64,000 bases of DNA from a virus. Shown here in pieces: positions 1 through 64,000 of the stretch. A model generated the notes under the pieces. It was given only the letters and a program-made list of their open reading frames with translations, was not told where the DNA came from and searched no databases. The stretch lies in UHGV virus genome UHGV-0373904; one strand, given 5' to 3'. How positions within the stretch are numbered: the stretch's first letter is position 1; every line of letters begins with the position of its first letter. The translations under genes were made by a program, and so were the position numbers.

Positions 1-95
1 TTAGTATAAAGTACTTTACAAGGGGCTTATAGTTCGATAAAGTAAGCCCCAGATAAAGAGCTTTACCACTAAATCCTAAATTGGAGAACTTAAAA
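1..95 (+). repeat. Early intergenic element copy 1 (near-identical to 806-894 and 1147-1235): hairpin ggggcttat..taagcccc plus conserved leader
   Basis: About 88-bp unit repeated 3x nearly identically. Contains TTTACA(15-20)-N17-TAAAGT(38-43) promoter-like spacing, GC hairpin 22-50 and leader ending in GGAG 9 nt before the ATG. Confidence 0.6.
15..43 (+). promoter_or_regulatory. Candidate sigma70-like promoter embedded in repeat element (TTTACA-N17-TAAAGT)
   Basis: Hexamers with 17-nt spacing seen in sequence; the same arrangement recurs in copies at 806-894 and 1147-1235. Non-canonical -10. Confidence 0.35.
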
Positions 96-500
96 ATGGC
101 TATTAATAATCGTGAATTATCAATCTTAAAAGCACGTTTGACCGTTAACCGGATTAATGTCATCACGTCATCAGCACCAGATGAAACACTGCAAAACATT
201 ATTGGAAAGATTCAAAGTGTTATCTTAGACGTTGAAAGTGTAAAAAACTCATTGGCTGACGTTGCAGCAGGTATCACGCTAGACGGTGCACAACATGAGA
301 TGTCCGACATGTTAGGCAAATCAAAGGTAATGAATAAAGAATTAGACTTGAAGATGTTTAGATTTGCTGTTAAAGTGTGGCTATCCGTCGAGTATGACGC
401 CAATTTTGCAATTGCTGATTTCTTTGCCACTTGGTTACAACGTAATTTGACAAATCATGATTTTCGTGATATCTGTGATGCAATTTATGCAGAACTCTAA
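96..500 (+). CDS. Hypothetical early protein
   Basis: ORF track gives 81..500 (TTG start); the ATG at 96 lies 9 nt after GGAG in the conserved leader. No recognisable motif. Confidence 0.55.
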   Translation: MAINNRELSILKARLTVNRINVITSSAPDETLQNIIGKIQSVILDVESVKNSLADVAAGITLDGAQHEMSDMLGKSKVMNKELDLKMFRFAVKVWLSVEYDANFAIADFFATWLQRNLTNHDFRDICDAIYAEL

Positions 501-535
501 AAAAAAAAAAACTGTTGACACTGATTTTTAGATAG

Positions 536-606
536 ATTAAATTACACATCAACGGGAGGCAATAACCTCCCTACTAAGTAAAGTCCTTAAACTAGGAGAT
601 TCTAAA
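536..606 (+). promoter_or_regulatory. Intercistronic hairpin (gggaggcaataacctccc) plus conserved leader ACTAAGTAAAGTCCTTAAACTAGGAGAT
   Basis: Same leader found upstream of ORFs at 2187, 3321, 3649; hairpin sequence differs but pairing is preserved. Confidence 0.55.
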
Positions 607-804
607 ATGGCTATTATTAACGGCTTAACCATTGAAACAACACATATCAAAGACATCAAAGTTGGTGATGTAGTCCTTTCCCACGGCGTAGAGAAAACTG
701 TCACTGCAAAGGATATCAAAGAGGATTCTTTCATGGGTAGGACTCTCTTCGGTGATTCTTATTGCTTAGGTTATCTTGCAGTTTTAAAAGTTGTCAAAAA
801 TTAA
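607..804 (+). CDS. Hypothetical early protein (65 aa)
   Basis: ORF with ATG 8 nt after GGAGAT of the conserved leader. Confidence 0.5.
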   Translation: MAIINGLTIETTHIKDIKVGDVVLSHGVEKTVTAKDIKEDSFMGRTLFGDSYCLGYLAVLKVVKN

Positions 805-805
805 A

Positions 806-894
806 TAAAAAGTACTTTACAAGGGGCTTATAAGTCTGTACAGTAAGCCCCAGATAAAGAGCTTTACACAATCCTTAAACTAGGAGATTAAAAA
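806..894 (+). repeat. Early intergenic element copy 2
   Basis: aaaagtactttacaaggggcttataagtctgtacagtaagccccagataaagagctttac...ctaggagat; loop differs from copies 1 and 3 but the stem is retained. Confidence 0.6.
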
Positions 895-1146
895 ATGATG
901 AACTATCTCAATATCCCTGATACCTGCCGACTGTTGACACGAGAAGAAAACTTGGGTAAACCTTTTCTTTACCACATGCCAGACAACACACCAAAAACTT
1001 ATAGTTACAATGTCAACCGTTTTACCGCATACGCTGCAAAGAACGGTTATAAGTTGGTCACTCAAAAAGTAATGCTGGTTACAATCGCTGACGAGATTCC
1101 TACGGTTGCAGTTAAACTAATTTTCTCAAAAAAAAAAAAAAGTTAA
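895..1146 (+). CDS. Hypothetical early protein (83 aa)
   Basis: ORF following repeat element and GGAG. Confidence 0.5.
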   Translation: MMNYLNIPDTCRLLTREENLGKPFLYHMPDNTPKTYSYNVNRFTAYAAKNGYKLVTQKVMLVTIADEIPTVAVKLIFSKKKKS

Positions 1147-1235
1147 ATAAAGTACTTTACAAGGGGCTTATAGTTCGATAAAGTAAGCCCCAGATAAAGA
1201 GCTTTACCACTAAATCCTAAACTGGAGATTCAAAA
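1147..1235 (+). repeat. Early intergenic element copy 3
   Basis: Near-identical to 1-95. Confidence 0.6.
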
Positions 1236-1799
1236 ATGAAATGCTATCACGGAACTACCCTCAAAAACTTTGTAAACCTGCTGAATGGTGGCGACAAGCC
1301 GGAAGGAATCTGGAACTGCTCATACATGGATGATTGTTTCTACGTTTACCCAATGAACAAGATTATCAAAACGGAATGTCTGGAAGATGAGGAAGATTCT
1401 TACATTCGTGAACGCTGCATTCAAAACGCTTTAGAATCTGGGCTTATTACGGCAGCTTTCCAAATGGAAACGCAGGACGTAATTGTCATTGAGATGGATA
1501 TCCCAGAGGAAGAGCTAGAGGATGATTATTCTTGTGACAACATGAGCGATATCGCCAGCTTTACCGGACACTTTGATAAAGGTTGGGTTATTGGCCTTCA
1601 CTCGACGAAATTTAGTGCGATGTATGCACCTTTCTTTGTACCAGATGCAACTAACCGCAATTTAGGTTATGTTGACGATGATTTGTTAAGTATGGCGAAA
1701 ATTGTACAGAATAGCGGTGATAGTTCCGTGTTTTGTGACCTGCTGGATAAAATTACCAATAATCTCACAGAGCGCAATTTAAAAGACTTTTTAGGTTAA
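1236..1799 (+). CDS. Hypothetical acidic early protein (187 aa); candidate DNA-mimic/anti-restriction-type protein
   Basis: ORF after repeat element; strongly acidic stretch EMDIPEEELEDDYSCDNMSD and overall D/E-rich composition. Function is inference only. Confidence 0.55.
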   Translation: MKCYHGTTLKNFVNLLNGGDKPEGIWNCSYMDDCFYVYPMNKIIKTECLEDEEDSYIRERCIQNALESGLITAAFQMETQDVIVIEMDIPEEELEDDYSCDNMSDIASFTGHFDKGWVIGLHSTKFSAMYAPFFVPDATNRNLGYVDDDLLSMAKIVQNSGDSSVFCDLLDKITNNLTERNLKDFLG

Positions 1800-1862
1800 T
1801 CAGTACAAAGACACCAACTTCCAACTTAAGGCCCATACAGGGCCATTTAAAGGGCTTAAATC

Positions 1863-2105
1863 ATGCTTACAACCGTTTATCTTATCCTTTCTATTTGTAA
1901 TGGTCATTCATGTGATTTTAAAGGGCTTGAGGAGTTTACAGGGAGTAAAGAAAATGCTATTCAAGTTTGCCAGATAGCAAGACAAGACTATCCCGCCAGT
2001 GATGATATTCAATGCTACTTTAAGACAGAAGATGAAGACGGCGTCTATTTTGACAGTGTCGATGGTCAATATGAAATTATCATTGAAAAGACTAGACAAG
2101 CCTGA
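1863..2105 (+). CDS. Hypothetical early protein (80 aa)
   Basis: ORF preceded by hairpin ggccc-atacag-gggcc. Confidence 0.45.
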   Translation: MLTTVYLILSICNGHSCDFKGLEEFTGSKENAIQVCQIARQDYPASDDIQCYFKTEDEDGVYFDSVDGQYEIIIEKTRQA

Positions 2106-2117
2106 TAAAAGTCTGTA

Positions 2118-2186
2118 AATTGTCAATCAACGGGGAGGGAATGACCTTCCCCACTAAATAAAGTCCTTAAACTAGGAGATTCTAAA
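2118..2186 (+). promoter_or_regulatory. Intercistronic hairpin (ggggagggaatgaccttcccc) plus conserved leader
   Basis: Leader CACTAAATAAAGTCCTTAAACTAGGAGATTCTAAA precedes the ATG. Confidence 0.55.
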
Positions 2187-2528
2187 ATGGCTTATGTAAC
2201 TGTAATTACCGATAAAGAAGATTCATCTTGGTCAACTCAAGTCAGTGATAAGATGTCGCCTATGCAGTGCCTAAAATACTTTGAGCAGTGGAACAAAGGC
2301 GAGGATGTCAGCCCCTTTCAAGTGATGCAAATCATCCATACAGATAACGAAGGAAACAAAACGACACTTAATAGCGAGTATTACGCAAATCGTTTTGAGA
2401 GTCGAGTTGAAACGATGAAGGGTCTGCGTGAGGCCGGATATGGGCACATTGCCGCCTTGTTATGGGATAGCCTGCTAAAAAATCAGCGTATCAGCTATGT
2501 AAAACCTGAAAAAATATTCATCAGTTAA
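2187..2528 (+). CDS. Hypothetical early protein (113 aa)
   Basis: ORF after conserved leader. Confidence 0.5.
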   Translation: MAYVTVITDKEDSSWSTQVSDKMSPMQCLKYFEQWNKGEDVSPFQVMQIIHTDNEGNKTTLNSEYYANRFESRVETMKGLREAGYGHIAALLWDSLLKNQRISYVKPEKIFIS

Positions 2529-2560
2529 TCAATAACTTACAAAAAACTTTTAAAAAAATG

Positions 2561-2589
2561 TTGACAATCCCTCTTGACATTGGTAACTT
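2561..2589 (+). promoter_or_regulatory. Candidate sigma70-type promoter (A-tract, TTGACA, 17 nt, TAACTT)
   Basis: aaaaaaTGTTGACAatccctcTTGACAttggTAACTT; tandem TTGACA and inverted repeat ccctc/gaggg across the region. Confidence 0.45.
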
Positions 2590-2726
2590 TGTTCGAGGGG
2601 GTTTATCTAAAAGGGATTCACTTAAAAGATTCTTTATAGATAAACTTAAAAATTGCTTGCAATCACTTTCTAAAAATCCTATAGTATCTATCAAGCAAAA
2701 CAACTTCCTAAACTGGAGAAATCAAG

Positions 2727-3254
2727 ATGAATAAGTTCACAGCAATCAACACTATTCGCTCAAAAGACGTAATGAAAAAGCCTGTCAAGGATACTTTCGA
2801 ATTTACCCTGAAAGATAAAACTTTTGCAGTTATCACGAAAGGGGAAGATAAGAAATATTACATACATCGCCCAAATCAGCAAATGATAACAGCTAACAGC
2901 TTTATGAAGGCCGTAGCGGTTATCCTGCCGGATTATATGGTTATCGTCGCAGAAATTCACGAAATGGCTATCAAGGCGACTAAAAACGAGCTAAACCAAT
3001 ACAAAATGGCTTATGAACGCTCTATAAAGTCTCATAACCTTTTTATTGCAATTTTCTACACTGGCGTGTCTGCTACTGGTACGGGCAATCAACAACACCC
3101 AATCTATGAAGTTGAAAAACTGTTTACAAGTGAATACAAAACAGATATCTTTAAAGTAACGTTAGGCAAGGCATTAACAGACTTAATCAAGCTTTACGAA
3201 AAATCTTTAAAAAATTTAGAAAATGCACTTGACGAAACGTTATCAAATCTTTAA
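2727..3254 (+). CDS. Hypothetical early protein (175 aa)
   Basis: ORF with RBS ctggagaaatcaag-ATG. Confidence 0.55.
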   Translation: MNKFTAINTIRSKDVMKKPVKDTFEFTLKDKTFAVITKGEDKKYYIHRPNQQMITANSFMKAVAVILPDYMVIVAEIHEMAIKATKNELNQYKMAYERSIKSHNLFIAIFYTGVSATGTGNQQHPIYEVEKLFTSEYKTDIFKVTLGKALTDLIKLYEKSLKNLENALDETLSNL

Positions 3255-3320
3255 AGTATCTATCAAGGGGAAGAAATCACTTCCCCACTAAATAAAGTCC
3301 TTAAACTAGGGGTTATCAAG
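3255..3320 (+). promoter_or_regulatory. Intercistronic hairpin (ggggaagaaatcacttcccc) plus conserved leader
   Basis: Leader CACTAAATAAAGTCCTTAAACTAGGGG. Confidence 0.55.
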
Positions 3321-3584
3321 ATGGAAAACGTAGAATTAACCACACTATTGCAGATTGCAACTGACAAAGAAGATGTAGCACTGTTTCACCGTATCGAAAG
3401 CGATTTATTCAATGGTGAAATCATCAAAGAATCTTACGAAGTTGTCGGATTCAAAGATGGTAAAACATTTGGATTCTTTGACCTCGAAAAAGGCAACGCT
3501 GTTACAAAATATGATGTTTTATCTTGTGAGATTCTTACAAAATACAACGAAAAAAGGCTTGCAACATACGCCAATATGCAGTAA
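3321..3584 (+). CDS. Hypothetical early protein (87 aa)
   Basis: ORF after conserved leader. Confidence 0.5.
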   Translation: MENVELTTLLQIATDKEDVALFHRIESDLFNGEIIKESYEVVGFKDGKTFGFFDLEKGNAVTKYDVLSCEILTKYNEKRLATYANMQ

Positions 3585-3585
3585 A

Positions 3586-3648
3586 TTACTAATTAACGGG
3601 GGATGACCTCCCCCACTAAGTAAAGTCCTAAACTGGAGAATCTAAATT
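3586..3648 (+). promoter_or_regulatory. Intercistronic hairpin (gggggatgacctccccc) plus conserved leader
   Basis: Leader CACTAAGTAAAGTCCTAAACTGGAGAAT. Confidence 0.55.
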
Positions 3649-3897
3649 ATGTCAACTATCCGCGTAACTGTTAATGCTTATGGCTGCCACGAACTTGATG
3701 CAAAATTCGATATCGGTGGAACAAATAACACCTTTGACCTTATCAAAATGCTGATTCAGCAGGTGCTACCAGATTATAACCCTACCGATGACTTTTGGAA
3801 GGACGCTGTAAAAGAAGCCATAAACGAGGAATATCACTACCACTACTGGGGAGAAAAAATTGTCTCCCTGTACTACAACAAGCAAGATTATAACTAA
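3649..3897 (+). CDS. Hypothetical early protein (82 aa)
   Basis: ORF after conserved leader. Confidence 0.5.
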   Translation: MSTIRVTVNAYGCHELDAKFDIGGTNNTFDLIKMLIQQVLPDYNPTDDFWKDAVKEAINEEYHYHYWGEKIVSLYYNKQDYN

Positions 3898-3907
3898 TCG
3901 ACGCAGC

Positions 3908-3960
3908 GGGGCTAAATAGCCCCAGATACCTGAAAAGCTCCTTCTCATAGGGGCTTTTTT
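3908..3960 (+). terminator. Tandem terminator-like hairpins ending the + strand early cluster
   Basis: ggggctaaatagcccc (3908-3923), then aagctcc..ggggct followed by T6 (3935-3960). Confidence 0.5.
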
Positions 3961-5569
3961 ACGTCTATGTAATAGCCTCTATACAACCCTTTCCCTTTCC
4001 TTCCTAGAATCTATCCCACTAATTCGATAGAATCTATCTCATACCTTAAAAAGCAATAACTCTATAGTCTACTCTATAACCTTTTATCAAATCAACTTAA
4101 ATAAAAGCCAATAACCCCAGAAAGGGGATGGCCCATTTAAACGCTCTATAAAGCTCTATAACAGCCTTATCAACCTAACTTAAGGGATTGCATTAACCAA
4201 CCTTAAAAAGCTCTTTACAGGGCTTTATAGAGGCTTAAAAGAATCTTATAAGGTTATAAGCTTTATTATCTCGTTAGCTATCTTGTGAATATCTAAAAAG
4301 GGCTTGTTAGTGTCTTAAAAGTATGTTATAGGGGCTTAAAAGTTACTTCAAAGTTACGTAAAAGAAGCTATGAAGTTACGTAAATGCTAGCCCCCTTAAC
4401 ATTTTCTTAACAATTTCTTAACAATCCCTACATAGTTATGCTTGTTAGAGACTTGTTAGCCCCTTGTTAAATCTCTGTTAAGACCACGTAAAAGCCTTGT
4501 AAGAACCTTTGACATAGCCTTTAAAGCCCCTGTAAAGCCCTATAAAGAGGTATCTGTACAGTTGGGGTGTAATTACTAGGAAGAGGCTTAAAAGGGCTTA
4601 CAAGGAGCTATAGAGAGCTTTTAAGAGGTATGTTTAAGGAATCACTAAGAAAGGAAAGGGAACGATAAGAAAGAGATAGTGACCATGTTAATAGCTTGTT
4701 AAAAAGATTAAACACTTGTTAGAGACTTGTTAATTATCTTAACAAAATAACTCTTAAAAATTAACTTGTTAGCTCTTGTTAGTCATCTGTTAAGACTCTG
4801 TAAAGACCATGTATCGACTGTTAAGAACTTGTTACAGCCTTGTTAGTTCTGTTAAGAATCTGTTAAGACCTCTGAAGAGATGTTAAGAGATTGAGAGAGT
4901 TGTTAAGAGATTGTTAAGGATATTTTAAAATTCTGCAAAGTACTTGTAAGGGAGCTGTTAAGGGCTACCAAGCAGATATACATCTTCTACAGATATTTTT
5001 CAGTTCCTTCAAAGACCCTAAAAAATGACTTGATAGTCCTATTTTATAAAAATTTTAAAAATCTGAATAATTACCTATACAGTCTTTCTAAAATACAGGT
5101 AATAACAGGCTTATAAGATACCTTGTTAGTACCGTGTTAGACCTTGTGAGATAAGGTCTGTAAAGATATTCCTGTTAAGTTTGTTAAAACAGTCTATATA
5201 GAGGCTTAGTAATACCTAGTGAACACCTATAGAGAGTGTCATAGCTGACATAGAGATTAAGAGGTGTATAGGAGCTTCTAAGAAGGTGTAGAGAGATGGT
5301 TAAGGTGATTGTATAGGTTGTTAAGAAGGATTGTTAGAAGAGTGTTTAGAAGGGCTATTTAGAAGGGCTATACAGAGGGCTATTAAGACCACTAGATAGT
5401 TACTAAGATACTATATAGTACTATATAACTATATAGAGAGTAAGATTAAGAAGGTTGTTAAGAAGGATAGATATTTTATTCACATATGATGGTGACCCAG
5501 AGGTTGGGACAACCGATAAAATTTTATAAAAATTAAAAAGCCCCCAATTAAGGAGGCTCTTAAGATATT
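3961..5569. repeat. ORF-free 1.6-kb field of degenerate YTGTTARR / CTTAACAA repeats
   Basis: No ORF of 60 aa or more on either strand; about 30 copies of ttgttaag/ttgttaga/ctgttaag in both orientations, densest at 4395-4500 and 4715-4920; stop codons in all frames. Confidence 0.8.
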
Positions 5570-6193
5570 TTAAATCAGGCTTTCTAAAACTGTCTTCAAG
5601 GATGACTTAGTTGTCTGGTAAAAATGAGTGAACCCATTATTGTTATCGAATATCTGCATCATGATATCATCTCCCTTGATTGGGTACACTCGGATATCAT
5701 AGTGAAACCCATTAAAGACAGCAGAACCATTACAGAACACACTAAAATCACTTGCTGAGATGTACTCTTCATGACCTGTGATTTTTATACAGACACCCTT
5801 ACTTGGTCTCTTAGGGTTGATATCTTCCATCACAGACATACTCTGTCCACCAAGAGATACCATAGTGACCACTTTACGGTTCTTCTGTTTAAAGTACATC
5901 TTAACTTTCTGCAAAGTGTCTTCATAGAATGGATAAGACCTTTCTACAAAGATTCCTTCAAGTGGCTCTTTACCATTTTCAACTTCTCGGTTATGCCGTA
6001 CTGCAAAGATAATTTGTTCGAACCAGTCAAGATTTTCTTCGGAGAGTGCTTCCCGAACATCCTTCCAGTCAAGTACTAAGTAGTTACCTTCAACTTCTTT
6101 TAAGTTATCTTTTTCCATATCTATCACACCATTATCGTAAAACTTGATATTCTGGTACTGCGAATTTATTACTATTGTTCTTGATGAGGTCAT
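5570..6193 (-). CDS. Hypothetical protein (207 aa)
   Basis: ORF; overlaps the next ORF by 62 nt so the true start may be internal. Confidence 0.5.
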   Translation of the reverse strand: MTSSRTIVINSQYQNIKFYDNGVIDMEKDNLKEVEGNYLVLDWKDVREALSEENLDWFEQIIFAVRHNREVENGKEPLEGIFVERSYPFYEDTLQKVKMYFKQKNRKVVTMVSLGGQSMSVMEDINPKRPSKGVCIKITGHEEYISASDFSVFCNGSAVFNGFHYDIRVYPIKGDDIMMQIFDNNNGFTHFYQTTKSSLKTVLESLI

Positions 6194-6596
6194 CCTCTGA
6201 AACTAAAAATGTAATACCACATAAGTGTCTGTAACGACTATCATACTCGAATATCTTAAACAGATATTTACCATCATGATAAACCTGTTGCACTTCACCT
6301 TCTGCAACAATCTCGCCTGTAATAAAATTTTTTAGTTTATACACATTACCAACTTTAGGTACTGTTTTCATCTCAGGCTCTTTTAGTGCTACACCTATTT
6401 TTGCATCACCGAGTAAATGAGAACTCTCAAAAGCTACGTGTTTCATATAAGCTTCTGAGCATTCCCATATAAAACAGTGTACAAGAACCTTAGCAGCATG
6501 TCTTGAGCAGTTCAACTTATCACAAATTTCTGTGTACATCTCATCTTTAGTAGAATTGTCAAGCATTGCTCTTTGCACTACTTCTTTAATTTTCAT
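6132..6596 (-). CDS. Hypothetical protein (154 aa)
   Basis: ORF in the - strand block. Confidence 0.5.
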   Translation of the reverse strand: MKIKEVVQRAMLDNSTKDEMYTEICDKLNCSRHAAKVLVHCFIWECSEAYMKHVAFESSHLLGDAKIGVALKEPEMKTVPKVGNVYKLKNFITGEIVAEGEVQQVYHDGKYLFKIFEYDSRYRHLCGITFLVSEDDLIKNNSNKFAVPEYQVLR

Positions 6597-7014
6597 AAGC
6601 TCTCCGAATAACCCTATTAAGCATCTCTAAAGTCAGCTTTCCAGATTCTAAATGTGGCATAACAAGCTTTAAAGCTTTTTCAACATCATGCACAACATCT
6701 ATTATACCTTCTGCATAGGCTTCTACAAGGATATCTTTTACATTTTGTGATTTACCTTTTTGTGGTATCACTAGACGCATATCAAACTCATTTGCTTGAG
6801 GATGGTTCTTACCACGCCAGAAACCGTCCTTATCAAAGCTTATAAAGTTATCCTCATTAAAATTAATACCACAAACCTTAAACTTATCTAAAACTATGCA
6901 GTTGAGAGGGTAATCATCACTTGCATCATTCATTCCAAGAAACTTAACAGTAGCTATATACCTCTGTGTCTTTGCATCTACAACGTCAAGCTCTTTACCT
7001 ATAAGCTCTTTCAT
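6586..7014 (-). CDS. Hypothetical protein (142 aa)
   Basis: ORF; 11-nt overlap with the downstream ORF suggests translational coupling. Confidence 0.5.
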   Translation of the reverse strand: MKELIGKELDVVDAKTQRYIATVKFLGMNDASDDYPLNCIVLDKFKVCGINFNEDNFISFDKDGFWRGKNHPQANEFDMRLVIPQKGKSQNVKDILVEAYAEGIIDVVHDVEKALKLVMPHLESGKLTLEMLNRVIRRAYEN

Positions 7015-7066
7015 TTCGCTACCTTCTAAGTTCCTACAAAGGGGCTATCAAGTAACCCCTAAGTTA

Positions 7067-7291
7067 TTACTCAGACTTTTCAGTCTTCTTATCGGATTTC
7101 TTGCTAGTCTTCTTCTCAGCTTTCTGCTCAGGTTCCTTCTCAGAAGTTGCCTTGATAACCATATCAAGAAGCTCTGATAAGTCACTCTTCAGAAGCGTTA
7201 CAGGCTGCTCATTATAGAAGTTTTTGTCAAGATAAACTTTGAACTCTTCTATAGAAGGAAATCCAAAAATTGGTACAGGTGTCTTAATCAT
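7067..7291 (-). CDS. Hypothetical protein (74 aa), Lys/Glu-rich C-terminus
   Basis: ORF; C-terminal KAEKKTSKKSDKKTEKSE. Confidence 0.4.
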   Translation of the reverse strand: MIKTPVPIFGFPSIEEFKVYLDKNFYNEQPVTLLKSDLSELLDMVIKATSEKEPEQKAEKKTSKKSDKKTEKSE

Positions 7292-7367
7292 TACTTAGTC
7301 TCTCCATAGGCATCTTTTAAGATTGCCCTGTTAATCATTTCAGCGATTGCAAAACGAACACATACAG

Positions 7368-7901
7368 CTATAATTGTAGGTTGCATTCTTTACTTACCTC
7401 TTCAAGTTTAACCTCAGAATCCTTAAGTCGTTTCTTATGAACTCTGAACCTCATTAGTGAGATGATGATACCAGCTAAAGGAACAACATACAAGTACCAA
7501 ACATCATATACCTTTGCAGTAATCTGTGTAATGGTCAAGTCTTGAGCTATGTAGCTGATTGCTGATACAGCTAGTAATGTTGCTAAGAAGAAAACCAGTA
7601 TCATAACAATATTCAGACAACCTCTGGCATGGTATTCATGCTTAATGCACTTATTCTTCTCTTCAACAACCCTGTTGTAGTCATTTGTAAAGTCTCTGTA
7701 GAAAGCTTTTAAGTATTCTTGAGTGTAGCCTTCAAAGCAACCTGTACCGTACCAATAATCACCACCAAAATGTGCTATGATACCAGTATCCCCATTTGGT
7801 TTGGTTACTCTTAGTGAAGTATGATGACCAGTCTTCTGATAATCTATCTTGTATCTTTCTTCGTAAATCATTTCCCAACCCCTCTCAATCGTTTGTTCCA
7901 C
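7368..7901 (-). CDS. Hypothetical membrane protein (177 aa)
   Basis: Two hydrophobic segments (IVMILVFFLATLLAVSAISYI and LYVVPLAGIIISLM) in the C-terminal half. Confidence 0.5.
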   Translation of the reverse strand: MEQTIERGWEMIYEERYKIDYQKTGHHTSLRVTKPNGDTGIIAHFGGDYWYGTGCFEGYTQEYLKAFYRDFTNDYNRVVEEKNKCIKHEYHARGCLNIVMILVFFLATLLAVSAISYIAQDLTITQITAKVYDVWYLYVVPLAGIIISLMRFRVHKKRLKDSEVKLEEVSKECNLQL

Positions 7902-8086
7902 TCAAGGTCAACAAGTCTTTGCAGGACTTTCCCTCTAGGTGTTACACCTTTTAAATCTGCATCGTAGCAACGGTAAAAGTCACCTTCAGCGTGTTTACCG
8001 TAGCATTTTCTGATATTCTGGCTCCTACGATACTGCTCTAACAGGGACAGTTTGTAGTAGTCTTCAACTGTAGTTAGTTTTTTCAT
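7868..8086 (-). CDS. Hypothetical protein (72 aa)
   Basis: ORF overlapping neighbours by short distances. Confidence 0.4.
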   Translation of the reverse strand: MKKLTTVEDYYKLSLLEQYRRSQNIRKCYGKHAEGDFYRCYDADLKGVTPRGKVLQRLVDLEWNKRLRGVGK

Positions 8087-8628
8087 TCTTTCACCATAGC
8101 GTTTCTGAACTGGCGTTGTGTTTCTCTTGTAATTTCGTTTGGGGTAAACCCTGCTTTTAGCATATCTCTGAAAAGAACTTCTAAATGGTTCCTCTCAATG
8201 ATGTAAATGGCATTCTGAATAGCTGTTTTGCGCTCCTTCAGGTCACTACTAATCTCTTCGCACTTACTGGTAAGCTCTGTGTCAACTTTCTTATAGACTG
8301 GCATAACATGTGCGTAGCAACCTTTATTAGTCTCCATGAAAAATTTAAAAGATTCTTCAGAGTCCTTTAGGGCAATCCCTATAAAGTTTTTGTAAGCACC
8401 TGTGAAAGATAAGGAATCAATCTCAGCAGTTGAGTATACAGTCCCTGCACACAGTCTTGCAGAAGTACTGAATGTGTGGTTTGGTGTTGTGTCAAAGTCT
8501 AAGTTCTTCAGTGGTCGGAAATAAACTGTACCATTGTGTGAGATGTGTGTTACAACAGCCTCAACACTCTTTGAAGGATTCTGTTTAACATACAAAATAA
8601 TTTTATCGTGCTCTTTCACTTTAGCCAT
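8083..8628 (-). CDS. Hypothetical protein (181 aa)
   Basis: ORF; 4-nt overlap with the downstream ORF. Confidence 0.5.
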   Translation of the reverse strand: MAKVKEHDKIILYVKQNPSKSVEAVVTHISHNGTVYFRPLKNLDFDTTPNHTFSTSARLCAGTVYSTAEIDSLSFTGAYKNFIGIALKDSEESFKFFMETNKGCYAHVMPVYKKVDTELTSKCEEISSDLKERKTAIQNAIYIIERNHLEVLFRDMLKAGFTPNEITRETQRQFRNAMVKE

Positions 8629-8700
8629 AACTATTCTCCAGAAACTAAAAAGGGAACTACCTCTCGATAGCTCCCATCATAGTCAATATTGTATACTCGG

Positions 8701-9282
8701 TCAAGAGTATTTTTTAGGCAGCAATGCACTGCGCTTGTTACTCTCTTCACTCAATAGTGCAATGAAATCATCACTTTTACCTTTCCACGGGCTGAATGAA
8801 GGGATATGCTCACGAATGGCTTCAATCACCGTTTTCAGTGCTGTATTTTTCATCCACCAATCAGAATCTGCTGATGCTACCACGTAGTATCCACCGTCAT
8901 CAGTTAAAATTGGCTCTGAAATACATGGTGAAATCAAAGTGGTGATGATTGAACCGTTGTTCATGTAGTATGTGCGCTTCATAACCTTTTCAAGAAGCTT
9001 GTGAAGGTCACCAAACAGTGTTACAAGCTCTTTGTGGTCAATGTCTTTTTCGAGGTTTGCTCGATACTTCAATAGTGCGGCATCAACCTCTCTGTCATTG
9101 AACTTGAAATATTGAACTTCTTCAACAAGGCAAACACTGATGTTGTTAACATTCATAGTCAACTTACAAACTTTTACAGGAGAGTTGATATTTGGTTGAA
9201 AAAGTGCAATACACCCTTCAATATTTCCAAAATGCTGTACCAGTGTTACTTGTGGCGTGATATTCTGTTGCTCTTCGGACAT
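8701..9282 (-). CDS. Hypothetical protein (193 aa)
   Basis: ORF. Confidence 0.5.
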   Translation of the reverse strand: MSEEQQNITPQVTLVQHFGNIEGCIALFQPNINSPVKVCKLTMNVNNISVCLVEEVQYFKFNDREVDAALLKYRANLEKDIDHKELVTLFGDLHKLLEKVMKRTYYMNNGSIITTLISPCISEPILTDDGGYYVVASADSDWWMKNTALKTVIEAIREHIPSFSPWKGKSDDFIALLSEESNKRSALLPKKYS

Positions 9283-9626
9283 TACAGTTTCCTCATTAAA
9301 TACTTTTTAAGTTGTGTGTTAGGTTTCTCAAAAACTTCTATAGAAGATATCTTGACAGACTCACCACGCATACCAGTATGTTTGAATATGTAGTACTCTA
9401 ACATCCCTATATACTTTGCTGGTAAGTCATATTTTACATACACCGTCACAGAATCTTCAAACTCAACAACCTTTGTACCATCTTTGTAGTTAAACTCTTT
9501 AGGATGGTTGTAGTTGTCTATGTCATACATTAAAAAGAGTCTTTTCCGTTGCATATCAAGCTTGTTTGTTAAAGACTCTTTGATATCTGAGAAGTTTTTG
9601 TAAACTGTGACATGGAGCTTACTCAT
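9282..9626 (-). CDS. Hypothetical protein (114 aa)
   Basis: ORF; 1-nt overlap with neighbour. Confidence 0.5.
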   Translation of the reverse strand: MSKLHVTVYKNFSDIKESLTNKLDMQRKRLFLMYDIDNYNHPKEFNYKDGTKVVEFEDSVTVYVKYDLPAKYIGMLEYYIFKHTGMRGESVKISSIEVFEKPNTQLKKYLMRKL

Positions 9627-9912
9627 CGTTAAACTCTCTGACGAAGAAATAGTTGACTTTGTTATTACCTACCATAAGGTCAAAGCAGGTATTTTCAAAA
9701 GGCTTGTTGCAGGCATCGTATGAAACATATGGGTCAGCTACTTGCTTAGTGCTTAACTTCTTACTTGATGGATTTAAGAGGCCACCATACAGCTTCTTGA
9801 TAGCCTCTTCTACAACAGACCAGATAATTTCGTCAGTAATTTCTTCGTACAGGTCAAGTTCACGCTCTAGTGAGAAGTCACAAATAGGGAAAACAACCTG
9901 TACTTTACTCAT
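9619..9912 (-). CDS. Hypothetical protein (97 aa)
   Basis: ORF. Confidence 0.45.
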   Translation of the reverse strand: MSKVQVVFPICDFSLERELDLYEEITDEIIWSVVEEAIKKLYGGLLNPSSKKLSTKQVADPYVSYDACNKPFENTCFDLMVGNNKVNYFFVREFNDE

Positions 9913-10301
9913 TAACGAACAACCTGTGAGACTTGAATTGCTTCAGTTACAGACAAATCACCAACTTTCTCTTCTTTGATAAAAGTGAAGGTGAGTTCAA
10001 CAGGCTCTTGCTCTTCTTGCTCAACTGGAATGCCATTAAGCTCATCGCGGATTGATTGAGTTGTCCAGTCTTCTCCACCATCTGGATAATGGATGGCGTA
10101 AAGAGGAAACTCCATGTCATACCAGCCAAATACAGGGCAACCATCTGCATCATCTCGCATTCTGCGAAGGGTGCTACCTGAGCCTGTAAAGCGAAGACTA
10201 ATATTCCCATTACACTCAAAAATCACTGCGTCAGCAAGTCCAGCATCTTCTCGACCATCATGGCCAAAGGTGTCAACTTTTACTTGAATCTCTTTATTCA
10301 T
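9912..10301 (-). CDS. Hypothetical protein (129 aa)
   Basis: ORF. Confidence 0.5.
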   Translation of the reverse strand: MNKEIQVKVDTFGHDGREDAGLADAVIFECNGNISLRFTGSGSTLRRMRDDADGCPVFGWYDMEFPLYAIHYPDGGEDWTTQSIRDELNGIPVEQEEQEPVELTFTFIKEEKVGDLSVTEAIQVSQVVR

Positions 10302-10692
10302 AAAAACCTCTCTCTGCTTGTTCTATTTTTGCTCTTAAAGCTTCGCAATGTTGTAAATGATAGTTAGCTTCTTGTTCATGTGTTGCTAACTGCCTTTCCA
10401 GAACAGTTTTATAATAACTTGCGAGTTGCTCTTTTGTCAATGGGTGCTCTGAAATAATATCAAGTCCACTTTCGCCAAGAGGGTTGAATTGTCCATGTTC
10501 GTTGACATTGTAAGTCTCAAACTTGAACAGGCCATTGTTCACAGACTCAATAGGTGACAGTTCAACAAGCTCTACAGTAAACCGTGTATATACTTTGTCA
10601 CCTCTTGAAACCACATTGTTCCCGACAATGCGTACAAGCGAGCCATTACGAGTGTACTTAAAAGTTCCAAAGTCACTAGCCCAAAGTTTCAT
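10294..10692 (-). CDS. Hypothetical protein (132 aa)
   Basis: ORF immediately upstream of the terminator. Confidence 0.5.
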   Translation of the reverse strand: MKLWASDFGTFKYTRNGSLVRIVGNNVVSRGDKVYTRFTVELVELSPIESVNNGLFKFETYNVNEHGQFNPLGESGLDIISEHPLTKEQLASYYKTVLERQLATHEQEANYHLQHCEALRAKIEQAERGFYE

Positions 10693-10704
10693 AATTTTCT
10701 CCTT

Positions 10705-10734
10705 AGAAAATAAAAAAGGCTCCCGAAGGAGCCT
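10705..10734 (-). terminator. Rho-independent terminator (- strand) after lysozyme gene
   Basis: On the - strand: aggctccttcgggagcct hairpin followed by tttttttatttt. Confidence 0.7.
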
Positions 10735-10743
10735 ATGAAGATA

Positions 10744-11208
10744 TTACTTTGGATATACACTGTCAAGATAAATGTCAGCTTCCATTCTACGTCTGTTTTT
10801 CAGGCCGTTTGAAGTGACCTTCTTACCTTTGACTGTAACCTTGTTCCACCACTGCATAGCTTCTGCACAACCGACCTTATTACCAGCATTGTGGCGCTTG
10901 ATAAATGTAGAATCCTGCATAGCTGTGATACCGATGTTGTATGTTTCACTTACAAGTGCATCGAACTCGTTCTGAGAAGTTGGAACCTTGATAGCTTTAT
11001 TCACTGCTGCAACGAACTTCTCAACATCTGCAAGAAGATACTGTTCAGCTTGTTCAGCAGTAATTTTCATACCCATCTTAACAGGTTTTCCGTCAATACG
11101 GATTGTCCCATACCCGATTGTTGGGATTCCTGCAGAGTCTTCGTAAGCCTCTAACTTCAGACCTTCAAAGAACTTAATAGCCTCTAAACCTTTTCTTGAG
11201 AGTTGCAT
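10744..11208 (-). CDS. Endolysin, T4-lysozyme-like glycoside hydrolase family 24
   Basis: N-terminal FEGLKLEAYEDSAGIPTIGYG matches the catalytic E..D..T region of T4/lambda-type lysozymes; size 154 aa. Confidence 0.85.
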   Translation of the reverse strand: MQLSRKGLEAIKFFEGLKLEAYEDSAGIPTIGYGTIRIDGKPVKMGMKITAEQAEQYLLADVEKFVAAVNKAIKVPTSQNEFDALVSETYNIGITAMQDSTFIKRHNAGNKVGCAEAMQWWNKVTVKGKKVTSNGLKNRRRMEADIYLDSVYPK

Positions 11209-12341
11209 TATGCCTCCCCTGCTGGGTTAACTGTAACTGTTGCTGCATTAGATGTTACAGAGCCACCTGCACCAGTAACTACACAGGTGTAGCTTCCTGA
11301 ATCAGCAGCGGTTGCACCTTCTTTAGTGTAAGTTGCAGCGGTTGCATCAAGGATATCTTCCTCACCTTTCTTCCACTGGTAACCTGTTGCACCTGTTGCC
11401 ACAACATTCAGTGTTAAGGTCTCACCTTCATTGATTTCTTGATTGGTTGGCTGTTGAGTGATTACCGGAAGTGCATTCACAGTAACTGTTGCTGCGTTAG
11501 ACGTTACAGAGCCACCTGCACCTGTTACAACGCAAGTGTATGAACCTGCATCTGCTGGCAGAGCACCAGACTTGCTATAGGTATCATTTGTAGCTGAAGG
11601 AATGTCAGAGCCATCTTTCTTCCACTGGTAACCTGTTGCACCTGTTGCAGTAACTGCTAAGTTGATGTTTCCACCTTCATTAATAGTCTGGTTAGAAGGT
11701 TGCTTGGTAATCACAGGTAGTGCGTTCACAGTCACTGTTGCTGCATCTGAGGTAACACTTGTTCCACCTTCTCCAGATACAACACAAGTGTATGAACCAG
11801 CGTCAGAAGGTGCTACTGACTGTTTTGTGTAAGTTGCAGAATTGGCACTAGGGATGTCCTCACCATCCTTTTTCCACTGATATCCAGTGGCGTTAGTTGC
11901 TAGAATGGTTAGAGTAAGTGTGCCACCCTCATTAACTGTTTGACCTGTTGGCTGCTGAGTAATTGCTGGTGGCTTGATAGCATCCTTCAACTTAGCATTC
12001 AACATTGAGAACGGCTTAACTCTTGCCAACCATTCACAGTAAATTGTGTCAACATCTTTACCATTGATGATTGCATACTGCAAATCCATGAAGAAATCAG
12101 CAGTTCTCATCTGTGCACCAACACTGTAAAGCAATTCATCACTAAATGGAACTTTGTAGTCTGGTTTGTAGTCAAACTTCTCAACTTCTGCGATATCAGC
12201 TTCAGGCCAATATGAACTATAGGTAAGTGGTAAAATAGCTTCTTGATATGTTCTAAAATCATATCTCTTACCAGCCTTTACATTTGCAATGAAGCCCTTT
12301 ACAAATTCTTTGAAGTCTGGGTAAGTCTTTGCTTTAATCAT
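11208..12341 (-). CDS. Protein with three tandem Ig-like repeats
   Basis: C-terminal half has three ~90-aa repeats (..QPTxQTxNEGxxLTLxxxATGATGYQWKKDGxDIPSAxxxTYxxxxAxxxDxGSYTCVVxGxGGxVTSxAATVTVN). N-terminal ~120 aa is paralogous to the product of 12338..12709. Confidence 0.7.
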   Translation of the reverse strand: MIKAKTYPDFKEFVKGFIANVKAGKRYDFRTYQEAILPLTYSSYWPEADIAEVEKFDYKPDYKVPFSDELLYSVGAQMRTADFFMDLQYAIINGKDVDTIYCEWLARVKPFSMLNAKLKDAIKPPAITQQPTGQTVNEGGTLTLTILATNATGYQWKKDGEDIPSANSATYTKQSVAPSDAGSYTCVVSGEGGTSVTSDAATVTVNALPVITKQPSNQTINEGGNINLAVTATGATGYQWKKDGSDIPSATNDTYSKSGALPADAGSYTCVVTGAGGSVTSNAATVTVNALPVITQQPTNQEINEGETLTLNVVATGATGYQWKKGEEDILDATAATYTKEGATAADSGSYTCVVTGAGGSVTSNAATVTVNPAGEA

Positions 12342-12709
12342 TTCTTTTTAGCCTCTAAACGTGCGTTTAATCTAAAATAGCCTTTATGTTGTGGAGATAC
12401 ATCACTAACAACAATACCTTCAACTTTATAACCCTTGCCAATTACATACTGGATATCCATAAGAAACGTACCAAGCCCAACAATGTGGAACATCGGGTAT
12501 AGTAACTTATCTGAATCTGGGAGTTTAATTTCTGGGTTATAGGTGGGTTGTTCGGCAGTTGGTGTAATATCCTCTTCAGGCCATTTACTCATTCTCCATG
12601 TTAAAGGTGATGCAATAACATCGTTGAGATTATATCTTTCACCATTCTCTACGGAGTGGATATAGGATTGTAGGAAGCAGTAAAAGTCTTTTGCACTCTT
12701 AGCCTTCAT
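12338..12709 (-). CDS. Hypothetical protein, paralog of the N-terminal domain of the Ig-like repeat protein
   Basis: Shared motifs (W..KWPEEDI, DxQYxIxxG) with the N-terminus of 11208..12341. Confidence 0.55.
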   Translation of the reverse strand: MKAKSAKDFYCFLQSYIHSVENGERYNLNDVIASPLTWRMSKWPEEDITPTAEQPTYNPEIKLPDSDKLLYPMFHIVGLGTFLMDIQYVIGKGYKVEGIVVSDVSPQHKGYFRLNARLEAKKK

Positions 12710-12733
12710 TAAACATCCTTATAAATAGAGAAA

Positions 12734-12752
12734 GGGGCATCAGCCCCTGTTT
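12734..12752 (-). terminator. Terminator-like hairpin (aggggc-atca-gcccct)
   Basis: Perfect GC hairpin between convergently arranged ORFs; followed on the - strand by a T-rich run. Confidence 0.45.
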
Positions 12753-12756
12753 ATAC

Positions 12757-13347
12757 TCAAGCTTTGGTCTTAAGTAGGTTCTTAAGTTTTTTGAGATTCA
12801 TGCTCTCGTCAAACTTAAAACCAAATCCATTGACATAATCAATGAACTCGGATTTCTTACTCAGTGATAGTGCGTAACTCATATCGAAGTTATTACTTGT
12901 TTCTGCATCTGGACTAGAGTTCACATCAAATGAAATTTCTGTAGACTCTTGCTTGATACTTCTCATATTATCAATCAATAGACAGGTATAGTTTGCTGGA
13001 TAGAAGTTAACACTGCCATCAACATATCCATACTTGTTATTGTGAATAAGGCTGGAAAATACCTTAAGAAATGTTTCTGAGTCGTGGCATACAAGTTTGA
13101 ATTGACTGCATTCTCCAAGAGCCACTAAAGAGTAAGGACTTTCACTATCAATGTCGTAGTTTGGGTTTGATGTTGTAACCGTCACACGCATCAGGTTATT
13201 TGCAATAGTCTTCTGCTTTAAAGAATTTGGAACATAGTGAAGACCTCTATCACACTGATTAACTAGCTCTTTCAATAGGTCATTTGCATATGGTGAATTA
13301 ATTGATACAGAGCCATCACTATTATAATTAAAACTTACTGTTAACAT
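12757..13347 (-). CDS. Hypothetical protein (196 aa)
   Basis: ORF. Confidence 0.5.
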   Translation of the reverse strand: MLTVSFNYNSDGSVSINSPYANDLLKELVNQCDRGLHYVPNSLKQKTIANNLMRVTVTTSNPNYDIDSESPYSLVALGECSQFKLVCHDSETFLKVFSSLIHNNKYGYVDGSVNFYPANYTCLLIDNMRSIKQESTEISFDVNSSPDAETSNNFDMSYALSLSKKSEFIDYVNGFGFKFDESMNLKKLKNLLKTKA

Positions 13348-13574
13348 TTTTCAGTTCTCCTGCGATTTATGATTTTGCTGCAATAGAGAAACGAAGTAAA
13401 CTCACTGGAAGAAACCATTAAGTGTTGTTCACTAGATTGAGCCATTGCCCTGAAATACATTCCAGTCAAAGCATCATAGTGACTATTCTTTCCAATTGAG
13501 GTTATATAGCCATGACTCTTTGCAGTTTTATATAAATCTATAATATCTGCGATTTCTAATTGGGAACTACACAT
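13341..13574 (-). CDS. Hypothetical protein (77 aa)
   Basis: ORF at the head of the - strand block. Confidence 0.4.
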   Translation of the reverse strand: MCSSQLEIADIIDLYKTAKSHGYITSIGKNSHYDALTGMYFRAMAQSSEQHLMVSSSEFTSFLYCSKIINRRRTEKC

Positions 13575-13815
13575 AGATAATCCTCTTGTCTTCTGTAATT
13601 TTGAAAGAACAGGTACAGACCAATTTCAGAGGATGAATAGTAGAGTAACTCTACCCTTTTTGATTCCTTACAGTGATTGGTATTTTTACCTTTCTTCGGG
13701 TTATTTGATTTTCTCATTAAGTCTCCTTTGTAGAACAAGGCAGACCTACAGCTTAAGTAAGATGGTACAGTAATCCATACAACAAGTCAAGAACTATTGC
13801 AAGTTAAAAAAGTTG

Positions 13816-13856
13816 TTGACAAAGTACTTGACAAGGTGTAGGCTTATAAATACTTA
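13816..13856 (+). promoter_or_regulatory. Conserved tandem-TTGACAA element in divergent promoter region (second copy at 56649-56675)
   Basis: agTTGACAAagtacTTGACAAggtgt followed by tataaa; a near-identical 27-mer occurs at 56649-56675 in the other divergent intergenic region. Confidence 0.45.
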
Positions 13857-13965
13857 GAAGATAACTTAAAAGGTTCCTCTAAAAAGGCTATTTAAACAGA
13901 TATCTTTCTGGATATCTATCTTTTATCTTAAAAGCCTTTTAAGAGGTCTTATAAGAGGCATACCA

Positions 13966-14337
13966 ATGAAAAACAGAACAAACAAAGGCCAGTTTAAAAA
14001 AGGCCAGTCTGGAAACCCATCTGGAAGACCAAAAGGCTCTCGTAACAAAAGCTCACTCGTAAAAGCTCAACTGACCATTGATAATTCTGCTGAGTTTGCT
14101 GCAAAGCTGTTTGAGGCGATTGTTACAAGGGATGCTGCTAAGCTTGCAGAGTTCGGGTTAAACACAGACGATGTAACCATCAAGAGTATGATTGAGGTCG
14201 GTAAAACTATCATGACTCACTCAGCAGGTGAGATGAAAGCAATTGCAGCAGACACTAAGAAGGCTCCTGATAACGGTGGTCAGTCTCAGACAGACAACAA
14301 ACCAACGTTCTCTGCTGTTGCAACCCTTAAAAAATAA
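13966..14337 (+). CDS. Hypothetical protein (123 aa), basic Gly/Pro-rich N-terminus
   Basis: ORF; N-terminus KGQFKKGQSGNPSGRPKGSRNK. Confidence 0.5.
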   Translation: MKNRTNKGQFKKGQSGNPSGRPKGSRNKSSLVKAQLTIDNSAEFAAKLFEAIVTRDAAKLAEFGLNTDDVTIKSMIEVGKTIMTHSAGEMKAIAADTKKAPDNGGQSQTDNKPTFSAVATLKK

Positions 14338-14349
14338 TTTTAAAAGATG

Positions 14350-14378
14350 TTGACAGACTCTATAAAGTTACTCTAAAG
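14350..14378 (+). promoter_or_regulatory. Candidate promoter with embedded 9-bp inverted repeat (tgacagact / agtctgtca)
   Basis: aaaagatgTTGACAgactctataaagttactctaaagtctgtca; the -35 hexamer forms one arm of the palindrome. Confidence 0.45.
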
Positions 14379-14418
14379 TCTGTCACATCAAACAACAAAT
14401 GAGAGAAGAGAGTAAAAT

Positions 14419-15834
14419 ATGAGCGAGTTATTTAAACATGCGCACCTTCATGCAGGTCGAACTGAAAATGGTGCTGTAAACCATACTTCATCAATGTCTG
14501 CTCTTGTAGATTTTTACAAAGCTGCTGGTTCAAGCCGTAGCAATGTAGAAATCTTACCAGACTTGTTCTACAAAGCTTTGCGTGAGGATGTTGATGTTGC
14601 AGTTCGTATTTTGCTTCACATGCGAGATGTACGAGAAGGTATGGGTGAGCGTAAAGCCTTCAGAACTGTTTTACTTCAAGCAATCGAAGACAAAGTTTTA
14701 GAGCCTACACAGGTTCTTCGTATTATGGATAAGATTGCAGAACTTGGTCGTTTTGATGACTTCAAAATCTTCGTAGGTACTCGTTTTGAGACAGATGCCT
14801 TTAAGCATTTAGAAGCAGCATTACTAGACCATGAGACAGCAGGTTTAGCAGCCAAGTGGTTACCACGAGTAAAACCACGACACAAACAGTTTGTAAAACG
14901 TTTCTGCAAGTTTGCTAACTTGAGTGAGAAAGAGTACCGCACACTGCTATCTGCACTGTCTGATACGGTTGAGCAAAAAATCTCTGCTAATGAGTTTGGT
15001 AAGATTGATTACAGCAAGATTCCTTCACTTGCTGCTGCACGTTACCAAAAACTGTTTAACCGTAAAGATGGAGAGCGCTACAAAGCTTACATCGAGTCCT
15101 TATCAAAGGGTGAGACTAAGATTAATGCTGGTGCTGTTTACCCATACGATGTGATTAAATCTGTTAAGTATGGTAATGCAGATGTTGCTAATGAGCAGTG
15201 GAAAGCACTACCAAACTGGATGGCAGAGGGTGAAAACATTCTATGTATGTCTGATGTTTCAAGTTCAATGTCTTGGGTGAATTTTGGTTCAATTACTGCT
15301 CTTGATATTGGTGTTTCACTTGCATTGTATGTAGCAGAACGTAATACAGGTTGCTTTAAGAATGAGTTGATGGTTTATTCAACAAACCCTCACTTCATTG
15401 AACTGAGTGGTGATTTACGAAACCGTCATCGTCAGGTAATGCGTCATGTTGAATACGGTTCAACTAACTTACAAGCAGCTTTTGACCGCATTCTTGAGAC
15501 AGGTAAGAGAAACAACTTGACTCAGAAAGATATGCCAAGTAAGCTTATCATCTTCTCTGATATGGAGTTCAATCAGGTTGACGGTGCAAATGGTCGTACA
15601 AACTTTGAAGCAATTCGTAGTAAGTACAAAAAAGCTGGATACGAAATGCCACAACTGGTATTCTGGTACTTAGCAAACCGTAGTGGTACTTGCGAAGTAT
15701 CTGTTAAGGATAACGGTGTAGCAATGGTATCAGGGTTCTCTCCAGCCACTTTAAAAGCTCTTCTTGGTGGTGAGAAGTTTGACCCAATCAGCGTAATGCT
15801 CAAAGCAGTAATGATTGACCGTTACATCTGGTAA
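14419..15834 (+). CDS. vWA-like (MIDAS motif) domain protein, 471 aa; TROVE/Ro60-like RNA-binding protein is a hypothesis
   Basis: C-terminal half has DxSxS in ILCMSDVSSSMS followed by hydrophobic strands (LIIFSDMEF); N-terminal ~260 aa looks helical. Sits directly upstream of the tRNA array. Confidence 0.55.
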   Translation: MSELFKHAHLHAGRTENGAVNHTSSMSALVDFYKAAGSSRSNVEILPDLFYKALREDVDVAVRILLHMRDVREGMGERKAFRTVLLQAIEDKVLEPTQVLRIMDKIAELGRFDDFKIFVGTRFETDAFKHLEAALLDHETAGLAAKWLPRVKPRHKQFVKRFCKFANLSEKEYRTLLSALSDTVEQKISANEFGKIDYSKIPSLAAARYQKLFNRKDGERYKAYIESLSKGETKINAGAVYPYDVIKSVKYGNADVANEQWKALPNWMAEGENILCMSDVSSSMSWVNFGSITALDIGVSLALYVAERNTGCFKNELMVYSTNPHFIELSGDLRNRHRQVMRHVEYGSTNLQAAFDRILETGKRNNLTQKDMPSKLIIFSDMEFNQVDGANGRTNFEAIRSKYKKAGYEMPQLVFWYLANRSGTCEVSVKDNGVAMVSGFSPATLKALLGGEKFDPISVMLKAVMIDRYIW

Positions 15835-15851
15835 AAAGTTTTAAAAAGGGT

Positions 15852-15880
15852 ATTGACAATGTGTTTAATACCCTTTAATA
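15852..15880 (+). promoter_or_regulatory. Sigma70-type promoter (TTGACA-N17-TAATAT) overlapping a 9-bp perfect inverted repeat
   Basis: aaaaagggtaTTGACAatgtgtttaataccctTTAATAT; inverted repeat aagggtatt / aataccctt spans -35 to the spacer. Confidence 0.65.
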
Positions 15881-15943
15881 TGTTCTACATAGAAACGAAA
15901 TGAGAGCTTTTCTAAGATACTGAAAAATATTTTAAAAAAGTTC

Positions 15944-15972
15944 TTGACAACCACTAAAAAATAATGTTAAAG
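15944..15972 (+). promoter_or_regulatory. Candidate promoter upstream of first tRNA (A-tract, TTGACA) with inverted repeat aaccact/agtggtt
   Basis: aaaaaagttcTTGACAaccactaaaaaataatgttaaagtggtt; -10 ambiguous. Confidence 0.4.
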
Positions 15973-15999
15973 TGGTTACATAGAGTTTGAAAAGTTTAT

Positions 16000-16076
16000 C
16001 TCTGTTTAGCTCAGCTTGGTAGAGCGTTCCGTTTGGGGCGGTAAGGCCGGAGGTTCAAGTCCTCCAACAGAGACCA
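16000..16076 (+). tRNA. tRNA-Pro (anticodon TGG)
   Basis: Manual fold: acceptor ctctgtt/aacagag, T-arm ggagg-ttcaagt-cctcc, anticodon loop ttTGGgg, encoded CCA. Confidence 0.75.
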
Positions 16077-16083
16077 AATTAAT

Positions 16084-16161
16084 GTTCCAGTAGACAAAAT
16101 GGTAAAGTCACCACTCTTTCAAAGTGGATATCTGAGGGTTCAAATCCCTTCTGGAACGCCA
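16084..16161 (+). tRNA. tRNA-Glu (anticodon TTC)
   Basis: Acceptor gttccag/ctggaac, anticodon stem ccact/agtgg, loop ctTTCaa, T-loop ttcaaat, CCA. Confidence 0.8.
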
Positions 16162-16162
16162 G

Positions 16163-16252
16163 TTTTGACAGAAGACCAATTACAGCAAACTTAATCTTAT
16201 TCATCTGAAGGTAAATCGGACAAAGAAGAGATTTGGTCTGGTCATTAAGAAT
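16163..16252 (+). repeat. tRNA-array spacer element copy 1 (CAGAAGACCAAT...ATTTGGTCTGG hairpin-bounded)
   Basis: 5' cagaagaccaattacagcaa and 3' tttggtctgg can pair (agaccaa/ttggtct). Confidence 0.55.
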
Positions 16253-16329
16253 TGCGGGTATAGAGAAAGGGCGTCTCACATGTCTCATTAGCATGGTATC
16301 GGCAGGTTCGACTCCTGCACCCGCCTCCA
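16253..16329 (+). tRNA. tRNA with anticodon CAT (Met or Ile2/lysidine type)
   Basis: Acceptor tgcgggt/acccgcc (1:72 mismatch), anticodon stem catgt/gcatg, loop ctCATta, T-arm gcagg-ttcgact-cctgc, CCA. Confidence 0.65.
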
Positions 16330-16330
16330 A

Positions 16331-16403
16331 TTTTGCAGAAGACCGTATTCAGCAACAAAATACTTTTGCGGATAAAAGAAAAAACACGGTCTGGCAATGT
16401 ATT
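16331..16403 (+). repeat. tRNA-array spacer element copy 2 (CAGAAGACCGT...ACGGTCTGG)
   Basis: Same flanking motif with compensatory change (agaccg/cggtct). Confidence 0.55.
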
Positions 16404-16405
16404 AA

Positions 16406-16482
16406 GGTTAGGAAGCACATAAGGTATGTGCGGTCGCCTGTTAAGCGAATGGCACAGGGTTCGAATCCCTGACTAACCGCCA
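16406..16482 (+). tRNA. tRNA-Asn (anticodon GTT)
   Basis: Acceptor ggttagg/actaacc, D-stem gcac/gtgc, anticodon loop ctGTTaa, T-arm caggg-ttcgaat-ccctg, CCA. Confidence 0.8.
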
Positions 16483-16490
16483 AATTAAAT

Positions 16491-16578
16491 GTGTCGTTAT
16501 CCCGTAGATGGTAGCGGTGGGGACTGTAAATCCCTTGTCATTGAGACTCGGTAGGTTCGACTCCTACACGGCACACCA
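16491..16578 (+). tRNA. tRNA-Tyr (anticodon GTA), long variable arm
   Basis: Acceptor gtgtcgt/acggcac, anticodon stem gggga/tccct, loop ctGTAaa, 15-nt variable arm, T-arm gtagg-ttcgact-cctac, CCA. Confidence 0.8.
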
Positions 16579-16583
16579 ATAAA

Positions 16584-16660
16584 GGCTATGTAGTTTAACT
16601 GGAGAAAATACTCCCCTGTCACGGGAGATGATGTGAGTTCAAGTCTCATCGTAGCCGCCA
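16584..16660 (+). tRNA. tRNA-Asp (anticodon GTC)
   Basis: Acceptor ggctatg/cgtagcc, anticodon stem ctccc/gggag, loop ctGTCac, CCA. Confidence 0.8.
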
Positions 16661-16720
16661 ATTTTGAGAGGGCTATTTAGCCCCTCCCTTAAAGGGTTCT
16701 TACGAGTATCCTTTAAAGGA

Positions 16721-16800
16721 GCAGAAGACCAAATACAGCAAGAACGTATGAAAATTTCAAGCCAATTTAATTTTGAAAAATTTAAAACTTGGTCTGGCTC
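16721..16800 (+). repeat. tRNA-array spacer element copy 3 (CAGAAGACCAAATACAGCAA...TTGGTCTGG)
   Basis: Same motif; preceded by terminator-like hairpin agggc-tattta-gccct and a TTAAAGG..CCTTTAA palindrome (16661-16716). Confidence 0.55.
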
Positions 16801-16940
16801 AACAAATTTACAGAAGACCGTTTACAGCAAAACTTAAACAATCTATTTCTCGGTAAAGAAAAGGCGAAGGTTCGATTCCTTCACTCGGCAGATGTCGAGT
16901 TGGTGTAATGGTAGCACTTAAGATGATAAACAACGGTCTG
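16801..16940 (+). repeat. tRNA-array spacer element copy 4 (CAGAAGACCGTTTACAGCAA...AACGGTCTGG) enclosing tRNA-like fragments
   Basis: 8-bp closing stem agaccgtt/aacggtct; the interior holds a T-arm plus 3' acceptor-like segment next to a 5' acceptor plus D-arm-like segment. Confidence 0.55.
16863..16920 (+). pseudogene. tRNA-like fragments (T-arm gaagg-ttcgatt-ccttc plus actcggc, then gtcgagt plus D-arm-like tggtgtaatggtagcac)
   Basis: A canonical T-arm with 3' acceptor-like strand is followed 4 nt later by a complementary 5' acceptor-like strand and a D-arm; no complete cloverleaf could be folded in normal order. Confidence 0.4.
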
Positions 16941-17090
16941 GTAATTATCTTTGTAGATAAGTTATTAAGCTTACCTGTGAGTATGCGACCACAAAGGGTG
17001 AAAGGGTAAATTCTAGATTTAAACCCAAAAAGGCACATCGCTACAGACCTTAAGCAAGTCTGGGTAGCTTATCTGCAAAGATAATTTAAT

Positions 17091-17166
17091 GGAAGTGTAG
17101 CAGAATGGTGATGCGGCAGACTTTTAATCTGACAGGCGATGGGTTCGAATCCCTCCACTTCTACCA
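17091..17166 (+). tRNA. tRNA-Lys (anticodon TTT)
   Basis: Acceptor ggaagtg/cacttct, anticodon stem gcaga/tctga (one mismatch), loop ctTTTaa, T-loop ttcgaat, CCA. Confidence 0.7.
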
Positions 17167-17244
17167 AATTCACCCTTAACTGAGAAACACCTGCGCGGCT
17201 GGAAACACCCACTCAACAGTTTCTCTAACTAGGGTACTTATTCT

Positions 17245-17321
17245 GGTTCAGTCGCAGATAAGGTAATGCAGGGGTTTCATAAGCCCTATGAATGTGGGTT
17301 CGATTCCCATCTGAACCTCCA
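17245..17321 (+). tRNA. tRNA-Met (anticodon CAT); GGG/CCC in the anticodon stem is initiator-like
   Basis: Acceptor ggttcag/ctgaacc, anticodon stem ggggt/gccct, loop ttCATaa, T-arm gtggg-ttcgatt-cccat, CCA. Confidence 0.75.
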
Positions 17322-17322
17322 A

Positions 17323-17398
17323 GCTGGTATAGTTAAGAAGGTTATAACACTCCCCTGATAAGGGAACATCGGTGGTTCGATTCCACCTACCAGCACCA
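17323..17398 (+). tRNA. tRNA-Ile (anticodon GAT)
   Basis: Acceptor gctggta/taccagc, anticodon loop ctGATaa, T-arm ggtgg-ttcgatt-ccacc, CCA. Confidence 0.75.
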
Positions 17399-17413
17399 AT
17401 TTCAATAAAGTTG

Positions 17414-17442
17414 TTGACATTGAGATGTGACTACTTTATAGT
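17414..17442 (+). promoter_or_regulatory. Sigma70-type promoter inside the tRNA array (TTGACA-N17-TATAGT)
   Basis: aaagttgTTGACAttgagatgtgactacttTATAGT. Confidence 0.65.
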
Positions 17443-17445
17443 AAC

Positions 17446-17733
17446 TAAAACACTTCATAATATGTATAATTCAAACACCAATACATGAGCGTTAGACGTA
17501 ACACAATGTGGGGAAATTTGTTGTACATATTCTGAATAGTTTTCGTTGCGTAGCGTCTATTTTGAAAATTTAAAATAAATGCAAACGACAATGTTTTTCT
17601 GGCAGTAGCTTGATAGGCTAAACACCAGTGAGGTCTTCCAATCCCTCATCAAAGAATTTGGCGTACTCGCCCACGGTATGATTAATAAGGTGGGCATCTT
17701 TAAGGGCTTTCTAAGAGAGTCTTTAAAGATAAT
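17446..17733 (+). other. ORF-poor 290-nt segment downstream of a promoter inside the tRNA array; candidate non-coding RNA locus
   Basis: No tRNA fold found, no ORF of 60 aa or more; lies between promoter 17414-17442 and tRNA-Arg. Confidence 0.35.
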
Positions 17734-17810
17734 GCACCCTTAGTTCAATTGGATAGAGCAACGGTCTTCTAAATCGTTAGTTACAGGTTCGAATCCTGTA
17801 GGGTGTACCA
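17734..17810 (+). tRNA. tRNA-Arg (anticodon TCT)
   Basis: Acceptor gcaccct/agggtgt, D-arm gttcaattggatagagc, anticodon stem acggt/atcgt, loop ctTCTaa, T-arm acagg-ttcgaat-cctgt, CCA. Confidence 0.8.
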
Positions 17811-17952
17811 AATAGTTAGCAGATTACTTAGACGGCCTTAGCGGGTCTTCCTGTAGGGAGGTGGTCTGTATCTCATGTTTTCCAGAACATGTAAATAATC
17901 TGAGAAGAGGCTTGACAGTGTTGAGATAACAGGGTAAGCTTCGAATTATAAT

Positions 17953-18035
17953 ATGGGACGATGTTAAGACTCTAAGGCATGAGCAACGGCCTCCAAAACC
18001 GTTTCAAAGGGGTTCAACTCCTCCGTCCCATGCCA
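17953..18035 (+). tRNA. Non-canonical tRNA-like gene (possible anticodon CCA, Trp) with expanded D region and enlarged anticodon loop
   Basis: Perfect 7-bp acceptor atgggac/gtcccat plus GCCA end and T-arm agggg-ttcaact-cctcc; anticodon stem aacgg/ccgtt encloses a 9-nt loop cctccaaaa; D region is about 6 nt too long to fold canonically. Confidence 0.4.
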
Positions 18036-18048
18036 AAGTCTTATTAGG

Positions 18049-18136
18049 GGTAGGTAGCGGCTAATGGTAGCCAAACTGTCTTGAAAACAGTTGCCACTGT
18101 AGAGATACGGTGAGGGTTCGACTCCTTTACTTACCG
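18049..18136 (+). tRNA. tRNA-Ser (anticodon TGA), class II with long variable arm
   Basis: Acceptor ggtaggt/acttacc, anticodon stem actgt/acagt, loop ctTGAaa, ~20-nt variable arm, T-loop ttcgact; CCA not encoded. Confidence 0.75.
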
Positions 18137-18289
18137 CCTAATAAGATTTACTCCGTCCATGCTTGTTCGCATTGTCGGTTTATCCCTCGTGTATTGTCGT
18201 ACACTGTCAAAGCACCTAGTAGGTGTCACGGAGAAGAGATAATATCAAGCTCTCCAAAGGTTCTAGTCACCGGATTAAACAAGACTATG

Positions 18290-18312
18290 CAAAGACCTAT
18301 TTAGGTCTTTTT
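18290..18312 (+). terminator. Rho-independent terminator inside the tRNA array
   Basis: agaccta-ttt-aggtct perfect hairpin followed by ttttt. Confidence 0.6.
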
Positions 18313-18391
18313 AGAGGGCTTCTAAGGTTATTACAGCTTGTTGTGGAACCTTGTTGCTTAGGTTCTTAGAAGTTCTCTAAAAAGATTTAAT

Positions 18392-18468
18392 GCACCTATA
18401 GCCCAACTGGTAGAGGCAGCAGACTTAGAATCTGCTCAGTGTGAGTTCGAATCTCTCTAGGTGTACCA
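18392..18468 (+). tRNA. tRNA with anticodon TAG (Leu by code) but short variable region
   Basis: Acceptor gcaccta/taggtgt (close paralog of tRNA-Arg TCT), anticodon stem gcaga/tctgc, loop ctTAGaa, 5-nt variable region, T-loop ttcgaat, CCA. Confidence 0.6.
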
Positions 18469-18475
18469 AATTAAT

Positions 18476-18551
18476 GCAGGTGTAGCAAAATGGTTATGCG
18501 GCTGACTCTTAATCAGTAAGACGATGGGTTCAATTCCCTCCACCTGTACCA
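18476..18551 (+). tRNA. tRNA-Lys (anticodon CTT)
   Basis: Acceptor gcaggtg/cacctgt, anticodon stem gctga/tcagt, loop ctCTTaa, T-loop ttcaatt, CCA; paralog of tRNA-Lys TTT. Confidence 0.65.
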
Positions 18552-18557
18552 AACATT

Positions 18558-18633
18558 GGGGTCATAGTTTATATGGTTAAAATTCGAGTTTTGCAAACTT
18601 GGGAACTGAGTTCAATTCTCAGTGACTCCACCA
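18558..18633 (+). tRNA. tRNA-Ala (anticodon TGC)
   Basis: Acceptor ggggtca/tgactcc (G3-U70), anticodon stem cgagt/acttg, loop ttTGCaa, T-arm ctgag-ttcaatt-ctcag, CCA. Confidence 0.75.
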
Positions 18634-18639
18634 ATTAGT

Positions 18640-18714
18640 GCATCCATAGTTTAAACGGGAAAATTACAGTCTTCCAAACTGAGGTTGAGGGTTCGATTCC
18701 CTCTGGATGCTCCA
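18640..18714 (+). tRNA. tRNA-Gly (anticodon TCC)
   Basis: Acceptor gcatcca/tggatgc, anticodon loop ctTCCaa, T-arm gaggg-ttcgatt-ccctc, CCA. Confidence 0.7.
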
Positions 18715-18721
18715 AATTAAT

Positions 18722-18797
18722 GCTCCTATCGTATAATTGGCTATTACGGTTGCCTTGTAAGCAACTTATCAGGGTTCGAATCCTTGTGGGAGCACCA
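18722..18797 (+). tRNA. tRNA-Thr (anticodon TGT)
   Basis: Acceptor gctccta/tgggagc, anticodon stem gttgc/gcaac, loop ctTGTaa, T-arm caggg-ttcgaat-ccttg, CCA. Confidence 0.8.
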
Positions 18798-18887
18798 ATT
18801 CAGAGGTCAAGTGAAAGACCGCTTTGAGTCAACTGAAGACCGTAACAAATTCCACGGAGTTGAGTTAGCGGCACAACTCCAGACCTC
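18793..18887 (+). repeat. Structured spacer (agaggtc ... gacctct outer stem, inner hairpin ggagttg..caactcc, GAAGACCG motif)
   Basis: Nested inverted repeats; contains ctgaagaccgtaacaaa related to the CAGAAGACC spacer family. Confidence 0.45.
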
Positions 18888-18893
18888 TTTCAT

Positions 18894-18968
18894 ACTCGCT
18901 TAGTTTATATGGTAAAACATCACCCTTACAAGATGAAGAAAAAGGTTCAAGTCCTTTAGTGAGTACCA
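18894..18968 (+). tRNA. tRNA-Val (anticodon TAC)
   Basis: Acceptor actcgct/agtgagt, D-stem gttt/aaac, anticodon loop ctTACaa, T-arm aaagg-ttcaagt-ccttt, CCA. Confidence 0.7.
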
Positions 18969-18969
18969 T

Positions 18970-19047
18970 GTTCCAGTATCCCAATTGGCAGAGGATGCAA
19001 GCTCAAACCTTGTACTAGTGACGGTTCGAATCCGTCTTGGAACACCA
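18970..19047 (+). tRNA. tRNA with anticodon CAA (Leu by code) but short variable region
   Basis: Acceptor gttccag/ttggaac, anticodon stem gcaag/cttgt, loop ctCAAac, 6-nt variable region, T-arm gacgg-ttcgaat-ccgtc, CCA. Confidence 0.65.
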
Positions 19048-19052
19048 ATTTT

Positions 19053-19128
19053 GCAGGATTAGTTCAAATGGATAGAGCAACAGTCTACGAAGCTGTTAGT
19101 AGGGGTTCGAATCCCTTATCCTGCGCCA
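19053..19128 (+). tRNA. tRNA-Arg (anticodon ACG)
   Basis: Acceptor gcaggat/atcctgc, anticodon stem acagt/gctgt, loop ctACGaa, T-loop ttcgaat, CCA. Confidence 0.75.
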
Positions 19129-19146
19129 GATAAGCAAGAGGAATTT

Positions 19147-19389
19147 ATGCAAACATTAATCGTCGTTGAACATGAAAATCCCAATAGTATTGAGTTTGTA
19201 AGGGTTCCCACTATAGATACTCACATTTTCTTGAAAGTCGGATGGGAATGCGACCCGATAAAAGTAGGAAAATTTCTTGGTCATTACTTTGGTGGAAGAC
19301 AATTTAAAAGTATCAATTTTGAGACAGTATTACCAGAAAACTCAGAAACAGACAATAATACTTACCTCCTTACGAGGATTAGACAATGA
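19147..19389 (+). CDS. Hypothetical protein (80 aa) embedded in the tRNA array
   Basis: ORF with upstream aagaggaa RBS-like sequence. Confidence 0.4.
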   Translation: MQTLIVVEHENPNSIEFVRVPTIDTHIFLKVGWECDPIKVGKFLGHYFGGRQFKSINFETVLPENSETDNNTYLLTRIRQ

Positions 19390-19943
19390 GATACTTAAAA
19401 TATGTTTCATGGATTTTCTTAGCTTTGTTAGAACCATTTGCAGCAACCCTAGCAGTCATCTTAGCACCTTTCGTAGTTCCATTCTACAGTGAGAAGAAAG
19501 GGCATCTACCTTTTGGATTCAGATGGACGGAGACCTATGACAACCCTATTGATGGTGACAAAGGCCACGTTGAGAGATGGGCTAAGATTAGAAAGATTGG
19601 TAAGCTTGGTGTCTACATGCAGAGAGTTGGATGGCTCTGGAGAAACAAAGCTTATAACTTCTCTTACCATGTATTAGGAAGAGATGTAAAAGACGTTACT
19701 AAGTGGAAAGGTAATATCAACGTAAGTTCTAACCCTGAAGATAATCAAACAGGTTATCTCCTAATGTGGAACAGTAATGCTTGGGGATTATTCGCTTTTA
19801 TCCCATCAATTAAAATCTTTGGTAAACAGTTTTACTGGAGAATTTATATTGGATGGAAACTTAAAAGTGTTGTCCCAGAAGAAAGAGCATTCTCAAGGGA
19901 AAGAGTTATGTTGGCATTCTTTATTCATCCACTGAGAAAGTAA
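19386..19943 (+). CDS. Hypothetical membrane protein (185 aa) embedded in the tRNA array
   Basis: N-terminal hydrophobic segment WIFLALLEPFAATLAVILAPFVVPF; 4-nt overlap with the upstream ORF. Confidence 0.45.
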   Translation: MRYLKYVSWIFLALLEPFAATLAVILAPFVVPFYSEKKGHLPFGFRWTETYDNPIDGDKGHVERWAKIRKIGKLGVYMQRVGWLWRNKAYNFSYHVLGRDVKDVTKWKGNINVSSNPEDNQTGYLLMWNSNAWGLFAFIPSIKIFGKQFYWRIYIGWKLKSVVPEERAFSRERVMLAFFIHPLRK

Positions 19944-19951
19944 AGATTTAA

Positions 19952-20027
19952 AGGGGATTAGTTTACAAGGTTAAAACCTCGGTCTTTGAAATCGAAGAAG
20001 TTGGTTCAATTCCAACATCCCCCGCCA
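19952..20027 (+). tRNA. tRNA-Gln (anticodon TTG)
   Basis: Acceptor aggggat/atccccc (1:72 mismatch), D-stem gttt/aaac, anticodon stem tcggt/atcga, loop ctTTGaa, T-arm gttgg-ttcaatt-ccaac, CCA. Confidence 0.7.
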
Positions 20028-20029
20028 AT

Positions 20030-20108
20030 GCTCCATTACTCCAATTGGCAGAGAGGCCAGACTTAAAATCTGTGTTATGTATCGGTTCGAATCCGATATG
20101 GAGTACCA
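20030..20108 (+). tRNA. tRNA with anticodon TAA (Leu by code) but short variable region
   Basis: Acceptor gctccat/atggagt, anticodon loop ctTAAaa, 7-nt variable region, T-arm atcgg-ttcgaat-ccgat, CCA; paralog of the CAA tRNA at 18970. Confidence 0.65.
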
Positions 20109-20113
20109 AATTT

Positions 20114-20189
20114 AGCGGTATAGCATAACTGGCAATGCAACAGTCTCTGAAGCTGTCCTATTAAGGTTCAAATCCTTATGCCGCTGCCA
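20114..20189 (+). tRNA. tRNA-Gln (anticodon CTG)
   Basis: Acceptor agcggta/tgccgct, D-stem gcat/atgc, anticodon stem acagt/gctgt, loop ctCTGaa, T-arm taagg-ttcaaat-cctta, CCA. Confidence 0.7.
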
Positions 20190-20220
20190 CTTCTAAGGAT
20201 TCTTACGAGAGTCCTTAAAT

Positions 20221-20296
20221 GTGGCCTTATCATAAAAGGTAATGACCCATGCTGTGAACATGGTCTATACGGGTTCAAATCCCGTAGGTCACCCCA
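20221..20296 (+). tRNA. tRNA-His (anticodon GTG)
   Basis: Acceptor gtggcct/aggtcac, D-stem tcat/atga, anticodon stem ccatg/catgg, loop ctGTGaa, T-arm acggg-ttcaaat-cccgt, CCA; no encoded G-1. Confidence 0.75.
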
Positions 20297-20301
20297 ATTT
20301 A

Positions 20302-20378
20302 TAGTCCAAGTAGCTTATATGGTTAAAGCGCGTGTCTGAAAAACATGAGAAGAGGGTTCAAATCCCACTGGACTACCA
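20302..20378 (+). tRNA. tRNA-Phe (anticodon GAA)
   Basis: Acceptor tagtcca/tggacta, anticodon stem cgtgt/acatg, loop ctGAAaa, T-loop ttcaaat. Confidence 0.7.
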
Positions 20379-20394
20379 ATTTCAAAGGTGCTTA

Positions 20395-21129
20395 ATGAAA
20401 GAGATGACAGAACAAGGTAAGGAGATTTTTAATCTCTTAAAAACTGGTAAAGGGTTTTCTAACCCCCTTATTACTGGTGCAGCAGTTCTCGGTGGAACCG
20501 TAGCTGCCTCTACATCACTTGTAAGCTCTATTAGCTCTGTATCAGACCCTACAGTAAAGGATAAGCTTGTTGCTGCTGGACTTACAACAGTTCTGCTTAA
20601 CAGCTTTACCACGAGTCTGACAAGCACTACATCAACTACCAAAACACTAACAGATTACGGTCAAAAGTCCATTGATGAGTTTTCATCACGTATGCAGGTA
20701 GCAAAAGGTTACTCTAATGTTATGGGTGCAGCAGGTGAACAAGTTGGCTGTACACCGTTTAGTGGTATTATGGGCGTTGCTACAGAATATGGTCAAAAAG
20801 CTATTGACACAATTAACAGTGCACTAGATGTCGTTAATGATGTATTAAGTGACTTACAAGATGCTATTGACAAAGGTCTTGATACTATTTCTGATTTAGC
20901 TAACCAAGCTGTTAGTAAGATTAATGAAGGTATTTCGAAGATTACAGCTTATGCAGATGAAGTTGTGCAGATGATTGAAGAAGAAGCTGCTCTTATTGCA
21001 GAGTACCTTAAAACGAATATCAATGGGTTCTTAGCAGGTATCTTACCAGACTGGTTTGATGATGCTTGTAAAACTGGTGTGATTGACACTATTGCAACAC
21101 CAGAAATGAAGAACGCATTACAGAAATAA
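20395..21129 (+). CDS. Hypothetical Ser/Thr-rich protein
   Basis: ORF track start 20332 lies inside tRNA-Phe; the ATG at 20395 is preceded by aaagg. Ser/Thr-rich low-complexity N-terminal region. Confidence 0.5.
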   Translation: MKEMTEQGKEIFNLLKTGKGFSNPLITGAAVLGGTVAASTSLVSSISSVSDPTVKDKLVAAGLTTVLLNSFTTSLTSTTSTTKTLTDYGQKSIDEFSSRMQVAKGYSNVMGAAGEQVGCTPFSGIMGVATEYGQKAIDTINSALDVVNDVLSDLQDAIDKGLDTISDLANQAVSKINEGISKITAYADEVVQMIEEEAALIAEYLKTNINGFLAGILPDWFDDACKTGVIDTIATPEMKNALQK

Positions 21130-21130
21130 T

Positions 21131-21223
21131 GGAAGATTAACCCTAAAAGGTAAGGGAGCAGTTTGCTAAACTGCCAGTAGCTGAGAAATCGGTGTACCAG
21201 TTCAAGTCTGGTATCTTCCTCCA
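21131..21223 (+). tRNA. tRNA-Ser (anticodon GCT), class II
   Basis: Acceptor ggaagat/atcttcc, anticodon stem gcagt/actgc, loop ttGCTaa, 21-nt variable arm, T-arm accag-ttcaagt-ctggt, CCA. Confidence 0.8.
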
Positions 21224-21227
21224 ATTT

Positions 21228-21303
21228 GAATCCGTGACAGAAATGGCTATGTGCCTGTCTGCAAAACAGGTTTATAAGGGTTCGAGTCCCTTCGGATTCT
21301 CCA
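21228..21303 (+). tRNA. tRNA-Cys (anticodon GCA)
   Basis: Acceptor gaatccg/cggattc, anticodon stem cctgt/acagg, loop ctGCAaa, T-arm aaggg-ttcgagt-ccctt, CCA. Confidence 0.8.
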
Positions 21304-21340
21304 AGTTATTTTACTCTCTCTCAATTAAAATAATAATAAT

Positions 21341-21400
21341 GCCCTGCTATAAGTATTCTTCCTTTCGCTACCGAAGAGTATTTTTAGACAGGGCTTTTTT
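21341..21400 (+). terminator. Rho-independent terminator ending the tRNA array
   Basis: Long imperfect hairpin gccctg...cagggc followed by tttttt. Confidence 0.6.
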
Positions 21401-21525
21401 ACAGAGCTATACTTTATAAGAAGACTTATACAGTATGTCTCTGACGTACATTGTGGTTTCTCCTTGACGGTCTCTGTGCCGTCTTTTTTAAGGGGAAACA
21501 TGGTTAATTATTTGGAGAAAACATA

Positions 21526-21726
21526 ATGAGCGAGACCGTTTATAAAGAACTTTATGAAGCTAACAAGAAGCTAGAATTTATGCAGAATACTATCATGGCA
21601 ATTGCAGACAGATTATCTGTAGCAACAGGCATTGATATTAAAGAAGCATCTATGGATGCACTTCTTGATGCTGTTGATGCAAAGTTCGAAGTTAAGAAAG
21701 AAGAGACTGCTACAGACTCTGAATAA
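21526..21726 (+). CDS. Hypothetical small protein upstream of terminase (66 aa)
   Basis: ORF preceded by ggagaaaacataATG; too small for a typical small terminase subunit. Confidence 0.45.
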   Translation: MSETVYKELYEANKKLEFMQNTIMAIADRLSVATGIDIKEASMDALLDAVDAKFEVKKEETATDSE

Positions 21727-21747
21727 TTCTATTTGCGGAGGTGCTTA

Positions 21748-23349
21748 ATGGACTTAAATGCTGTTAAGCAGAAGCGAGTGGAAGATGTTAGGAAAGTCCT
21801 AGCTGGAGAGTTGGGGCTTTCTGATGAAGTAAAAGAAATTATCAAATCATTCGGTAAAGACCCCTCTAAATTCCTTCCAACTCAAATTCTGACTTTATTA
21901 AGATACACACCAGACCAAGTTCGCCTTATCTTTAAATTGATGACTGATAAGAACTATGTAGCCCCTCAGCCGGGTTCTCAAGAGGTCTTTTTAAATACTA
22001 ATGCTGACTTGGTTCTTTATGGTGGTGCTGCTGGTGCTGGTAAAACTGCTGCATTGTTAATGGACTCTTTAAGATTTATTGAAGACCCTAACTATAATGC
22101 TGTATATTTCCGTCGAAATACAACACAGTTACAAGGTGGTTTATGGCCTGCTGCAAAGAAACTATTTGGTAAGTTTGGTGGGATTCCTCACGAGCAGAAA
22201 ATGACTATTACATTCCCTTCTGGGGCAACTATTAAGTTTACCTACCTAGAACTTGAAAAGCACGCTGAAGGTCATCAGGGTATTGAATACTCAGCTATTT
22301 ACTTTGACGAAGGTACACATTTCTCTGCTTCACAGATTTCATACCTACAAACACGTCTACGTTCTGGTGCTGAAGGTGATTCATACATGAAGATTTCCAT
22401 GAACCCAGACAGAGACCACTTTATTTACGATTGGGTAGAACCATTCTTAGATGAAGAAGGTTATCCAGACCCTGAAAAGTGTGGTCGTATTCGTTGGTAT
22501 GTAATGAATGACGGTGTGATGGTTTCTGATTGGGAGAGAGACAAGATTCTTGAAATGTTCCCTCTTGAGATTCCTCAAACATACACCTTTATCTCTGGTA
22601 CGATTGATGATAACCCAATCCTTGACTTCTTAGAGCCTAAGTACCGTGGTAAGTTGGAAAACAACACCCCTGTAAACGTTGCAAGACTTCGTTTCGGTAA
22701 CTGGAAGGCTCGTGCAGAAGGTTCAAACTATTGGCAAAGACAATGGTGTGAGATTGTTGATTCACTCCCAGAAGATGTATTCGATGTTAGAGCATGGGAC
22801 TTAGCAGCAACTTTACCATCTGAGGTTAACCCTAATCCAGACTGGACAGCAGGTGTTAAGATGGGTAAATCTAAAAAAGACGGTTGCTATTATATCATTG
22901 ATGTAGTAAGATTTAGAGATAGACCCTCTGGAGTCGAAACACAAATTAATTTGACTGCTGAAAGTGATGGTAAGCGAACTGGTATTTTTATCCCTCAAGA
23001 CCCAGGCGCTGCTGGTAAATCCTACGCAACATCCCTCATCAGGAAACTTGCCGAGAAAGGCTATCGTGCAAGAGCTAAACCAACAAATAAAGATAAAGTT
23101 ACCCGATTTGCGGGGTTTTCTGCTGCTTCTGAAGCTGGACTTGTAAAAGTCTTGAGAGGTAGTTGGAATGAAGCTTACTTTCAAGAGCTTGAAGGCTTTT
23201 GTGGTGATGGCAAAACTAAAGATGACCAAGTGGATGCTACCAGTGATGCTTTCAACAGTCTTAACGAAGTTAAATTATTCAAGCCACCATCAATGGGTGC
23301 TCACACAGACTTAGTGAGAGGAAACCCATATGAGGGGCTTAGACGTTGA
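21748..23349 (+). CDS. Terminase large subunit
   Basis: Walker A YGGAAGAGKT near the N-terminus, size ~530 aa, sits directly upstream of portal. ORF track start 21733 is TTG; ATG at 21748 follows GGAGG. Confidence 0.85.
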   Translation: MDLNAVKQKRVEDVRKVLAGELGLSDEVKEIIKSFGKDPSKFLPTQILTLLRYTPDQVRLIFKLMTDKNYVAPQPGSQEVFLNTNADLVLYGGAAGAGKTAALLMDSLRFIEDPNYNAVYFRRNTTQLQGGLWPAAKKLFGKFGGIPHEQKMTITFPSGATIKFTYLELEKHAEGHQGIEYSAIYFDEGTHFSASQISYLQTRLRSGAEGDSYMKISMNPDRDHFIYDWVEPFLDEEGYPDPEKCGRIRWYVMNDGVMVSDWERDKILEMFPLEIPQTYTFISGTIDDNPILDFLEPKYRGKLENNTPVNVARLRFGNWKARAEGSNYWQRQWCEIVDSLPEDVFDVRAWDLAATLPSEVNPNPDWTAGVKMGKSKKDGCYYIIDVVRFRDRPSGVETQINLTAESDGKRTGIFIPQDPGAAGKSYATSLIRKLAEKGYRARAKPTNKDKVTRFAGFSAASEAGLVKVLRGSWNEAYFQELEGFCGDGKTKDDQVDATSDAFNSLNEVKLFKPPSMGAHTDLVRGNPYEGLRR

Positions 23350-23365
23350 TAGCTAGGTGAGAAGA

Positions 23366-24832
23366 ATGGCAGAAATTACAGAAACACAAGAAAGCTTACC
23401 ACCATTTAGAATGGGTGAAGTAGGTTCTTTGGGTCTGAAGGTTAAGAATGGAAGAATCTATGAAGAACCTCGTCAGGCACTAAGGTTCCCTGAAAGTATT
23501 AAAACTTTCCAATTAATGATGCGTGACCCTGCTGTAGCAGCATCTGTGAATATTATTAAGATGTTTGTCAGAAAAGTCAACTGGAGATTCGTACCTCCAA
23601 AGGGAAAAGAGCAAGACCCTAAAATGCTTGAAAGAGCAGACTTCTTTAATTCTTTAATGGATGACATGGAGCATGATTGGGCAGATTTTATTAACTCTGT
23701 AATGTCATTCTGCACTTATGGGTTCTGTGTTAACGAAAAGGTTTATAAGAAACGTCAGGGTAAAAAAGGAAAGTACCAGTCAAAATTTGATGATGGTCTA
23801 ATTGGGTGGGCTAAATTACCAATCAGAAACCAGTCAACACTTGATAAGTGGTATTTTGACGAAGACTTTAGGAAAGTTACTGGTGTTAGACAGAATCTGA
23901 GAAATGTTTCACATATTGCTGGAGCAATTAATCTTGGAGAAAGACCTCTAACAAGAAAACTTCCACGAGCTAAATTCATGCTGTTTAAGTATGACGATGA
24001 ATATGGAAATCCAGAAGGTCGTTCACCACTACTTAATGCTTATGTACCGTGGAAATATAAAGTACAGATTGAAGAGTATGAGGCTGTTGGCGTTTCAAGA
24101 GACTTAGTAGGTATGCCAAAGATTGGTTTACCACCAGACTATCTAGATGAAAATGCAGAACCTGAAAAGAAAGCTTTCGTACAATACTGCAAAACTGTTG
24201 TTAACGATATGATTGCTAATGATAGAGCAGGTTTAATCTGGCCTAGATATATCGACCCAGATACTAAAGAGGATATTTTTGAGTTCTCATTAGTTTCTAG
24301 ACAGGGTGCTAAAGCATACGATACAGGTTCTATTATTGACAGATATTCCAAGCAGATTATGATGGCATTTATGTCAGATGTTCTTGCTATGGGTCAGTCA
24401 AAATATGGTTCATTCTCTCTTGCAGATTCTAAGACGAGTTTACTAGCAATGTCAGTAGATATTCTGCTGAAGCAAATTAAGAACGTAATTAACCGTGATT
24501 TAGTTGCACAGACTTATGCTCTTAATATGTGGGATGATGAAGAACATGTACAAATCACATATGATGATATCGAAACTCCAGACCTTGAAGCAATTGGTTC
24601 TTATATTCAGAAGACTGTTGCAGTAGGTGCTTTGGAAGTTGACAAAGAGCTATCTAACAAACTTAGAGAGCATATTGGTCTCCCTCCTGCTGATGAGTCT
24701 CAGCCAGTATCTGAAAAGCTTTCTCCAAATAGCCAAAGCCGCTCAGGAGATGGTTATAAGACCGCTGGAGAAGGTACTGCAAAGACACCTTCAGCGAAAG
24801 ACCCAAGCACAGCAAATAAGGCAAATAAATAA
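23366..24832 (+). CDS. Portal protein (candidate)
   Basis: ~490-aa ORF immediately after terminase, acidic C-terminal region; call rests on position and size. ORF track start 23357 is GTG; ATG at 23366. Confidence 0.65.
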   Translation: MAEITETQESLPPFRMGEVGSLGLKVKNGRIYEEPRQALRFPESIKTFQLMMRDPAVAASVNIIKMFVRKVNWRFVPPKGKEQDPKMLERADFFNSLMDDMEHDWADFINSVMSFCTYGFCVNEKVYKKRQGKKGKYQSKFDDGLIGWAKLPIRNQSTLDKWYFDEDFRKVTGVRQNLRNVSHIAGAINLGERPLTRKLPRAKFMLFKYDDEYGNPEGRSPLLNAYVPWKYKVQIEEYEAVGVSRDLVGMPKIGLPPDYLDENAEPEKKAFVQYCKTVVNDMIANDRAGLIWPRYIDPDTKEDIFEFSLVSRQGAKAYDTGSIIDRYSKQIMMAFMSDVLAMGQSKYGSFSLADSKTSLLAMSVDILLKQIKNVINRDLVAQTYALNMWDDEEHVQITYDDIETPDLEAIGSYIQKTVAVGALEVDKELSNKLREHIGLPPADESQPVSEKLSPNSQSRSGDGYKTAGEGTAKTPSAKDPSTANKANK

Positions 24833-25332
24833 TGGCTGAAGTTATCTCTATTTCAAATGCTACACGAGTGCATTCGTATAGGGGTGTCCTTATCATTACT
24901 GCCAAGTTATCTGTAGAGGCTGGCTCAAGGGTCAGTCTTTCAGGTTATGTAAGTGATGGTGGAACCTCTGACGTTTTCACTATTTGCAGGTTACTTGATG
25001 CACCAATGAGTGGAAAACCGTTTATTTTAGGAAATTGTAGTGAAATTGTTAAAATTCCATTTGACAGTTCATGCCTTTTGGGTGTAAAGTTATATAACTG
25101 CGAGAATAAACGTATCAATGTTAATAGCATTGAAGCCGCTTTCATTACCCTCGACACTGCATTTCAATCTCCAATGACAGTTAATAAAGAAACAAACAGA
25201 CTTGAATACATTTTTTCACAAAATGATTACAAAGTACTTGTCAAAGGTAAAGTATATGCTATGATTGTAAATGTGGTAGATGAATCTGGTAACCATTCAA
25301 CAGTCCTTAAACAAAAAGTAAGGTTTAATTAA
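24832..25332 (+). CDS. Hypothetical head-module protein (166 aa)
   Basis: ORF between portal and prohead protease. Confidence 0.5.
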   Translation: MAEVISISNATRVHSYRGVLIITAKLSVEAGSRVSLSGYVSDGGTSDVFTICRLLDAPMSGKPFILGNCSEIVKIPFDSSCLLGVKLYNCENKRINVNSIEAAFITLDTAFQSPMTVNKETNRLEYIFSQNDYKVLVKGKVYAMIVNVVDESGNHSTVLKQKVRFN

Positions 25333-25664
25333 TGGGAACATTAACTATTGATGGTAAGAATAAAATCCTCGCCACGCTAAACCCAACGACTATTATTTTA
25401 CACAATGTAGACCCAACGGCAGACCCTACAGCAAATAAGGTTACTCAGCCAGTGGCTATTTATTTTTCTGAACCGGATAATGGCTTAATTGCCTCAGAAG
25501 ACACAGTTAATATTACTGTTCCAGCTTCTGCAACGGTCTCACACTATAGCTTGTGGGATGCTAACGATAAATGCGTGGCAACTGGTGCTCTTAGCAAACC
25601 TCAATTCTTTGCTGAAGAAGGTATCTATGTTATCTCTTCAGTCTCTGTAGATTTAAACAAATAG
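25332..25664 (+). CDS. Hypothetical head-module protein (110 aa)
   Basis: ORF; start overlaps the stop of the upstream ORF. Confidence 0.5.
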   Translation: MGTLTIDGKNKILATLNPTTIILHNVDPTADPTANKVTQPVAIYFSEPDNGLIASEDTVNITVPASATVSHYSLWDANDKCVATGALSKPQFFAEEGIYVISSVSVDLNK

Positions 25665-25675
25665 GGTGAGTAAAA

Positions 25676-27022
25676 ATGAGTTCGAATATCTTCAGACTTG
25701 CTGATAGATTATTCAACCAACCTTTACTAGCCACTGAATCATTAGCTCACTCAGCAGCAACTTATGTGAATAACAGATTGCTGGGTGATGTCCAAGCAGC
25801 AGTAAACTTTGATAAACCCAAAGGTGATGCAAGAAGTCTTTTAAAAGTAAAAGATGACATTGCTATTATCCCTATTATGGGTGGTTTAACCCATCGTATG
25901 ACATTCATTGATGCAATGTGTACAGGTGGATTAAGCTCTTATGAAGGTTTACGTAGAGGCTTTGATGAAGCTTTAGCAGATGAGTCAATTAAGACTATTG
26001 TTCTGCATATTGATTCTGGTGGTGGTGAAGCTTCAGGTTGCTTTGAATTAGCACGTCACATCATGGCTTCAAGAGGCCAAAAGAAAATTATTGCTTATGT
26101 AGATGAGTTCGCTTGTTCCGCTGCATATGCTCTTGCATCTTCTGCTGAAGAAATTATTGCATCACCAGATGCAGATGTTGGTTCTATTGGTGTAATCATG
26201 GTTCATCAGGAATTAACTAAGGCATTTGAAAAGAATGGCGTAACAATTAACGTCATCAAAGCTGGTGAGTTTAAAGGTATGGGTTCACCATTCCAAGCAC
26301 TTTCAGAAGAAAGCAAAGAAAGACTTCAAAAGAGAATTAATGATACCTACTCAACCTTTACAGGCTTTGTAGCTGAATCGCGTAATCTCTCTGAAGAAGC
26401 TGTAAAGAATACTGAGGCGAATGTTTATTCTGCTCAGGAAGCTCTTGAACTTGGTTTAATTAACTCAATCATGTCTCAAGATGATTTCTTAAATTACTTA
26501 CAAGGTTCTGAAGAGGCTCCTGTAAGTTTAAACGTTAACAATTCAGGTGAAGAAATGACTGAACAAGAAAAGCAAGAACTAGAAGCTTTGCGTCTTCAGG
26601 TTGCTCAAATGAAAGCTAAAGAACAGGAAGCTGCTTTGTCAGATTTGACTAATAAGATTTCTGCTTCTGCTGAAGCTTTTGGGTTTGATGCAAAAGAAGC
26701 TGCAACGACTATTTTAGGTGCTGGTCTTGATAACCCTCTGAGCGTTCTGTTTATGAATGCTATGGAAGGTGCTAACCAGAAACTTAATGAAACTATCGCG
26801 TCCCATGCTTCTGCAATGGAAGAAAAAGAATCAGAAATTACCAAGCTGAAAGAAACTGCTGGTGCTGTTCTTGAACATTCTAATGCTATGGAAGAAATGG
26901 GTAATGACGGCGAAGCTGATTTGGTTGAAGAAGAAAAAGAACCAGCTAAGAATGCTTCCGAAGACACCGCTGAACAACGCAAACTGGCTCTCCAGAATGC
27001 TCTAAAATCTCTTATCAAATAA
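25676..27022 (+). CDS. Prohead protease (S49/ClpP-like) fused to scaffold-like C-terminal domain
   Basis: IVLHIDSGGGEASG and FACSAAYALASSAEEIIASP resemble SppA/ClpP-family active-site regions; C-terminal 150 aa is Ala/Glu-rich and coiled-coil-like. Confidence 0.8.
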   Translation: MSSNIFRLADRLFNQPLLATESLAHSAATYVNNRLLGDVQAAVNFDKPKGDARSLLKVKDDIAIIPIMGGLTHRMTFIDAMCTGGLSSYEGLRRGFDEALADESIKTIVLHIDSGGGEASGCFELARHIMASRGQKKIIAYVDEFACSAAYALASSAEEIIASPDADVGSIGVIMVHQELTKAFEKNGVTINVIKAGEFKGMGSPFQALSEESKERLQKRINDTYSTFTGFVAESRNLSEEAVKNTEANVYSAQEALELGLINSIMSQDDFLNYLQGSEEAPVSLNVNNSGEEMTEQEKQELEALRLQVAQMKAKEQEAALSDLTNKISASAEAFGFDAKEAATTILGAGLDNPLSVLFMNAMEGANQKLNETIASHASAMEEKESEITKLKETAGAVLEHSNAMEEMGNDGEADLVEEEKEPAKNASEDTAEQRKLALQNALKSLIK

Positions 27023-27033
27023 GGAACACAATA

Positions 27034-27411
27034 ATGGCATATGAAGGTTTTACTCACTTAGGTAAAAGAGAACCTCTGAATGATATCATTCTTTGGGAAC
27101 AGGTTACCCCAACAGGTCACTCTCGCAAAGAGTACACTCCAGTTGCTTCAACAGAATACCGTGTAGGTGAAGTCCTGAAAGCAGATGGTACTAAAGTTGC
27201 AGCAGGGGAAGAAGCTCAGGCTGATTCTGTATGTATCGTTAACTTTTATGCAGACCTGCAACTGTCTTACCACGGTCAGTTGAAAGTCGTTGGTATTTAC
27301 CGCGACGCAGAACTGAAAGACATGCTTACTCTTGAGTCTGGTGTTAATGCTGAGAACGTCAAGAAAGCTCTGGCTGCTAAAGGTATTGATTTCGTACCAA
27401 CTGGCCTGTAA
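27034..27411 (+). CDS. Hypothetical head protein; decoration protein is possible by position
   Basis: 125-aa ORF between protease/scaffold and major capsid gene, as gpD sits in lambda-like head modules; no motif evidence. Confidence 0.35.
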   Translation: MAYEGFTHLGKREPLNDIILWEQVTPTGHSRKEYTPVASTEYRVGEVLKADGTKVAAGEEAQADSVCIVNFYADLQLSYHGQLKVVGIYRDAELKDMLTLESGVNAENVKKALAAKGIDFVPTGL

Positions 27412-27444
27412 TAACAATAATAAGACATTCTGGAGAATTTTACA

Positions 27445-28557
27445 ATGTTGACTAATTCTGAAAAAAGCAGATTTTTCCTTGCTGACCTGACTGGTGAAGT
27501 CCAGTCTATCCCAAATACTTATGGGTATATTTCCAACTTAGGTCTGTTCCGTTCAGCACCAATCACCCAAACTACTTTCCTTATGGACTTGACTGATTGG
27601 GATGTTAGCTTGCTTGATGCGGTAGACCGTGATAGCCGTAAAGCAGAGACTAGCGCACCTGAGCGTGTCCGTCAAATCAGCTTCCCAATGATGTACTTCA
27701 AAGAAGTTGAAAGCATTACTCCTGATGAGATTCAGGGTGTACGTCAGCCAGGCACTGCAAACGAACTGACTACTGAAGCTGTAGTACGTGCTAAGAAGCT
27801 GATGAAGATTCGTACCAAGTTCGATATTACTCGTGAGTTCTTGTTTATGCAAGCTCTGAAGGGTAAAGTTGTTGATGCTCGTGGTACTCTGTATGCTGAC
27901 CTGTACAAGCAGTTCGACGTTGAGAAGAAGACTGTTTACTTCGACCTTGACAACCCTAATGCTGACATCGACGCTTCTATTGAAGAACTGCGTATGCACA
28001 TGGAAGACGAAGCTAAGACTGGCACTGTAATCAACGGTGAAGAAATTCACGTAGTTGTTGACCGTGTGTTCTTCAGCAAACTGGTTAAGCATCCTAAGAT
28101 TCGTGACGCTTATCTTGCACAGCAGACTCCACTGGCTTGGCAGCAGATTACTGGTTCTCTGAGAACTGGTGGTACTGACGGCGTTCAGGCCCACATGAAC
28201 ACTTTCTACTACGGTGGTGTTAAGTTTGTCCAGTACAACGGTAAGTTCAAAGACAAGCGTGGTAAAGTTCACACTCTGGTTAGCATTGATGGTGTTACTC
28301 AGGATGGAACTGTAGGTGTAGGACATGCTTTCCCTAACGTTTCTATGCTGGGTGAAGCAAACAACATCTTCGAAGTGGCATATGGCCCATGTCCTAAGAT
28401 GGGTTATGCGAATACACTTGGTCAGGAACTATACGTATTCGAATACGAAAAAGACCGTGACGAAGGTATTGACTTTGAAGCTCACTCTTACATGCTGCCA
28501 TACTGCACACGTCCTCAGTTGCTGGTAGACGTTCGTTCTGACGCTAAACCAGACTAA
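27445..28557 (+). CDS. Major capsid protein
   Basis: 370-aa ORF downstream of protease/scaffold with strong RBS; size and position typical of HK97-fold or lambda gpE-like capsid proteins. Confidence 0.7.
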   Translation: MLTNSEKSRFFLADLTGEVQSIPNTYGYISNLGLFRSAPITQTTFLMDLTDWDVSLLDAVDRDSRKAETSAPERVRQISFPMMYFKEVESITPDEIQGVRQPGTANELTTEAVVRAKKLMKIRTKFDITREFLFMQALKGKVVDARGTLYADLYKQFDVEKKTVYFDLDNPNADIDASIEELRMHMEDEAKTGTVINGEEIHVVVDRVFFSKLVKHPKIRDAYLAQQTPLAWQQITGSLRTGGTDGVQAHMNTFYYGGVKFVQYNGKFKDKRGKVHTLVSIDGVTQDGTVGVGHAFPNVSMLGEANNIFEVAYGPCPKMGYANTLGQELYVFEYEKDRDEGIDFEAHSYMLPYCTRPQLLVDVRSDAKPD

Positions 28558-28578
28558 TATTCTTAAGGAGGGTTATGA

Positions 28579-29028
28579 ATGTGTTATACAGGCGACCCAG
28601 CCAATAACCCTCTTGATAGAGTAAGAATCCTCTGCACAGACACCAATAATGATGAAATTCTTATTGAGCAGTCTGTGCTAGAGTGGTTCTATCTAGAATC
28701 TGGAAAGGATGAAAAGAAAGCAGCCATCAAAGCTCTTAAATATTTACTCTTTCAAGTAGCCAAGATGGGAGATGAGAAAGTTGGTGGTGTCTATTTACGT
28801 AACTCTTCCAGATTCAAATCTCTGAAAGCTGTTTATGACGACCTTGTTAAAAGCTCTGTTTCAGGACTACCCTATGCAGGTGGTATTAATCAGTGTGATA
28901 TTGACATGCGTCGTCAGAATCCTTGCTCTGTCAAGAAATACACAGAATATGGTGATGCTGCCAGATACGAAGGCAGAGATTACTGCAACCGTGTTAATGG
29001 CGTATTTATTATCGAGCGAGATGAATAA
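28579..29028 (+). CDS. Hypothetical head-tail joining protein (149 aa)
   Basis: ORF between capsid and tail genes; function by position only. Confidence 0.45.
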   Translation: MCYTGDPANNPLDRVRILCTDTNNDEILIEQSVLEWFYLESGKDEKKAAIKALKYLLFQVAKMGDEKVGGVYLRNSSRFKSLKAVYDDLVKSSVSGLPYAGGINQCDIDMRRQNPCSVKKYTEYGDAARYEGRDYCNRVNGVFIIERDE

Positions 29029-29510
29029 TGGTTAAAAGGGTTATTCACCCCGCTAGAGCAAAATTAGTCGGGGCTATGAAGAACTTGCAAACGGCTAATG
29101 CTCAAGTTGGGTATTTTCAAGAACAAGGTCAACATAGCTCTGGTTTTTCTTATCCTGCTTTAATGTATTTACAAGAAGTTATTGGAATCCCTTCAGCTTC
29201 TGGTAAAGTATATCGTAGGTTGTTTGAAATCACTATGATGCTAAACAGACAGACCTTGTTAGAGCAGACTAAGAAGAATCTATATAAGCAACTTAGCAGT
29301 CTCAACACAGACCCTTCAAATACCTTAGAAGCATTTGCAAAGAATGCTCAAAAGGTAATTAAAAGAGGTTTTGGTAATTCTGCTATCCTCCCTCCTAACG
29401 CACCTTCCACAGTCAAGAAAAAAGGCTTTAATGCACCTCTTGTTGAGACAGGTGACTTAAGGGATAACCTTGCTTATAAAATTTCTACTAAGAAGGGTAT
29501 TAAGAAATGA
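29028..29510 (+). CDS. Hypothetical head completion/connector protein (160 aa)
   Basis: ORF, translationally coupled to neighbours. Confidence 0.45.
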   Translation: MVKRVIHPARAKLVGAMKNLQTANAQVGYFQEQGQHSSGFSYPALMYLQEVIGIPSASGKVYRRLFEITMMLNRQTLLEQTKKNLYKQLSSLNTDPSNTLEAFAKNAQKVIKRGFGNSAILPPNAPSTVKKKGFNAPLVETGDLRDNLAYKISTKKGIKK

Positions 29511-29908
29511 GACTCTTAAACAGACACAGCTTTGTAGTAAAGCGTAAAGTCTCTGAAGACGGTTATTATAACGATGATGGTGATTGGGTAGCTTCGCAAG
29601 ATATTGTAGAGGTCAACTGTAAAGGTAATATCCAGCCATATATCAAAGGTTCTGTAAAGAATGGTACACAGATTGCTTTACCGGAAGGTATTAGGCTTAC
29701 TGATACAAGAATCCTGTATACCACATATAAGCTTAGAACTTCAGATGATGTAGAGTGGAATGAGTCTGACATTGTTATGATTGATGGTCATGAGTATGAA
29801 GTATTTATGACTATGGATTGGTCACAGCAATTAGCCCATACGTCCCATTATGAATATATCATTATTAGAAGGGATAAAATGAATGCAGTTAGAAACAGCA
29901 GAACTTGA
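29507..29908 (+). CDS. Hypothetical tail completion protein (133 aa)
   Basis: ORF, 4-nt overlap with the upstream ORF. Confidence 0.45.
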   Translation: MRLLNRHSFVVKRKVSEDGYYNDDGDWVASQDIVEVNCKGNIQPYIKGSVKNGTQIALPEGIRLTDTRILYTTYKLRTSDDVEWNESDIVMIDGHEYEVFMTMDWSQQLAHTSHYEYIIIRRDKMNAVRNSRT

Positions 29909-30482
29909 AAAAAGTCTAGTTAGAACCTTAGTGGATGTTATTGGTCACAGACTAGCTCGTGATAAGAATAATAGACCAAATGTAATTAGAGCTTACCCTT
30001 CTGATAACTCAAATGACAAAGGTTTAAAACCTGACCAGCCATTTATCACCGTATACTGTCAAGATGCTGCAACACCTTATGGTTGGGTTCTTGATAAGTT
30101 TGTTGAGGATGATGTAGTTTGCTACAGAATTGCTTTTCAGATTCCAGTGTTAATTACGGTGAATGGTAAAGGTGCTCACAGTATTATGCTTGAGCTTAAA
30201 CAACGATTAGAGATGAGTTCAGTCAGAGATTTAATCCTTGAAGAAACAGGAGCTACAGTACTGGACACTGGAGCAATCCCAAATGATTACACTTATCTCA
30301 ATACAGATTTCGAAAATTCTGCACCTCTTGTTGTAACTCTTGTAAAAAACTCAGTCCTGAAAGATGAACGTGGAAGTATTATTGAGCGTGTCATTGTTGA
30401 TGGTGAGTTAGTTTATGAAGAAGGACAAGAGCCACCAGAATATACTATCCATCTAGATGTAGACTCCAAAGGGGTAAAATAA
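29883..30482 (+). CDS. Hypothetical tail protein (199 aa)
   Basis: ORF ending immediately before the sheath gene. Confidence 0.45.
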   Translation: MQLETAELEKSLVRTLVDVIGHRLARDKNNRPNVIRAYPSDNSNDKGLKPDQPFITVYCQDAATPYGWVLDKFVEDDVVCYRIAFQIPVLITVNGKGAHSIMLELKQRLEMSSVRDLILEETGATVLDTGAIPNDYTYLNTDFENSAPLVVTLVKNSVLKDERGSIIERVIVDGELVYEEGQEPPEYTIHLDVDSKGVK

Positions 30483-31835
30483 ATGTGGAATCCAATTGTT
30501 AATGTAGATATTACATTGAACACCGCAGGAACTACAAGAGAAGGTTTTGGTTTGCCACTATTCTTAGCTTCAACAGATAACTTTGAAGAAAGAGTCCGTG
30601 GTTACACTTCCTTAACTGAAGTTGCTGAAGATTTCGATGAAAACTCTGCTGCATATAAGGCTGCTAAACAACTTTGGAGTCAGACTCCTAAAGTAACTCA
30701 GCTTTATATTGGTAGACGTGCTATGCAGTACACTGTATCAATTCCTGATGCCGTTACCGAAAGTACAGACTACTCAATTACTGTAGCTGCTGGCGGTGGA
30801 ATTTCTCAACCATACCAGTACACAGCACAAGACTCAGACACTGCTGAGGTAGTGTTGCAACAGTTTAAAACACAGATTGAAGCTGACCCAACAATCAAAG
30901 ATAAGGTTTCTGTGAATGTAACTGGTAGCAATGGCTCTGCCACAATGATTATTACCAAAGCTGGTGATAATGACTTTGTGAAAGTAACAACCACAGCACA
31001 GACTGTATACATTGCAAGTACAACTGCCGATACAGCATCAACTGCTCTGGCAGCTATCGAAGCTTATTCTACTGACTGGTATTTCATTGCAGCAGAAGAC
31101 AGAACTCAACAGTTTGTCTTAGCAATGGCTTCTGAGATTCAGGCTCGCAAGAAAATCTTCTTTACGGCTAACTCAGATGTAGCAGCACTGCAAGGCACAG
31201 AATTAGCCAGTGCAAATGATGTTCCAGCACAGCTTGCTAAGAATATGTACACTCGTACAGTTTGCTTGTGGCATCACACAGCAGCAGAAGATTATCCAGA
31301 GATGGCATACATTGCTTATGGTGCTCCATATGACGCAGGTTCGATTGCTTGGGGTAATGCTCAGCTAACTGGTGTAGCAGCTTCTCTACAACCATCTAAT
31401 CAGAGACCTCTGACAAGTATTCAGAAGTCTGCTTTAGATGCACGTCACTGTAACTTTATTGACCTTGATGGTGGTGTTCCAGTGGTTCGTAGAGGGATTA
31501 CTTCTGGTGGGGAATGGATTGATATCATCCGTGGTGTTGACTGGTTAGAATCAGACCTGAAAACTTCTCTGAGAGACTTGCTAATTAACCAGAAGGGTGG
31601 TAAGATTACTTATGATGATACTGGTATTACTCGTATTCGTCAAGTCATTGAAACCTCTCTGCAAAGAGCAGTCAACAGAAACTTCCTGTCATCTTACACA
31701 GTTAATGTTCCTAAAGCCTCTCAAGTTGCTTTAGCAGACAAGAAAGCACGTATCCTGAAAGACGTTACCTTCGCAGGTATCTTAGCAGGGGCTATCTTGG
31801 ATGTTGACTTGAAAGGTACAGTGGCTTACGAATAA
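30483..31835 (+). CDS. Tail sheath protein (candidate)
   Basis: 450-aa ORF immediately followed by a 148-aa ORF and a tape-measure gene, the sheath-tube-chaperone-TMP order of contractile-tail phages; no motif evidence. Confidence 0.6.
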   Translation: MWNPIVNVDITLNTAGTTREGFGLPLFLASTDNFEERVRGYTSLTEVAEDFDENSAAYKAAKQLWSQTPKVTQLYIGRRAMQYTVSIPDAVTESTDYSITVAAGGGISQPYQYTAQDSDTAEVVLQQFKTQIEADPTIKDKVSVNVTGSNGSATMIITKAGDNDFVKVTTTAQTVYIASTTADTASTALAAIEAYSTDWYFIAAEDRTQQFVLAMASEIQARKKIFFTANSDVAALQGTELASANDVPAQLAKNMYTRTVCLWHHTAAEDYPEMAYIAYGAPYDAGSIAWGNAQLTGVAASLQPSNQRPLTSIQKSALDARHCNFIDLDGGVPVVRRGITSGGEWIDIIRGVDWLESDLKTSLRDLLINQKGGKITYDDTGITRIRQVIETSLQRAVNRNFLSSYTVNVPKASQVALADKKARILKDVTFAGILAGAILDVDLKGTVAYE

Positions 31836-31850
31836 TAGAGGTAAATTGGA

Positions 31851-32297
31851 ATGGCTATGTATCAGCAATATTCCCCTAAAGACGTTGTATGTAGCTGGAA
31901 TGGTATTGCCATTGAAGGCTTTGCCCCAGATTCATTCTTGCGTCTACAGAGAACATCACCACTTGTGACACCAGTTGTTGGTGCAGGTGGTCAAGTTGCT
32001 CTGACAAGAAATGCAGACAAGACAGGTACTATTGAGATTGAGTTAATGCAGACTTCTCTCTCTAACCAGATGCTTTCTGCAATTCAAGCTAAACAAGACA
32101 ATATGGAACTTGAAGAAGATATCTCTTCTAACTTCGTAATCTACGACCCATCAGGCTCTGTTCTGGCAACTGGTATTAATGCTTGGTTGCAGGAATTACC
32201 GCAGATTGAACTTGGTCGTGACCAGAACTCTAAAACTTGGATTTTTGGTTGTGAGAAGCTAGACTACACTTCTACAATTCCAGCGTCAAGTGTTTAA
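31851..32297 (+). CDS. Tail tube protein (candidate)
   Basis: 148-aa ORF downstream of the sheath candidate, followed by a strong terminator. Confidence 0.55.
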   Translation: MAMYQQYSPKDVVCSWNGIAIEGFAPDSFLRLQRTSPLVTPVVGAGGQVALTRNADKTGTIEIELMQTSLSNQMLSAIQAKQDNMELEEDISSNFVIYDPSGSVLATGINAWLQELPQIELGRDQNSKTWIFGCEKLDYTSTIPASSV

Positions 32298-32310
32298 TAA
32301 ATCCTATAAG

Positions 32311-32342
32311 GGGGAGACTTTAAAAGGTCTTCCCCTTTTTTG
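32311..32342 (+). terminator. Rho-independent terminator inside the late operon (after tube gene)
   Basis: ggggagac-tttaaaa-ggtcttcccc hairpin followed by ttttttg. Confidence 0.8.
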
Positions 32343-32370
32343 TTTCTTTTAAAAGTATTAAGGAATCACA

Positions 32371-32769
32371 ATGAAAACAGAATCTAGAGTAATTAATGGT
32401 AAGAAAGTAAATATCGTTCTGCTTGGGGCGAGAGATGGTATTAAGATGTCTATGAAGTTGGGTAAAATTGTTGTTCCAACTTTTGCACAGATGCTGTCAA
32501 GTCTGACTGACAAGGGTAAGAAAGAAGCTCCAATGGTTCCATTTAAAGAACTTGTTGAAGCTTGTTTTGACAGAATTGAAGAAATTAACCTTGAAGAAAT
32601 GGCTACCCTGTTATTTCAAGGGGCAACTGTTGATGACTTCCCACTTAATATTGATACGTACTTCCAAGCAAACTACGGTGAGTTTATTGATTACTTAGCA
32701 TTTGCGCTGGAGGCAAACTTCGGAAGTTTTTTCGAAGCAAGCATTTTCAAAAGCCTAACTTCTCAGTAA
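32371..32769 (+). CDS. Tail assembly chaperone (candidate)
   Basis: 132-aa ORF directly upstream of the tape measure; the following 79-aa ORF is in a different frame, as in chaperone pairs. Confidence 0.45.
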   Translation: MKTESRVINGKKVNIVLLGARDGIKMSMKLGKIVVPTFAQMLSSLTDKGKKEAPMVPFKELVEACFDRIEEINLEEMATLLFQGATVDDFPLNIDTYFQANYGEFIDYLAFALEANFGSFFEASIFKSLTSQ

Positions 32770-32771
32770 AC

Positions 32772-33010
32772 ATGGGTAACACTCTACAGACACCACTAAC
32801 TGATGCTGCTGTAGAGGCAACCTATGAAGAAGCAGACGAGATGAAATTTGTGCTTGCTATTTATGGTATGGAAGGGTGTAAAGAAACACTTGACCAACTC
32901 TTTGCTATGACATTCTCTGATTTATTATCATTGAGACAATTTCTTGAGATTCAGAGGTCGTATAAAGAGGAAATTGCTTACAACGAACTTAGAAGAGCAG
33001 GAAAAATGTA

Positions 33011-33011
<1 letters not shown>
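32772..33011 (+). CDS. Hypothetical protein (79 aa), possible second chaperone product
   Basis: ORF between chaperone candidate and tape measure; stop overlaps the tape-measure start. Confidence 0.4.
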
Positions 33012-41036
<8,025 letters not shown>

Positions 41037-41038
41037 TA

Positions 41039-42226
41039 ATGGCGGTAGGTGAAATTCAAATTAGTGCCTTGCCTCAAGCAGCCTTACCAATTGACCTTAG
41101 TGATATCTTCCATCTTAAGCAGGGTATTGAGGATAAGAGATGTACTCTTGAGCAATTACTTGCTCCACACTCAAGCCTAAGAAATAACCCTCATGGTGTG
41201 ACTAAAACACAAATTGGTTTAGATAACGTTATTAATGCTCTTCAGTTAGTCGCTGCAAATAACTTATCAGATATTGTTAATGTAGCTGAGGCAAGAGCAA
41301 ATCTACAGATTATGTCTTCAGAAGAGGTTAATAACCTTGTTCAGCAACATATCAAGGACAAGAGTAACCCACACAATACAACTAAGGCACAGGTTGGTTT
41401 AAGTAATGTTCAGAACTGGACAACATCTAACCTGTATAATGAAGATGCAGATAAGTATGCTACAGCAAGAGCAGTAAATAACTTGTACAAGGCTGTTCAG
41501 GCTTCTTATCCAGTAGGTACTATCCATCTTTCTATGAACTCTGCAAACCCTTCTACATACTTAATTTGTGGAGGTACTTGGGAGTTGGTTTCAAAAGGTA
41601 GGGCATTGGTTGGCTATGACTCTGATACAAGGCCAGCAGGTTCTGTATTTGGTGCTTCGACTGTCACTTTGTCAGTTAATAACATGCCTCAACACTCACA
41701 CTCTGTATCTCTTAGTGGTGGTGGTCACACTCATAATGCAACTGTTTCAATTTCAGCTTTTGACTATGGGACTAAGACTACCAACTCTTTTGACTATGGA
41801 ACAAAGACTACTAACACAACTGGTAACCACAATCACGTTGGTAGTGGGTCAACAAGTGCTGCTGGTGCTCACAACCACAGATTGACCTATGAAGCGGGTG
41901 GTGGCCTATCGGAGAGACCTGCAATGGTTTGGTCTACAAGAAATGACCAATCATGGTACTCAGCAGATGCTGTCTGTGAAGTCGCTGGTTCGCACACCCA
42001 CTCTTTTAGCGTTACCACTAACACAACTGGTAACCATAATCATACGGTGGGTATTGGTGCTCATAGCCATACAGTTGGTATTGGTTCACACACACACAAT
42101 GGTACTGTGGCAGTTTCTTCTTCTGAGCATACACATAGTGGAAACACTAATAGTGTTGGTGGTGGACAAGCTTTCAACATTGAGCAGCCATCATTCGTGC
42201 TGTATGTATGGCAGAGAACAGCTTAA
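41039..42226 (+). CDS. Tail fibre protein with His-rich GxHxH repeats
   Basis: N-terminal repeats NPHGVTKTQIGLDNV / NPHNTTKAQVGLSNV; C-terminal HSHSVSLSGGGHTHN, GNHNHVGSG, GAHNH, GSHTHSF, GNHNHTVGIGAHSHTVGIGSHTHNG; ends ..VLYVWQRTA. Confidence 0.7.
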   Translation: MAVGEIQISALPQAALPIDLSDIFHLKQGIEDKRCTLEQLLAPHSSLRNNPHGVTKTQIGLDNVINALQLVAANNLSDIVNVAEARANLQIMSSEEVNNLVQQHIKDKSNPHNTTKAQVGLSNVQNWTTSNLYNEDADKYATARAVNNLYKAVQASYPVGTIHLSMNSANPSTYLICGGTWELVSKGRALVGYDSDTRPAGSVFGASTVTLSVNNMPQHSHSVSLSGGGHTHNATVSISAFDYGTKTTNSFDYGTKTTNTTGNHNHVGSGSTSAAGAHNHRLTYEAGGGLSERPAMVWSTRNDQSWYSADAVCEVAGSHTHSFSVTTNTTGNHNHTVGIGAHSHTVGIGSHTHNGTVAVSSSEHTHSGNTNSVGGGQAFNIEQPSFVLYVWQRTA

Positions 42227-42235
42227 TTTCTTTAC

Positions 42236-42257
42236 AGGGGCTTTATAGCCCCTTTTA
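42236..42257 (+). terminator. Terminator-like hairpin between the two tail-fibre genes
   Basis: aggggcttt-ata-gcccct followed by tttaag. Confidence 0.45.
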
Positions 42258-42272
42258 AGAGGAAAATTTATA

Positions 42273-44654
42273 ATGGCAGATTACAAGTTGAGTGAATTAA
42301 ACTCAATCGATACAATCCGTTCAGATGACCTTCTTCATGTCAGAGTTAAAAAGAGACCTGAAATGCTGGGTGATGAAGACCGTCGAATGACCTATCAAGA
42401 TTTCTTAGCATCTTTTAAGCTTGAGAGATTTGTTCAGATTATTGGTAGTACCATGACGGGTGATTTAGGTATTGTTAAGTTACTTTATGGTGGTAAGACA
42501 GTATTTGACCCTACAGGCTCTTCTGAGATTAATATTGGGGATGTTTTAAAGACTTTTAAAATTAACGCAAACGGTCTTAAGCTAACTATTGCAGATGCTT
42601 CAAGGTCGGCAACTGTTTATCATACCCTGAATAAGCCAAGTCCTAATGAGCTTGGGATGAGAACTAATGAAGAGAATGATGCAAGATACTCAAGATTAGC
42701 TGCAAATAACATCTTTACCTTCCAACAGGTTATTCAAGCAAATGGCGAAGCTATTAGACTAAAAAATTCTTCTGAGAACTCACCGTTGTATATTAGAGGT
42801 CAGGACAGCACTGGTGCTAATAGGTGGTATGTAGGTAATGGTTCAGGGAATGATGATGTTATTATCCACAACTACAAGACAGGTTGTGAAGTGAATCTGT
42901 CTAGTGTTGCTGCTATCAGTAAAACACTTAGAATCACTGGTCAAGTCCAACCTTCTGACTTCTCTAACTTAGATGCTAGATACTTCACACAGACAGTTGC
43001 TAATCAGAGATTTGCACAGTTAGCTGCTAATAACAATTTCACTGGCACTAACACGTTTAGCAGAAACCTACTTATTATTAGTGACAGTGCTGCTTTAAGG
43101 TTGAAAAATACTGTAGCAAATGCTGCACTATACGTTAAAGCCGAAGCTAATGATGGTTCTGGTAAGTGGTATGTAGGAAATGGTGATAATACACCTGCTG
43201 TATTCATCAGCAACTATGTGTATGGTTCTTATCTTAGACTTGACAATGGTCATGTCGCAGTAAACAAGGACTTCAGAATCACTGGTCAAGTTCAACCTTC
43301 AGATTGGGCTAACATTGACTCTAGATACATCCCAGCAGCAACTTTGAGTAACCTACCTAAACTTAATGTTGCTAACACATTTGTGAATGTGCAAACTATT
43401 GTATCAAATAATGAAGGCGTAGTATTAAGAAACTTAACACAGGGACAGCCACAATATATCCGTGGTGTTGATACCCAGAATGTATCTAGGTGGTGGGTAG
43501 GTGTGGGTGGCGCAAATTCTACTGATGTGGCATTAAACAACAGCTACTCTGGGACTCAAATTACTCTTATGCCCTCAGCGATTAAGGCTAATAAGAATCT
43601 AACCATTACTGGTCAAGTACAACCTTCTGATTGGTCTAACTTAGATGCTAGATATTTCTTAAAAACAAAACTGTTAAACCAACCTTTAATGATAAGGACA
43701 ACTAATAGGCTGGATGACCCATCAGCATTCAATAAAGATTTTTCAGGGTTTGTAAGAAACAACGGTATTGAGCAGGGTCTGAAAGATTTAGCCATCCATG
43801 TAGCACATTCTGCTGGTATTGCTCATGCCAGAGGTATTGCTTTTACATATGGGTCTAAAGGTCTTGATGTCTTCACATATGCTTATGGGTCAGATGGAAC
43901 ATATGTTGGAGAGGCACAGTTGTATTCAACGGCATTTAAACCAACCCCTTCAGATATTGGTGCATACACTAAATCAGAAACTGACCAGAAGATTGCACAG
44001 GCAATTAGTGACTCTACAGACCTTAACAAAATCTATCCAGTAGGTATTGTAACATGGTTTAACAGTAATGTTGACCCTAACACAGCGTTGCCTGGGTTAA
44101 CTTGGACGTACCTGAATAATGGTGTTGGTAGAACTATCAGAATTGCAGCAGCAAACGGTTCAGATGTTGCTACAACTGGTGGTTCAGATTCTGTGACGTT
44201 AGCTGTTGGGAACTTACCATCACATACCCATAGCTTCTCTGCTACCACTTCATCTTTTGATTATGGTACGAAGGGAACTAACAGTACTGGTGGTCATTCT
44301 CACTCTGTAAGTGGTACAACAAGTGCTGCTGGCAACCACGCTCACCACTTAGGTCTGTTATTAGTTAATGGTGGTGATGCTCAGTATGGTTACACAACTG
44401 TTAGCAACAGCAAGACAAGAACTCTTGACTGGCTTGATAGAAAAGATAACAAGTTCCCTAACACTAACACAACTGGTAACCATACACACACGTGGTCTGG
44501 TACTACAAGCGGTGCTGGTGACCATTCCCACTCTGTAGGTATTGGTGCTCACACTCATACAGTTAGTGGTAACACTGGTGGTACAGGTTCTGGTTCGGCA
44601 TTCAGTGTTACTAACCAGTTCTACAAGTTAATGGCTTGGGTAAGAACTGCTTAA
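42273..44654 (+). CDS. Tail fibre protein, three internal ~110-aa repeats and His-rich GxHxH C-terminal domain
   Basis: Three repeats each containing ITGQVQPSD(F/W)(S/A)N(L/I)D(A/S)RY; C-terminal [43 protein letters not shown]; ends ..KLMAWVRTA, similar to the end of 41039..42226. Confidence 0.7.
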
Positions 44655-44733
44655 TCCCTTGTTGACTGATTGTTAAGATGGTGTTAATATTCTTTATGGG
44701 TATTCTCACCATCTTGGCTGATGAGGTGATTAA

Positions 44734-44928
44734 ATGCCTACAATCCTAGCAATTCTTCTAAAAAATCTAGGTAGCTTCTTCTGGAAACTCATTTTATCCC
44801 TTCTAAGTGAATACATGATTGAGAAAGTGTTCTTTAATCTTGCAAGATACCTTGCGAGTAAAACAGACACACCTATTGATGATGAGTTCGTAGATAACTT
44901 AGAAAAAGCTTTTAAGGGGGAGAAATAA
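44734..44928 (+). CDS. Small hydrophobic protein (64 aa); holin-like candidate
   Basis: N-terminal hydrophobic segment PTILAILLKNLGSFFWKLILSLL with charged C-terminus; sits after tail-fibre genes. Function is inference. Confidence 0.35.
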   Translation: MPTILAILLKNLGSFFWKLILSLLSEYMIEKVFFNLARYLASKTDTPIDDEFVDNLEKAFKGEK

Positions 44929-45300
44929 ATGAAGTGGCTAGAGGAAGCTTTTAAAAATAATATTGGTGCAATTGTAGTTGGTATTTTTAGTGTTATTGGG
45001 ATGTATACCACGATGCAGGTTTCAAGTGGTAAACAAGAAGTGTCTGTCACAACAAAGTTACAGCAGCTAGATAATTATTCCAAAAGTAACTATTCAGCTA
45101 TTCGTGATTTACAGTCTGACATGAGACTGATTCAGCTAGGGATGGAGAACCAGAAAGTTCAGTTAGAGAATGTTAAGGGTGAAAACGCAAAACTTACCAA
45201 AACTCTTGATAAATTCTCTGACAGTGTGAACAATCTGGCTCAATCAGTATCAGCCCTCCAAGCTATTACTGAAAAGAACACAAAGAATACTGAAAAATAA
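44929..45300 (+). CDS. Membrane-anchored coiled-coil protein (123 aa)
   Basis: N-terminal hydrophobic segment IGAIVVGIFSVIGMY followed by heptad-like polar sequence. Confidence 0.4.
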   Translation: MKWLEEAFKNNIGAIVVGIFSVIGMYTTMQVSSGKQEVSVTTKLQQLDNYSKSNYSAIRDLQSDMRLIQLGMENQKVQLENVKGENAKLTKTLDKFSDSVNNLAQSVSALQAITEKNTKNTEK

Positions 45301-45307
45301 AGTTTAA

Positions 45308-45335
45308 GGCTCCTTTTTACGGGAGCCTTTTTTTG
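45308..45335 (+). terminator. Rho-independent terminator at the end of the late operon
   Basis: ggctcc-ttttta-cgggagcc followed by ttttttt; lies between convergent + and - gene blocks. Confidence 0.8.
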
Positions 45336-45337
45336 TT

Positions 45338-46237
45338 TTATTTACCTACTGACAAAGGTGCTTCAATCTTTCCTGCATGTTGATAGTTGCTAATACCACC
45401 GATAAAGTCACTTGCAGTAAGATGTTTTAAGTCACTTAAAGTGTTAAGCTGTACACCAATCTCAAAAGTAGGTGCATGGAACTCTTCATTGTTTATCAGT
45501 TCATAAACCTGCTTCATATGGTTCTGATAAATCTGAGTATCTCCAAAGACACCTATCAAGTACCGTGGAGTGTATCCAGTCATCTTGCAAAGAACTTCTA
45601 AGATGAAGCCATAAGACGCAATGTTGAATGGAAGTCCTAAAAAGGTGTCTACAGAACGCTGATACCATTGCAAATCCACTTCACCTTCATTAGTGATATA
45701 AATCTGAAACAGAACATGACAAGGTGCTAAAGCCATTGAGTTTGCTGCAATATCTGCTGCATTCCAAGCATTAACAAGCATGTAACGGTCTGTGATATCA
45801 CCCTTCATCTTCGTTACTAAGGCCTCTAACTGGTCTACAACACAACCATTATGACCTTCGAAGTTTCTCCACTGAACCCCGTAGATTCTCCCACCTGCAT
45901 CTTCTAACCAGTCTTGCTCAGAAGAATAGTTAGAGCTTAACCAACGTTTAAAATCATCTGACCAGATAGTCCAACGTTCTCCATCATTTTCACCCCAAGT
46001 GCGATAACGGAGTTCACCAAGTTTATTCTCACCATTCAGGAACCATAAAGCTTCCCCAATGACTTGCCGTGTAAACACCTGTTTAGATGTTAAGAGTGGG
46101 AAACCAGTACGCATATCAAAACGAAACTGTGGTGGAGCAAATGCAGAGATAACATCTCCAGTTCGTGTAGTACGCAGTTCACCAACGGATAAAACATGGT
46201 TCAGGATATTTTTGTAACTTGAATCTGCTTGTGACAT
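45338..46237 (-). CDS. thyA: Thymidylate synthase (ThyA/Td family; a related pyrimidine hydroxymethylase cannot be excluded)
   Basis: MALAPCHVLFQIYI (active-site Cys region, compare LPPCH), YGVQWRNF (compare YGxQWR), GDTQIYQNH (compare GDxHxYxNH). Confidence 0.8.
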   Translation of the reverse strand: MSQADSSYKNILNHVLSVGELRTTRTGDVISAFAPPQFRFDMRTGFPLLTSKQVFTRQVIGEALWFLNGENKLGELRYRTWGENDGERWTIWSDDFKRWLSSNYSSEQDWLEDAGGRIYGVQWRNFEGHNGCVVDQLEALVTKMKGDITDRYMLVNAWNAADIAANSMALAPCHVLFQIYITNEGEVDLQWYQRSVDTFLGLPFNIASYGFILEVLCKMTGYTPRYLIGVFGDTQIYQNHMKQVYELINNEEFHAPTFEIGVQLNTLSDLKHLTASDFIGGISNYQHAGKIEAPLSVGK

Positions 46238-46238
46238 A

Positions 46239-46784
46239 TCAAAAGTGTCCTTTTACTTGTGGAACATAAATTTCAAAAGTTGCTTTACCATCCTCTGATG
46301 GTTTTGACTGTACCTTTGTAAATACACGGTTATCATACAGCTTCTCAAAGAAGTTTTCAAAAGGTAAATGCACAGTAGCCTCTTCAGTAACTTTATGGAA
46401 GACTGTATGGAACACCACACCAGCATACGGTAAAGCATTGACAAGGACACCTGCACCACCAATTACAAAGACATCTTCATCAATAGAGCTATCAAGATAC
46501 TTCAAAAATGCTCCAAAGGATTCTTTGCTGGCCTTAGCATACATTACACCATCTTTGCCAAAATCTATACCTAAGTATGGTACAGAATTTGTTAAGATTA
46601 GGTTTGCACGTTCTGGTAGAGGTTTACTACCCAGAGTCTTAAAAGTCTCATTACCCATGACTACTAAGTTATTTTTAGTGAGTCTCTTAAACTCTTGCAT
46701 GTCCTGTTTATGTCGAGGCCACGGCATACCAGTTGGAGTACCAAACTCCCCATTTTCACCACTTGCAAAGATTAATTTAATCAT
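46239..46784 (-). CDS. folA: Dihydrofolate reductase
   Basis: N-terminal MIKLIFASGENGEFGTPTGMPW and LVVMGNETFKTLGSKPLPERANLILT match the DHFR fold pattern; adjacent to and overlapping thyA. Confidence 0.8.
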   Translation of the reverse strand: MIKLIFASGENGEFGTPTGMPWPRHKQDMQEFKRLTKNNLVVMGNETFKTLGSKPLPERANLILTNSVPYLGIDFGKDGVMYAKASKESFGAFLKYLDSSIDEDVFVIGGAGVLVNALPYAGVVFHTVFHKVTEEATVHLPFENFFEKLYDNRVFTKVQSKPSEDGKATFEIYVPQVKGHF

Positions 46785-47041
46785 TTTGTAAATCCTTTCT
46801 TAATGAACCAGTTGATAACATTCTTCACGGCTTTATTGCTATGGTATATTAGGTGTGGTGTAGGTTGGTATGAACCATAAGCCCAGAATGATAGATGCTC
46901 ACCACAACCAACACATGTAGTACTTTCTTCAGCTATATGACCATTAACAATCACATGAACTTCACCTTGTAAGTCTGTACACCCACAATGTGGACATCGG
47001 ATAGGTGTCCCATCAGACTCATAGCAGTGTTCAATTTTCAT
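46781..47041 (-). CDS. Zinc-ribbon protein (86 aa)
   Basis: CPHCGC ... CVGCGEH cysteine pairs. Confidence 0.5.
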   Translation of the reverse strand: MKIEHCYESDGTPIRCPHCGCTDLQGEVHVIVNGHIAEESTTCVGCGEHLSFWAYGSYQPTPHLIYHSNKAVKNVINWFIKKGFTK

Positions 47042-47557
47042 CTATTTAACCTCAAAAACTGGTTCAAGAACCAATATAAAGTCTACACAGTCATCTTCTT
47101 CATCCAGAATACCATCAAAGTTCTTAGGTACAAAGTCGAAGAGGCTCATAGAATATCGGTCAGAAGTAACCCTGATAGTGTTCCCTATATTCTCTACAGT
47201 TAATATTGTACGGCTTTCTGTTACCTCACTTAGAAGATTACTCACAAAGTCATCTAAGAAGTGTTTCATCAGTGACTTGAAGCCTTTAGGGTAATCTGTA
47301 CCAGAGTATGTTTCAATCTGAGGAACAAGCTTAACATTTATACTAGTCTTTGTTAAGAACGTTTTAGAGAACATGCTATCAGGTAGCTTACAAACAGTCT
47401 TTCCAGTACCTTCATGTTCAATCTCAACAAAACCAGCTTCGTCGCCACATGTAACTATTTTAAAAGATGCTTCATTCTCATACTGTGAAGCCATAAACTT
47501 TTTAAGCATTTCTTTAAGGAAATCTGCATGAGCATCTTGTAAGTAGATATCAATCAT
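47042..47557 (-). CDS. Hypothetical protein (171 aa)
   Basis: ORF, tightly packed with neighbours. Confidence 0.5.
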   Translation of the reverse strand: MIDIYLQDAHADFLKEMLKKFMASQYENEASFKIVTCGDEAGFVEIEHEGTGKTVCKLPDSMFSKTFLTKTSINVKLVPQIETYSGTDYPKGFKSLMKHFLDDFVSNLLSEVTESRTILTVENIGNTIRVTSDRYSMSLFDFVPKNFDGILDEEDDCVDFILVLEPVFEVK

Positions 47558-47570
47558 AGTTAATCACCTA

Positions 47571-47930
47571 TTATGGGAACAAGCACTTAATGTCATCATT
47601 TTTGAAAACAAAACTTGTGTAGTTATGACCATCAACATCCAGCCAAACAGCCTGAACATCTACACCATCAAGGTTGTGGTAAAGCTCTTTGATGAAGTGG
47701 TCTTTTACAATCTGGCTGCTAGTTGTTTCCAGCTTAATGTTTGAGATTGCTGAACCTACAGCCATATAGCCCATGACACGTTTCTTCTCAGTATGCTTAA
47801 TCTTACCATCTTTGTAAGCCATAATGAGATTGGAGAGAATCTTCACACCATAATACTTTTCAAGGTGAGTAGGTACACCATAAAAGCCTAATGCAAAGTT
47901 TTCAGAGTGGATAATGTTTTCACGTTTCAT
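47571..47930 (-). CDS. Hypothetical protein (119 aa)
   Basis: ORF. Confidence 0.5.
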   Translation of the reverse strand: MKRENIIHSENFALGFYGVPTHLEKYYGVKILSNLIMAYKDGKIKHTEKKRVMGYMAVGSAISNIKLETTSSQIVKDHFIKELYHNLDGVDVQAVWLDVDGHNYTSFVFKNDDIKCLFP

Positions 47931-47931
47931 A

Positions 47932-48261
47932 TTAATCTGCCAACCTTAAATTAAAATTAACACCAAATTTTTCACATACTTCCAACATATACTCAAGAGA
48001 GACATTCCCAGTGAGGTGGATTATGTTGGATACACGAGCTTGAGAGATGCCACAAATTTTAGCGACTTGCTCTTGAGAAAGACCTCTAGATTTAATCTCT
48101 CTCTTAAAACGATGTGCAACGAAGTCTCTCATTTCGTCTACATCCATTGGACAAATATAACTCTCCATTTCAGCCTCTCTATCAGCCTCCCAATCATCTT
48201 GTGGAGCATAAGGGTCAAAAACCTCATTCATCTTTCTTCTTCCGTTTACGTGAAGTATCAA
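47932..48261 (-). CDS. Helix-turn-helix DNA-binding protein (candidate)
   Basis: LSQEQVAKICGISQARVSNI resembles an XRE-type HTH. Confidence 0.5.
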   Translation of the reverse strand: MILHVNGRRKMNEVFDPYAPQDDWEADREAEMESYICPMDVDEMRDFVAHRFKREIKSRGLSQEQVAKICGISQARVSNIIHLTGNVSLEYMLEVCEKFGVNFNLRLAD

Positions 48262-48436
48262 TCAATGAGTCTATGTTTGTAGCTCTGACCTTTTCACGTT
48301 CATCATTAAGATAATCGTCAAGAGCCTTTTCAATCTGTGAATCATCCTGACAGATGACTGTAAAGACTGTAAAGCCGTCTGTATCGTCAATTATCTTACC
48401 ATAACCGCTTCTGGGATGTAACTTTTTAAGAGCCAT
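48224..48436 (-). CDS. Hypothetical protein (70 aa)
   Basis: ORF; C-terminal RKRKKKDE. Confidence 0.4.
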   Translation of the reverse strand: MALKKLHPRSGYGKIIDDTDGFTVFTVICQDDSQIEKALDDYLNDEREKVRATNIDSLIDTSRKRKKKDE

Positions 48437-48437
48437 A

Positions 48438-48821
48438 TCAAATACCTGTGCAGCTTCTGTTTTCTAAGAAATACTCAACACCATACATAGCTTTTTGCAT
48501 CAAATCTTCTTTAAACTGGATACGATGATTGAGCATAGCCTGTACATCAATATCATCAGGGTGCTTCTCTTTAATATTTGCAGATTGCAGGAAATACTCT
48601 GCAAGAACACGATACTGATAGTCAGTTACCTTATCAGTCATCTCTGTTAAAGACTCTTCAGAGATTGGTTTAAGTAGTTCACCTTTAGATAGGGCAACAC
48701 CTTTAACAATCTGGCAAGTGTCTTCTGGAACACCTGATAAGTCCACATTTGGAAGTTCTGTTGCATTGACTGGTAAATTCATTGCCATAACCATTGCAGC
48801 AGCTAATAAAATCTTTTTCAT
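48438..48821 (-). CDS. Secreted/periplasmic protein with signal peptide (127 aa)
   Basis: N-terminal MKKILLAAAMVMAMNLPVNA has signal-peptide character (positive n-region, hydrophobic core, A-x-A-like cleavage site). Confidence 0.55.
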   Translation of the reverse strand: MKKILLAAAMVMAMNLPVNATELPNVDLSGVPEDTCQIVKGVALSKGELLKPISEESLTEMTDKVTDYQYRVLAEYFLQSANIKEKHPDDIDVQAMLNHRIQFKEDLMQKAMYGVEYFLENRSCTGI

Positions 48822-48865
48822 AATGACCTCAAAGTTATATTAAATTTTGTATTACATTGAGTATA

Positions 48866-48894
48866 AAAATAAGCTATAACACCTGACTTGTCAA
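48866..48894 (-). promoter_or_regulatory. Candidate sigma70-type promoter (- strand) for the secreted-protein gene
   Basis: - strand reads aaaatctgTTGACAagtcaggtgttatagctTATTTT, with A-tract upstream. Confidence 0.5.
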
Positions 48895-48940
48895 CAGATT
48901 TTATAGCTTATTTGGCAGATTTTTTATAAGGCTACTGCCA

Positions 48941-49015
48941 TCCTTCCAAACTATACCAAACCTAACCCCACCTAACCCCACCTAACCCTACCACACCAGA
49001 CCTAGCCTAACCTTG
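48941..49015. repeat. CA-rich, G-depleted low-complexity tract (CCTAACC / ACCAGACC-type heptamers)
   Basis: cctaaccccacctaaccccacctaaccctaccacaccagacctagcctaacc; almost no G on the + strand. Confidence 0.7.
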
Positions 49016-49048
49016 TTAAAAGACCCTCTTAAAGACCTTTTAAAAAGG
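49016..49048. repeat. Conserved 33-bp intergenic core, copy 1 (TTAAAAGACCCTCTTAAAGACCTTTTAAAAAGG)
   Basis: Identical 33-mer at 49148-49180 and 50427-50459; degenerate copy at 50590-50617. Confidence 0.75.
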
Positions 49049-49085
49049 TAAGTCTCATTTTAATGTAGCTGAGACTAACTACCCA
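49049..49085 (-). terminator. Hairpin agtctca..tgagact with T-run on the - strand
   Basis: On the - strand: agtctcagctacattaaaatgagact followed by tacctttttaaaa; repeated at 50460-50495. Confidence 0.5.
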
Positions 49086-49147
49086 TACCAGACCCTACCT
49101 TACCAAACCAGACCTCACTCTACCCCACCATACCGTATACTACCTCA
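49081..49147. repeat. CA-rich, G-depleted tract
   Basis: acccataccagaccctaccttaccaaaccagacctcactctaccccaccatacc. Confidence 0.65.
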
Positions 49148-49180
49148 TTAAAAGACCCTCTTAAAGACCTTTTAAAAAGG
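49148..49180. repeat. Conserved 33-bp intergenic core, copy 2
   Basis: Identical to 49016-49048. Confidence 0.75.
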
Positions 49181-49200
49181 AGCCTCCGAAGAGGCTACCT
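49181..49200 (-). terminator. Rho-independent terminator (- strand) after ORF 49208..49648
   Basis: On the - strand: agcctc-ttcg-gaggct (UUCG-type tetraloop) followed by cttttt. Confidence 0.6.
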
Positions 49201-49207
49201 AGTCAAC

Positions 49208-49648
49208 TTAGAAAGGTTTTCTGCGTTGCTTGTTAATGTTAGCTTTCATAGCAGCTAAGTGGTTTTGCTGTTCAATTAGTCGTGAACGTTCTTGGTGGCT
49301 AAGTGCCATAGTGTTCACATTCTCAATTGCTTGAGTAGCTTGCTTTAAAGCACGACCAATTTTACCAGACATTTTACGTTTTGCAATAGTTGCTTGATGC
49401 TTAGGTTCAACCACACGATAACCAACACCCATTGAAGCAACCAGATAAATCTTCTCTTCTTTAAGAAGCTTCTCAATAAACTTCTCAAGTCGGTTTAGAC
49501 GTGTAAGCGCATAAGCCTTCATTTCATCTTCGTACTTAACAATGTCACCTTGATAAGTTGGCTTCACAATACCTAAGAAGGTGTCCATCTCAGAGTGTGA
49601 TACAGTGTCACCGTAACTAAACTTTGCTGCTAATGCTTTTGTATTCAT
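49208..49648 (-). CDS. Hypothetical protein (146 aa)
   Basis: ORF; basic C-terminus. Confidence 0.5.
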   Translation of the reverse strand: MNTKALAAKFSYGDTVSHSEMDTFLGIVKPTYQGDIVKYEDEMKAYALTRLNRLEKFIEKLLKEEKIYLVASMGVGYRVVEPKHQATIAKRKMSGKIGRALKQATQAIENVNTMALSHQERSRLIEQQNHLAAMKANINKQRRKPF

Positions 49649-49650
49649 AA

Positions 49651-50256
<606 letters not shown>

Positions 50257-50330
50257 TTAGTTGATTGTTAAGTTGTTTGTAAAGAACCCTCAACAGAAGA
50301 CTCTTTAGAAACTTGGTAGATTTTTAACGT

Positions 50331-50426
50331 GGCTACTACCATCCACCCATACCATACCGAACCTTACCTTACCAAACCAGACCGCGCCTTACCAAACCAG
50401 ACCAAACATTACTTTACCCTACCTTA
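50331..50426. repeat. CA-rich, G-depleted tract
   Basis: ccacccataccataccgaaccttaccttaccaaaccagaccgcgccttaccaaaccagacc. Confidence 0.65.
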
Positions 50427-50459
50427 TTAAAAGACCCTCTTAAAGACCTTTTAAAAAGG
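50427..50459. repeat. Conserved 33-bp intergenic core, copy 3
   Basis: Identical to 49016-49048, followed by the same 37-bp hairpin unit. Confidence 0.75.
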
Positions 50460-50495
50460 TAAGTCTCATTTTAATGTAGCTGAGACTAACTACCC
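50460..50495 (-). terminator. Hairpin agtctca..tgagact with T-run on the - strand (second copy)
   Basis: Same unit as 49049-49085, downstream of the ligase gene. Confidence 0.5.
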
Positions 50496-50589
50496 GCACT
50501 TTACCGCACCGGACCTTACCGGACCGCACATCACCGCACTAAACCAGACATCACATTACCTGACCACACCAAACCAAACATCACATTAC
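50491..50589. repeat. CA-rich tract with ACCGCAC / CATCACATTAC words
   Basis: cgcactttaccgcaccggaccttaccggaccgcacatcaccgcactaaaccagacatcacattacctgaccacaccaaaccaaacatcacattac. Confidence 0.6.
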
Positions 50590-50835
50590 TTAAAAACCCT
50601 CTTAGAAGACTCTTAAGTGATGTTGGTGAGTACCCGTTGGTTTATGCTGCTCAGTATACTCACCAAATTTTCTATGTCAACAACTTTATATAAAAGTCCT
50701 GATAACTATATGCGTTACAAAACAGAAGATTGTGAACAAGACACCCATTGCAAAGGATGTGTTCAAAAGCTTACTTGTGATGTAAGACAACACAAAGATA
50801 ACTAATGCAAACAGAATGATTGTACTTAACATAGT

Positions 50836-51972
50836 TTATTCATAATCCCTAATAACTAGCCCGACAGGGAACTGTAAAGAACCCTTACGAGTCATCTTCT
50901 GGAACTGAACCGTTAAAGGCTTCCCGATAAACTCATCAGGATGCTCAGCAAGATACTGTTTCTTCTCATGAGTAGTCTTCCATGAGACATCTACAAAGAC
51001 ATTAGGAAGAGTCTCTACAACGAACTTGCCATGACCACGTTTATCAGTCTTGACACCAGTCACTTTAAACTCTTCAGTGTGCATCTTCTTGTGCTTAATC
51101 AAGAAGTACGAACGGTGACAACACTCATAGAAGGAGTCTTCAGAGATTGAACGGTACATTGCACCTTCAAACTTAGCTTCAACCCACTTATCATGAGCTT
51201 CATCAAACTCTTCCCAAGAGTTAACACGACGAGACTTAACAGGGACAACTTTACAGCCGTCTCTGAAGTCATTCAATGGTGAAGTCTCAATAATATCTCT
51301 ACGCTCAGGCCACGTCTTAGCACTGTCACAGATATCATACCAGTAGAACTGGAGTAGATGTCGGTCTGGATTGTCAGCATTCTTAATCATAGACACAATA
51401 TCTTCTAAGTCCCAACCATGAGCATAAATCTCACCATCAAAGTCTTCGACTTGTGGATGTAATTTAAGCAACAAAAGCAAATCTGGGATTAGTTCTACTG
51501 GGACGTTGTAAACAGTATTCTCACGAGAATAAGCCGTGAAGCTAACTGAATCAGTATCTCTTGAAATTCTACAACGAACACCATCAAGTTTTGGTTGAGC
51601 ATCAGCAGGGAACTTCAGATACTTTGCATGACTAACCTTTGCAGCATCATGAGCAAGCTGTACACCTACCTTCTCAGTATTCTGTGCAGACTCTTTTGTG
51701 TAAGCATAACCTTTGCGGTCAACTTGCTTTTTATACTTAGCAGCAACTTCAAAGAGAGCTTGCTGTTCAGCGTTACGCTCATTCTTTTTACCGATGTTTT
51801 TAGGTTCTGCTGTATACTCTTCAAACATCATCTTGCCATTTTCTTTACCGTAGGTTGTGATAACTTTGTCGCCTACAGCAACACATGACCAGACGTTGAA
51901 GGAACCATCTTTATTTTGTTTGTACAGAATTGTCATTTTTAACCTCTGAGTGATACCAAGTATTGCAAGCAT
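50836..51972 (-). CDS. ATP-dependent DNA ligase
   Basis: KLDGVRC adenylation motif (KxDG), downstream EGAMYR; size consistent with T7-type ligases. True start may be the internal Met (MTILYKQ, about 51936). Confidence 0.8.
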   Translation of the reverse strand: MLAILGITQRLKMTILYKQNKDGSFNVWSCVAVGDKVITTYGKENGKMMFEEYTAEPKNIGKKNERNAEQQALFEVAAKYKKQVDRKGYAYTKESAQNTEKVGVQLAHDAAKVSHAKYLKFPADAQPKLDGVRCRISRDTDSVSFTAYSRENTVYNVPVELIPDLLLLLKLHPQVEDFDGEIYAHGWDLEDIVSMIKNADNPDRHLLQFYWYDICDSAKTWPERRDIIETSPLNDFRDGCKVVPVKSRRVNSWEEFDEAHDKWVEAKFEGAMYRSISEDSFYECCHRSYFLIKHKKMHTEEFKVTGVKTDKRGHGKFVVETLPNVFVDVSWKTTHEKKQYLAEHPDEFIGKPLTVQFQKMTRKGSLQFPVGLVIRDYE

Positions 51973-52129
51973 TACATGCGTAAAGCTCTAAGTCATTTTT
52001 ATCTGGTTTATGGAAACAGTTTGACCCACAACGACACCGGAATAACTTACCATCAACACGAAGAATGAATGTTTCAAGCTCACCATCTTCTGTAAGAACT
52101 GCGTTCTGAAATTTATTATCTTTACCCAT
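51911..52129 (-). CDS. Small zinc-finger-like protein (72 aa)
   Basis: CRCGSNC ... CNACN cysteine clusters. Confidence 0.45.
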   Translation of the reverse strand: MGKDNKFQNAVLTEDGELETFILRVDGKLFRCRCGSNCFHKPDKNDLELYACNACNTWYHSEVKNDNSVQTK

Positions 52130-52285
52130 TTGTACTCTCGCCTGTGTCAGATTTTATATAAGACCTATCACTACGTCTTTTAATGAAATGTACAACGCAT
52201 TTTGGTGTATTTTTTGCATCTTTAATGTGCAACCTTTCGAAACTGTGTACTGTGAAGGTTGCATCTGTCATTGTTTGCTTAGGTT

Positions 52286-52591
52286 TCATTTTCTCTTACC
52301 ACCAATCTCTACGTCGATAACTTGAACATCACCAGCAACATCAAACTTATGAATGATACTTTCCACAGTGTAAGTCCAACCCTCAATGCGAACCAATTCA
52401 CCTTCTCGTGGGACGATTGGGTTACGTTGAGCTACGGTTGTAGTGGAGTGAACAACATCATAACAATAGATATAGTTTACTAGGGCTTCCATCGTGAAAA
52501 CCTCACTCAATAACCGTAGTATGTGATTGACCATTTTTGCCATAGCTATAAGATGTTGTTGTTTGAGAGTTTGGGCATCTGACAACAACAA
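52286..52591 (-). CDS. Hypothetical protein
   Basis: ORF; overlaps the lipoprotein gene as drawn, so the true start is probably the internal Met (MEALVNY, about 52492) preceded by GAGG. Confidence 0.4.
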   Translation of the reverse strand: MLLSDAQTLKQQHLIAMAKMVNHILRLLSEVFTMEALVNYIYCYDVVHSTTTVAQRNPIVPREGELVRIEGWTYTVESIIHKFDVAGDVQVIDVEIGGKRK

Positions 52592-52760
52592 TATCTCTGC
52601 TTATAGCATCACCATTGAGTTTGTAGATTTTGCAGTCTTGCATCTCTGGAGGGAGGCTGTAAGAAGCATCTTTGTTTTCATAAGATGGGTTGCAGCCAGC
52701 CAGAAAAATTACTCCAAGTGCAACCATTGCTTTCACACAACTCTTAACCTTATTGTTCAC
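52503..52760 (-). CDS. Lipoprotein (85-aa precursor) with LAGC lipobox
   Basis: MNNKVKSCVKAMVALGVIFLAGC: basic n-region, hydrophobic core, lipobox L-A-G-C. Confidence 0.6.
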   Translation of the reverse strand: MNNKVKSCVKAMVALGVIFLAGCNPSYENKDASYSLPPEMQDCKIYKLNGDAISRDIVVVRCPNSQTTTSYSYGKNGQSHTTVIE

Positions 52761-52892
52761 GATAGTCTACCTCTCTGTATGTTTTTAAATAGTGAGTGAT
52801 GAGTTCTGGTAATTCACTACGTTTAACGTTTGAACGAAGAAGTGTCCAGTCAAAACCTTTACCAACCCTCCCCCAGAGACTGTACATTTTCT

Positions 52893-53126
52893 TCATAGCA
52901 ACTCCAGAATATCAATACGTTCACCTTTGAGTACTCCAGTACGGTCTTTTGCAATCTTACCTTCAACAATAAGAATGTGTGCAGACCTTAAAGTGTCGCT
53001 GTTAAAGGTTTTTACGAACCTACTAGGCATGACTACAATGCACATCTCCTGAATTAACTCTGGAGTGTAGCAGTTATCATGAAGTTGCTGAATAACGTCT
53101 GCAAGTGTCATTTTTGATGTCTCCAA
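52893..53126 (-). CDS. Hypothetical protein (77 aa)
   Basis: ORF. Confidence 0.4.
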   Translation of the reverse strand: METSKMTLADVIQQLHDNCYTPELIQEMCIVVMPSRFVKTFNSDTLRSAHILIVEGKIAKDRTGVLKGERIDILELL

Positions 53127-53317
53127 TATTCAATATCTACAAGTTCTTGTGCAATGCTTTTCAGATTACCTTTCAAGAAAACCTTCTCAGAACCTGAAAG
53201 AGATGAATTGTCAATTAACCTGTTCATTCTCTCAAACAACTTCTGCTTACGATTTTTGATAGTTTCCTTTGAAGCACCTTTCATCATTGCTGCATGGGTT
53301 CTTCCACGGTGGCTCAT
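53108..53317 (-). CDS. Hypothetical basic protein (69 aa)
   Basis: ORF; Lys/Arg-rich. Confidence 0.4.
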   Translation of the reverse strand: MSHRGRTHAAMMKGASKETIKNRKQKLFERMNRLIDNSSLSGSEKVFLKGNLKSIAQELVDIEYWRHQK

Positions 53318-53368
53318 AAGCCCTCCTATACAAGATGTAGTATAAGGTACTCCTCCATGAGCACCTTG

Positions 53369-53920
53369 TCAACTTAGTTTTGCAAACTCTCCGTGGAGTT
53401 TCACAGCAGCTTCACAGTAAGCTTTATGGGCTTCTTCTGGTGTGTCAAACATACCAAGATGATAGTTTTTACCTTGTAAACGTATCATTGCTCGAAACCT
53501 TTTACTTATCTTCTGTACACCTTTTGGCAACCCAGATGGGGACTCTCTTGACCGATTGCAAGAGTTTTGTGAAGCTGTACAAACCCTTAAATTCAAGTAC
53601 CTATTGTCCCAACCGTCCCCATTCTTATGGTCAACCTGTAAGGTTTTATCAGGTAGATATCCATCCATATACAAGATAACTAAACGATTTGCTTGGTAAC
53701 CCCTTCCATCAATCAGCAACTGAACTGACTTGTGTCCATCAGTATTTGTTCTGTAGTTTCCAGCCCTCTTACCTCCAAATCTAGAGTTAAAGTTTGCATT
53801 ACCTTCTCTAAACTTCCAAGTAAAGACCCCTGTTTCGGGGTCGTAGTCCAATAGCTCCTTAAGACGAATTTCTGTAATCATTTCAACACCATCAATGTAC
53901 TTCCAACCAGCTCTTACCAA
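53369..53920 (-). CDS. HNH endonuclease with AP2 DNA-binding domain (homing endonuclease-like)
   Basis: HNH core LQVDHKNGDGWDNRYLNLRVCTASQN; C-terminal GVQKISKRFRAMIRLQGKNYHLGMFDTPEEAHKAYCEAAVKLHGEFA is AP2-like. Start may be the internal Met (about 53881), removing the overlap with the polymerase. Confidence 0.8.
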   Translation of the reverse strand: MVRAGWKYIDGVEMITEIRLKELLDYDPETGVFTWKFREGNANFNSRFGGKRAGNYRTNTDGHKSVQLLIDGRGYQANRLVILYMDGYLPDKTLQVDHKNGDGWDNRYLNLRVCTASQNSCNRSRESPSGLPKGVQKISKRFRAMIRLQGKNYHLGMFDTPEEAHKAYCEAAVKLHGEFAKLS

Positions 53921-56621
53921 CCTTACCTGTGCCAGTTACAAGCGTCTCACTCTTCAAACCTAAATTCTTAGATGCCTGACCATACATCCAGTCAGTTATG
54001 GCTTTAACTTCTTGAGTCATACTTTCTGGGCATTCCCAACTGTTTTCATCGTGGTATGCCAGCAAAAGCCTAGCACCAATTGCTGGTTTTCGTCCATTTA
54101 ATTTTGTCAATCCTTCTTCACATGCTCTTCTACAAGCAAGGTTAATTGCCTCATTTTGAATCTGAGCCTCTGAACCCATGAGCAAATAATTCAATAACTT
54201 ATGTGGAGATTTACACCACAACCAAGCTCCAGCAACCTTTACAAAACCCCCTTTAGAGATTGCAGCAGTCTTACCAAACACCTCTTCAAGTGCCTTTTTA
54301 GTTGCTTTGTAGTCAGCTTCCAAGTCATCTAGTAGCTTCTTAATTTTAGGCAAACGAATAAAGTAAGTTTGTTTAGTCAGTGCACCTTCCTGAGTAGTTG
54401 CAGCTTTAATCGTCTTAGCAAACTTCTCATCCCCTGCACCGAACAGCAGTGCATAGATACCATTCTTAGCTTTCTTACGACCTTTACTAATCTCATGAAG
54501 AAGATTCTCATCCTGAGTAGCTCGACAAGTCAAGATATCCTGCTCATCATTCAAGCTAAAGTAAATACTGTTCAGTGTGTGTGCATCAGTCCCTGAATAG
54601 ACAACGTAAAGGTCATTCTCAGAGTCATAGCGAAGGTACTTATCAATCTCTGGATTGAGGTACTCATCAAAATGTTTGCAGTAATAGCGTCCATCTTCTT
54701 GACGAATAAACTCAATCTCTTCTTTACCTTGCGTCACCGCTTTGGTGAAGTCTTTGTCACCCATAAAGTTACAAAGAAGAACTAGCTGGGCTGAGTTCAT
54801 GTCTACAGAGACGACGTTAGTACCTTCTTCACAAATCCACACTGCCCTCATTGGTTCCCCATAGACAGCAGCACCAGACGGTACGTTTACAATACCATAT
54901 TGTGTCATACGTCCAGTTGAAGTACCAAACACCATTGCACCAGCACTAAGGCGACCATCAGGACGAATCTGGTTCAACCAACCTTTTTCATCATCCTTTG
55001 AGTTCTCAATAGTTCTACGTCGGTGCATCAAAGTATAGTATTTAGCAATCTTCTGTCCAAGCTCGCCTTCAATCGTATCATAAGATGATTCAGTAAGTTT
55101 TGGTGAAGTACGGATTAAGCAAGGCTCAAGCAAATCTGTGTACTTCTTCACAGACCAGTTATGCTCAATGTACTGGACACCTTCATGTTCAACATAACTC
55201 AAGCCACACCGTTCAACCATCTCCTGCCACTTAGGATGCTTTGTAATCATCTTTTTGTTGTCTTTGAAACGACAAACTTTGACAGGGCGACCATCTGAGT
55301 CTTTCTTGTAGTTCCAGTCATCTGGAATCCAACCAACTGATTTCAAGTAGTCTTTAACAACTGCTACCTGAGTCATACGAGAAACTTCGAACTCAATTGG
55401 TGTATATGGTGCATCAATCAATCCTGTGTAGCGACTTGACTCAAGTTCAAAGTGGTTAACAACATGGCTGTTATAGTACTTCACAGTTTTAACAGTTTTT
55501 ACTGGCTTCCAGTCTTTGCATTTCTTACCAATCTTTGCATTCAACTCGTTGCAAATTGCACGGGCATCCTTCATTGCTACAAAGCCTTCCTTGTACTCTT
55601 CACCAGTTACAGAGTTGGTTGGTGTATAGCAATTTCTCTTTTCAATGTTAAAAATCTTTGTAGTTGGCTTACCAAATGGTTTTATTTCATAAGTCTGCAT
55701 CTCGCCATTACGTACCTGCTGACGATACTTTGTCTTAGGGTACTTGGTAATTCTTTTCAGTCCATCTGCATGACCAAATGCTTCAACATACTCATTCCAA
55801 GCTTTTGCAAACTCTTCTCCAGTCACTTTACCTTTGGTCTTAATAGTTGGAGGTAGGTGTGGTTCAACCTCTGAAGCAAGTTCGTTAGTTAACTTGTCAA
55901 GTTCCTTTACATGAAACTCCATAAGCTCTTTATCAGCTTTCCAACCATTGATAGCCTGTTGACTCATCCAGAAAGATGTCTCTTTAGCTCGCATGTAAGT
56001 TTCATAAGTGTCTATGCCACACTTCTTAAGCTTGAGATACTCGTTATCAAGTGCCCGTTTGGTTTTGGCGTTAATACGGATATCTTCTACAACACGAGTG
56101 AAGATTTCTGCATTCCACACACCCCAGTGTTCAATCTCTGGTTTACGAACACCAACACGAGCACCCCATGCAGCCAAACCATGAGCACCTTTATAACCCT
56201 TTGGAGTTGGTCTATCCATCCACTGAACACGAGACTGGATAAGAGAATCCTGAAAGAAATTACTCCACGGCTTACATTTTGGATTATCAAAGTTCCATAA
56301 ATCCGGTGCAATGTGATTGAAAACCCACCAGTCATAACCGAGACCATTATGGATACAAAGTCGTTTTGCCTTCAACGCAAACTCAATACCTTCACGTAAT
56401 CCACCCTTGATGTACTTAGTGTACTTGTGACCGAGAATAGGTTCATCAGTAAAGACCCATACTGGTGGTTCTTCGTCGTCAGATTTGTAGTCTGCGAAAG
56501 CCATTACGTGAACTTTAGTGAACTCAAGGAGTAAACCATCAGTTTCTGTATCACCAACTAAATGTAAGTTTTTAAAATCTACGTTTTCCATTTTTACTCC
56601 CTCTAAAATCATTAACCTCAT
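53892..56621 (-). CDS. DNA polymerase, family A with 3'-5' exonuclease domain
   Basis: Exo I motif DTETDGL; SVDMNSAQLVLL (motif A-like), KNGIYALLFGAG (motif B-like), LLAYHDEN (motif C). Likely true start is ATG at 56591 (MENVDF..) preceded by AGGGAG. Confidence 0.9.
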   Translation of the reverse strand: MRLMILEGVKMENVDFKNLHLVGDTETDGLLLEFTKVHVMAFADYKSDDEEPPVWVFTDEPILGHKYTKYIKGGLREGIEFALKAKRLCIHNGLGYDWWVFNHIAPDLWNFDNPKCKPWSNFFQDSLIQSRVQWMDRPTPKGYKGAHGLAAWGARVGVRKPEIEHWGVWNAEIFTRVVEDIRINAKTKRALDNEYLKLKKCGIDTYETYMRAKETSFWMSQQAINGWKADKELMEFHVKELDKLTNELASEVEPHLPPTIKTKGKVTGEEFAKAWNEYVEAFGHADGLKRITKYPKTKYRQQVRNGEMQTYEIKPFGKPTTKIFNIEKRNCYTPTNSVTGEEYKEGFVAMKDARAICNELNAKIGKKCKDWKPVKTVKTVKYYNSHVVNHFELESSRYTGLIDAPYTPIEFEVSRMTQVAVVKDYLKSVGWIPDDWNYKKDSDGRPVKVCRFKDNKKMITKHPKWQEMVERCGLSYVEHEGVQYIEHNWSVKKYTDLLEPCLIRTSPKLTESSYDTIEGELGQKIAKYYTLMHRRRTIENSKDDEKGWLNQIRPDGRLSAGAMVFGTSTGRMTQYGIVNVPSGAAVYGEPMRAVWICEEGTNVVSVDMNSAQLVLLCNFMGDKDFTKAVTQGKEEIEFIRQEDGRYYCKHFDEYLNPEIDKYLRYDSENDLYVVYSGTDAHTLNSIYFSLNDEQDILTCRATQDENLLHEISKGRKKAKNGIYALLFGAGDEKFAKTIKAATTQEGALTKQTYFIRLPKIKKLLDDLEADYKATKKALEEVFGKTAAISKGGFVKVAGAWLWCKSPHKLLNYLLMGSEAQIQNEAINLACRRACEEGLTKLNGRKPAIGARLLLAYHDENSWECPESMTQEVKAITDWMYGQASKNLGLKSETLVTGTGKVGKSWLEVH

Positions 56622-56648
56622 ACATTACTGCAAAAAATTATAAAAAGC

Positions 56649-56690
56649 AAGTTGACAATGTACTTGACAAGGTGTTAATCTTTGCGAAGT
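56649..56690 (+). promoter_or_regulatory. Conserved tandem-TTGACAA element, second copy, in the divergent region between polymerase and + strand genes
   Basis: agTTGACAAtgtacTTGACAAggtgt, matching 13813-13839 at 25 of 27 positions. Confidence 0.45.
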
Positions 56691-56848
56691 GGGTTTTTAC
56701 TTAAAAGGTTACTTAACAGTTTAACTATACAGATACTTTAAAACTCTTAAAAGATTATTTAATAGCTTTTAAAAAGCTTTAAAGTATAACGTATAGAATA
56801 CGTTAAGATAAAAGATTAAAACTTAATAGCTACTTAAAAGAGGCTTAC

Positions 56849-57271
56849 ATGCAGAAAATGTTTGTTCACCCAGACATAGCTGACTTTGTTAGAGCTTTGC
56901 AGAAGTTGGAAGAACTTGACATTGCTGCTCAACGGGAATATGCTCACCATCACAGGAGAATGGTTGATATACAACATGAAATAGAGTTGTCTGAAGACTA
57001 TGAAGATGACTTAAAATGCTCTGTATTTGAGCATATGAAAGATGTTGCTACAGCGAGACGTAAAGCTAAAGACACAGTTGCTTTACTAGATTCTCTTAAA
57101 AAGAGGTTGCAAAGTGGTACAGACCTGTGTAATCTAGCATCACTGATTAACGATGTTGAAACTTCTTGGGATAGGCACTATTATCCACGTTCTGAAAAGA
57201 CACTTGACTTTTCTTCATCTGAAAACTTAAAATGTTCTAGAAAGAAACTTAACCAACTGAGAGAGAAATAA
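56849..57271 (+). CDS. Hypothetical protein (140 aa)
   Basis: ORF with RBS aaagaggc. Confidence 0.5.
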   Translation: MQKMFVHPDIADFVRALQKLEELDIAAQREYAHHHRRMVDIQHEIELSEDYEDDLKCSVFEHMKDVATARRKAKDTVALLDSLKKRLQSGTDLCNLASLINDVETSWDRHYYPRSEKTLDFSSSENLKCSRKKLNQLREK

Positions 57272-57272
57272 T

Positions 57273-58073
57273 ATGAATATCGATGTAGAAAAGATGCTTG
57301 AAGAGAAAGGTGTTGATGAAGCATTCTTAATCAATGCCGTAGAAAGCATGGCTATGATTCTTCGTGGTAATAACTACACAGAACAGTTTATGCCTGCAAG
57401 CTATAACTTGCCTGAAGACAAGTCTGATAACGGTGCTTTTGCAGAACAGGTTAATATGATGTTGACAGACACTACACTTGCTCTGGCATCTATTGCGGTT
57501 GGTGTTGATGCACTTGCTGAGTTCATTTTTTATGAAATGCAAAAGAATGACTATATCAGGATGTCAGACGAAGATAAGGAACTGTTGCTGACTAAGGACA
57601 CAGATTTCATTATTGATACGCTTATCTCATCAACGAGTGCTGTTATGGCTGCTCTTGAGAAGCGAATGGAAGAGAAGCTGTCACGATATGAAAAGCTTGA
57701 TTGGGGTGTAGAGGAATTAAACCCACGAATCAAAGAGATTATCCAGCAAACCAAAGATTCTTTGGAAGAAGCTGTAAAAAATGATTCTGTAGCTGACATA
57801 GAACCACTTCAGGTGAAAGTTGCATTGATGATTCCAGCCATCTCTACGATGATGAATATCGTTGCACTAATCCAGCTTTCACAGATGATGGGCACAAGCA
57901 TTGAGTTCATTGAGAGTATGACTGGTGGTGTTAGTATGCAAGCAATCAATGATGTTCTGGTGAGCATTGGTGCTTCAATCATTGAAGAGAAGCTTCGCAT
58001 TAACTTTGGTGATGATTTTGTGAAGCAAATCTCAGCTATGGCTGAAAAAGAGTCTGCTGAGCAACTGCACTAA
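57273..58073 (+). CDS. Hypothetical protein (266 aa)
   Basis: ORF, coupled to the upstream ORF. Confidence 0.5.
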   Translation: MNIDVEKMLEEKGVDEAFLINAVESMAMILRGNNYTEQFMPASYNLPEDKSDNGAFAEQVNMMLTDTTLALASIAVGVDALAEFIFYEMQKNDYIRMSDEDKELLLTKDTDFIIDTLISSTSAVMAALEKRMEEKLSRYEKLDWGVEELNPRIKEIIQQTKDSLEEAVKNDSVADIEPLQVKVALMIPAISTMMNIVALIQLSQMMGTSIEFIESMTGGVSMQAINDVLVSIGASIIEEKLRINFGDDFVKQISAMAEKESAEQLH

Positions 58074-58091
58074 GTCTTTATAAATCTTACA

Positions 58092-58115
58092 AGCCTCCTT
58101 AGTTGGGGGCTTTTT
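58092..58115 (+). terminator. Terminator-like hairpin
   Basis: agcctcc-ttagtt-gggggct followed by ttttag. Confidence 0.45.
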
Positions 58116-58134
58116 AGTAATTAAGGGAGATAAA

Positions 58135-58878
58135 ATGAGTAATATTATCGCATTTACTGGAAAGGCACGCTCTGGAAAAGACACCTCATGTTCTATTGTG
58201 AAGAACATCTTAGAGGATGAGTACGGCTACAATGTTGCTGTAATGGCCTTTGCAGACAACCTTAAACTGTCTGCATCAAAGATATTTGACCTGACTTGGA
58301 ATGACCTGTATGGTGAAACTAAAGAGACTCCACAGGTATTTGACTTATCATATCCTGAACTGATGTTTAAAGTTACGGAAGCTATGGAGTTCACCTTCAG
58401 AGATGAACGTTACCATATGGACTTCAAGCTTATGTCAGAGTTAACCGGACGATTAATCATGGAGCTTAAGAAGGTTGCTAAACCTACCCTATTAACACGT
58501 CTGGGATTTAGTAAAAAGTATAAATTCTCATCAAGACAAATTCAACAGATTTGGGGTACTGAAGTTGTCCGTAAAGTAATGGGCGACAAGTTCTGGTCTA
58601 AAGACCTTGAAAAAAGAATGGTTAGATTCCATGAAATGTGCTCACTTAGAAATCAATATGGTTTTGTCTTAATCAGTGATTTAAGATTTGACTCTGAAGC
58701 TGAATGGCTGAGTAGATTTGCACACCAAACTATTGAAGTAAAAAGAGACAATGTGGACAAAGTTTCATCACATGTTTCAGAAAATGGGATTTCTACAAAA
58801 TATGAGCGTGACATTATTCATAATAATGGTACTCTTGCAGACCTTGAGAACAAGCTAAGAGCCATCATTAAAGTTTAA
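58135..58878 (+). CDS. Deoxynucleoside monophosphate kinase-like P-loop protein
   Basis: N-terminal IIAFTGKARSGKDT closely resembles the P-loop of T4-type dNMP kinase (LSGVKRSGKDT). Confidence 0.6.
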   Translation: MSNIIAFTGKARSGKDTSCSIVKNILEDEYGYNVAVMAFADNLKLSASKIFDLTWNDLYGETKETPQVFDLSYPELMFKVTEAMEFTFRDERYHMDFKLMSELTGRLIMELKKVAKPTLLTRLGFSKKYKFSSRQIQQIWGTEVVRKVMGDKFWSKDLEKRMVRFHEMCSLRNQYGFVLISDLRFDSEAEWLSRFAHQTIEVKRDNVDKVSSHVSENGISTKYERDIIHNNGTLADLENKLRAIIKV

Positions 58879-58886
58879 AAGAGAGA

Positions 58887-59087
58887 ATGAAGATGAGAGT
58901 AAAAGACAATTTTAAAGTTATTGACCACCGTTTAGTGGAACTCTCATCTCTTTCCAATGAGGTAATGATTGAACGTCTTAAGAGAGTTGAATCACGAAGG
59001 AAAGAGATTGCAGATGAAATTCATGAACTGGATAAGATTGAAAATGGATTGAAGGCAGAACTACAACGAAGAGGTGCTAATGTCTAA
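58887..59087 (+). CDS. Hypothetical small protein (66 aa)
   Basis: ORF; coiled-coil-like, charged. Confidence 0.4.
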   Translation: MKMRVKDNFKVIDHRLVELSSLSNEVMIERLKRVESRRKEIADEIHELDKIENGLKAELQRRGANV

Positions 59088-61065
59088 AGGTCGTAAATTG
59101 AAAGAGGCTGGTCAGTTTGTTGGCCATTGCGCATGTCCACGTTGTGGTTCATCAGATGCTGGTTCAATCTATCATCATGACGATGGTTCTTATTCAATGA
59201 CTTGCTTTAGTTGTAACAAAGGTTTCCCAGAGTGGGATTTTGATAAAGGACAAATCGTGAGCACTTATTCTACTGGTTCAGACAATAAAAACCGTACATT
59301 CCGTGGAATGGATTTAGACGATGTGAAAGAAAACCTTGAAGCAATGGACTTGAAAGATAGGAAGATTCCTGCAAAAGTCCTTGAACGCTTAGGTATCAAG
59401 GTTGACATTGACAGTGACGGTGAAATTGATGCGCACTTCTATCCAACTTACAAACGTAATGAAGATGGTAAGCTAGAACATGTTGGCTACCGTGTTCGTC
59501 ACCGTTACCCAGAAGACCATCCAAAAGAGCACCTACGTGGTAAGCTAAAAGACTTTTCAGGTGGTGTTGGAGACATTAAAGGTGAACTGGCAATGTTCGG
59601 TTCATGGATTGCTCCAGAAGGTGGTAACCGTCTATTCATCTGGGAAGGTGAGATGGAATGTGCGACAGCAATCTATATGACCTCTCTTGCGATTAAAGAC
59701 AAGTCTCGTCGTAAGAATTACTGTCATGTATCTGTTCCGTCAGGTGCAAACATCAAGTCTATCAAAGATAACTATCAGTACATCACATCATTTGATGAAA
59801 TTTACTTGTGCTTTGATAACGATGAAGCAGGTGCTAAAGCTACCAAAGAGGCCGCTGGTATCTTACCTATTGAGAAGGTTCGTTTATTCCAGTATCCAGA
59901 GGGTGTAAAAGACCTTAACGAATGGTGGACAAAGTTCTATAAAGAGAAAGACACAGTTCTGGAAGGATTTAAGCAGCGTATCTACAACGCACCTCGTTAC
60001 TGTCCTGCTGGTATCAAGAACTTTGCAGATGGTTTTGAGGCAATGAAGAATCGTGGTCAGATTCCATTGATTCCTTTCCCAGAATCTTTCGGGGATTTGA
60101 ACAGACTGACTTACGGTGGTTATGGTTTGGGTGAGATTACAACTATTGCAGCACCATCTTCAGTAGGTAAGTCAGCTTACACTCGTGAGATGATTTATTC
60201 AGCTTGGAAAGAAACTGATTATAATATCGGTGTAATTCCTGTAGAAGATACTTACGAAGAACTTATGGAAATGCTCTGTGCAATCCACCTGAGCAAGCAG
60301 ATTTCTGAGATTCCTTATGACGAACGTGATTGGGATGAACTAAAAGGGGCACACGCAGAACTGTCTAAAGGTCGTCGTATCCACATCGTTGACCATCAAG
60401 GGGCAATTGACCAAGATAACCTGCTGGAATTTGTTGACTATCTTGTTAACAGTTTAGATTGCAAGATTATCATTCTTGACCCTATCACGTTAGCTCTGTC
60501 ACGTTCAGATACGGATGAAGAGGAAGTTTTGTCTGAGCTATTGCGTCGTTGCAAACGCTACCAGTATGCGCAGGTAAACGTATGTCACGTTCGTAAGAGT
60601 GCAGGTGGTCAGAAAGCTAACTCTGAAGGTGGAGATATCTCTGAAGAGGATATCAAAGGTTCTGGTGCGTATTTTCAGATTTCTATGAATAACATTCTGT
60701 TAATGCGTAACAAGGTTGACCCAGACCCAGTTAAGAAAAACTTGACAAAAATCAAGTTAACTAAGTGTCGTCGTCATGGTAAGTCAACTGGTATTGCTGG
60801 TCATACTTGGTACAATCCAGATACAGGACGTCTCATTAAAGCCTCTGGTTGTGGAGTTGACATTGATGGCGCAGCAGAAAATATTCGCCAACAGTTTGGT
60901 ATTGGTGAAGCTGAAGACCATTACGATGACTCTTTGCCACATTATGAGGATGAAGTATTTGACCGTGAGACTGGTGAAGTCTATACTGAAGAGCAGCGTC
61001 AAAGCTCAACGATTCCACCTGTATTAAGTGAGGATGCAGATGACTGCCCATTCGAAACTGAGTGA
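59074..61065 (+). CDS. Primase-helicase (zinc-ribbon primase N-terminus plus DnaB-like helicase)
   Basis: N-terminal CACPRCGSSD...CFSCNKG zinc-binding motif; central acidic primase-like region; Walker A AAPSSVGKSAYT. Confidence 0.85.
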   Translation: MLMSKGRKLKEAGQFVGHCACPRCGSSDAGSIYHHDDGSYSMTCFSCNKGFPEWDFDKGQIVSTYSTGSDNKNRTFRGMDLDDVKENLEAMDLKDRKIPAKVLERLGIKVDIDSDGEIDAHFYPTYKRNEDGKLEHVGYRVRHRYPEDHPKEHLRGKLKDFSGGVGDIKGELAMFGSWIAPEGGNRLFIWEGEMECATAIYMTSLAIKDKSRRKNYCHVSVPSGANIKSIKDNYQYITSFDEIYLCFDNDEAGAKATKEAAGILPIEKVRLFQYPEGVKDLNEWWTKFYKEKDTVLEGFKQRIYNAPRYCPAGIKNFADGFEAMKNRGQIPLIPFPESFGDLNRLTYGGYGLGEITTIAAPSSVGKSAYTREMIYSAWKETDYNIGVIPVEDTYEELMEMLCAIHLSKQISEIPYDERDWDELKGAHAELSKGRRIHIVDHQGAIDQDNLLEFVDYLVNSLDCKIIILDPITLALSRSDTDEEEVLSELLRRCKRYQYAQVNVCHVRKSAGGQKANSEGGDISEEDIKGSGAYFQISMNNILLMRNKVDPDPVKKNLTKIKLTKCRRHGKSTGIAGHTWYNPDTGRLIKASGCGVDIDGAAENIRQQFGIGEAEDHYDDSLPHYEDEVFDRETGEVYTEEQRQSSTIPPVLSEDADDCPFETE

Positions 61066-61321
61066 TAGTTATAAAAGAGAGGGGTTCACACCCTTCTTTG
61101 AAGAAAAAAGTTTAAATAAATTTCAGGAAGAGTGTTTGACAAAGATTGATAGGTTCTATAGAATGCTCTACATGAAATGTGATGGTGGCGTTGAGGTAGA
61201 AGAAAAGTTCCATCACAGTATTATCACAGTCACTATTACTATACCTGAACATAATATTGGTTGGCTGTTTATAATGAAAGAAAATGTGTTTGAATATCAA
61301 GTATATCGGAGAATATCATGA
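61028..61321 (+). CDS. Hypothetical protein (97 aa)
   Basis: ORF overlapping the 3' end of the primase-helicase gene; coding status uncertain. Confidence 0.35.
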   Translation: MRMQMTAHSKLSDSYKREGFTPFFEEKSLNKFQEECLTKIDRFYRMLYMKCDGGVEVEEKFHHSIITVTITIPEHNIGWLFIMKENVFEYQVYRRIS

Positions 61322-61467
61322 AACACTCTAAAGCATTTGAAAAAGTTTTTGGGGACTCTTTAAAAGCCACTGCTGGAAAACCAGCAAAATACTATGAAGA
61401 AAAACGTGTAAGAACTGGAAAAACTGCACGTAAAGCAGCTTCTAAAGATAAGCACAACTTCCAGTAA
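61318..61467 (+). CDS. Small basic protein (49 aa, candidate)
   Basis: ATG-initiated ORF MKHSKAFEKVFGDSLKATAGKPAKYYEEKRVRTGKTARKAASKDKHNFQ, below the ORF-track threshold; Lys-rich. Confidence 0.3.
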   Translation: MKHSKAFEKVFGDSLKATAGKPAKYYEEKRVRTGKTARKAASKDKHNFQ

Positions 61468-61539
61468 TTAATGTTTGACAATAGAGTATCAACAAATTAG
61501 AATTGGTACTCTTCATAAATTGAGATAGAGGTTTAAATA

Positions 61540-62397
61540 ATGTCTAAAGTTGTTAAAATGAAAGCTCCGGTAGAGAAGTACAACGGTACTGAACGTCAAA
61601 CTCTGCGTTACCTGCTGAAAGATGTCTGGTTTTATTACCTGAATACTTCACCACGTCCGGGAAAAGGTAAGTCTATTGATAAGAAATTCCCAGGAAAAGA
61701 TTGTAACTACAGCGTATCAATTCTGGCAGAAGACGGTAACAAACTGTTTAAAGAGTTTACTAAGTCTAAGAAAAATCCAGAAGGATGGGATAAAGTTACT
61801 ACTGAAGCAGTTGATGCAGACGACTTCGAAGAGAAGTTTGGTTGTAAACCACCTTTTGAAGCAGACACTTACTACATCTTGAAAGTAAGTCGTGCAGCAG
61901 CTTATAAAGATGGTGCTGTATGGACAGCTAAACAGTCATTCCCTGTAATGCTGATTGAAGAAGTAAATGGTAAGCGTGTAGCTGTTAAGCAGCCGATGAA
62001 GAAAATCAAAGCTCAAGCATCTGACAAACATGAAGATGATAAGAACTATGATGTAATTCATCCAGATATTGCAGTTGGTAACGGTTCTTTTGGTAGTGTG
62101 ATTCTTTCTACTCACTTCTACACTTTTGAGAACAATGTCTTGACAAAGCCTATTCAGGAACAGTTTATCATTGATACTCTTGTACCTTACACTGGTGGTA
62201 ACGGTGCTAACGGTGAACCTGAACTGGATGAAGATGAACTGGCTATGCTTGGTCTTGATGGTGTCGAAGATAACGGTGAAATCACTGAAGAAGACGCAAC
62301 AGACCATAAATCTTCGAATGATTCTGATGATGGTGACGATGAAGACTTGCCAGACCCAGATGACGAAGAAGATGAAGACTTCGATACAGAAGACTAA
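61540..62397 (+). CDS. Single-stranded DNA-binding protein (candidate) with acidic C-terminal tail
   Basis: C-terminal DDGDDEDLPDPDDEEDEDFDTED resembles the acidic tails of phage SSBs; located in the replication module. Confidence 0.55.
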   Translation: MSKVVKMKAPVEKYNGTERQTLRYLLKDVWFYYLNTSPRPGKGKSIDKKFPGKDCNYSVSILAEDGNKLFKEFTKSKKNPEGWDKVTTEAVDADDFEEKFGCKPPFEADTYYILKVSRAAAYKDGAVWTAKQSFPVMLIEEVNGKRVAVKQPMKKIKAQASDKHEDDKNYDVIHPDIAVGNGSFGSVILSTHFYTFENNVLTKPIQEQFIIDTLVPYTGGNGANGEPELDEDELAMLGLDGVEDNGEITEEDATDHKSSNDSDDGDDEDLPDPDDEEDEDFDTED

Positions 62398-62416
62398 TCT
62401 CTAAAAGTTACTTTAA

Positions 62417-62445
62417 AGCCCTGTACTTAGTATGGGGCTTTTTCA
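62417..62445 (+). terminator. Terminator-like hairpin after SSB-like gene
   Basis: agccc..ggggct followed by ttttt. Confidence 0.45.
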
Positions 62446-62459
62446 TATGGAGAGTCACA

Positions 62460-63500
62460 ATGGAGAAGTACACATTAAAAAAACTTCCCGATTCAGTTAC
62501 ACATGTCTTTATTGACTCTGACAGCATTGCCTATAAAGGTGCTTGTGTAGTTGAGAAAGCAAAGTATAAATACGTTAATAAACTCACAGCAGAAGAATCT
62601 GAATCATTTGATAATGCAAAAGATGCTGCAAGATGGTTAGCAGACCAGAGAATCCTTGTAGAAGAGCTTGGCCTAGCATTTGATGAAGATGAATGGGAAA
62701 GACAGACTTGGAAAGAAGCTAAGAGTGAAAAAGAAGCTATCATGGCTACTCAGCAGGTTCTTCAGGAATGGCTTAAGGTTGTTGGTAAAGAAAGAACTTG
62801 GGTAGGTTATTTGACAGAGAAGGGTGTGCATAAACATAAAGATGTGAAAGGTCTTGAGCACCAATATCAAGGTAACCGTAAAGATGCTGTCACACCAACA
62901 CATTTAGTCGCTTGTCGTGAGTATCTTCTGTCAAGACCAGAGTTCAAACTCTTAAAGGGAGGATTCGAAGCCGATTCAATCGTAATTGCTAAAGCTGAAA
63001 AGATGGGTAAGAAGGCTGCTCTCATGAGTATTGACAAAGACCTTCGACAAGCTGAAGGGACTTATTGTATTGATATGACTTATGAAAAGTCACCACTAAT
63101 TTTTATTGCTGATAGTAATGTTGGTGATATCTGGGATTGTCCTATCAAATCAAAACCAAAAGCTGCAAAAACAGTTGGTGTAGGTTTTAAATTTTTGTGT
63201 TATCAGGCTGTTGCTGGAGATAATGCAGACAACTACTTCGGCCTTAAAGGTGCTGGTAAAGTAGCTGTGATGAATGCTTTAGAGGGTAAAGAGACCTATA
63301 AAGAGTGTCTTGATGCTATCTATGAACTCTATGCTAAAAAAGACTCTTACACCTATGTATCATGGGATGGACAGACTGTTACAAAGACACCGTTAGAGCT
63401 AATGGAACAGCATTTCTGGATAGCTTATCAAGAAAGAAATCCAAAAGATAATTTCTCTTTTAAGAAATATAATTGGGAGCCGTGTATGAATGAAGATTAA
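62460..63500 (+). CDS. 5'-3' exonuclease / flap endonuclease (FEN/RNase H-like)
   Basis: N-terminal FIDSDSIAYKGA, central GGFEADSIVIAKA (compare GxEADD), SIDKDLRQ (compare DKDL); typical placement beside primase and SSB genes. Confidence 0.75.
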   Translation: MEKYTLKKLPDSVTHVFIDSDSIAYKGACVVEKAKYKYVNKLTAEESESFDNAKDAARWLADQRILVEELGLAFDEDEWERQTWKEAKSEKEAIMATQQVLQEWLKVVGKERTWVGYLTEKGVHKHKDVKGLEHQYQGNRKDAVTPTHLVACREYLLSRPEFKLLKGGFEADSIVIAKAEKMGKKAALMSIDKDLRQAEGTYCIDMTYEKSPLIFIADSNVGDIWDCPIKSKPKAAKTVGVGFKFLCYQAVAGDNADNYFGLKGAGKVAVMNALEGKETYKECLDAIYELYAKKDSYTYVSWDGQTVTKTPLELMEQHFWIAYQERNPKDNFSFKKYNWEPCMNED

Positions 63501-63987
63501 AGGATTTGGCAATTGCCCCACCTATGGTCATTGGGTATCTTTATGTGGGGAAGTTGACCCCACTAAACATTTTGGTTTTATCTATTTAGTACACTGTAAG
63601 AAGACTGGACAATATTATATAGGAAAGAAACAGCTTAATAGTGTGACTAAAAGAAAAGTTGCTGGCAAGACTCGGAAGAAGGTAGTCACTAAGGAGAGTG
63701 ATTGGATGACTTACGAAACCTCTTCTGAGTATATTAAAAAAGATATTGAAAGCTTTGGAAAAGAATCTTTTGATTTTTACATTATTCAAACCTACTACAC
63801 AAAAGGTGGTCTAGTCTATGGTGAAGCAAACCTTCAACATAAATTCGATGTAATGACAAAAAGGATTGACTCGAAGCTCAGGCTCTTCTACAATGCCAAT
63901 ATTGCAGCAATTAAGTTTATTACTAAAGAAACTTATGAAGATGCTGAAAAAAGAATCCATAAGGTAATGAAAGCAAACTGTGCTTGA
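63490..63987 (+). CDS. GIY-YIG nuclease domain protein
   Basis: FGFIYLVHCKKTGQYYIGKK gives GIY, ten residues, YIG; downstream Arg and Glu/Asn residues consistent with the catalytic core; 165 aa. Confidence 0.75.
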   Translation: MKIKGFGNCPTYGHWVSLCGEVDPTKHFGFIYLVHCKKTGQYYIGKKQLNSVTKRKVAGKTRKKVVTKESDWMTYETSSEYIKKDIESFGKESFDFYIIQTYYTKGGLVYGEANLQHKFDVMTKRIDSKLRLFYNANIAAIKFITKETYEDAEKRIHKVMKANCA

Positions 63988-64000
63988 TAACTATTGAGAG

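Follow-up and report, generated by a model that had tools for sequence, protein, structure and literature searches.

Promoter-hairpin-leader units before the small early genes of a Felixounavirus: candidate early-gene cassettes

The window analysed here is a single stretch of phage DNA, 64,000 nucleotides in length, from a Felixounavirus (Felix O1-like phage). Its early cluster holds nine small plus-strand ORFan genes within positions 1-3900. None of the nine proteins matched Pfam, all nine belong to PHROGs of unknown function, and no recombinase or repressor was identified among them. In related phages, the cluster ranges from nine genes (Felix O1 ORF15-23) to about 20 (Michonne). By RT-PCR, Felix O1 ORF16, 20, 21 and 22 reach their expression maximum 5 min post-infection, and ORF17, 19 and 23 peak at 25 min (PMC3185647); this timing does not separate the two unit classes described below. 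The cluster ends on the plus strand with a remnant hairpin, GGGGCTaaatAGCCCC followed by AGATA (3908-3928), which resembles the right half of a class II unit, and then with a stem and T6 run (3933-3960). The latter is the sole canonical terminator in the cluster, is annotated as a terminator in AYO145A and Felix O1 (t23), and is one of several hairpin and T-run terminators used in the window genome; none was found between the early-cluster genes.

A GC hairpin and a common leader precede seven of the nine genes. The preliminary description had placed them before every small early gene, which does not hold for the gene at 1863 (a different hairpin and no leader) or the gene at 2727 (no hairpin). 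The five hairpins that it quoted are all present, at 554-571, 2132-2152, 3267-3286 and 3598-3614, and, as GGGGCTTAT..GTAAGCCCC, at 22-50, 823-851 and 1163-1191. Folded as RNA they reach -11.5 to -15.2 kcal/mol (z-scores between -2.4 and -5.3 relative to shuffles). As had been observed, no T-run lies 3' of any unit hairpin; the stems are followed by ACUAAAUA in class I and AGAUAAAG in class II. The repeated unit itself is real. The leader CACTAARTAAAGTCCTTAAACTAGGAG has three matches with at most three mismatches, versus 0.00 expected. A fourth, gapped copy lies at 3614-3638, and a shorter leader, CCT(T)AAAYT(A)GGAG, stands 5' of eight of the nine start codons. Between GGAG and ATG, where 8-9 nt had been given, the leaders of the window have 8-10 nt, and 107 leaders from related phages have 7-10 nt, with a mode of 8. 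Within the leader, a small conserved stem pairs the Shine-Dalgarno (SD) sequence with UCC(U) 6 nt upstream, and, judged from its sequence, this is the one feature that would bear on translation. The uniformity of the leader could reflect either shared translational control or a standard ribosome-binding leader homogenised by recombination between units.

The units are built on two architectures, class I (ATG 607, 2187, 3321 and 3649) and class II (ATG 96, 895 and 1236). The preliminary description missed the promoter-like sequence 5' of each class I hairpin and the full reach, about 20 bp, of the class II inverted repeat. In the window, all units are on the plus strand, and class I units run in the order A-tract, TTGACA-like -35, N17, TAAATT or TAAAGT, 9-10 nt, hairpin of 6-8 bp, and leader. 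The unit of ATG 607 (499-606; covariance model 79.6 bits) has an A13 tract (499-511), TTGACA (515-520), TAAATT (538-543), the hairpin GGGAGG/CCTCCC (554-571), UCCU (584-587) pairing with AGGA of the SD, and GGAG (595-598). That of ATG 2187 (2093-2186; 91 bits) has TAGACA (2093-2098), TAAATT (2116-2121), the hairpin GGGGAGGG/CCTTCCCC with one G·U pair (2132-2152), UCCU (2164-2167) and GGAG (2175-2178). The remaining two are also matched by the class I covariance model. At ATG 3321 (3229-3320) the parts are TTGACG (3229-3234), TAAAGT (3252-3257), GGGGAAG/CTTCCCC (3267-3286), UCCU (3298-3301) and the SD variant GGGG (3309-3312), and at ATG 3649 (3559-3648) they are TTGCAA (3559-3564), TAAATT (3582-3587), GGGGGA/TCCCCC (3598-3614) and GGAG (3635-3638). 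The spacer before ATG 2727 (2529-2726) carries a putative promoter (TTGCAA 2657-2662, N17, TATAGT 2680-2685) and a leader (GGAG 2715-2718), scores 29.4 bits at 2680-2729, and has a second promoter-like site (TTGACA 2561-2566, N17, TAACTT 2584-2589); the orthologue of this gene has a complete class I unit in Felix O1, AYO145A and Bas63. The spacer before ATG 1863 (1800-1862) is atypical, with a 5-bp hairpin GGCCC/GGGCC (GGCCCatacaGGGCC, 1830-1844; -10.6 kcal/mol). Promoter hexamers and the common leader are both absent from it, so the gene is probably transcribed together with that at 1236-1799. Across the 64 kb, matches to the covariance model, which was made from class I units, are confined to 538-3649 on the plus strand.

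The geometry of class I was measured in 42 units from the window and ten related phages. The hairpin lies 10±1 nt 3' of the -10 in 41 of them (10 nt in 30, 11 in 7 and 9 in 4; the other has 8), including all four in the window at 9-10 nt, and the promoter spacer is 17 bp in 40. An information profile anchored on the hairpin only, to which no promoter criterion was applied, peaks at TTGAC (-39 to -35) and TAAAtT (-16 to -11), with further peaks at A-tracts around -47 and -57, and the spacer is weakly conserved. The promoter motif occurs at 0.13% of window positions, yet it ends 9-10 nt 5' of all four class I hairpins, a coincidence that is no independent test because the four units are paralogues. 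A plain consensus promoter scan of 1-6000 gave no excess over shuffles (22 vs 18.7). From this geometry we infer promoter use and the place of the hairpin in the message: lying 10±1 nt after the -10, it would be transcribed, about 2-4 nt from the 5' end of its own mRNA. The class I stems, 4-9 bp in length, occur in 16 distinct versions, every one paired. Covariation in a single register is weak (91.9% paired vs 88.5%; seven double-change cells), and RNAalifold predicted no structure on the MAFFT alignment.

Class II units fold, over about 60 nt, into an interrupted helix of about 20 bp enclosing TTTACA-N17-TAnnnT. The upper stem has 9 bp and the lower one about 11 bp, with a 3x3 internal loop between them; the -35 falls within the middle helix, and the apical loop contains the -10. 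In unit 1 (1-95; ATG 96), just 5' of which the window begins, these are the left arm AAAGTACTTTA (8-18), TTTACA (15-20), the upper stem (22-30/42-50), TAAAGT in the apical loop (38-43), the right arm GATAAAGAGCTTTA (52-65) and GGAG (83-86); positions 3-71 fold at -22.3 kcal/mol (z -5.2). Unit 2 (805-894; ATG 895; -20.7 kcal/mol, z -4.2) has TTTACA (816-821), the stem (823-831/843-851), TACAGT (839-844), the right arm (853-866) and GGAG (883-886). Unit 3 (1128-1235; ATG 1236; -21.6 kcal/mol, z -4.6) has an A14 tract (1128-1141), TTTACA (1156-1161), the stem (1163-1171/1183-1191), TAAAGT (1179-1184), the right arm (1193-1206) and GGAG (1224-1227). The promoter-like spacing TTTACA-N17-TAAAGT over the hairpin, reported earlier, is found in the class II copies, one of them with TACAGT. 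These copies had been called three near-identical ones; by identity with gaps, two are (95.6%), whereas the third is more diverged (88.8% and 85.6%).

A MAFFT alignment of 54 distinct class II units from four genera shows CTTTACA as essentially invariant; of the -10, the initial TA and the last T are invariant or exceed 90%, and the three bases between them vary. TTTACA-N17-TAnnnT is kept in 51 of 60 units, and four more have N18. All 22 distinct class II stems are paired, which, with the class I stems, bears out the earlier statement that pairing is maintained despite sequence change. The 20-pair structure has 95.5% of its cells paired, against 91.4% in shuffles and at most 56.5% with partners slid, and 34 cells are changed on both sides, against 10.3 in shuffles (0 of 500 reach 34). 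At pair 26-51, 46 units have GC and 8 have UA; at pair 13-64, 41 have GC, 8 UA and 1 AU. Several of the compensatory changes may nonetheless trace back to few events; GGTG/CACC, for example, is specific to Kolesnikvirus. In all four genera, entire units fold at -20.7 to -25.2 kcal/mol (z -4.2 to -5.9). Pairing offers no explanation for an AGA that is invariant in the internal loop, on its 3' side.

Both classes occur in four Ounavirinae genera, on the plus strand in every case; all 80 covariance-model matches are on that strand. With both unit types, the records matched by blastn are almost exclusively of Ounavirinae-type phages, and no sequence similarity to T4-like phages was found. Compared with related phages, three indels start and finish inside units. 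Window 899-1144 is missing from AYO145A, where a single unit (L001 3793-3887) matches both 805-898 and 1145-1238. KhF3 is without about 2179-3244, and its 5084-5151 (L002) matches both flanking class I units. Felix O1 is without 613-2115, and its 10823-10900 matches both 535-612 and 2116-2193. Michonne has an empty cassette, in which one unit's ATG runs straight into the following unit. Being directly repeated, the units would offer homology for recombination that gains or loses gene cassettes. As the units are paralogues kept alike by recombination, the fixed spacings and the conserved leader could reflect descent rather than selection.

We consider it likely that each unit is a self-contained early-gene cassette, which combines a host-type promoter, a GC hairpin and a standard leader, and which doubles as recombination homology. 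Host sigma-70 RNA polymerase would read an A-tract and a -35 and -10 set 17 bp apart, followed or overlapped by a GC-rich stem-loop acting in plus-sense RNA and by a leader ending in GGAG 7-10 nt 5' of the ATG. In class I, the 5'-terminal hairpin may slow 5'-end-dependent decay and keep the leader structurally separate from upstream RNA. In class II, the predicted start is the A of AGAUAAAG, at the 3' foot of the upper stem, so that only transcripts arriving from promoters further upstream could form the hairpin. In these it may mark the cistron boundary as a 3'-protective or attenuating structure, possibly as an RNase III site. This reading predicts a primary 5' end of its own for each early gene, and, as no canonical terminator lies between the genes, nested transcripts all ending at 3933-3960 are expected. 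Architecture, conservation pattern, pairing, strand bias and indel boundaries are read directly from the DNA; from them we infer promoter activity, start sites and every hairpin function. In the literature searched, we found no mapped 5' or 3' ends for Ounavirinae phages.

Other readings give the hairpins a different task. The preliminary description proposed a single polycistronic early transcript, in which the hairpins are RNase III-type sites or attenuators; the promoter-like hexamers would then be incidental. With no canonical terminator between the genes, read-through RNA must exist, and for class II, processing by RNase III is possible: E. coli RNase III substrates are about 20 bp, and the class II helix, of about that length and with an internal loop, resembles the T7 early RNase III sites. 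In Neisseria, Correia elements likewise bring together promoter activity, an inverted repeat and binding or cleavage by RNase III (PMC2649163). Processing is unsupported for class I because its stems, just 4-9 bp, are too short, and these units would have their own promoter. As an account of the whole cluster the proposal appears highly improbable, given that the -35, the 17-bp spacing and TAnnnT are conserved while spacers vary (both classes, four genera), that TA...T is invariant in the class II apical loop, where pairing sets no constraint, and that A-tracts stand at UP-element positions.

We regard as unlikely, too, a role in which the stem-loops terminate or attenuate upstream transcription and so insulate cassettes, with no part in mRNA stability. 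The stems are GC-rich and stable enough to suggest it (-11.5 to -15.2 kcal/mol; -21 to -25 for the extended class II helix), and the PeSL211/210 stem-loop of phi1/RB49 lowered lacZ expression to a degree similar to that seen with the rrnB T1 terminator (PMC2839356). However, no U-run follows any unit hairpin, this genome has canonical hairpin and T-run terminators elsewhere, and a class I hairpin would stop the transcripts of its own promoter about 25 nt after their start. The least probable reading is action at the DNA level, with the units as operators for a phage repressor shutting early promoters or as attC-like recombination sites folded in single-stranded DNA. The unit-bounded indels and the empty cassette would suit it, as would the class II arms, which overlap the -35 and start site where a repressor would act, and the minus strand of the window's class II units folds about equally well (-23.2 vs -21.6 kcal/mol). 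Moreover, GGGG...CCCC was speculated to be a recombination protein target in PeSLs (PMC2839356). Yet compensatory stem differences within one genome would be poorly tolerated by one DNA-binding protein, and changes in columns 13 and 64 break the symmetry of the individual boxes while the two boxes stay complementary to each other. Class II G·U cells outnumber A·C cells 96 to 11 (about 9:1), a strand asymmetry; the nine proteins include no identified recombinase or repressor; and ordinary homologous recombination between repeats of about 90 bp suffices for the indels.

The cassette reading can be set beside several known systems. The stem-loop near the 5' end of the E. coli ompA 5' UTR reportedly protects its mRNA from RNase E and 5'-end-dependent decay (Emory, Bouvet and Belasco 1992). 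The class I hairpin is similarly stable (-11.5 to -15 kcal/mol) and a few nucleotides from the 5' end, although here that end is predicted, and class II transcripts would be without such a hairpin. The T7 sites R0.3-R1.3 are promoter-free RNase III sites between early genes that share three upstream promoters. Like them, the units place hairpins between the cistrons of an early region that the host polymerase transcribes; class II has the upper stem, internal loop and lower stem (about 20 bp in total), and the upstream message would keep a 3' hairpin after cleavage. Unlike them, the units contain a putative promoter, and class I stems are far too short. Lambdoid morons carry a promoter and a true terminator with no flanking conserved repeats, while integron cassettes have no promoter and depend on an integrase that acts at attC. 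As in both, single genes would move with their own expression signals and cassette content differs between relatives; unlike integron cassettes, the phage units have no integrase and carry putative promoters. Both systems are discussed in PMC2839356. Correia elements (CREE/nemis) are also small intergenic inverted repeats able to supply a promoter, and their transcribed hairpin is bound by RNase III and cleaved or protected, affecting expression of the adjacent gene (PMC2649163). However, they are MITE-like mobile elements of the chromosome that have terminal inverted repeats and target duplications and occur in either orientation, whereas the phage units keep one orientation and one gene cluster.

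By analogy, the closest known kind appears to be the PeSL (promoter-early stem-loop) cassette of T4-like phages, described in phi1/RB49, PST/T4 and nt-1/KVP40 (Arbiol et al. 2010, PMC2839356; Comeau et al. 2014, PMC4122927); no description of such cassettes in Ounavirinae was found in the literature searched. The present units belong to another lineage and show two fixed architectures instead of five. The class I hairpin lies 3' of the predicted start, not 5', the class II repeat reaches about 20 bp, with its -35 paired to a box downstream, the leader is standardised (about 25-35 nt) with a small SD-pairing stem, and no T-run follows the stems. The proposed role differs as well, since the PeSL stem-loop was reported to terminate transcription strongly (PMC2839356). 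In design, nevertheless, the two are much alike. Both are repeated intergenic cassettes of about 70-100 bp in a variable region of small ORFan early genes. The shared parts are a stretch rich in A and T, -35 and -10 hexamers of sigma-70 type separated by N17, a Gn-loop-Cn stem-loop that includes G·T pairs, and, at the 3' end, an SD and ATG. In PeSLs the stem-loop lies between or over the -35 and -10, as in class II, or 3' of the -10, as in class I, and the T4/PST consensus TTTACW-N17-TAYWAT matches the class II TTTACA-N17-TAnnnT. In both groups of phages, the elements bound indels between relatives.

The first 4 kb of this Felixounavirus window carry nine small genes, all on the + strand, with start codons at 96, 607, 895, 1236, 1863, 2187, 2727, 3321, and 3649. 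None of the nine proteins has a Pfam match, and all belong to PHROGs of unknown function. The cluster is the counterpart of the end of the Felix O1 ORF15-23 block, and the window begins in the middle of it; across related phages, the number of genes ranges from 9 to about 20. Its only canonical terminator, at 3933-3960, marks the cluster end. Positions 1-4000 match 255 phage records, essentially every one from a Felix O1-like phage (Felixounavirus or a relative), and the best of these covers 76% of the region in a single place, so the region is a mosaic. In Felix O1, RT-PCR showed that ORF16, 20, 21, and 22 peak 5 min post infection, and ORF17, 19, and 23 at 25 min (PMC3185647), which makes the label "early" reasonable but not uniform. 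Beyond the terminator there is a stretch of 1.6 kb without ORFs (3961-5569), lying between the + strand cluster and the minus-strand genes that start at 5570. It contains repeats of CTTGTTA / TCTGTTAAGA-type units at 11-bp spacing (e.g., 4441-4501 and 4775-4824) and a 31-nt inverted repeat (4211-4241 / 4519-4549, 87% complementary). The equivalent gap is present in Felix O1 (12305-13928) and in the other genera; candidate roles are those of a replication origin, a packaging site, or the genome-end region.

The genes of the cluster are preceded by repeated units of two types. Class I units, upstream of the ATG at 607, 2187, 3321, and 3649, consist of an A-tract, a promoter-like pair of hexamers, a hairpin, and a leader, and class II units, upstream of 96, 895, and 1236, carry the hexamers inside a hairpin of about 60 nt. 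The preliminary description had assigned a hairpin and leader to every early gene; seven of the nine have them, the gene at 1863 is preceded only by a small hairpin of another kind, and the gene at 2727 has a promoter and leader without a hairpin. The hairpins quoted there are all present and fold as RNA at -11.5 to -15.2 kcal/mol (z -2.4 to -5.3), the leader motif occurs 3 times, with a chance expectation of 0.00, and both repeat families are recovered by a repeat finder. The repeats are a real feature, well beyond chance, and ordinary in kind, being of the promoter/stem-loop cassette class.

For comparison, units were taken from ten related phages of four genera, Felixounavirus, Mooglevirus, Suspvirus, and Kolesnikvirus. 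Matches to a class I covariance model in the 64-kb window are confined to 538-3649, and all 80 matches in the window and the ten related loci lie on the + strand. A reading of the repeats as MITEs or transposons was ruled out, as all copies have one orientation and occupy one cluster. The Rfam 15 covariance models, applied to window 1-6000 up to E = 1, include no family that matches the units; the lone match is a chance Phe_leader at 5531-5591 on the minus strand, with 25.4 bits against a gathering score of 55. A scan of IMG/VR with CTTTACA-N28-36-GATAAAGAG returned multi-hit loci on 84-90-kb contigs, the size of Ounavirinae genomes, and single matches that look like chance. Class II matches were also seen at six places in GU169904.1, the 147-kb record of Staphylococcus phage SA1 (one at about 130056-130147), with up to 97.8% identity, which suggests that this record includes Felix O1-like sequence via chimeric assembly or contamination.

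The class I sample comprised 42 units from the window and the ten related phages, with a spacer of 17 bp in all but two of them (40/42). The -35 is TTGnnn (TTGACA, TTGCAA, TTGACG, and others), the -10 is TAAATT, TAAAGT, or TAGTAT, and the latter is followed by 10 nt ending in ATCAAC and then by the hairpin. Counted from the -10, the hairpin begins after 10 nt in 30 units, after 11 in 7, after 9 in 4, and after 8 in 1. The hairpins have stems of 4-9 bp, loops of 3-8 nt, and 16 distinct stem sequences, and about 20-36 nt of leader separate them from the ATG. In a conservation profile anchored on nothing but the hairpin, and so free of any promoter criterion, information peaked at TTGAC, TAAAtT, CAAC, and two A-tracts about 10 bp apart, some 8 and 18 nt upstream of the -35, and was low in the spacer. 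This signature is that of a predicted sigma-70 promoter with UP-like A-tracts. Transcription in E. coli starts about 6-9 nt past the -10, which would place the class I hairpin in the transcript, 2-4 nt from the predicted 5' end. A 5'-terminal stabilising hairpin lies within about 2-4 unpaired nt of the mRNA 5' end; from its predicted start site, the class I geometry would fit this, and the class II geometry does not. RNAalifold predicted no structure on the MAFFT alignment of class I, because stems of differing length are out of register, and realignment to the covariance model gave only modest covariation. The stems were assessed by per-unit stem calls and not by alignment, and no extended helix was consistent between class I units.

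Other intergenic promoters of the form TTTTAAAAA-N4-5-TTGACA-N17/18-TAnnnT are found in 14350-17440 and 56652-61500 (e.g., at 14350, 15853, 15944, 17414, 56652, and 61475); they have the class I A-tract/-35 layout without hairpin or shared leader, so that these two parts mark the ORFan cluster specifically. Two homopolymer runs occur in the cluster: A13 (499-511), whose first bases belong to the stop codon of the gene at 96-500, and A14 (1128-1141), which forms part of the 3' end of the gene at 895-1146 and codes for KKKK; at the same place, phage KhF3 has CAAAGAAAG. Both runs sit at UP-element positions of the next promoter and could also be sites prone to slippage or sequencing error. The gene at 2727 has a conserved block, AAAAGGGATTCACTTAAAAGATTCTTTATAGATAAAC (2590-2656), upstream of its promoter. 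Mooglevirus and Suspvirus keep this block in front of the orthologue, and Felix O1, AYO145A, and Bas63 keep part of it; a regulator or a bending protein possibly binds there.

The most interesting property of the units is the class II hairpin, which encloses a predicted promoter and is conserved across four genera. In the class II sample of 60 units, CTTTACA is essentially invariant, and TTTACA stands 17 bp from the second hexamer in 51 units and 18 bp in 4 more (55/60 in total). In this -10, the T, the A, and the last T are invariant or nearly so and the middle three positions vary (TAAAGT, TAAGAT, TAGTAT, TATCTT, TACAGT); here again, the conservation profile was derived without a promoter criterion. 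The GC stem recognised earlier (22-30 / 42-50 and its copies) is merely the top of a larger structure. To its left, UAAAGUACUUUA, which overlaps the -35, pairs with an invariant right box, GAUAAAGAGCUUUA. The complete fold is a 6-bp helix, a 1x1 mismatch, a 5-bp helix, a 3x3 internal loop (CAA/AGA), and a GC helix of 9-11 bp, with the -10 held in the apical loop. Whole units fold at -20.7 to -25.2 kcal/mol (z -4.2 to -5.9) in all four genera.

The pairing was tested on a MAFFT alignment not fitted to any structure. A standard pair was present in 95.5% of cells, against 91.4% in shuffles and at most 56.5% with the partners slid, and 34 cells had changed on both sides, against 10.3 in shuffles, a number that none of 500 shuffles reached. 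Pair 26-51 is GC in 46 units and UA in 8, and pair 13-64 is GC in 41, UA in 8, AU in 1, and unpaired in 4. From TAAAGnnCTTTA, the flanks of the promoter could be taken for two independent palindromic operator boxes. The changes at pair 13-64 lose the internal palindrome of each box and keep the complementarity between boxes, a pattern that favours one long hairpin; since columns 13 and 64 covary between the boxes, the operators are out. For the long hairpin, the GATAAAG block is the most conserved because it pairs with the promoter -35, which is itself fixed. Among class II pairs, G·U outnumbers A·C by 96 to 11, a bias that suggests folding in the + (sense) orientation, although for the copies in the window itself the minus strand folds about equally well. 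The predicted class II start is the A of AGAUAAAG, 8 nt past the -10 and at the 3' foot of the upper stem, so that the hairpin would form only in RNA reading through from an upstream promoter.

Both classes share a leader, CCT(T)AAAYT(A)GGRG, which ends 7-10 nt (mode 8) short of the ATG (107 leaders). Within it, (A)GGA can pair with a UCC(U) located 6 nt further upstream. This stem over the Shine-Dalgarno (SD) sequence has a three-pair form in 87 of the 107 leaders and a four-pair form in the other 20, and none has just one of the two extra stem bases. The Kolesnikvirus leaders have another sequence with the same pairing (CCUU-AUA-AAGG, CCUC-AAA-GAGG). The pattern is suggestive; the stem is weak, and the two haplotypes could reflect linkage, not selection. 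Two T4-type readings of the leader were dropped. RegB-type cleavage of GGAG leaders fails because the "putative RegB" is not RegB and Kolesnikvirus leaders are without GGAG. The product labelled "putative T4 endoribonuclease RegB" in Erwinia phage Panisse (3049-3561) has its matches in the SLT lytic-transglycosylase domain and among T4 Vs.1 homologues rather than in RegB, and the label is probably an annotation error propagated among Kolesnikvirus records. The class II leader also contains GCTTTA-N11-TAAACT, but a MotA-type middle promoter there would imply a start downstream of the SD; according to the Felix O1 genome paper, no MotA-type polymerase-modifying factor is apparent in that genome.

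The units also mark the boundaries of gene gain and loss. Three indels against related phages begin and end in units, and each has left one hybrid unit. AYO145A lacks window 899-1144 and has a single unit at 3793-3887, which matches 805-898 and 1145-1238; KhF3 lacks about 2179-3244 and has a single unit at 5084-5151, matching 2110-2178 and 3245-3312; Felix O1 lacks 613-2115, with a single unit at 10823-10900 that matches 535-612 and 2116-2193. In Citrobacter phage Michonne, two tandem class II units (7350-7523) have no gene between them, the ATG of the first being fused straight to the CTTTACA of the second. This empty cassette looks like an excision scar or a duplicated unit.

Architecture, conservation pattern, pairing, strand bias, and indel boundaries can all be read from the sequences themselves. 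We propose that the units would be active promoters for the host polymerase, that the class I hairpin would protect and insulate the 5' end of its own message, and that the class II hairpin would work on read-through RNA at the cistron boundary. Termination appears unlikely as the main function, since the hairpins are not followed by T-runs and the phage uses hairpin-plus-T-run terminators elsewhere. The preliminary description had already pointed to the missing T-runs, and there are only 1-2 U in the 8 nt past each stem; a terminator scan listed no unit hairpin, and the true terminator lies at 3933-3960. The same description had favoured RNase III-type processing or attenuation. An E. coli RNase III site is roughly 20 bp of double-stranded RNA, with an internal loop allowed. 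Class I stems, at 4-9 bp, do not fit this, and the class II helix does in length, at 6 + 5 + 9 bp, with its 1x1 and 3x3 loops. The early RNase III sites of T7 are built as upper stem, internal loop, and lower stem, and the class II layout resembles theirs. The class II hairpin also resembles the promoter-bearing Correia elements of Neisseria (PMC2649163). Class II units might be dual-purpose modules, a promoter built into an RNase III-type processing hairpin with start and read-through cleavage both in the invariant AGA loop, a reading that we regard as rather unlikely. If it were true, primary and processed mRNAs would have one common 5' end and leader, the upstream message would retain a protective 3' hairpin, and cassettes would be expressed alike whatever their neighbours, which would explain their free shuffling.

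Felix O1-like phages are in wide use in Salmonella typing and biocontrol, and their transcription signals are essentially unannotated. Searching the literature for Ounavirinae transcriptomes or start-site maps gave nothing relevant. The Felix O1 genome paper gives the units only as unexplained direct repeats of 57 bp and 39 bp, lists other promoters, and calls temporal regulation unknown. Records in the databases are inconsistent. The AYO145A record annotates two promoters in the region, one a class I promoter upstream of orf022 and the other in the spacer upstream of orf026. The KhF3 record calls several of the hairpins minus-strand Rho-independent terminators (2683-2703, 3548-3568, 4805-4817, and 5107-5127); these are probably mis-assigned, because the local genes are all on the + strand and the stem G·U pairs occur only in the + sense. 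Reading the units as promoter cassettes would correct such features, would yield about 10-20 predicted early promoters per genome, and would explain the mosaic gene content of the ORFan cluster. The two architectures offer a simple test system for the effect of a 5' hairpin versus a promoter-enclosing hairpin on mRNA fate during infection, and the cassettes are candidate compact, portable expression parts.

The closest known system is the promoter-early stem-loop cassette (PeSL) of T4-like phages (PMC2839356, PMC4122927), for which termination has been claimed as a role; in PeSLs, promoter activity and termination by the stem-loop were demonstrated in vivo, and mini-circles were observed. A literature search for this concept applied to Felix O1-like phages gave nothing relevant. 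By blastn, both unit types are found almost without exception in Ounavirinae-type phages (246 and 289 records) and are without sequence relatedness to PeSLs, whose lineage is that of T4-like phages. PeSLs of separate T4-like groups differ in sequence among themselves, so the class is defined by architecture and not by homology. A PeSL has a sigma-70-type promoter with hexamers about 17 bp apart, as do class I and class II; the published T4/PST early-promoter consensus is TTTACW-N17-TAYWAT. Its AT-rich stretch is present here as A-tracts upstream of the -35, and its Gn-loop-Cn stem-loop, which may sit between the boxes, over them, or past the -10, is found over the promoter boxes in class II and 10±1 nt past the -10 in class I. 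A PeSL ends with an SD sequence and start codon, as the units do with GGRG 7-10 nt before the ATG (107 leaders). PeSLs are clustered among ORFans, and the units likewise lie in a stretch of varying gene content whose small genes have no known function; PeSLs mediate indels, and those against AYO145A, KhF3, and Felix O1 are likewise bounded by units. Unlike described PeSLs, the units show only two fixed architectures, a class II helix of about 20 bp that encloses the promoter, a standardised leader, and stems without a T-run past them. Every sequence-testable architectural feature of PeSLs has its counterpart in the units, in a different lineage, and the idea of gene shuffling via regulatory cassettes would thus extend past the T4-like phages.

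Follow-up and report, generated by a model that had tools for sequence, protein, structure and literature searches.

The non-coding interval at positions 3961–5569 of the analysed window (64,000 nucleotides of the virus genome UHGV-0373904, one strand) is, by homology to the mapped and annotated termini of related phages, the terminus or concatemer-junction region of the genome, and its central 580 bp (4390–4969) are the direct terminal repeat (DTR) of the virion DNA, which is present once in this collapsed assembly. The DTR can be described as a putative phased protein-binding array, a description supported by the 11-bp phasing of its TGTTAR elements, by motif cores that are more conserved than the spacers, and by persistence of the array from genus to genus; the protein-binding array proposed in a preliminary description of this DNA gains support from the same observations. 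Judged from the sequence, we regard it as moderately probable that this DTR carries a candidate phased scaffold which would mark the genome ends for terminase, the protein bound to it being either the host regulator ArcA-P or a phage protein.

The window belongs to a Felixounavirus (Felix O1-like myophage), and the interval is 76–96% identical to about 260 Ounavirinae records. An exact repeat is found at both ends of the ZX4221 record (591 of 591 bases) and an annotated one at both ends of HP1 (570 of 570 bases); both map to 4390 and 4969, where at least ten other records start or end. The annotated DTR of UAB_69 aligns to 4388–4971 and is thus 2 nt wider on each side, while Kolesnikvirus records begin at the homologous TA/GCC. 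We place the predicted terminase cut sites at 4389/4390 and 4969/4970, within about 2 nt. For UAB_Phi87, a DTR of 608 bp was mapped by Bal31 digestion and run-off sequencing (PMC4837284), compared with 614 bp predicted from the locus of one relative, and for Pr103Blw a DTR of 581 bp was obtained by PhageTerm (PMC8303462). These three Felixounavirus DTRs (UAB_Phi87, UAB_69 and Pr103Blw) and the one described here have homologous sequence, share both boundaries to 2 nt and lie between the same convergent blocks of genes, and they differ in nothing essential; the DTR lengths step by about 11 bp between phages, with 11-bp units gained and lost. Because a DTR is annotated in UAB_69 and was mapped in UAB_Phi87, this region has already been recognised as the DTR in the genus Felixounavirus, and the physical terminus of a linear genome, one of several roles considered in the preliminary description, is borne out through the termini of relatives. 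The literature searched reports the repeat only, and a description of its motif-array architecture was not found there. What looks like a striking field of repeats devoid of ORFs may, in a phage assembly, be nothing more than a collapsed terminal repeat, and the ends predicted at 4390 and 4969 matter for correct genome orientation, for annotation and for engineering Felix O1-like phages for therapy and diagnostics.

The large terminase is encoded by the ORF at 21733–23349, which matches phrog_979 (E = 1e-233) as well as Pfam Terminase_6N and Terminase_6C and, by these matches, is of the same lineage as in the Ounavirinae. No small subunit was recognisable: the 66-aa ORF upstream of the large subunit (21526–21726) has only a PHROG match of unknown function and none in Pfam, and the curated Bas63 record has no small terminase subunit annotated.

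The absence of genes from 3961–5569, claimed at first sight, was confirmed, as 3949–5569 holds no ORF of at least 40 aa and the longest one inside 3961–5569 has 35 aa. Across 25 homologous intervals, the longest ORFs have 26–65 aa and vary in position and strand. The last plus strand ORF stops at 3897, the stop codon of the minus strand ORF 5570–6193 is located at 5570–5572, and terminators are present on both flanks, both of them annotated at homologous places in phage ASO1A. Hairpins and a terminator at 3908–3965 (plus strand) close the plus strand cluster, with hairpin and T-run visible and a rho-independent terminator annotated in ASO1A (L002, 3037–3066); the minus strand gene block ends with a terminator at 5536–5561 (minus strand), for which the scan gave a 10-pair stem followed by a T-run. 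The two neighbouring ORFs (3649–3897 and 5570–6193) had no Pfam match and only PHROG matches of unknown function, and no similarity to the Kolesnikvirus ORF at the same position was obvious by eye. A scan for sigma-70 promoters yielded 10 sites compared with 9.4 in shuffles. The reading as a promoter zone was dropped on this basis, and the region stands as the convergent intergenic one that it had been taken for; since promoter-like sites are not above chance, there is no obvious regulated gene. An Rfam scan of 3800–5700 with permissive E-values gave only noise (best E = 0.18 and 0.66, far below gathering scores), and the non-coding RNA locus proposed earlier was also dropped. CRISPR arrays consist of identical repeats of at least 23 nt with unique spacers of similar length. 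With units of 11 bp and cores of 6–7 bp, the interval is not such an array, as had been stated.

Enrichment of the repeat word was confirmed with composition-matched, dinucleotide-preserving shuffles (n = 1000). In 3961–5569, the full word YTGTTARR occurs 20 times (shuffles 0.99 ± 0.94, maximum 5) and its core TGTTAR 31 times (2.98 expected); the former estimate of about 30 copies therefore holds for the core, not for the full word. Over the 64-kb window, 67 YTGTTARR words were observed and 36.5 expected, and 20 of the 67 are located in 4406–5462. The richest 580-bp window for TGTTAR starts at 4381 and contains 23 copies, while the next best elsewhere contains 7. Inside the DTR, the 23 copies compare with 1.5 in shuffles, and about 8 more are found in the arms flanking it. 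The recurring ctataga/ctttatag words that had been pointed out are likewise enriched, with 10 per kb inside compared with 0.67 per kb outside. The spacing had been called irregular, which proved wrong: 11 successive same-strand spacings in 4390–4969 measure 10–11 bp, compared with 1.2 for random placement, and none of 5000 trials reached 11. Longer TGTTAR spacings group at 20–22, 31–33 and 42–44 bp.

Conservation among relatives bears on whether such a field could be neutral. Replication slippage does occur, as seen from the 11-bp units gained and lost between phages, and the arrays could be its functionless products, or else a non-coding RNA; of all readings considered, we hold this one to be the least probable. 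Motif cores have a pairwise identity of 0.952 and spacers of 0.812, a difference reached by none of 579 circular shifts, so that the comparison of motif with sequence conservation suggested in the preliminary description came out in favour of the motif. The array layout is kept in Moogle-, Susp- and Kolesnikvirus despite a region identity of only about 50% in Kolesnikvirus, and the number of TGTTAR elements is similar in the four Ounavirinae genera. Both observations argue against neutrality, and the noise-level Rfam matches and promoter-like sites at chance argue against an RNA.

ArcA-P is a response regulator of the OmpR/PhoB type and forms head-to-tail dimers and oligomers on direct repeats. 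Published ArcA sites consist of at least two TGTTA(A) repeats 11 bp apart, often of 3–5 repeats at 11 or 22 bp (PMC3798270, PMC4173790, PMC7303359). Element and spacing in the DTR equal the published ArcA-P consensus TGTTAA(N5)TGTTAA, which occurs 7 times in the window (0.06 expected), with 6 of the 7 inside the DTR. For scoring, a weight matrix from 115 ArcA boxes of E. coli ChIP-seq data was used, for which scores range from 9 to 21 bits and the best training box reaches 21.5. The DTR contains 14 boxes of at least 10 bits and 7 of at least 15 bits, with a maximum of 22.7; boxes of at least 15 bits occur at 12.1 per kb in the DTR and at 0.107 per kb in unrelated viral DNA of equal GC content (113-fold). 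The ArcA-box load is equal in the four Ounavirinae genera, with 14–17 predicted boxes per repeat compared with 2–5 repeat elements at any host site.

The elements are arranged in several arrays, and those at the two DTR ends point outward, toward both cut sites. At the left end, three TGTTAA elements 11 bp apart (4395–4425, minus strand, sequence TTGTTAAGAAATTGTTAAGAAAATGTTAAGG) are located 7–35 bp from the end and face the left cut; with 22.5 and 22.7 bits they are the best ArcA-box match of the window. This triple is nearly invariant in relatives, its 11-bp unit being present in 2–5 copies. The run cttaacaatttcttaacaat, formerly placed at 4396–4416, is at 4406–4425. A second array (4441–4550, plus strand, repeat families D1–D3, 10.6–17.9 bits) starts with four TGTTAR elements 11 bp apart (4443–4481) and is extended by the degenerate 11-bp units cgtaaa, tgtaag, tttaaa, tgtaaa and tataaa. 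Next come, at 4685–4734 (plus strand, 17.7 and 15.7 bits), four TGTTAR elements spaced 11, 20 and 11 bp apart, and then, at 4766–4867 (plus strand, 10.4–14.6 bits), seven spaced 10, 11, 31, 22, 9 and 11 bp apart. The right-end array (4880–4964, plus strand, 18.8 and 15.3 bits) faces the right cut. Its last element TGTTAAGGG (4956–4964) stops 5 bp short of the end and matches CCCTTAACA (4393–4401) in inverted orientation, so that an inverted pair adjoins both cuts. TGTTAAGGG has three sites in the 64 kb, at 4956 (plus strand), 4393 (minus strand) and 45171. The inverted repeats I2, I5 and I8 also pair both DTR ends, and I1, an imperfect inverted repeat of 31 nt (4211–4241 and 4519–4549, 87% complementary), has its centre near the left cut site. 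Three points had been overlooked in the preliminary description, namely the 11-bp phasing, the DTR documented for the genus, and the match of the motif to the host ArcA recognition element.

In comparison with the ArcA-P sites of Enterobacteriaceae, the TGTTA(A) core, the direct orientation, the 11-bp centre-to-centre distance and the further repeats at 11 or 22 bp are the same. Host sites differ in having 2–5 repeats, A+T-rich spacers and overlap with a promoter. In the DTR, about 23 repeats are packed into 580 bp without a promoter, TGTTAG is frequent among them and many spacers are rich in G+C. At the left-end triple the spacers are A+T-rich and TGTTA is followed by A, C or T as at ArcA sites; overall, TGTTAG makes up 10 of the 31 elements, and G and C are present in many spacers. 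A G in the last element position is found in 3% of ArcA repeat elements and in about one third here, which speaks against ArcA, as do the many G+C-rich spacers. ArcA sites overlap or adjoin a promoter that they regulate; this region has promoter-like sites at chance frequency, and no gene starts beside it. It is possible, if rather doubtful, that the terminal repeats of the four Ounavirinae genera would be giant arrays of genuine ArcA-P sites, with which the phage would recruit or soak up the anaerobic master regulator of the host, a two-component regulator, at its genome ends. ArcA-P would then be either an architectural cofactor in end cutting and packaging or a means of sensing or rewiring host redox metabolism.

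Genuine ArcA-P sites might also have a regulatory or decoy role instead of one in packaging, a reading we consider unlikely. As a decoy, about 23 elements per repeat in hundreds of genomes would titrate ArcA-P and thereby re-programme respiration and central metabolism; in a regulatory role, occupancy by ArcA-P would make some process of the phage dependent on how reduced or oxidised its gut host is, or would displace H-NS from the A+T-rich ends. The matrix and consensus matches in the DTR fit such a role, as do the cooperative binding of ArcA-P at multi-repeat sites (PMC3798270) and the example of a mobile element exploiting host ArcA, namely displacement of H-NS by ArcA and TraJ at the PY promoter of plasmid R1 (PMC7303359); the ArcA site of the F and R1 plasmid PY promoter is TGTTAAGTAAATGTTAA (PMC7303359). 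The phage encodes both an aerobic and an anaerobic ribonucleotide reductase, which fits growth at low oxygen. In a Salmonella transposon screen in LB, for which the text consulted gives no oxygen conditions, loss of arcB conferred resistance to Felix O1, which favours such a role, but arcA itself was not among the hits, which speaks against ArcA; ArcA would thus not be essential for Felix O1 under the conditions of this screen, and the authors tie several of the shared non-receptor genes to RpoS activity (PMC8744999). Against a decoy or regulatory role also stand the poor ArcA fit of the TGTTAG elements and G+C-rich spacers and the chance level of promoter-like sites, and a decoy need not sit exactly in the terminal repeat with arrays facing both cuts. 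A literature search for ArcA together with Felix O1, and for Felixounavirus transcriptomes, gave nothing relevant.

As for a binder encoded by the phage, no domain of the OmpR/PhoB type was present among the best 25 of 90 Pfam families (120 proteins). A small HMM constructed from ArcA, PhoB and OmpR sequences gave a best value of E = 0.038 for the ORF 8701–9279, in which no such domain was found with Pfam or PDB sequences; the search as a whole is a weak negative. Scanning IMG/VR for three TGTTAA at 11-bp spacing returned more than 120 loci, including arrays in unrelated uncultivated contigs (L147, L149, L188 and L140/L163), of which L147 and L149 had no match when searched against known phages. 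Since the hosts of these contigs are unassigned, the arrays cannot separate a host from a phage binder.

The left non-coding arm (3961–4389) has no ORFs and in the virion would be unique sequence just inside the right-end repeat copy. It contains short repeats of its own (ctctataa, ggcttaaaag and aagttacgtaaa; direct-repeat families D4, D9 and D10), and its mean pairwise identity among 21 relatives is 0.75. The right non-coding arm (4970–5569; mean pairwise identity 0.83), which in the virion would be the unique sequence just inside the left-end copy, contains seven further plus strand TGTTAR elements, an A+T-rich tract at 5030–5075 and the boundary word AAGCAGATATACA, which is conserved from Felixounavirus to Kolesnikvirus. 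GC skew is negative in the left arm and positive rightward, with a change of sign near 4300–4400.

Some of these features would suit a replication origin, in which the phased repeats would be iterons and a phage or host initiator would open the adjoining A+T-rich DNA. Helically phased direct repeats beside A+T-rich DNA are shared with lambda ori, P1 oriR and plasmid iterons, and such phasing is a hallmark of iteron origins; the A+T-rich tract is located just right of the repeat, the skew changes sign locally, and the convergent terminators shut transcription out. We nevertheless consider an origin quite improbable. The skew flip is explained by the G-rich motif itself switching strand. Iteron origins differ in their DnaA-box cluster and initiator gene, whereas here DnaA boxes are not enriched, with a single TTATTCACA at 5476, and no initiator gene is adjacent or recognisable among the neighbours or in the proteome; of initiator, DnaA boxes and unwinding element, the A+T-rich tract alone gives any support. 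The densest arrays coincide with the terminal repeat within about 10 bp and are oriented to its boundaries, neither of which an origin needs. A scan with the IHF consensus showed no enrichment and zero sites in the interval.

For the favoured reading, the DTR as a scaffold that marks the ends, the following course can be proposed. Terminase would cut replicated concatemers at both boundaries, leaving the repeat at both ends of every virion DNA, a step for which the homology to known termini speaks. The head-to-tail TGTTAR arrays, in which an element recurs at each helical turn (11 bp), would have the geometry of a protein polymerising along one face of the DNA, as we infer from the phasing, the selective conservation and the retention across genera. 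Such a nucleoprotein array may mark the repeat and position terminase for two symmetric cuts. Since element and spacing are those of ArcA-P, the binder could be host ArcA-P acting as an architectural cofactor, or a protein of the phage that binds in this same geometry. What is new is the inner architecture of the DTR: a conserved, helically phased array with end arrays facing the cuts and an element equal to the ArcA recognition site, in a phage group for which no small terminase subunit is known. If a host regulator joins the end-forming or packaging complex or is titrated by phage DNA, infection success would be linked with oxygen and redox conditions in the gut bacteria.

Among known systems, phage T5 offers a possible parallel in its stop signal, non-coding DNA rich in repeats that lies along the inner boundary of a long terminal repeat containing the pre-early genes. 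By analogy, the arrays might act on the incoming DNA end, either as a pause of a T5-like first-step transfer or as a pad for a protein shielding the end from RecBCD. With the repeat at both ends, the outermost elements would be located 7 bp and 5 bp inward of the termini and could be bound at once on entry by a pre-existing host protein. We hold this for very improbable: the T5 injection stop region has no TGTTAR (0 per kb) and no ArcA-like array, which also tells against the injection pause proposed in the preliminary description, and the repeat here is 580 bp long and gene-free, unlike the long terminal repeat of T5, which has no array. Between end and arrays there is no pre-early block, the adjoining genes are transcribed toward the ends, and the papers examined gave no indication that phages of this group inject their DNA in two steps.

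Terminase sites made of short repeats are the pac hexamers of P1, the pacL and pacR boxes of SPP1 and cosB of lambda with IHF. Here as there, short repeated words flank the cut, and a host architectural protein can participate; repeats are far less numerous at the P1, SPP1 and lambda sites, for which a small subunit is known, while in this phage none is recognisable and two cuts are 580 bp apart. At the ends of T7 there is a terminal repeat of 160 bp, and the heptamer CCTAAAG forms arrays inside this repeat and next to it; the arrays reportedly were named SRL and SRR by Dunn and Studier in 1983. Shared with T7 are a short exact DTR, non-coding flanks and a 7-bp word roughly once per helical turn in and beside the repeat. 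The word is CCTAAAG there and TGTTAAG here, T7 has no ArcA-like boxes, its arrays are mostly outside the repeat and all in one direction, unlike those of this phage, and for end formation T7 relies on an RNA polymerase of its own, while this phage has none. T7 tolerated barcodes inserted at most of the loci close to its genome ends (bioRxiv 10.1101/2024.10.10.617714); comparable arrays may therefore be dispensable or redundant, which counts against the scaffold reading. The likeness to the T7 terminal region is, as an analogy, one of design only, with no sequence relatedness; if a host regulator takes part in end formation or packaging or is titrated by phage DNA, the short-repeat arrays at T7-like genome ends, long without an explanation, might also be given a role.

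At positions 3900-5600, the window is 76-96% identical to Felix O1-like myophages (about 260 records) of the subfamily Ounavirinae, mostly of the genus Felixounavirus, with Escherichia phage LMP34 as best match (95%). The preliminary description of 3961-5569 as an ORF-free repeat field in a convergent intergenic setting was confirmed: the + strand ORFs reach no further than 3897, the - strand ORF 5570-6193 has its 3' end at 5570, and terminators, predicted or annotated, flank the interval on either side. No ORF of at least 40 aa is present in 3949-5569, where the longest comprises 35 aa. A gene spanning the interval was absent from every relative (25 homologous intervals checked), the longest ORFs having 26-65 aa with varying positions and strands. 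Outside the interval, an intergenic hairpin at 3580-3646 (gggggatgacctccccc with flanks), with a partial copy at 2141-2167, recurs between several early genes in three relatives (L004, L005, L009). Whichard 2010 mentions direct repeats between early genes, a recurring terminator element with which this hairpin is probably identical.

Many linear GenBank records of these relatives start or stop within the interval. Escherichia phage ZX4221 carries an exact 591-bp repeat at both record ends, and in Citrobacter phage HP1, a Mooglevirus, 570-bp repeats are annotated at the two ends. The repeats of both phages map to window positions 4390 and 4969, and at least 10 further records begin at 4390 or finish at about 4969. 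In the UAB_69 record, a 'DTR' is annotated at the homologous site with boundaries 2 nt wider per side; the same laboratory used Bal31 digestion together with run-off sequencing to map a 608-bp direct terminal repeat (DTR) in UAB_Phi87 (Felixounavirus; PMC4837284), and PhageTerm gave 581 bp for Pr103Blw (PMC8303462). The distant genus Kolesnikvirus (Erwinia phages) has the same layout of convergent blocks with about 1.4 kb of gene-free DNA, its records start at the homologous TA|GCC, and it retains the conserved word AAGCAGATATACA, which lies immediately beyond the right boundary. From these record ends, annotated and mapped repeats and the Kolesnikvirus layout, 4390-4969 (580 bp) is assigned by homology to the DTR of the virion DNA, present in the assembly as one collapsed copy. 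Thereby the physical terminus suggested beforehand is located, and the region is identified as the documented Felixounavirus terminal repeat, as such an ordinary and already described object.

The left non-coding arm (3961-4389) would adjoin the right-end DTR copy and the right non-coding arm (4970-5569) the left-end copy. In the right arm, the window is without a 24-bp insertion, ATGAGGTAGATTCTACCGAATCAA, which L029, L040, L073 and L088, four related loci, carry at 4984/4985, 15 bp right of the DTR boundary. The A+T-rich word attttataaaaatt occurs in direct and inverted form at both ends of this arm (5041-5057 and 5517-5533), the second copy being part of the - strand terminator T-run. The left arm and the motif-poor middle of the DTR are linked by an inverted pyrimidine/purine pair of 15 nt, ttccctttccttcct / agaaaggaaagggaa (3991-4005 and 4648-4662, 93% complementary).

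The enrichment of YTGTTARR in 3961-5569 held against dinucleotide-preserving shuffles (n=1000), with 20 copies versus 0.99 +/- 0.94, and the core TGTTAR occurred 31 times versus 2.98 expected. The TGTTAR-richest 580-bp stretch of the 64 kb starts at 4381 and holds 23 copies, the maximum elsewhere being 7. Spacing had been called irregular, which is wrong: in the central part, 11 successive same-strand spacings are 10-11 bp, whereas random placement gives 1.2 (0/5000 reach 11), and longer distances between elements pile up at 20-22, 31-33 and 42-44 bp. With the consensus cTTGTTA(A/G)ga, the elements form a - strand triple at the left end (4395-4425; three copies at 11-bp spacing, 7-35 bp from the end) and + strand runs at 4443-4481, 4686-4733, 4767-4866 and 4881-4961, with a single further - strand element at 4739. 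The final element stops 5 bp short of the right end, and TGTTAAGGG has only three sites in 64 kb, at 4956 (+), 4393 (-) and 45171. From the - strand triple on the left and the + strand element on the right it follows that the DTR ends are mutually inverted copies.

Among 21 relatives from the three nearer genera, mean pairwise identity was 0.952 in element cores versus 0.812 in spacers, a difference matched by 0/579 circular shifts of the mask. Together with promoter-like sites at chance level and the lack of an Rfam match above noise, this contradicts both a non-coding RNA locus, one of the roles considered initially, and neutral slippage products. Mooglevirus and Suspvirus have the same array layout as the window, and Kolesnikvirus, where identity across the region drops to about 50%, still follows it in principle. 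Predicted repeat lengths of 32 loci (L001-L088) range from 567 to 658 bp, with 439 bp in Kolesnikvirus, and cluster in classes about 11 bp apart (570, 580, 591, 602, 613, 623, 635 and 658 bp); in the alignment, whole 11-bp units are gained and lost between phages, and the classes would fit unit gain and loss that preserves helical phase. With their phasing, inverted ends, core conservation, retained layout and 11-bp steps, the arrays bear the marks of a putative protein-binding array, a role proposed initially, and of one that needs helical register.

By homology, terminase would cut concatemers at 4389/4390 and 4969/4970, so that every virion DNA would have the 580-bp repeat at both ends. To yield two full repeats, one junction copy needs opposite-strand nicks at the two boundaries and subsequent fill-in synthesis (Watson model, T7), and the inverted elements beside each cut fit this requirement. 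A protein binding head to tail may coat the phased, outward-pointing arrays along one helix face, and the resulting nucleoprotein structure may mark the DTR and offer both boundaries symmetrically to terminase. Alternatively, the arrays could be replication-origin iterons, for which an A+T-rich tract (5030-5075) and a local skew flip speak, but neither a DnaA-box cluster nor an initiator was found. The large terminase is of T4 type (ORF 21733-23349) and probably starts at ATG 21748, behind GGAGG, rather than at TTG 21733; a small DNA-recognising subunit was not recognisable in these phages (Whichard 2010; window genes). Directly upstream lies a conserved 66-aa ORF (21526-21726, phrog_4397), preceded by about 220 bp and a + strand cluster of 26 tRNA genes (16000-21303).

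As binder of the arrays we hypothesize phosphorylated host ArcA (ArcA-P) in the role of an architectural cofactor, comparable to IHF at lambda cos, or else a phage protein of the same geometry. ArcA, an OmpR/PhoB-type response regulator, is part of the ArcAB redox system, and sites of its phosphorylated form have a TGTTA core in direct repeats at 11-bp spacing, minimally two (5'-ATGTTAAAAA-1-ATGTTAAAAA-3') and mostly 3-5 at 11 or 22 bp, bound cooperatively with DNA bending (PMC3798270; PMC4173790); TGTTAAGTAAATGTTAA is a footprinted site of plasmid R1 (PMC7303359). When the window was scanned with a weight matrix built from 115/128 ChIP-seq ArcA boxes (published Table S3), 14 boxes in the DTR reached >=10 bits and 7 reached >=15 bits, versus 4 of >=15 bits in the remaining 62.4 kb. 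With 22.5 and 22.7 bits, both boxes in the left-end triple score above the training-box maximum of 21.5. The density of boxes of >=15 bits is 12.1 per kb in the DTR versus 0.107 per kb in unrelated viral DNA of equal G+C content (422 kb), and the window has 7 exact copies of TGTTAA(N5)TGTTAA versus 0.06 expected, 6/7 in the DTR. The sole exact consensus outside, TGTTAAGATGGTGTTAA (44671-44687), lies just downstream of a 793-aa ORF ending at 44654; the 580-bp stretches that, apart from the interval, are richest in TGTTAR (7 copies) begin shortly upstream of it, at 43941-44021. The load is alike in four genera (14-17 boxes >=10 bits, 7-9 >=15 bits), and the Kolesnikvirus variants TGTTGC, TGTTAC, CGTTAA and TGTAAA are kinds found in host ArcA boxes. 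A weak search of the phage proteins detected no OmpR/PhoB-type domain.

Against ArcA, 10/31 elements are TGTTAG, with a G rare at that position in ArcA sites, and many DTR spacers are G+C-rich. The interval has no promoter for regulation, which also bears on the rival that these are genuine ArcA sites serving as decoy or redox-dependent switch, not packaging. In a Salmonella transposon screen in LB cultures, mutants without arcB resisted Felix O1, whereas arcA was not a hit; the arcB hit is shared with a T5-like phage, and several shared non-receptor genes are connected by the authors with RpoS activity (PMC8744999). If these cultures were aerobic, ArcA would be largely unphosphorylated. The screen shows only that ArcA was not essential under its conditions. 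Scanning IMG/VR for TGTTAA triplets with 11 bp between successive copies revealed arrays in unrelated uncultivated contigs, which does not discriminate between candidate binders. Their non-coding clusters, often inverted groups, include L147 7230-7560, L149 10870-11060, L188 2245-2310, L140 595-800 and L163 4180-4500; L147 and L149 had no match in the phage collection. The DTR architecture with its quantitative ArcA match offers a hypothesis that is new, testable and moderately interesting, and no description of TGTTAR arrays or an ArcA link was found in the searchable literature.

In phage T5 (L096), the matrix scan detected no ArcA-like arrays in the long terminal repeat, injection stop signal included. 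Of the roles considered initially, the injection pause is not borne out, nor is the RNA locus; terminus and protein-binding array hold. A rival reading has the arrays act at the entering DNA end. The left terminal repeat of T5 has two isolated, very strong ArcA-like boxes at 5316-5333 and 6578-6595 (23.6 and 21.0 bits), near pre-early promoters, a curious finding given that Salmonella lacking arcB was also protected from a T5-like phage. The scan also found no ArcA-like arrays at the T7 ends. There, the heptamer CCTAAAG is repeated inside and beside the 160-bp repeat, a design that resembles the DTR region described here, whereas word, orientation pattern and machinery differ.

Follow-up and report, generated by a model that had tools for sequence, protein, structure and literature searches.

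A gene lying just upstream of a tRNA array in a Felixounavirus (a Felix O1/wV8-like myovirus) encodes a protein with a predicted Ro60-type ring-plus-vWA fold, and the first spacers of that array hold four structured elements, Y1 to Y4, that belong to a family of Y-like RNAs found with this gene in phages of three bacterial phyla. We consider it likely that these RNAs are the native partners of the phage Ro60-like protein, are released from the tRNA transcript, and form with it a particle that aids phage growth and counter-defense. Ro60 and Y RNAs are conserved from bacteria to humans, and on this reading a second, sequence-distinct Ro60-fold family would come with its own Y-like RNA family. 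The features discussed below are collected in Table 1; we use 'the window' for the whole 64,000-nucleotide stretch of phage DNA that was analyzed.

Table 1. Coordinates of the Ro60-like gene, candidate promoters, tRNA array and Y-like RNAs in the window.
Feature	Position	Strand	Basis
Candidate sigma-70-like promoter, TTGACA-18-TAAAGT, 5' of the Ro60-like gene	14350..14379	+	Consensus scan, 10/12 matches only
471-aa CDS, ATG start: Ro60-fold DUF2828/DUF7788 protein, PHROG 850 'RNA-binding protein'	14419..15834	+	ORF, Pfam, PHROG, AlphaFold, fold searches
All-helical N-terminal domain, residues 1 to ~263, structural counterpart of the Ro60 HEAT-repeat ring	14419..15207	+	
C-terminal vWA domain, residues 274-455, DUF7788	15238..15783	+	Pfam
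MIDAS DxSxS motif (D279-V-S281-S-S283), completed by T349 and D381	15253..15267	+	Sequence, 45-homolog alignment
Two tandem candidate sigma-70-like promoters (15853-15881, 15944-15973) between the gene and tRNA-Pro	15853..15973	+	Consensus matches only
tRNA array, 26 genes, first spacers hold Y1-Y4	16000..21303	+	ARAGORN, Rfam
Y1, short form, between tRNA-Glu and tRNA-Met	16166..16244	+	Spacer reading, folding, R1
Y2, short form, between tRNA-Met and tRNA-Asn	16333..16397	+	Spacer reading, folding, R1, R2
Y3, short form	16719..16800	+	Spacer reading, folding, R1
Y4, YrlA-like	16808..16944	+	Spacer reading, folding, R2

An earlier reading of the window, made from sequence only, had described the 471-residue open reading frame correctly, including the string CMSDVSSSMS in its translation. 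It is no chance open reading frame, since the gene occurs in about 250 Felixounavirus records (80-99% DNA identity), tblastn with the window protein returned 710 cultured-phage records, and 2673 database proteins match it at E≤1e-3. A DNA query of 2.2 kb around the gene matched 253 phage records, 160 of them at 95-99% identity. Hosts of the phages with this protein family span Proteobacteria, Actinobacteria and Firmicutes. The profile phrog_850 matches the window protein over its full length (residues 1-471, E 1.5e-183), and RefSeq names proteins of this type 'RNA-binding protein'. The helical region followed by a vWA domain with a MIDAS, proposed by the sequence-only reading, was borne out: the AlphaFold model has helices to about residue 263 and then an alternating strand/helix vWA domain, and profile searches placed DUF2828 in the helical part (102.8 bits, Pfam cut-off 29) and DUF7788 in residues 274-455 (147.8 bits, cut-off 27.1). 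The family keeps a complete MIDAS, as D279, S281, S283, T349 and D381 show no variation in an alignment of 45 homologs, and the helical domain has many invariant arginines and lysines (R40, R69, R72, R78, R111 and K146). The gene had also been credited with its own promoter; a sigma-70-like site is indeed present upstream, as a consensus match only, and promoter-like sites around the gene and array are not enriched over shuffles. The gene upstream of the Ro60-like gene is annotated DUF5681.

Structure searches with the window protein put Ro60 proteins at the top, with full-length matches; vWA-only structures were matched many times, but much more weakly. The predicted structure is a single chain in which a helical-repeat ring precedes a vWA domain, as in Ro60, and the fold given to its N-terminal domain is that of the Ro60 ring. 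A profile search against the PDB aligned the MIDAS with DVSASM of Ro60, reaching Ro60 at E 0.38 only and only within the vWA region, and the Pfam vWA_Ro60 profile is also matched by 10 of the 45 family members. TROVE (PF05731) gave no match to the window protein at Pfam E≤1 and none to any of the 45 members of the DUF2828/DUF7788 family at E≤10. Across Pfam at both thresholds, NCBIfam, and phmmer and profile searches of the PDB, no TROVE link appeared apart from the weak Ro60 signal in the vWA part. The protein is therefore Ro60-like by fold and not a TROVE member by sequence criteria, so that the original assignment to a TROVE/Ro60-type protein stands for the fold and falls for the sequence family.

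Described Ro60/Rsr systems include Xenopus and human Ro60, Deinococcus Rsr with Yrn1, and Salmonella and Mycobacterium Rsr with YrlA/YrlB. Unlike these, the window protein carries DUF2828 and DUF7788 in place of a TROVE signature and is shorter, at 471 residues against about 500-540. The RNAs differ as well: the closing module in the window is AGR.../...YCU plus G with UWCAGCAA, whereas theirs is the GNCGAAN0-1G / GGUCCGA bulged helix, and in the window phage the RNAs sit inside a tRNA array. The Ro60 of Thermus phage phiLo, which comes with Yrl1 and Yrl2 (PDB 9KOP, 9L5Y; PMC12135203), is annotated as a TROVE-domain protein, has Yrl RNAs that bear the CGAA motif, and shares only 14-16% sequence identity with the window protein.

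Both the Ro60 likeness and the anti-Ppl role of this protein family are already published or annotated. The positional ortholog of the window gene is bas63_0130 (gp130) of phage Bas63 (JohannRWettstein), a 1416-nt CDS just upstream of tRNA-Pro in a Felixounavirus with about 96% DNA identity to the window. The PhageMaP preprint reported that gp130 is structurally similar to Ro60 and located directly 5' of tRNAs, that its deletion in Bas63 gives tiny plaques on a Ppl-defense host, which complementation restores, and that gp130 by itself, supplied on a plasmid or carried by T7, lets T7 plaque again on hosts with Ppl (PMC11482910). The Ro60 interpretation of the sequence-only reading is thus correct and, given this preprint, not new. 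In the preprint it was surmised that Y RNAs might be hidden among the annotated tRNA genes, and no RNA family was defined; here, by contrast, the Y-like RNAs are placed in the spacers between tRNAs. The mycobacteriophage 'Ro-like RNA binding protein' (e.g., Loadrie gp54, SEA-PHAGES) shares 32-34% full-length identity with the window protein (E down to 1e-79), and Loadrie gp54, with DUF2828 and DUF7788 and not TROVE, belongs to the same protein family. This name, like PHROG 850 and the RefSeq name, is an annotation label only, and the literature searched yielded no study of RNA partners of the mycobacteriophage or PHROG 850 proteins. That literature also appears to contain no description of the cognate RNA family, of the module that defines it, of its tRNA-spacer location or of its breadth among phages. 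A 2014 YrlA survey picked TROVE-annotated phage proteins; some DUF2828-type phage loci could conceivably be within its list.

The sequence-only reading had also anticipated partner non-coding RNAs nearby and non-tRNA structured segments in the array. Such segments are real, and they are Y1-Y4, which lie on the same strand as the gene, 332-1110 nt downstream of it; the first tRNA begins 166 nt 3' of the gene. Rfam found no Y RNA or YrlA family across the window (gathering threshold and E≤1) or on a 1-kb slice at E≤10, and the absence of a partner RNA that this first suggested was overturned by direct reading of the tRNA spacers. The tRNA-Met at 16253-16329, unscored by the Rfam tRNA model, was considered as a Y RNA and rejected, as it has a normal cloverleaf and a CAU anticodon loop.

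Y1-Y4 all fold into the same closing structure, with modest single-sequence z-scores of -1.0 to -2.4. Each has a 4-bp outer helix whose sequence changes per copy while complementarity is kept (TGAC/GTCA in Y1, TTGC/GCAA in Y2, GAGC/GCTC in Y3 and TTAC/GTAA in Y4), followed by an internal loop of AGA opposite G. An inner helix of 7-8 bp comes next, of the form AGACC(AA/GU/AA/GUU) with a complement ending GGUCU; it is AGACCAA/TTGGTCT in Y1 and Y3, AGACCGT/ACGGTCT in Y2 and AGACCGTT/AACGGTCT in Y4. Immediately 3' of the 5' strand of this helix stands a single-stranded (U/A)(U/A)CAGCAA, the helix being followed by UUACAGCAA in Y1, AUACAGCAA in Y3 and UACAGCAA in Y4. The exact string AGAAGACC has five copies on the + strand of the 64 kb, and four of these are Y1-Y4, each with GGTCTGG thereafter. 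Y1 and Y2 come within 3-8 nt of their flanking tRNAs and otherwise fill their spacers. Y4 is a circularly permuted tRNA without an anticodon arm, its interior running from a V-like hairpin through a T-arm (16866-16882, GAAGGUUCGAUUCCUUC), an acceptor-like closed hairpin of 7 bp (16883-16900) and UG to a D-arm (16903-16917, GUGUAAUGGUAGCAC). The order Y1-Y4 is kept in all six Felixounavirus loci examined. Public records have over these elements either no annotation or short opposite-strand 'hypothetical' CDSs over Y3 and Y4 (bas63_0137/0138, WV8_gp048), which are probably spurious. The two candidate promoters ahead of the array, as consensus matches only, likely mark the start of the tRNA/Y-RNA transcript.

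Our distant sample comprised 75 loci, each with a homolog of 39-47% identity. None of them has the Felixounavirus motif in its exact form (AGAAGACC...GGTCTG), and structure-aware scans were therefore used. A strict scan for the motif, an adjoining helix of at least 7 bp beginning AG and a G after the 3' strand gave 66 matches, all of them on the gene strand and none on the other; block shuffles gave 0-1. For the short form we used a covariance model, R1, which had 55 matches at E≤0.01, again all on the gene strand; in the window it scores Y1, itself part of the R1 seed, at 46.6 bits (E 1.2e-8). The family-wide motif is UWCAGCAA, after a helix initiated by AGR. The sequences of the closing helix are wholly different among phages, while little or nothing changes in its basal A-U and G-C pairs, in the G after its 3' strand or in the motif. 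Behind this closing module the bodies are tRNA-like, short (46-70 nt) or of at least two larger conserved classes, a design that mirrors the constant stem and variable module of Y RNAs. About 70 orphan T-arms, outside any tRNA, occur in the distant loci, always on the gene strand, and many stand in T-arm, closed hairpin, D-arm order within such a closing helix. A universal outer helix was rejected: it was only 54% paired in a fixed register, and is present in Felixounavirus and some other lineages.

For the tRNA-like class we built a second model, R2, from seven sequences of distant phages only. These seeds were slightly edited, with two length-variable hairpins normalized and three rows dropped; the R2 matches are real sequence. 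Four MAFFT alignments of the class (A3, A4, A5 and A6) had been discarded for mis-registering the acceptor hairpin, D-arm or closing stem. Because the seed contains no Felixounavirus sequence, the R2 match to Y4 is an independent test, and Y4 was the best match in the window, at 60.9 bits (E ~1e-11), over the full model length and with no non-canonical pairs. R2 also recovered Y2 at 23.7 bits (E 0.0064), and real tRNAs scored E>0.1. Over 76 sources R2 gave 54 matches, all on the gene strand. In their alignment pairing holds in 95% of cells and drops to 37-43% once the partners are slid, and compensatory changes occur in 21 of the 23 pairs, with all four helices supported. The covariation score was 0.42, compared with at most 0.065 for slid and 0.105 for shuffled alignments (0/500), in an alignment that had been fitted to the model; in alignment A2, inner-helix pairing was a selection criterion. 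Covariation of the closing helix together with an invariant motif across the phages of three bacterial phyla therefore argues for selection on a specific RNA structure.

Bacterial YrlA has a permuted tRNA-like domain, as seen in Y4 (PMC4201824), and Y4 shares the permuted layout of YrlA (RF02553), namely T-arm, closed acceptor-like stem, D-arm and a 5'/3' closing stem. Y4 was unmatched by the Rfam YrlA model at its gathering score (69 bits) and even at E≤10 on the 1-kb slice. Three distant elements were matched at E 3.7e-5, 4.5e-5 and 0.041 (28.7-39.2 bits, below gathering), and the element of Loadrie had no match at E≤0.1. Aligned to the distant element L076, the YrlA model covers the T-arm, acceptor hairpin, UA and D-arm, not the outer helices or the motif, and the outer YrlA helices are flagged non-canonical. 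On this pattern the tRNA-like body is common to YrlA and the protein-proximal module distinct. The Ro-binding motif GNCGAAN0-1G is absent from the window units, which have CAGAAGACC. A CGAAG stands at the position of the Ro-binding motif in the element of one distant locus, L018.

We combined R1, R2 and the strict scan to call elements in the 75 distant loci and compared their placement with that of tRNAs. At least one element is present in 51 loci, within 500 nt of the gene in 37 and within 1 kb in 40; the corresponding counts for tRNAs are 34, 12 and 17. Nineteen loci have elements with no tRNA within 10 kb, and two have a tRNA without an element. Given the 37 against 12 loci within 500 nt and the 19 tRNA-free loci, the conserved neighbor of the gene is the Y-like RNA, not the tRNA array. 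Adjacency to the array, which the sequence-only reading had emphasized, is thus the less conserved arrangement, while linkage of the gene to non-coding RNAs in relatives was upheld. The pairing of gene and RNA holds outside Proteobacteria too. In mycobacteriophage Loadrie, R2 matches over its full length (58.5 bits, E 1.3e-11) an element that contains UACAGCAA and lies 98 nt downstream of the DUF2828 gene, and in Listeria phage A511 three tandem elements lie within the 357-nt gap that precedes the DUF2828 gene gp57. One lineage has its elements 5.5-9 kb downstream of the gene, beside tmRNA and tRNA-Met genes. About 12-24 of the 75 loci have no confidently detected element; among the 24 element-negative loci, at least 10 have variant forms by the gene that fall below thresholds (e.g., UG/CA for the AG/CU helix base), and several others have less than 250 nt of flank. 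An under-powered reverse search from the RNA motif over short fragments (n=100), in which most matches were due to chance, found the gene in three of the nine fragments with genuine elements and in none of the 91 without. Stem-bearing motif matches without the gene were set aside as regular-expression false positives, the flanking open reading frames looking structural and two matches lying inside open reading frames.

These observations suggest how such a particle might be assembled. The helical ring closed by the vWA/MIDAS domain would be the phage Ro60-like protein, and Y1-Y4, from the first spacers of the array, would be the RNAs that it binds. The binding site may be the constant module, that is, the 7-8 bp helix with A-U and G-C at its base, the G after its 3' strand and the single-stranded UACAGCAA, to which the genus Felixounavirus would add the 4-bp outer helix across the AGA/G internal loop; the bodies would vary, three being short and one a circularly permuted tRNA mimic like bacterial YrlA. 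Y1-Y4 are probably co-transcribed with the tRNAs from the candidate promoters at 15853-15973 and probably freed by RNase P and 3'-end tRNA processing. For Y1 and Y2, release by tRNA-processing enzymes is suggested because both fill their inter-tRNA spacers to within 3-8 nt. By analogy with Ro60 and Y RNA, the particle may bind RNA ends inside its ring or on it, and the variable RNA module may recruit or distract host factors such as exoribonucleases (e.g., PNPase) or tRNA-recognizing enzymes, with the net effect of supporting phage growth and countering host defense. To our knowledge E. coli K-12 has no Ro60 of its own, and the phage would therefore bring the whole system. Engagement of PNPase by the RNA module has been shown for Deinococcus and proposed for phage phiLo (PMC12135203). 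Since gp130 restores plaquing in T7, which has no such RNAs, the anti-Ppl phenotype does not require the phage Y-like RNAs; their part would therefore be to modulate the protein, to retarget it, or to serve some second function.

The outcome with gp130 in T7 is also what would be expected of a stand-alone counter-defense protein on a Ro60-like scaffold, blocking Ppl or its nucleic-acid signal, with the RNA elements serving as cis-regulatory operators in mRNA untranslated regions or in the tRNA precursor, for autoregulation or timing, and not as stable trans-acting Y RNAs. Many distant loci have an element 0-60 nt from the start or stop codon, where such an operator fits (offsets of -5 in L009, 0 in L012, -6 in L016, -3 in L023, +17 in L013, +23 in L015, +20 in L020 and +15 in L025). 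Nonetheless, we regard this explanation as improbable. In the window two promoter-like sites and two tRNAs stand between the gene and the elements, the lineage with elements at 5.5-9 kb places them far from the gene, and multiple copies with varied bodies, including a full tRNA mimic with conserved T- and D-loops, exceed the needs of a simple operator. Proximity itself is equally a property of canonical Y RNAs, which likewise adjoin Ro60 genes and are co-transcribed with them. An operator would, moreover, still need the protein to bind the RNA, and to that extent this account overlaps with the one we favor, a Ro60-like protein with Y1-Y4 as partners.

It is very unlikely, in our estimation, that the spacer elements are unrelated to the protein, being processing signals, decayed or permuted tRNA pseudogenes or small mobile repeats beside a gene that tends to tRNA clusters. 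Y1, Y2 and several elements of the distant locus L007 do exactly fill inter-tRNA spacers, Y4 has tRNA-derived modules, and tRNAs too are present at 32 of the 51 loci with elements. Yet only 11 of 104 elements abut a tRNA, loci with an element within 500 nt of the gene are three times as numerous as those with a tRNA at that range, and loci with elements and no tRNA outnumber the reverse by 19 to 2. The strict confinement of the elements to the gene strand, and a covarying closing helix with an invariant motif in phages of three phyla, also speak against such an origin. We attach still less weight to the alternative raised by the sequence-only reading, in which the vWA/MIDAS domain serves metal-dependent adhesion or virion or complex assembly and the protein is no RNA-binding factor. 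The vWA/MIDAS domain is a classic protein-ligand adhesion module, the C-terminal domain is typical with an intact MIDAS, and many vWA-only structures match it; against it stand a fold match specific to Ro60, the genomic context and a counter-defense phenotype that is exerted in trans, and the adhesion or assembly role gained no support.

A broader possibility, which we put forward tentatively and hold to be rather doubtful, is that DUF2828/DUF7788 proteins and their neighboring RNAs constitute a widespread modular phage ribonucleoprotein platform, distinct from Ro60/Y RNA, whose stem (the AGR helix and UWCAGCAA) presents swappable modules. tRNA mimics, short hairpins and at least two larger conserved classes would then be displayed to the host machinery. 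If so, the modules could be decoys for tRNA-targeting defense nucleases or tethers that redirect host exoribonucleases, which would amount to RNA-based counter-defense, and a site within a tRNA array would borrow tRNA-processing enzymes for RNA release. The Y-like RNAs combine a simple, recognizable protein-proximal module with diverse bodies, and their protein is present in at least 710 cultured phage genomes. One family member, from a tractable E. coli phage, has a genetic phenotype against Ppl that can be moved to T7, so that modulation of anti-Ppl activity by RNA and a role for the tRNA mimic are now testable by deleting or swapping four short RNAs. The Y-like RNAs are unannotated in public records, and models of the R1 and R2 type could correct hundreds of genomes.

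In one distant phage (L044), a Y-type closing helix with its motif surrounds a stretch that was called by ARAGORN as a complete tRNA-Thr (9753-9824), and the element may be an intermediate between tRNAs and the Y-like RNAs found near DUF2828 genes. Several tRNA-like units also carry NCCA in the loop that caps the acceptor-like hairpin (ACCAACUAU, GCCAAUU and GCCACUAU), whereas the window's own fourth unit, Y4, has a plain AGAU loop there. The NCCA-loop units resemble the YrlA RNA of M. smegmatis, which undergoes RNase P cleavage and CCA addition, and because of this likeness they might be split in two, with a tRNA-like 3' end as a result.

One phage lineage carries, upstream of the DUF2828 gene and in fixed order, three different RNAs with a common closing module: the first, of a 119-251 nt class, contains GGUUCGAAC...GUCCCUUACAYCACUCU, the second, of a 95-132 nt class, contains CCUUUCUGGAGGGGAAAGCAAAAACUCGCCAAAA, and the third belongs to the tRNA-like class. 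The two larger RNA bodies matched nothing among anything tested. A tmRNA gene is present in several phages related to one another; in most cases it lies 5-7 kb downstream from DUF2828 (~8.7 kb downstream in L062, ~3.3 kb upstream in L023), and in their lineage the Y-like elements group next to the tmRNA and tRNA-Met genes, not next to the protein gene. A further distant phage has a group I intron ~4.3 kb downstream of its DUF2828 gene.

In the window's array, the ARAGORN-called tRNA-Met had no match to the Rfam tRNA model at E<=1 in the 11 kb scanned, and on a 1-kb slice it drew only a tRNA-Sec-like match (15.9 bits). By eye, its anticodon loop is normal, its D-loop odd and the top of its acceptor stem mismatched (U1-C72); an initiator-like identity, or one close to tRNA-Ile2, is possible. 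The weak tRNA-like signal further downstream, within a 238-nt non-tRNA spacer and accompanied by a promoter-like site, was not called by ARAGORN; it may come from a tRNA that has degenerated or from some other RNA of tRNA-like form. The 335-nt spacer starts with the region's best promoter-like site and gave weak tmRNA-type Rfam matches (24.5 and 13.5 bits) and none to the covariance models of short-form (R1) or tRNA-like (R2) Y-like RNAs.

Coordinates of features in the window and in related phage loci
Feature	Sequence	Position	Strand	Remark
377-aa protein, three tandem immunoglobulin-like repeats	window	11208-12341	-	
123-aa ORF directly upstream of Ro60-like gene	window	13966-14337	+	same strand as that gene
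tRNA-Met (CAU)	window	16253-16329		ARAGORN
76-aa callable ORF over Y3/Y4	window	16808-17038	-	
Non-tRNA spacer, 335 nt	window	17399-17733		
Promoter-like site	window	17414-17442		11/12 matches
Promoter-like site	window	17921-17949		
Weak tRNA-like signal	window	17955-18029		Rfam tRNA-Sec model, 23 bits, E 0.78
bas63_0137, bas63_0138 over Y3/Y4	L001	5948-6222	opposite	annotated CDSs
WV8_gp048 over Y3/Y4	L202	4390-4647	opposite	annotated CDS
Y2-Y3 insertion	L004; L006	11980-12756; 10816-11587		
Y-type closing helix AGGUUAG/CUAACCU plus UUUCAGCAA	L044	9734-9833		
tRNA-like units with NCCA loop	L076; L058; L029; L076	11843-11905; 11563-11618; 1824-1878; 14527-14583		
Three-RNA region upstream of DUF2828 gene	L008; L009; L012; L014; L016; L028	8528-9058; 2843-3380; 149-442; 628-2135; 686-1638; 9409-9946		
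tmRNA	L030; L033; L046; L048; L062; L023	15822-16176; 16119-16479; 16694-17067; 13168-13521; 18753-19121; 1317-1767		
Group I intron	L018	15696-15922		Rfam RF00028, 71.5 bits, E 3.3e-16

In some Felixounaviruses an insertion of ~0.8 kb separates the second and third Y-like units; its annotation in Salmonella phage BPS17W1 (hit H30) is HNH homing endonuclease, and in L004 it is found alongside fewer tRNAs. Mobile endonuclease genes therefore target the Y/tRNA region. Short opposite-strand CDSs, either annotated ('hypothetical protein') or callable, directly overlie Y3 and Y4. These CDSs are probably false gene calls, brought about by non-coding RNAs that carry no annotation.

The window's 377-aa protein with immunoglobulin-like repeats (repeat pattern ...GYQWKKDG.DIP....YTK......DAGSYTCVV...), whose Bas63 counterpart is annotated 'immunoglobulin-like domain protein', is without relation to the Ro60-like/Y-RNA finding. 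The 123-aa ORF is annotated as DUF5681 in RefSeq relatives and has a basic, glycine-rich N-terminus (KGQSGNPSGRPKGSRNK).

Follow-up and report, generated by a model that had tools for sequence, protein, structure and literature searches.

The closest described counterparts of the elements studied here are the PeSLs (promoter-early stem-loop) of T4-like phages, for which both promoter and terminator activities have been measured and circular cassette products looked for by inverse PCR, and which have a role in the shuffling of small genes and carry stems that differ by lineage (Arbiol et al. 2010, PMC2839356; Comeau et al. 2014, PMC4122927). The elements of the present phage resemble them in having a predicted sigma-70-type promoter, an AT-rich upstream tract and a stem-loop lying between -35 and -10 or over -10, and also in that gene gains and losses end in the element; repetition beside small genes of unknown function is a likeness of the type A modules. 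The nt-1 type of PeSL, A3-4 G3-loop-C3 T3-4 (PMC2839356, PMC4122927), resembles the hairpin at 15845. There are also differences. The phage here belongs to the Ounavirinae and is not T4-like, and some of its stems either join the spacer to the region from +20 to +30 or lie on both sides of the -35. Moreover, the repeats at 14351 and 15845 are single-copy sequences and not members of a repeat family, unlike the repeated type A modules of the early region (Table 1). With canonical intrinsic terminators the elements share a stem-loop placed soon after a stop codon and, at 15845 and 48867, a symmetry of A-tract, stem and U-rich tail, but their stems are AT-rich, their loops measure 8-32 nt and the U-tract is mostly partial or absent. 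Promoter function is linked to an inverted repeat in two other systems as well: at the promoters of the phage N4 virion RNA polymerase the hairpin itself, with a short stem and a 3-nt loop, is recognised, and in the single-strand promoters of conjugative plasmids a duplex stem recreates -35 and -10. Beyond this general likeness, the sites described here differ in having ordinary duplex sigma-70 hexamers and a hairpin of variable position.

The window analysed here is a stretch of 64,000 nucleotides, which we assign by sequence comparison to a Felix O1-like phage of the genus Felixounavirus. The 3 kb around the repeats match 261 phage records at 80-99% identity, all of them Felix O1-like myoviruses, the best match being Escherichia phage vB_EcoM-Ro111lw (97.5%). 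The repeats near 14351 and 15845 lie in short spacers between the DUF5681 gene, the DUF2828/DUF7788 gene, whose product is named 'RNA-binding protein' in RefSeq, and the tRNA units. About 40 genomes from Felixounavirus, Suspvirus and Mooglevirus were compared at these sites; other genera were reached by an alignment query, and single-protein queries gave close relatives only. Whichard et al. 2010 (PMC3185647), who described the Felix O1 genome, state that how this phage controls its transcription in time is unknown. Our literature search on Felix O1-like phages found neither transcript 5'- or 3'-end data nor a paper applying PeSL-type cassettes to them. The whole window was searched against Rfam with gathering thresholds, and 15800-21600 also with E<=1; only tRNAs and sub-threshold noise were returned, and the repeats are covered by no known RNA family. 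In addition, the gaps of the tRNA cluster at 16655-17090, 17399-17733, 17811-18048 and 18139-18391 show strong local structure and tRNA-like pieces with no called tRNA, where Rfam gives sub-threshold matches only (permuted tmRNA, 24.5 bits, E 0.048; tmRNA, 13.5 bits). The neighbouring 'RNA-binding protein' suggests that unannotated small RNAs may be present in these gaps.

Table 1. Inverted repeats, predicted promoters and surrounding genes in the window, with the arms of orthologous repeats in relatives
Feature	Position	Strand	Arms or hexamers	Remarks
Inverted repeat, 15845	15845-15854 / 15867-15876	+	AAAGGGTATT / AATACCCTTT	10 bp perfect, loop 12
Predicted promoter, 15853	-35 15853-15858, -10 15876-15881	+	TTGACA-17-TAATAT	sigma-70-type
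Inverted repeat, 14351	14351-14359 / 14377-14385	+	TGACAGACT / AGTCTGTCA	9 bp, loop 17
Predicted promoter, 14350	-35 14350-14355, -10 14374-14379	+	TTGACA-18-TAAAGT	overlaps 14351 repeat
Inverted repeat, 15949	15949-15955 / 15971-15977	+	AACCACT / AGTGGTT	7 bp
Predicted promoter, 15944	15944..15977	+	TTGACA-18-TAAAGT	for tRNA-Pro onwards
Inverted repeat, 2569	2569-2573 / 2595-2599	+	CCCTC / GAGGG	5 bp
Two TTGACA hexamers	2561-2566, 2574-2579	+	TTGACA	overlap imperfect GC-rich hairpin, 2561..2601
Predicted promoter with A/T-only 8-bp repeat	496..543	+	TTGACA (515-520)-17-TAAATT; TCTAAAAA / TTTTTAGA	
Predicted promoter downstream of ligase gene	50623..50680	-	TTGACA (50680-50675)-16-TATACT (50658-50653)	
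Inverted repeat, ligase-downstream	50623-50666	-	TTGGTGAGTA / TACTCACCAA	10 bp; spacer 3' end pairs with about +20 to +30
Ligase-downstream arms, Citrobacter phage Mordin			CCTGACGGGT / ACCCGTCAGG	
Ligase-downstream arms, L108			TAGTGGGT / ACCCACTA	
Ligase-downstream arms, Escherichia phage EP1			TCCGGTAG / CTACCGGA	
Ligase-downstream arms, L106			ACATAGCAAGT / ACTTGCTATGT	
Inverted repeat, 48867	48861..48913	-	AAATAAGCTATAA / TTATAGCTTATTT	13 bp; TTGACA (48894-48889) in loop
Two-tier RNA hairpin	44672..44718	+		just upstream of RBS of gene 44734-44928
Type A module	8..64	+	TTTACA (15-20)-17-TAAAGT (38-43)	early region
Type A inner stem	22-29 / 43-50	+	GGGGCTTA / TAAGCCCC	plus outer stem including -35
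Further type A copies	~809-865, ~1149-1205			
DUF5681 gene	13966-14337			
DUF2828/DUF7788 gene	14419-15834			
Cluster of 26 tRNA genes	after DUF2828/DUF7788 gene			

The repeats at 15845 and 14351 and the weaker sites

A preliminary description of this DNA had reported four inverted repeats at TTGACA promoters. All four are present in the sequence, within 1-2 nt of where they had been placed, and two of them exceed what shuffled sequence gives. Compared with 2000 dinucleotide shuffles of the promoter region, the longest inverted repeat has P=0.005 at 15845-15876 and P=0.0115 at 14351-14385 (fold z -2.3), whereas nothing beyond chance is seen at 15949-15977 (P=0.29) or for the pair of 5 bp at 2569-2599 (P=0.92). 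Taken strictly, the picture of the -35 hexamer as one arm of the repeat applies to 14351 only, where five of the six hexamer bases are included; the arm at 15845 takes in only TT, and that at 15949 only the last A.

The 15845 stem-loop begins 11 nt past the stop codon of the DUF2828/DUF7788 gene. As RNA, its stem extends to AAAGGGTATT(GA)...(TT)AATACCCTTT, with 12 pairs, a loop of 8, a folding energy of -13.5 kcal/mol and z -4.1. It passes a scan for the terminator pattern, defined as a GC-rich stem of at least 5 pairs, a loop of 3-8 and a U-rich tail within 2 nt, having 3 G-C among its 12 pairs and the tail AATATGTTCT. Among nine distinct variants of the hairpin, 99.1% of cells pair; the three varying pairs remain paired, as U·G or G-C, and no pair is changed on both sides. 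The arms are nearly invariant among relatives, and variation is seen at several of the eight loop positions that lie beyond the -35 hexamer. The predicted promoter lying within this stem-loop has an A-rich tract upstream and is directed to the tRNA cluster, with both hexamers invariant in all relatives, bar one -10 base in one of them (L020). The hairpin had already been predicted to be a terminator: Table 2 of the Felix O1 genome paper (Whichard et al. 2010, PMC3185647) includes among its predicted rho-independent terminators both t42, which is gggtattgacaatgtgtttaatacccttt at 23547-23575, and t43, the complement of t42, and the Felix O1 copy is, as judged by sequence, the orthologue of window 15848-15876. 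The promoter list of that paper (P11, P41, P45, P102, P117) has no promoter inside t42/t43, and the TTGACA-17-TAATAT inside the same hairpin goes unmentioned in the available portions of the text (PMC3185647). We also observed the start-region motif ACATAGA, common to both tandem promoters ahead of tRNA-Pro (15882-15890 and 15974-15982), which suggests a duplicated promoter.

The 14351 repeat begins 14 nt past the stop codon of the DUF5681 gene. Its right arm is invariant among relatives, save the outermost base in Mooglevirus; its left arm has only A-to-G and C-to-T changes, which leave G·T and T·G pairs, and most positions of the loop vary. No double compensatory change is found among about 40 relatives. 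The terminator pattern scan leaves this repeat unflagged (loop 17, no U tail), and the region folds better antisense (-20.6 kcal/mol) than sense (-16.2 kcal/mol). At the counterpart promoter in Kolesnikvirus (Erwinia phage Roscha1, L058) the repeat is absent, and these distant relatives gave no covariation for the cited sites, because the DUF2828 gene is missing and the 14351 repeat is not kept there. Two side observations concern this region: the promoter at 14350 is followed by ACATCAAAC, and L058 carries at 2440-2545 a tRNA-like segment with the T-arm motif GGGTTCGAGTCCC, without tRNA annotation, between the DUF5681 gene and tRNA-Pro, where the window has the DUF2828 gene. On the whole, the two cited repeats at 15845 and 14351 are above chance, and they are conserved and wobble-tolerant, with no compensatory double change.

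At 15949-15977, many relatives have uncompensated C->T, C->A and G->T changes, and the repeat is broken in Mooglevirus. The CCCTC / GAGGG pair at 2569 sits at the core of a longer hairpin that is GC-rich, imperfect and of RNA type and is followed by GUUUAUCU; as a whole the 2561-2601 hairpin reaches -15.4 kcal/mol in the sense direction (z -2.8) and -8.5 antisense. Two further candidates were rejected. The A/T-only repeat at 496-532 has P=0.02 against shuffles, yet negligible RNA structure (-2.7 kcal/mol, z -0.1), and the 8-bp repeat at 61178-61217, tried as a leader hairpin, lies inside a small ORF and is treated as chance because its variation is mostly spaced in threes and breaks the pairing. 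This plus-strand ORF (61172-61320, 49 codons), downstream of a promoter at 61136, is supported by the same spacing of the relatives' variation; simple ORF picking had favoured an ORF on the opposite strand.

Base pairing at related sites

Promoter-associated repeats beyond the earlier four were found around the minus-strand TTGACA of 48894-48889 (13 bp), at 50623-50666 (10 bp) and at 44675-44715 (9 bp). Downstream of the ligase gene, the promoter reads TTGACAt-N16-TATACT in all lineages, and in each lineage its spacer is base-paired, at the 3' end, to a segment lying 24-32 nt beyond. Five lineages have five different perfect arm pairs at an unchanged position, with the left arm always ending at the -10 hexamer; the four pairs compared with shuffles gave P = 0.0016, 0.0008, 0.032 and 0.027. 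The 48861-48913 repeat (P<0.0005 against shuffles; -17.8 kcal/mol, z -4.7) is followed by UU and TATACT (48866-48861) and is fully conserved in all relatives retaining the region. The hairpin at 44672-44718 overlaps a weak promoter-like TTGACT-17-TAATAT and folds to -23.7 kcal/mol (z -8.2), with only -12.8 antisense; a double change from C-G to U-A is found there in the Mooglevirus-type loci L105, L109 and L110.

The type A module is present in 3 copies in the window and in 13 distinct copies when relatives are included. Among 11 distinct copies, 99.5% of cells are paired, two pairs have double changes, and all one-sided changes give G·U or G-C. Variation of the -10 in the 11 copies is confined to TAnnnT, and it is therefore taken as a real promoter. 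Type A, 48867, 44672 and the Mordin-type ligase-downstream hairpin form helices in two tiers, about 18-19 bp in all and interrupted by an internal loop. Our comparison shows that selection acts on the potential for base pairing in this group of phages. The selection on pairing that the preliminary description had argued for is thus clear at related sites, namely the ligase-downstream promoter, type A and 44672-44718, but not at the sites on which it had based the argument.

Stem-loops and promoters in the intergenic spacers

Intergenic DNA has 17 inverted repeats of at least 8 bp, where shuffled sequence has 3.7 +/- 1.8 (about 4.6x; 0 of 200 shuffles reach 17), whereas coding DNA has 24 against 26.5 +/- 4.9, which is no excess. 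Among the 21 intergenic TTGACA hexamers, three share bases with an arm of a repeat of at least 7 bp, with 3.6 expected from the intergenic background of 17%, and four lie inside a repeat of at least 8 bp (background 11.9%). This was the comparison that the preliminary description had named as able to refute it, and the counts speak mostly against a link specific to promoters. Moreover, all scanned spacers of 40-420 bp fold to -10 kcal/mol or lower, with or without TTGACA, which is a weak criterion for 60-nt windows. Stem-loops therefore occur in nearly every intergenic spacer and are not a property of TTGACA promoters. As judged from the lengths, overlap of hairpin and promoter would be nearly unavoidable, because a promoter of about 30 bp and a hairpin of 30-45 nt share spacers of 60-165 bp.

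Across the sites the hexamers follow the pattern TTGACA or TTTACA, 16-18 bp, then TAnnnT, and 18-21 of the 25 bases upstream of the -35 are A/T, with A-runs, at 515, 2561, 14350, 15853 and 15944. The position of the stem takes three layouts: flanking the -35 (15845, 48867), reaching from the -35 or spacer to the -10 (14351, type A), or reaching from the spacer to +20-30 (50623, 44675). The spacers at 14338-14418, 805-894 and 1147-1235 agree with the layout of a PeSL; that at 15835-15999 leads to tRNA, not to ATG. A U-rich tail, partial at best, is present only at 15845, 48867 and 2569, and there is none at 14351 or at the ligase-downstream hairpins. The hairpins make poor canonical intrinsic terminators because their loops are long (8-32 nt).

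Several other elements were observed in the window. The early-gene spacers at approximately 548-606, 2132-2186, 3262-3320 and 3598-3648 have a GC-rich hairpin whose stem differs per copy (GGGAGG, GGGGAGG, GGGGAAG, GGGGGA), followed by the conserved leader ACTAA(A/G)TAAAGTCC(T)TAAACT(A)GGAGA and then ATG, with no -35 evident. TAAAGT recurs in early-gene spacers and is also the -10 of the 14350 and 15944 promoters. Near-identical elements of the form TTGACA-N6-TTGACAAGGTG lie at 13816-13838 and 56652-56674, in both divergent intergenic regions, where the direction of transcription changes; the two hexamers and AGGTG hardly change across about 30-40 relatives, and the 6-nt spacer varies freely. 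A looser (N7) version is found at 2561-2579. By its sequence this element could be a pair of tandem early promoters or a direct-repeat binding site. Finally, 1.7 kb without a convincing ORF (3898-5569), with the early genes that read rightward on one side and the block of leftward genes on the other, is dense in short motifs such as CTTGTTA(A/G), CTTAAAAG and CTATAAAG; it may serve as an origin or in partition, or mark a genome end.

Possible roles of the hairpins and exchange of small genes

We consider it somewhat probable, at roughly 55%, that the repeats are terminator- or attenuator-type RNA stem-loops overlapping sigma-70 promoters, in the manner of PeSL cassettes. The hairpins would act on RNA and terminate or attenuate transcription: the stem-loop would form in RNA reading through from the upstream gene and would stop or trim these incoming transcripts, and the embedded promoter would restart transcription for the next gene or the tRNA cluster. 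They would form only in upstream-derived RNA, because transcription from the promoter would start inside or beyond the 3' arm. The cited hairpins lie on the 3' side of the gene before them, starting 11-14 nt past the stop codon. Of the two options offered in the preliminary description, a hairpin in read-through transcripts is the better one, although its place is not at the 5' end of a transcript as had been supposed. In addition, the repeated cassettes would serve as recombination points at which small genes are gained and lost. The idea of a promoter-bound polymerase as a roadblock aiding hairpin termination was dropped, since it would require the terminating polymerase to lie within the footprint of the promoter.

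The other option offered there was structure in the DNA. Sense and antisense folding give a mixed answer, 8 sites favouring sense and 6 favouring antisense or neither, and the sense-strand G·U variants together with the strong sense bias of several hairpins favour RNA over DNA. Supercoil-driven cruciforms or single-strand hairpins that switch the embedded promoter would agree with the overlap of the repeats with core promoter elements and with the fixed abutment of the ligase-downstream left arm on the -10, and the perfect Watson-Crick arms at that promoter fit DNA and RNA alike. We nevertheless regard action at the DNA level as extremely unlikely. Extrusion of a cruciform is very unfavourable with loops of 12-32 nt, the repeat is placed differently with respect to the hexamers from promoter to promoter, the one-sided changes are sense G·U, i.e. 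G·T or A·C mismatches in DNA, and several hairpins are much stabler as sense RNA; instead of the short central spacer and strict Watson-Crick pairing of a cruciform, we find spacers of 12-32 nt and G·T in natural stems. Still harder to credit are operators for dimeric phage or host regulators controlling the promoters, as might be suggested by palindromic sequences over promoters in a phage whose temporal control is given as unknown in the genome paper cited above. One half-site sequence at all promoters is not what the repeats show: the arms differ per site and between orthologues with symmetry kept, as the preliminary description rightly held in arguing against a single shared operator, the arm spacing ranges from 12 to 32 bp, and the half-sites of 14351 are unequally conserved, the left one varying and the right one not. 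A related proposal, highly unlikely in our estimate, is that the stem-loops may act on promoters: through the pairing of the spacer with +20 to +30, which persists across the five arm sequences of the ligase-downstream promoter, an early promoter could be turned off or on by read-through RNA or by a hairpin formed transiently in the DNA. If true, it would be a structure-based timing device in a phage without a known polymerase-modifying factor.

If the hairpins act as RNA, they could be processing or stability elements (RNase III-type sites, or 3' hairpins shielding the upstream message from exonucleases) rather than terminators, their overlap with promoters being incidental. Such a role is a live alternative because most stems are without a U-tract, and the RNase III-type sites between T7 early genes provide a model for it; the sense-strand G·U pairs and the two-tier helices described above agree as well. 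We hold it unlikely, as the resemblance to the RNase III sites of T7 is a putative one, the 15845 hairpin fits the terminator pattern, and the stem-loops of the analogous T4-like cassettes terminated transcription in the reporter assays of the PeSL papers. Less probable again, and quite unlikely, is that the four cited repeats arose by chance in AT-rich DNA and appear conserved through overlap with conserved parts of promoters. Two of them do pair at chance level (15949-15977 and 2569-2599), TTGACA is not enriched in arms over the intergenic background, neither 14351 nor 15845 has a double compensatory change, and the 14351 repeat is missing in Kolesnikvirus. However, 15845 and 14351 surpass their shuffles, intergenic repeats as a class are in clear excess over expectation, and the right arms, which lie in the spacer/start-site region usually free of promoter constraint, are nearly invariant while the adjacent loop bases vary.

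The proposed PeSL-like cassettes can also be compared with the gene content of relatives. The segment 895-1137, with a 252-nt gene, is absent from phage TP1; the junction lies inside type A modules, and both modules flanking the segment match TP1's one module. Likewise, the two-gene segment 49208-50238, between the promoter/stem-loops at 50680 and 48894, is missing from EP1, Mordin, L106 and L108, which have a single composite element left at this place. Around this segment we further observed a 189-nt direct repeat of 76% identity on both sides, and 5-nt periodic repeat arrays (48940-49154 and 50346-50600) with ACC every five bases in 21 register-shifted copies, together with four copies of the 39-nt repeat ACCTTGTTAAAAGACCCTCTTAAAGACCTTTTAAAAAGG.

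As a general discovery the result is modest, the 15845 hairpin being an already predicted terminator and the architecture being known elsewhere; the novelty, also modest, is a known kind of element in a phage group for which we found no description of it in the literature. For the Felix O1-like phages, which are widely used in typing and biocontrol, PeSL-like cassettes would give a concrete, testable map of transcription units and would mark natural insertion points with their own signals for engineering. They would explain the swaps of small early genes between relatives, and would bring a mechanism so far described for T4-like phages only into a second subfamily of myoviruses.
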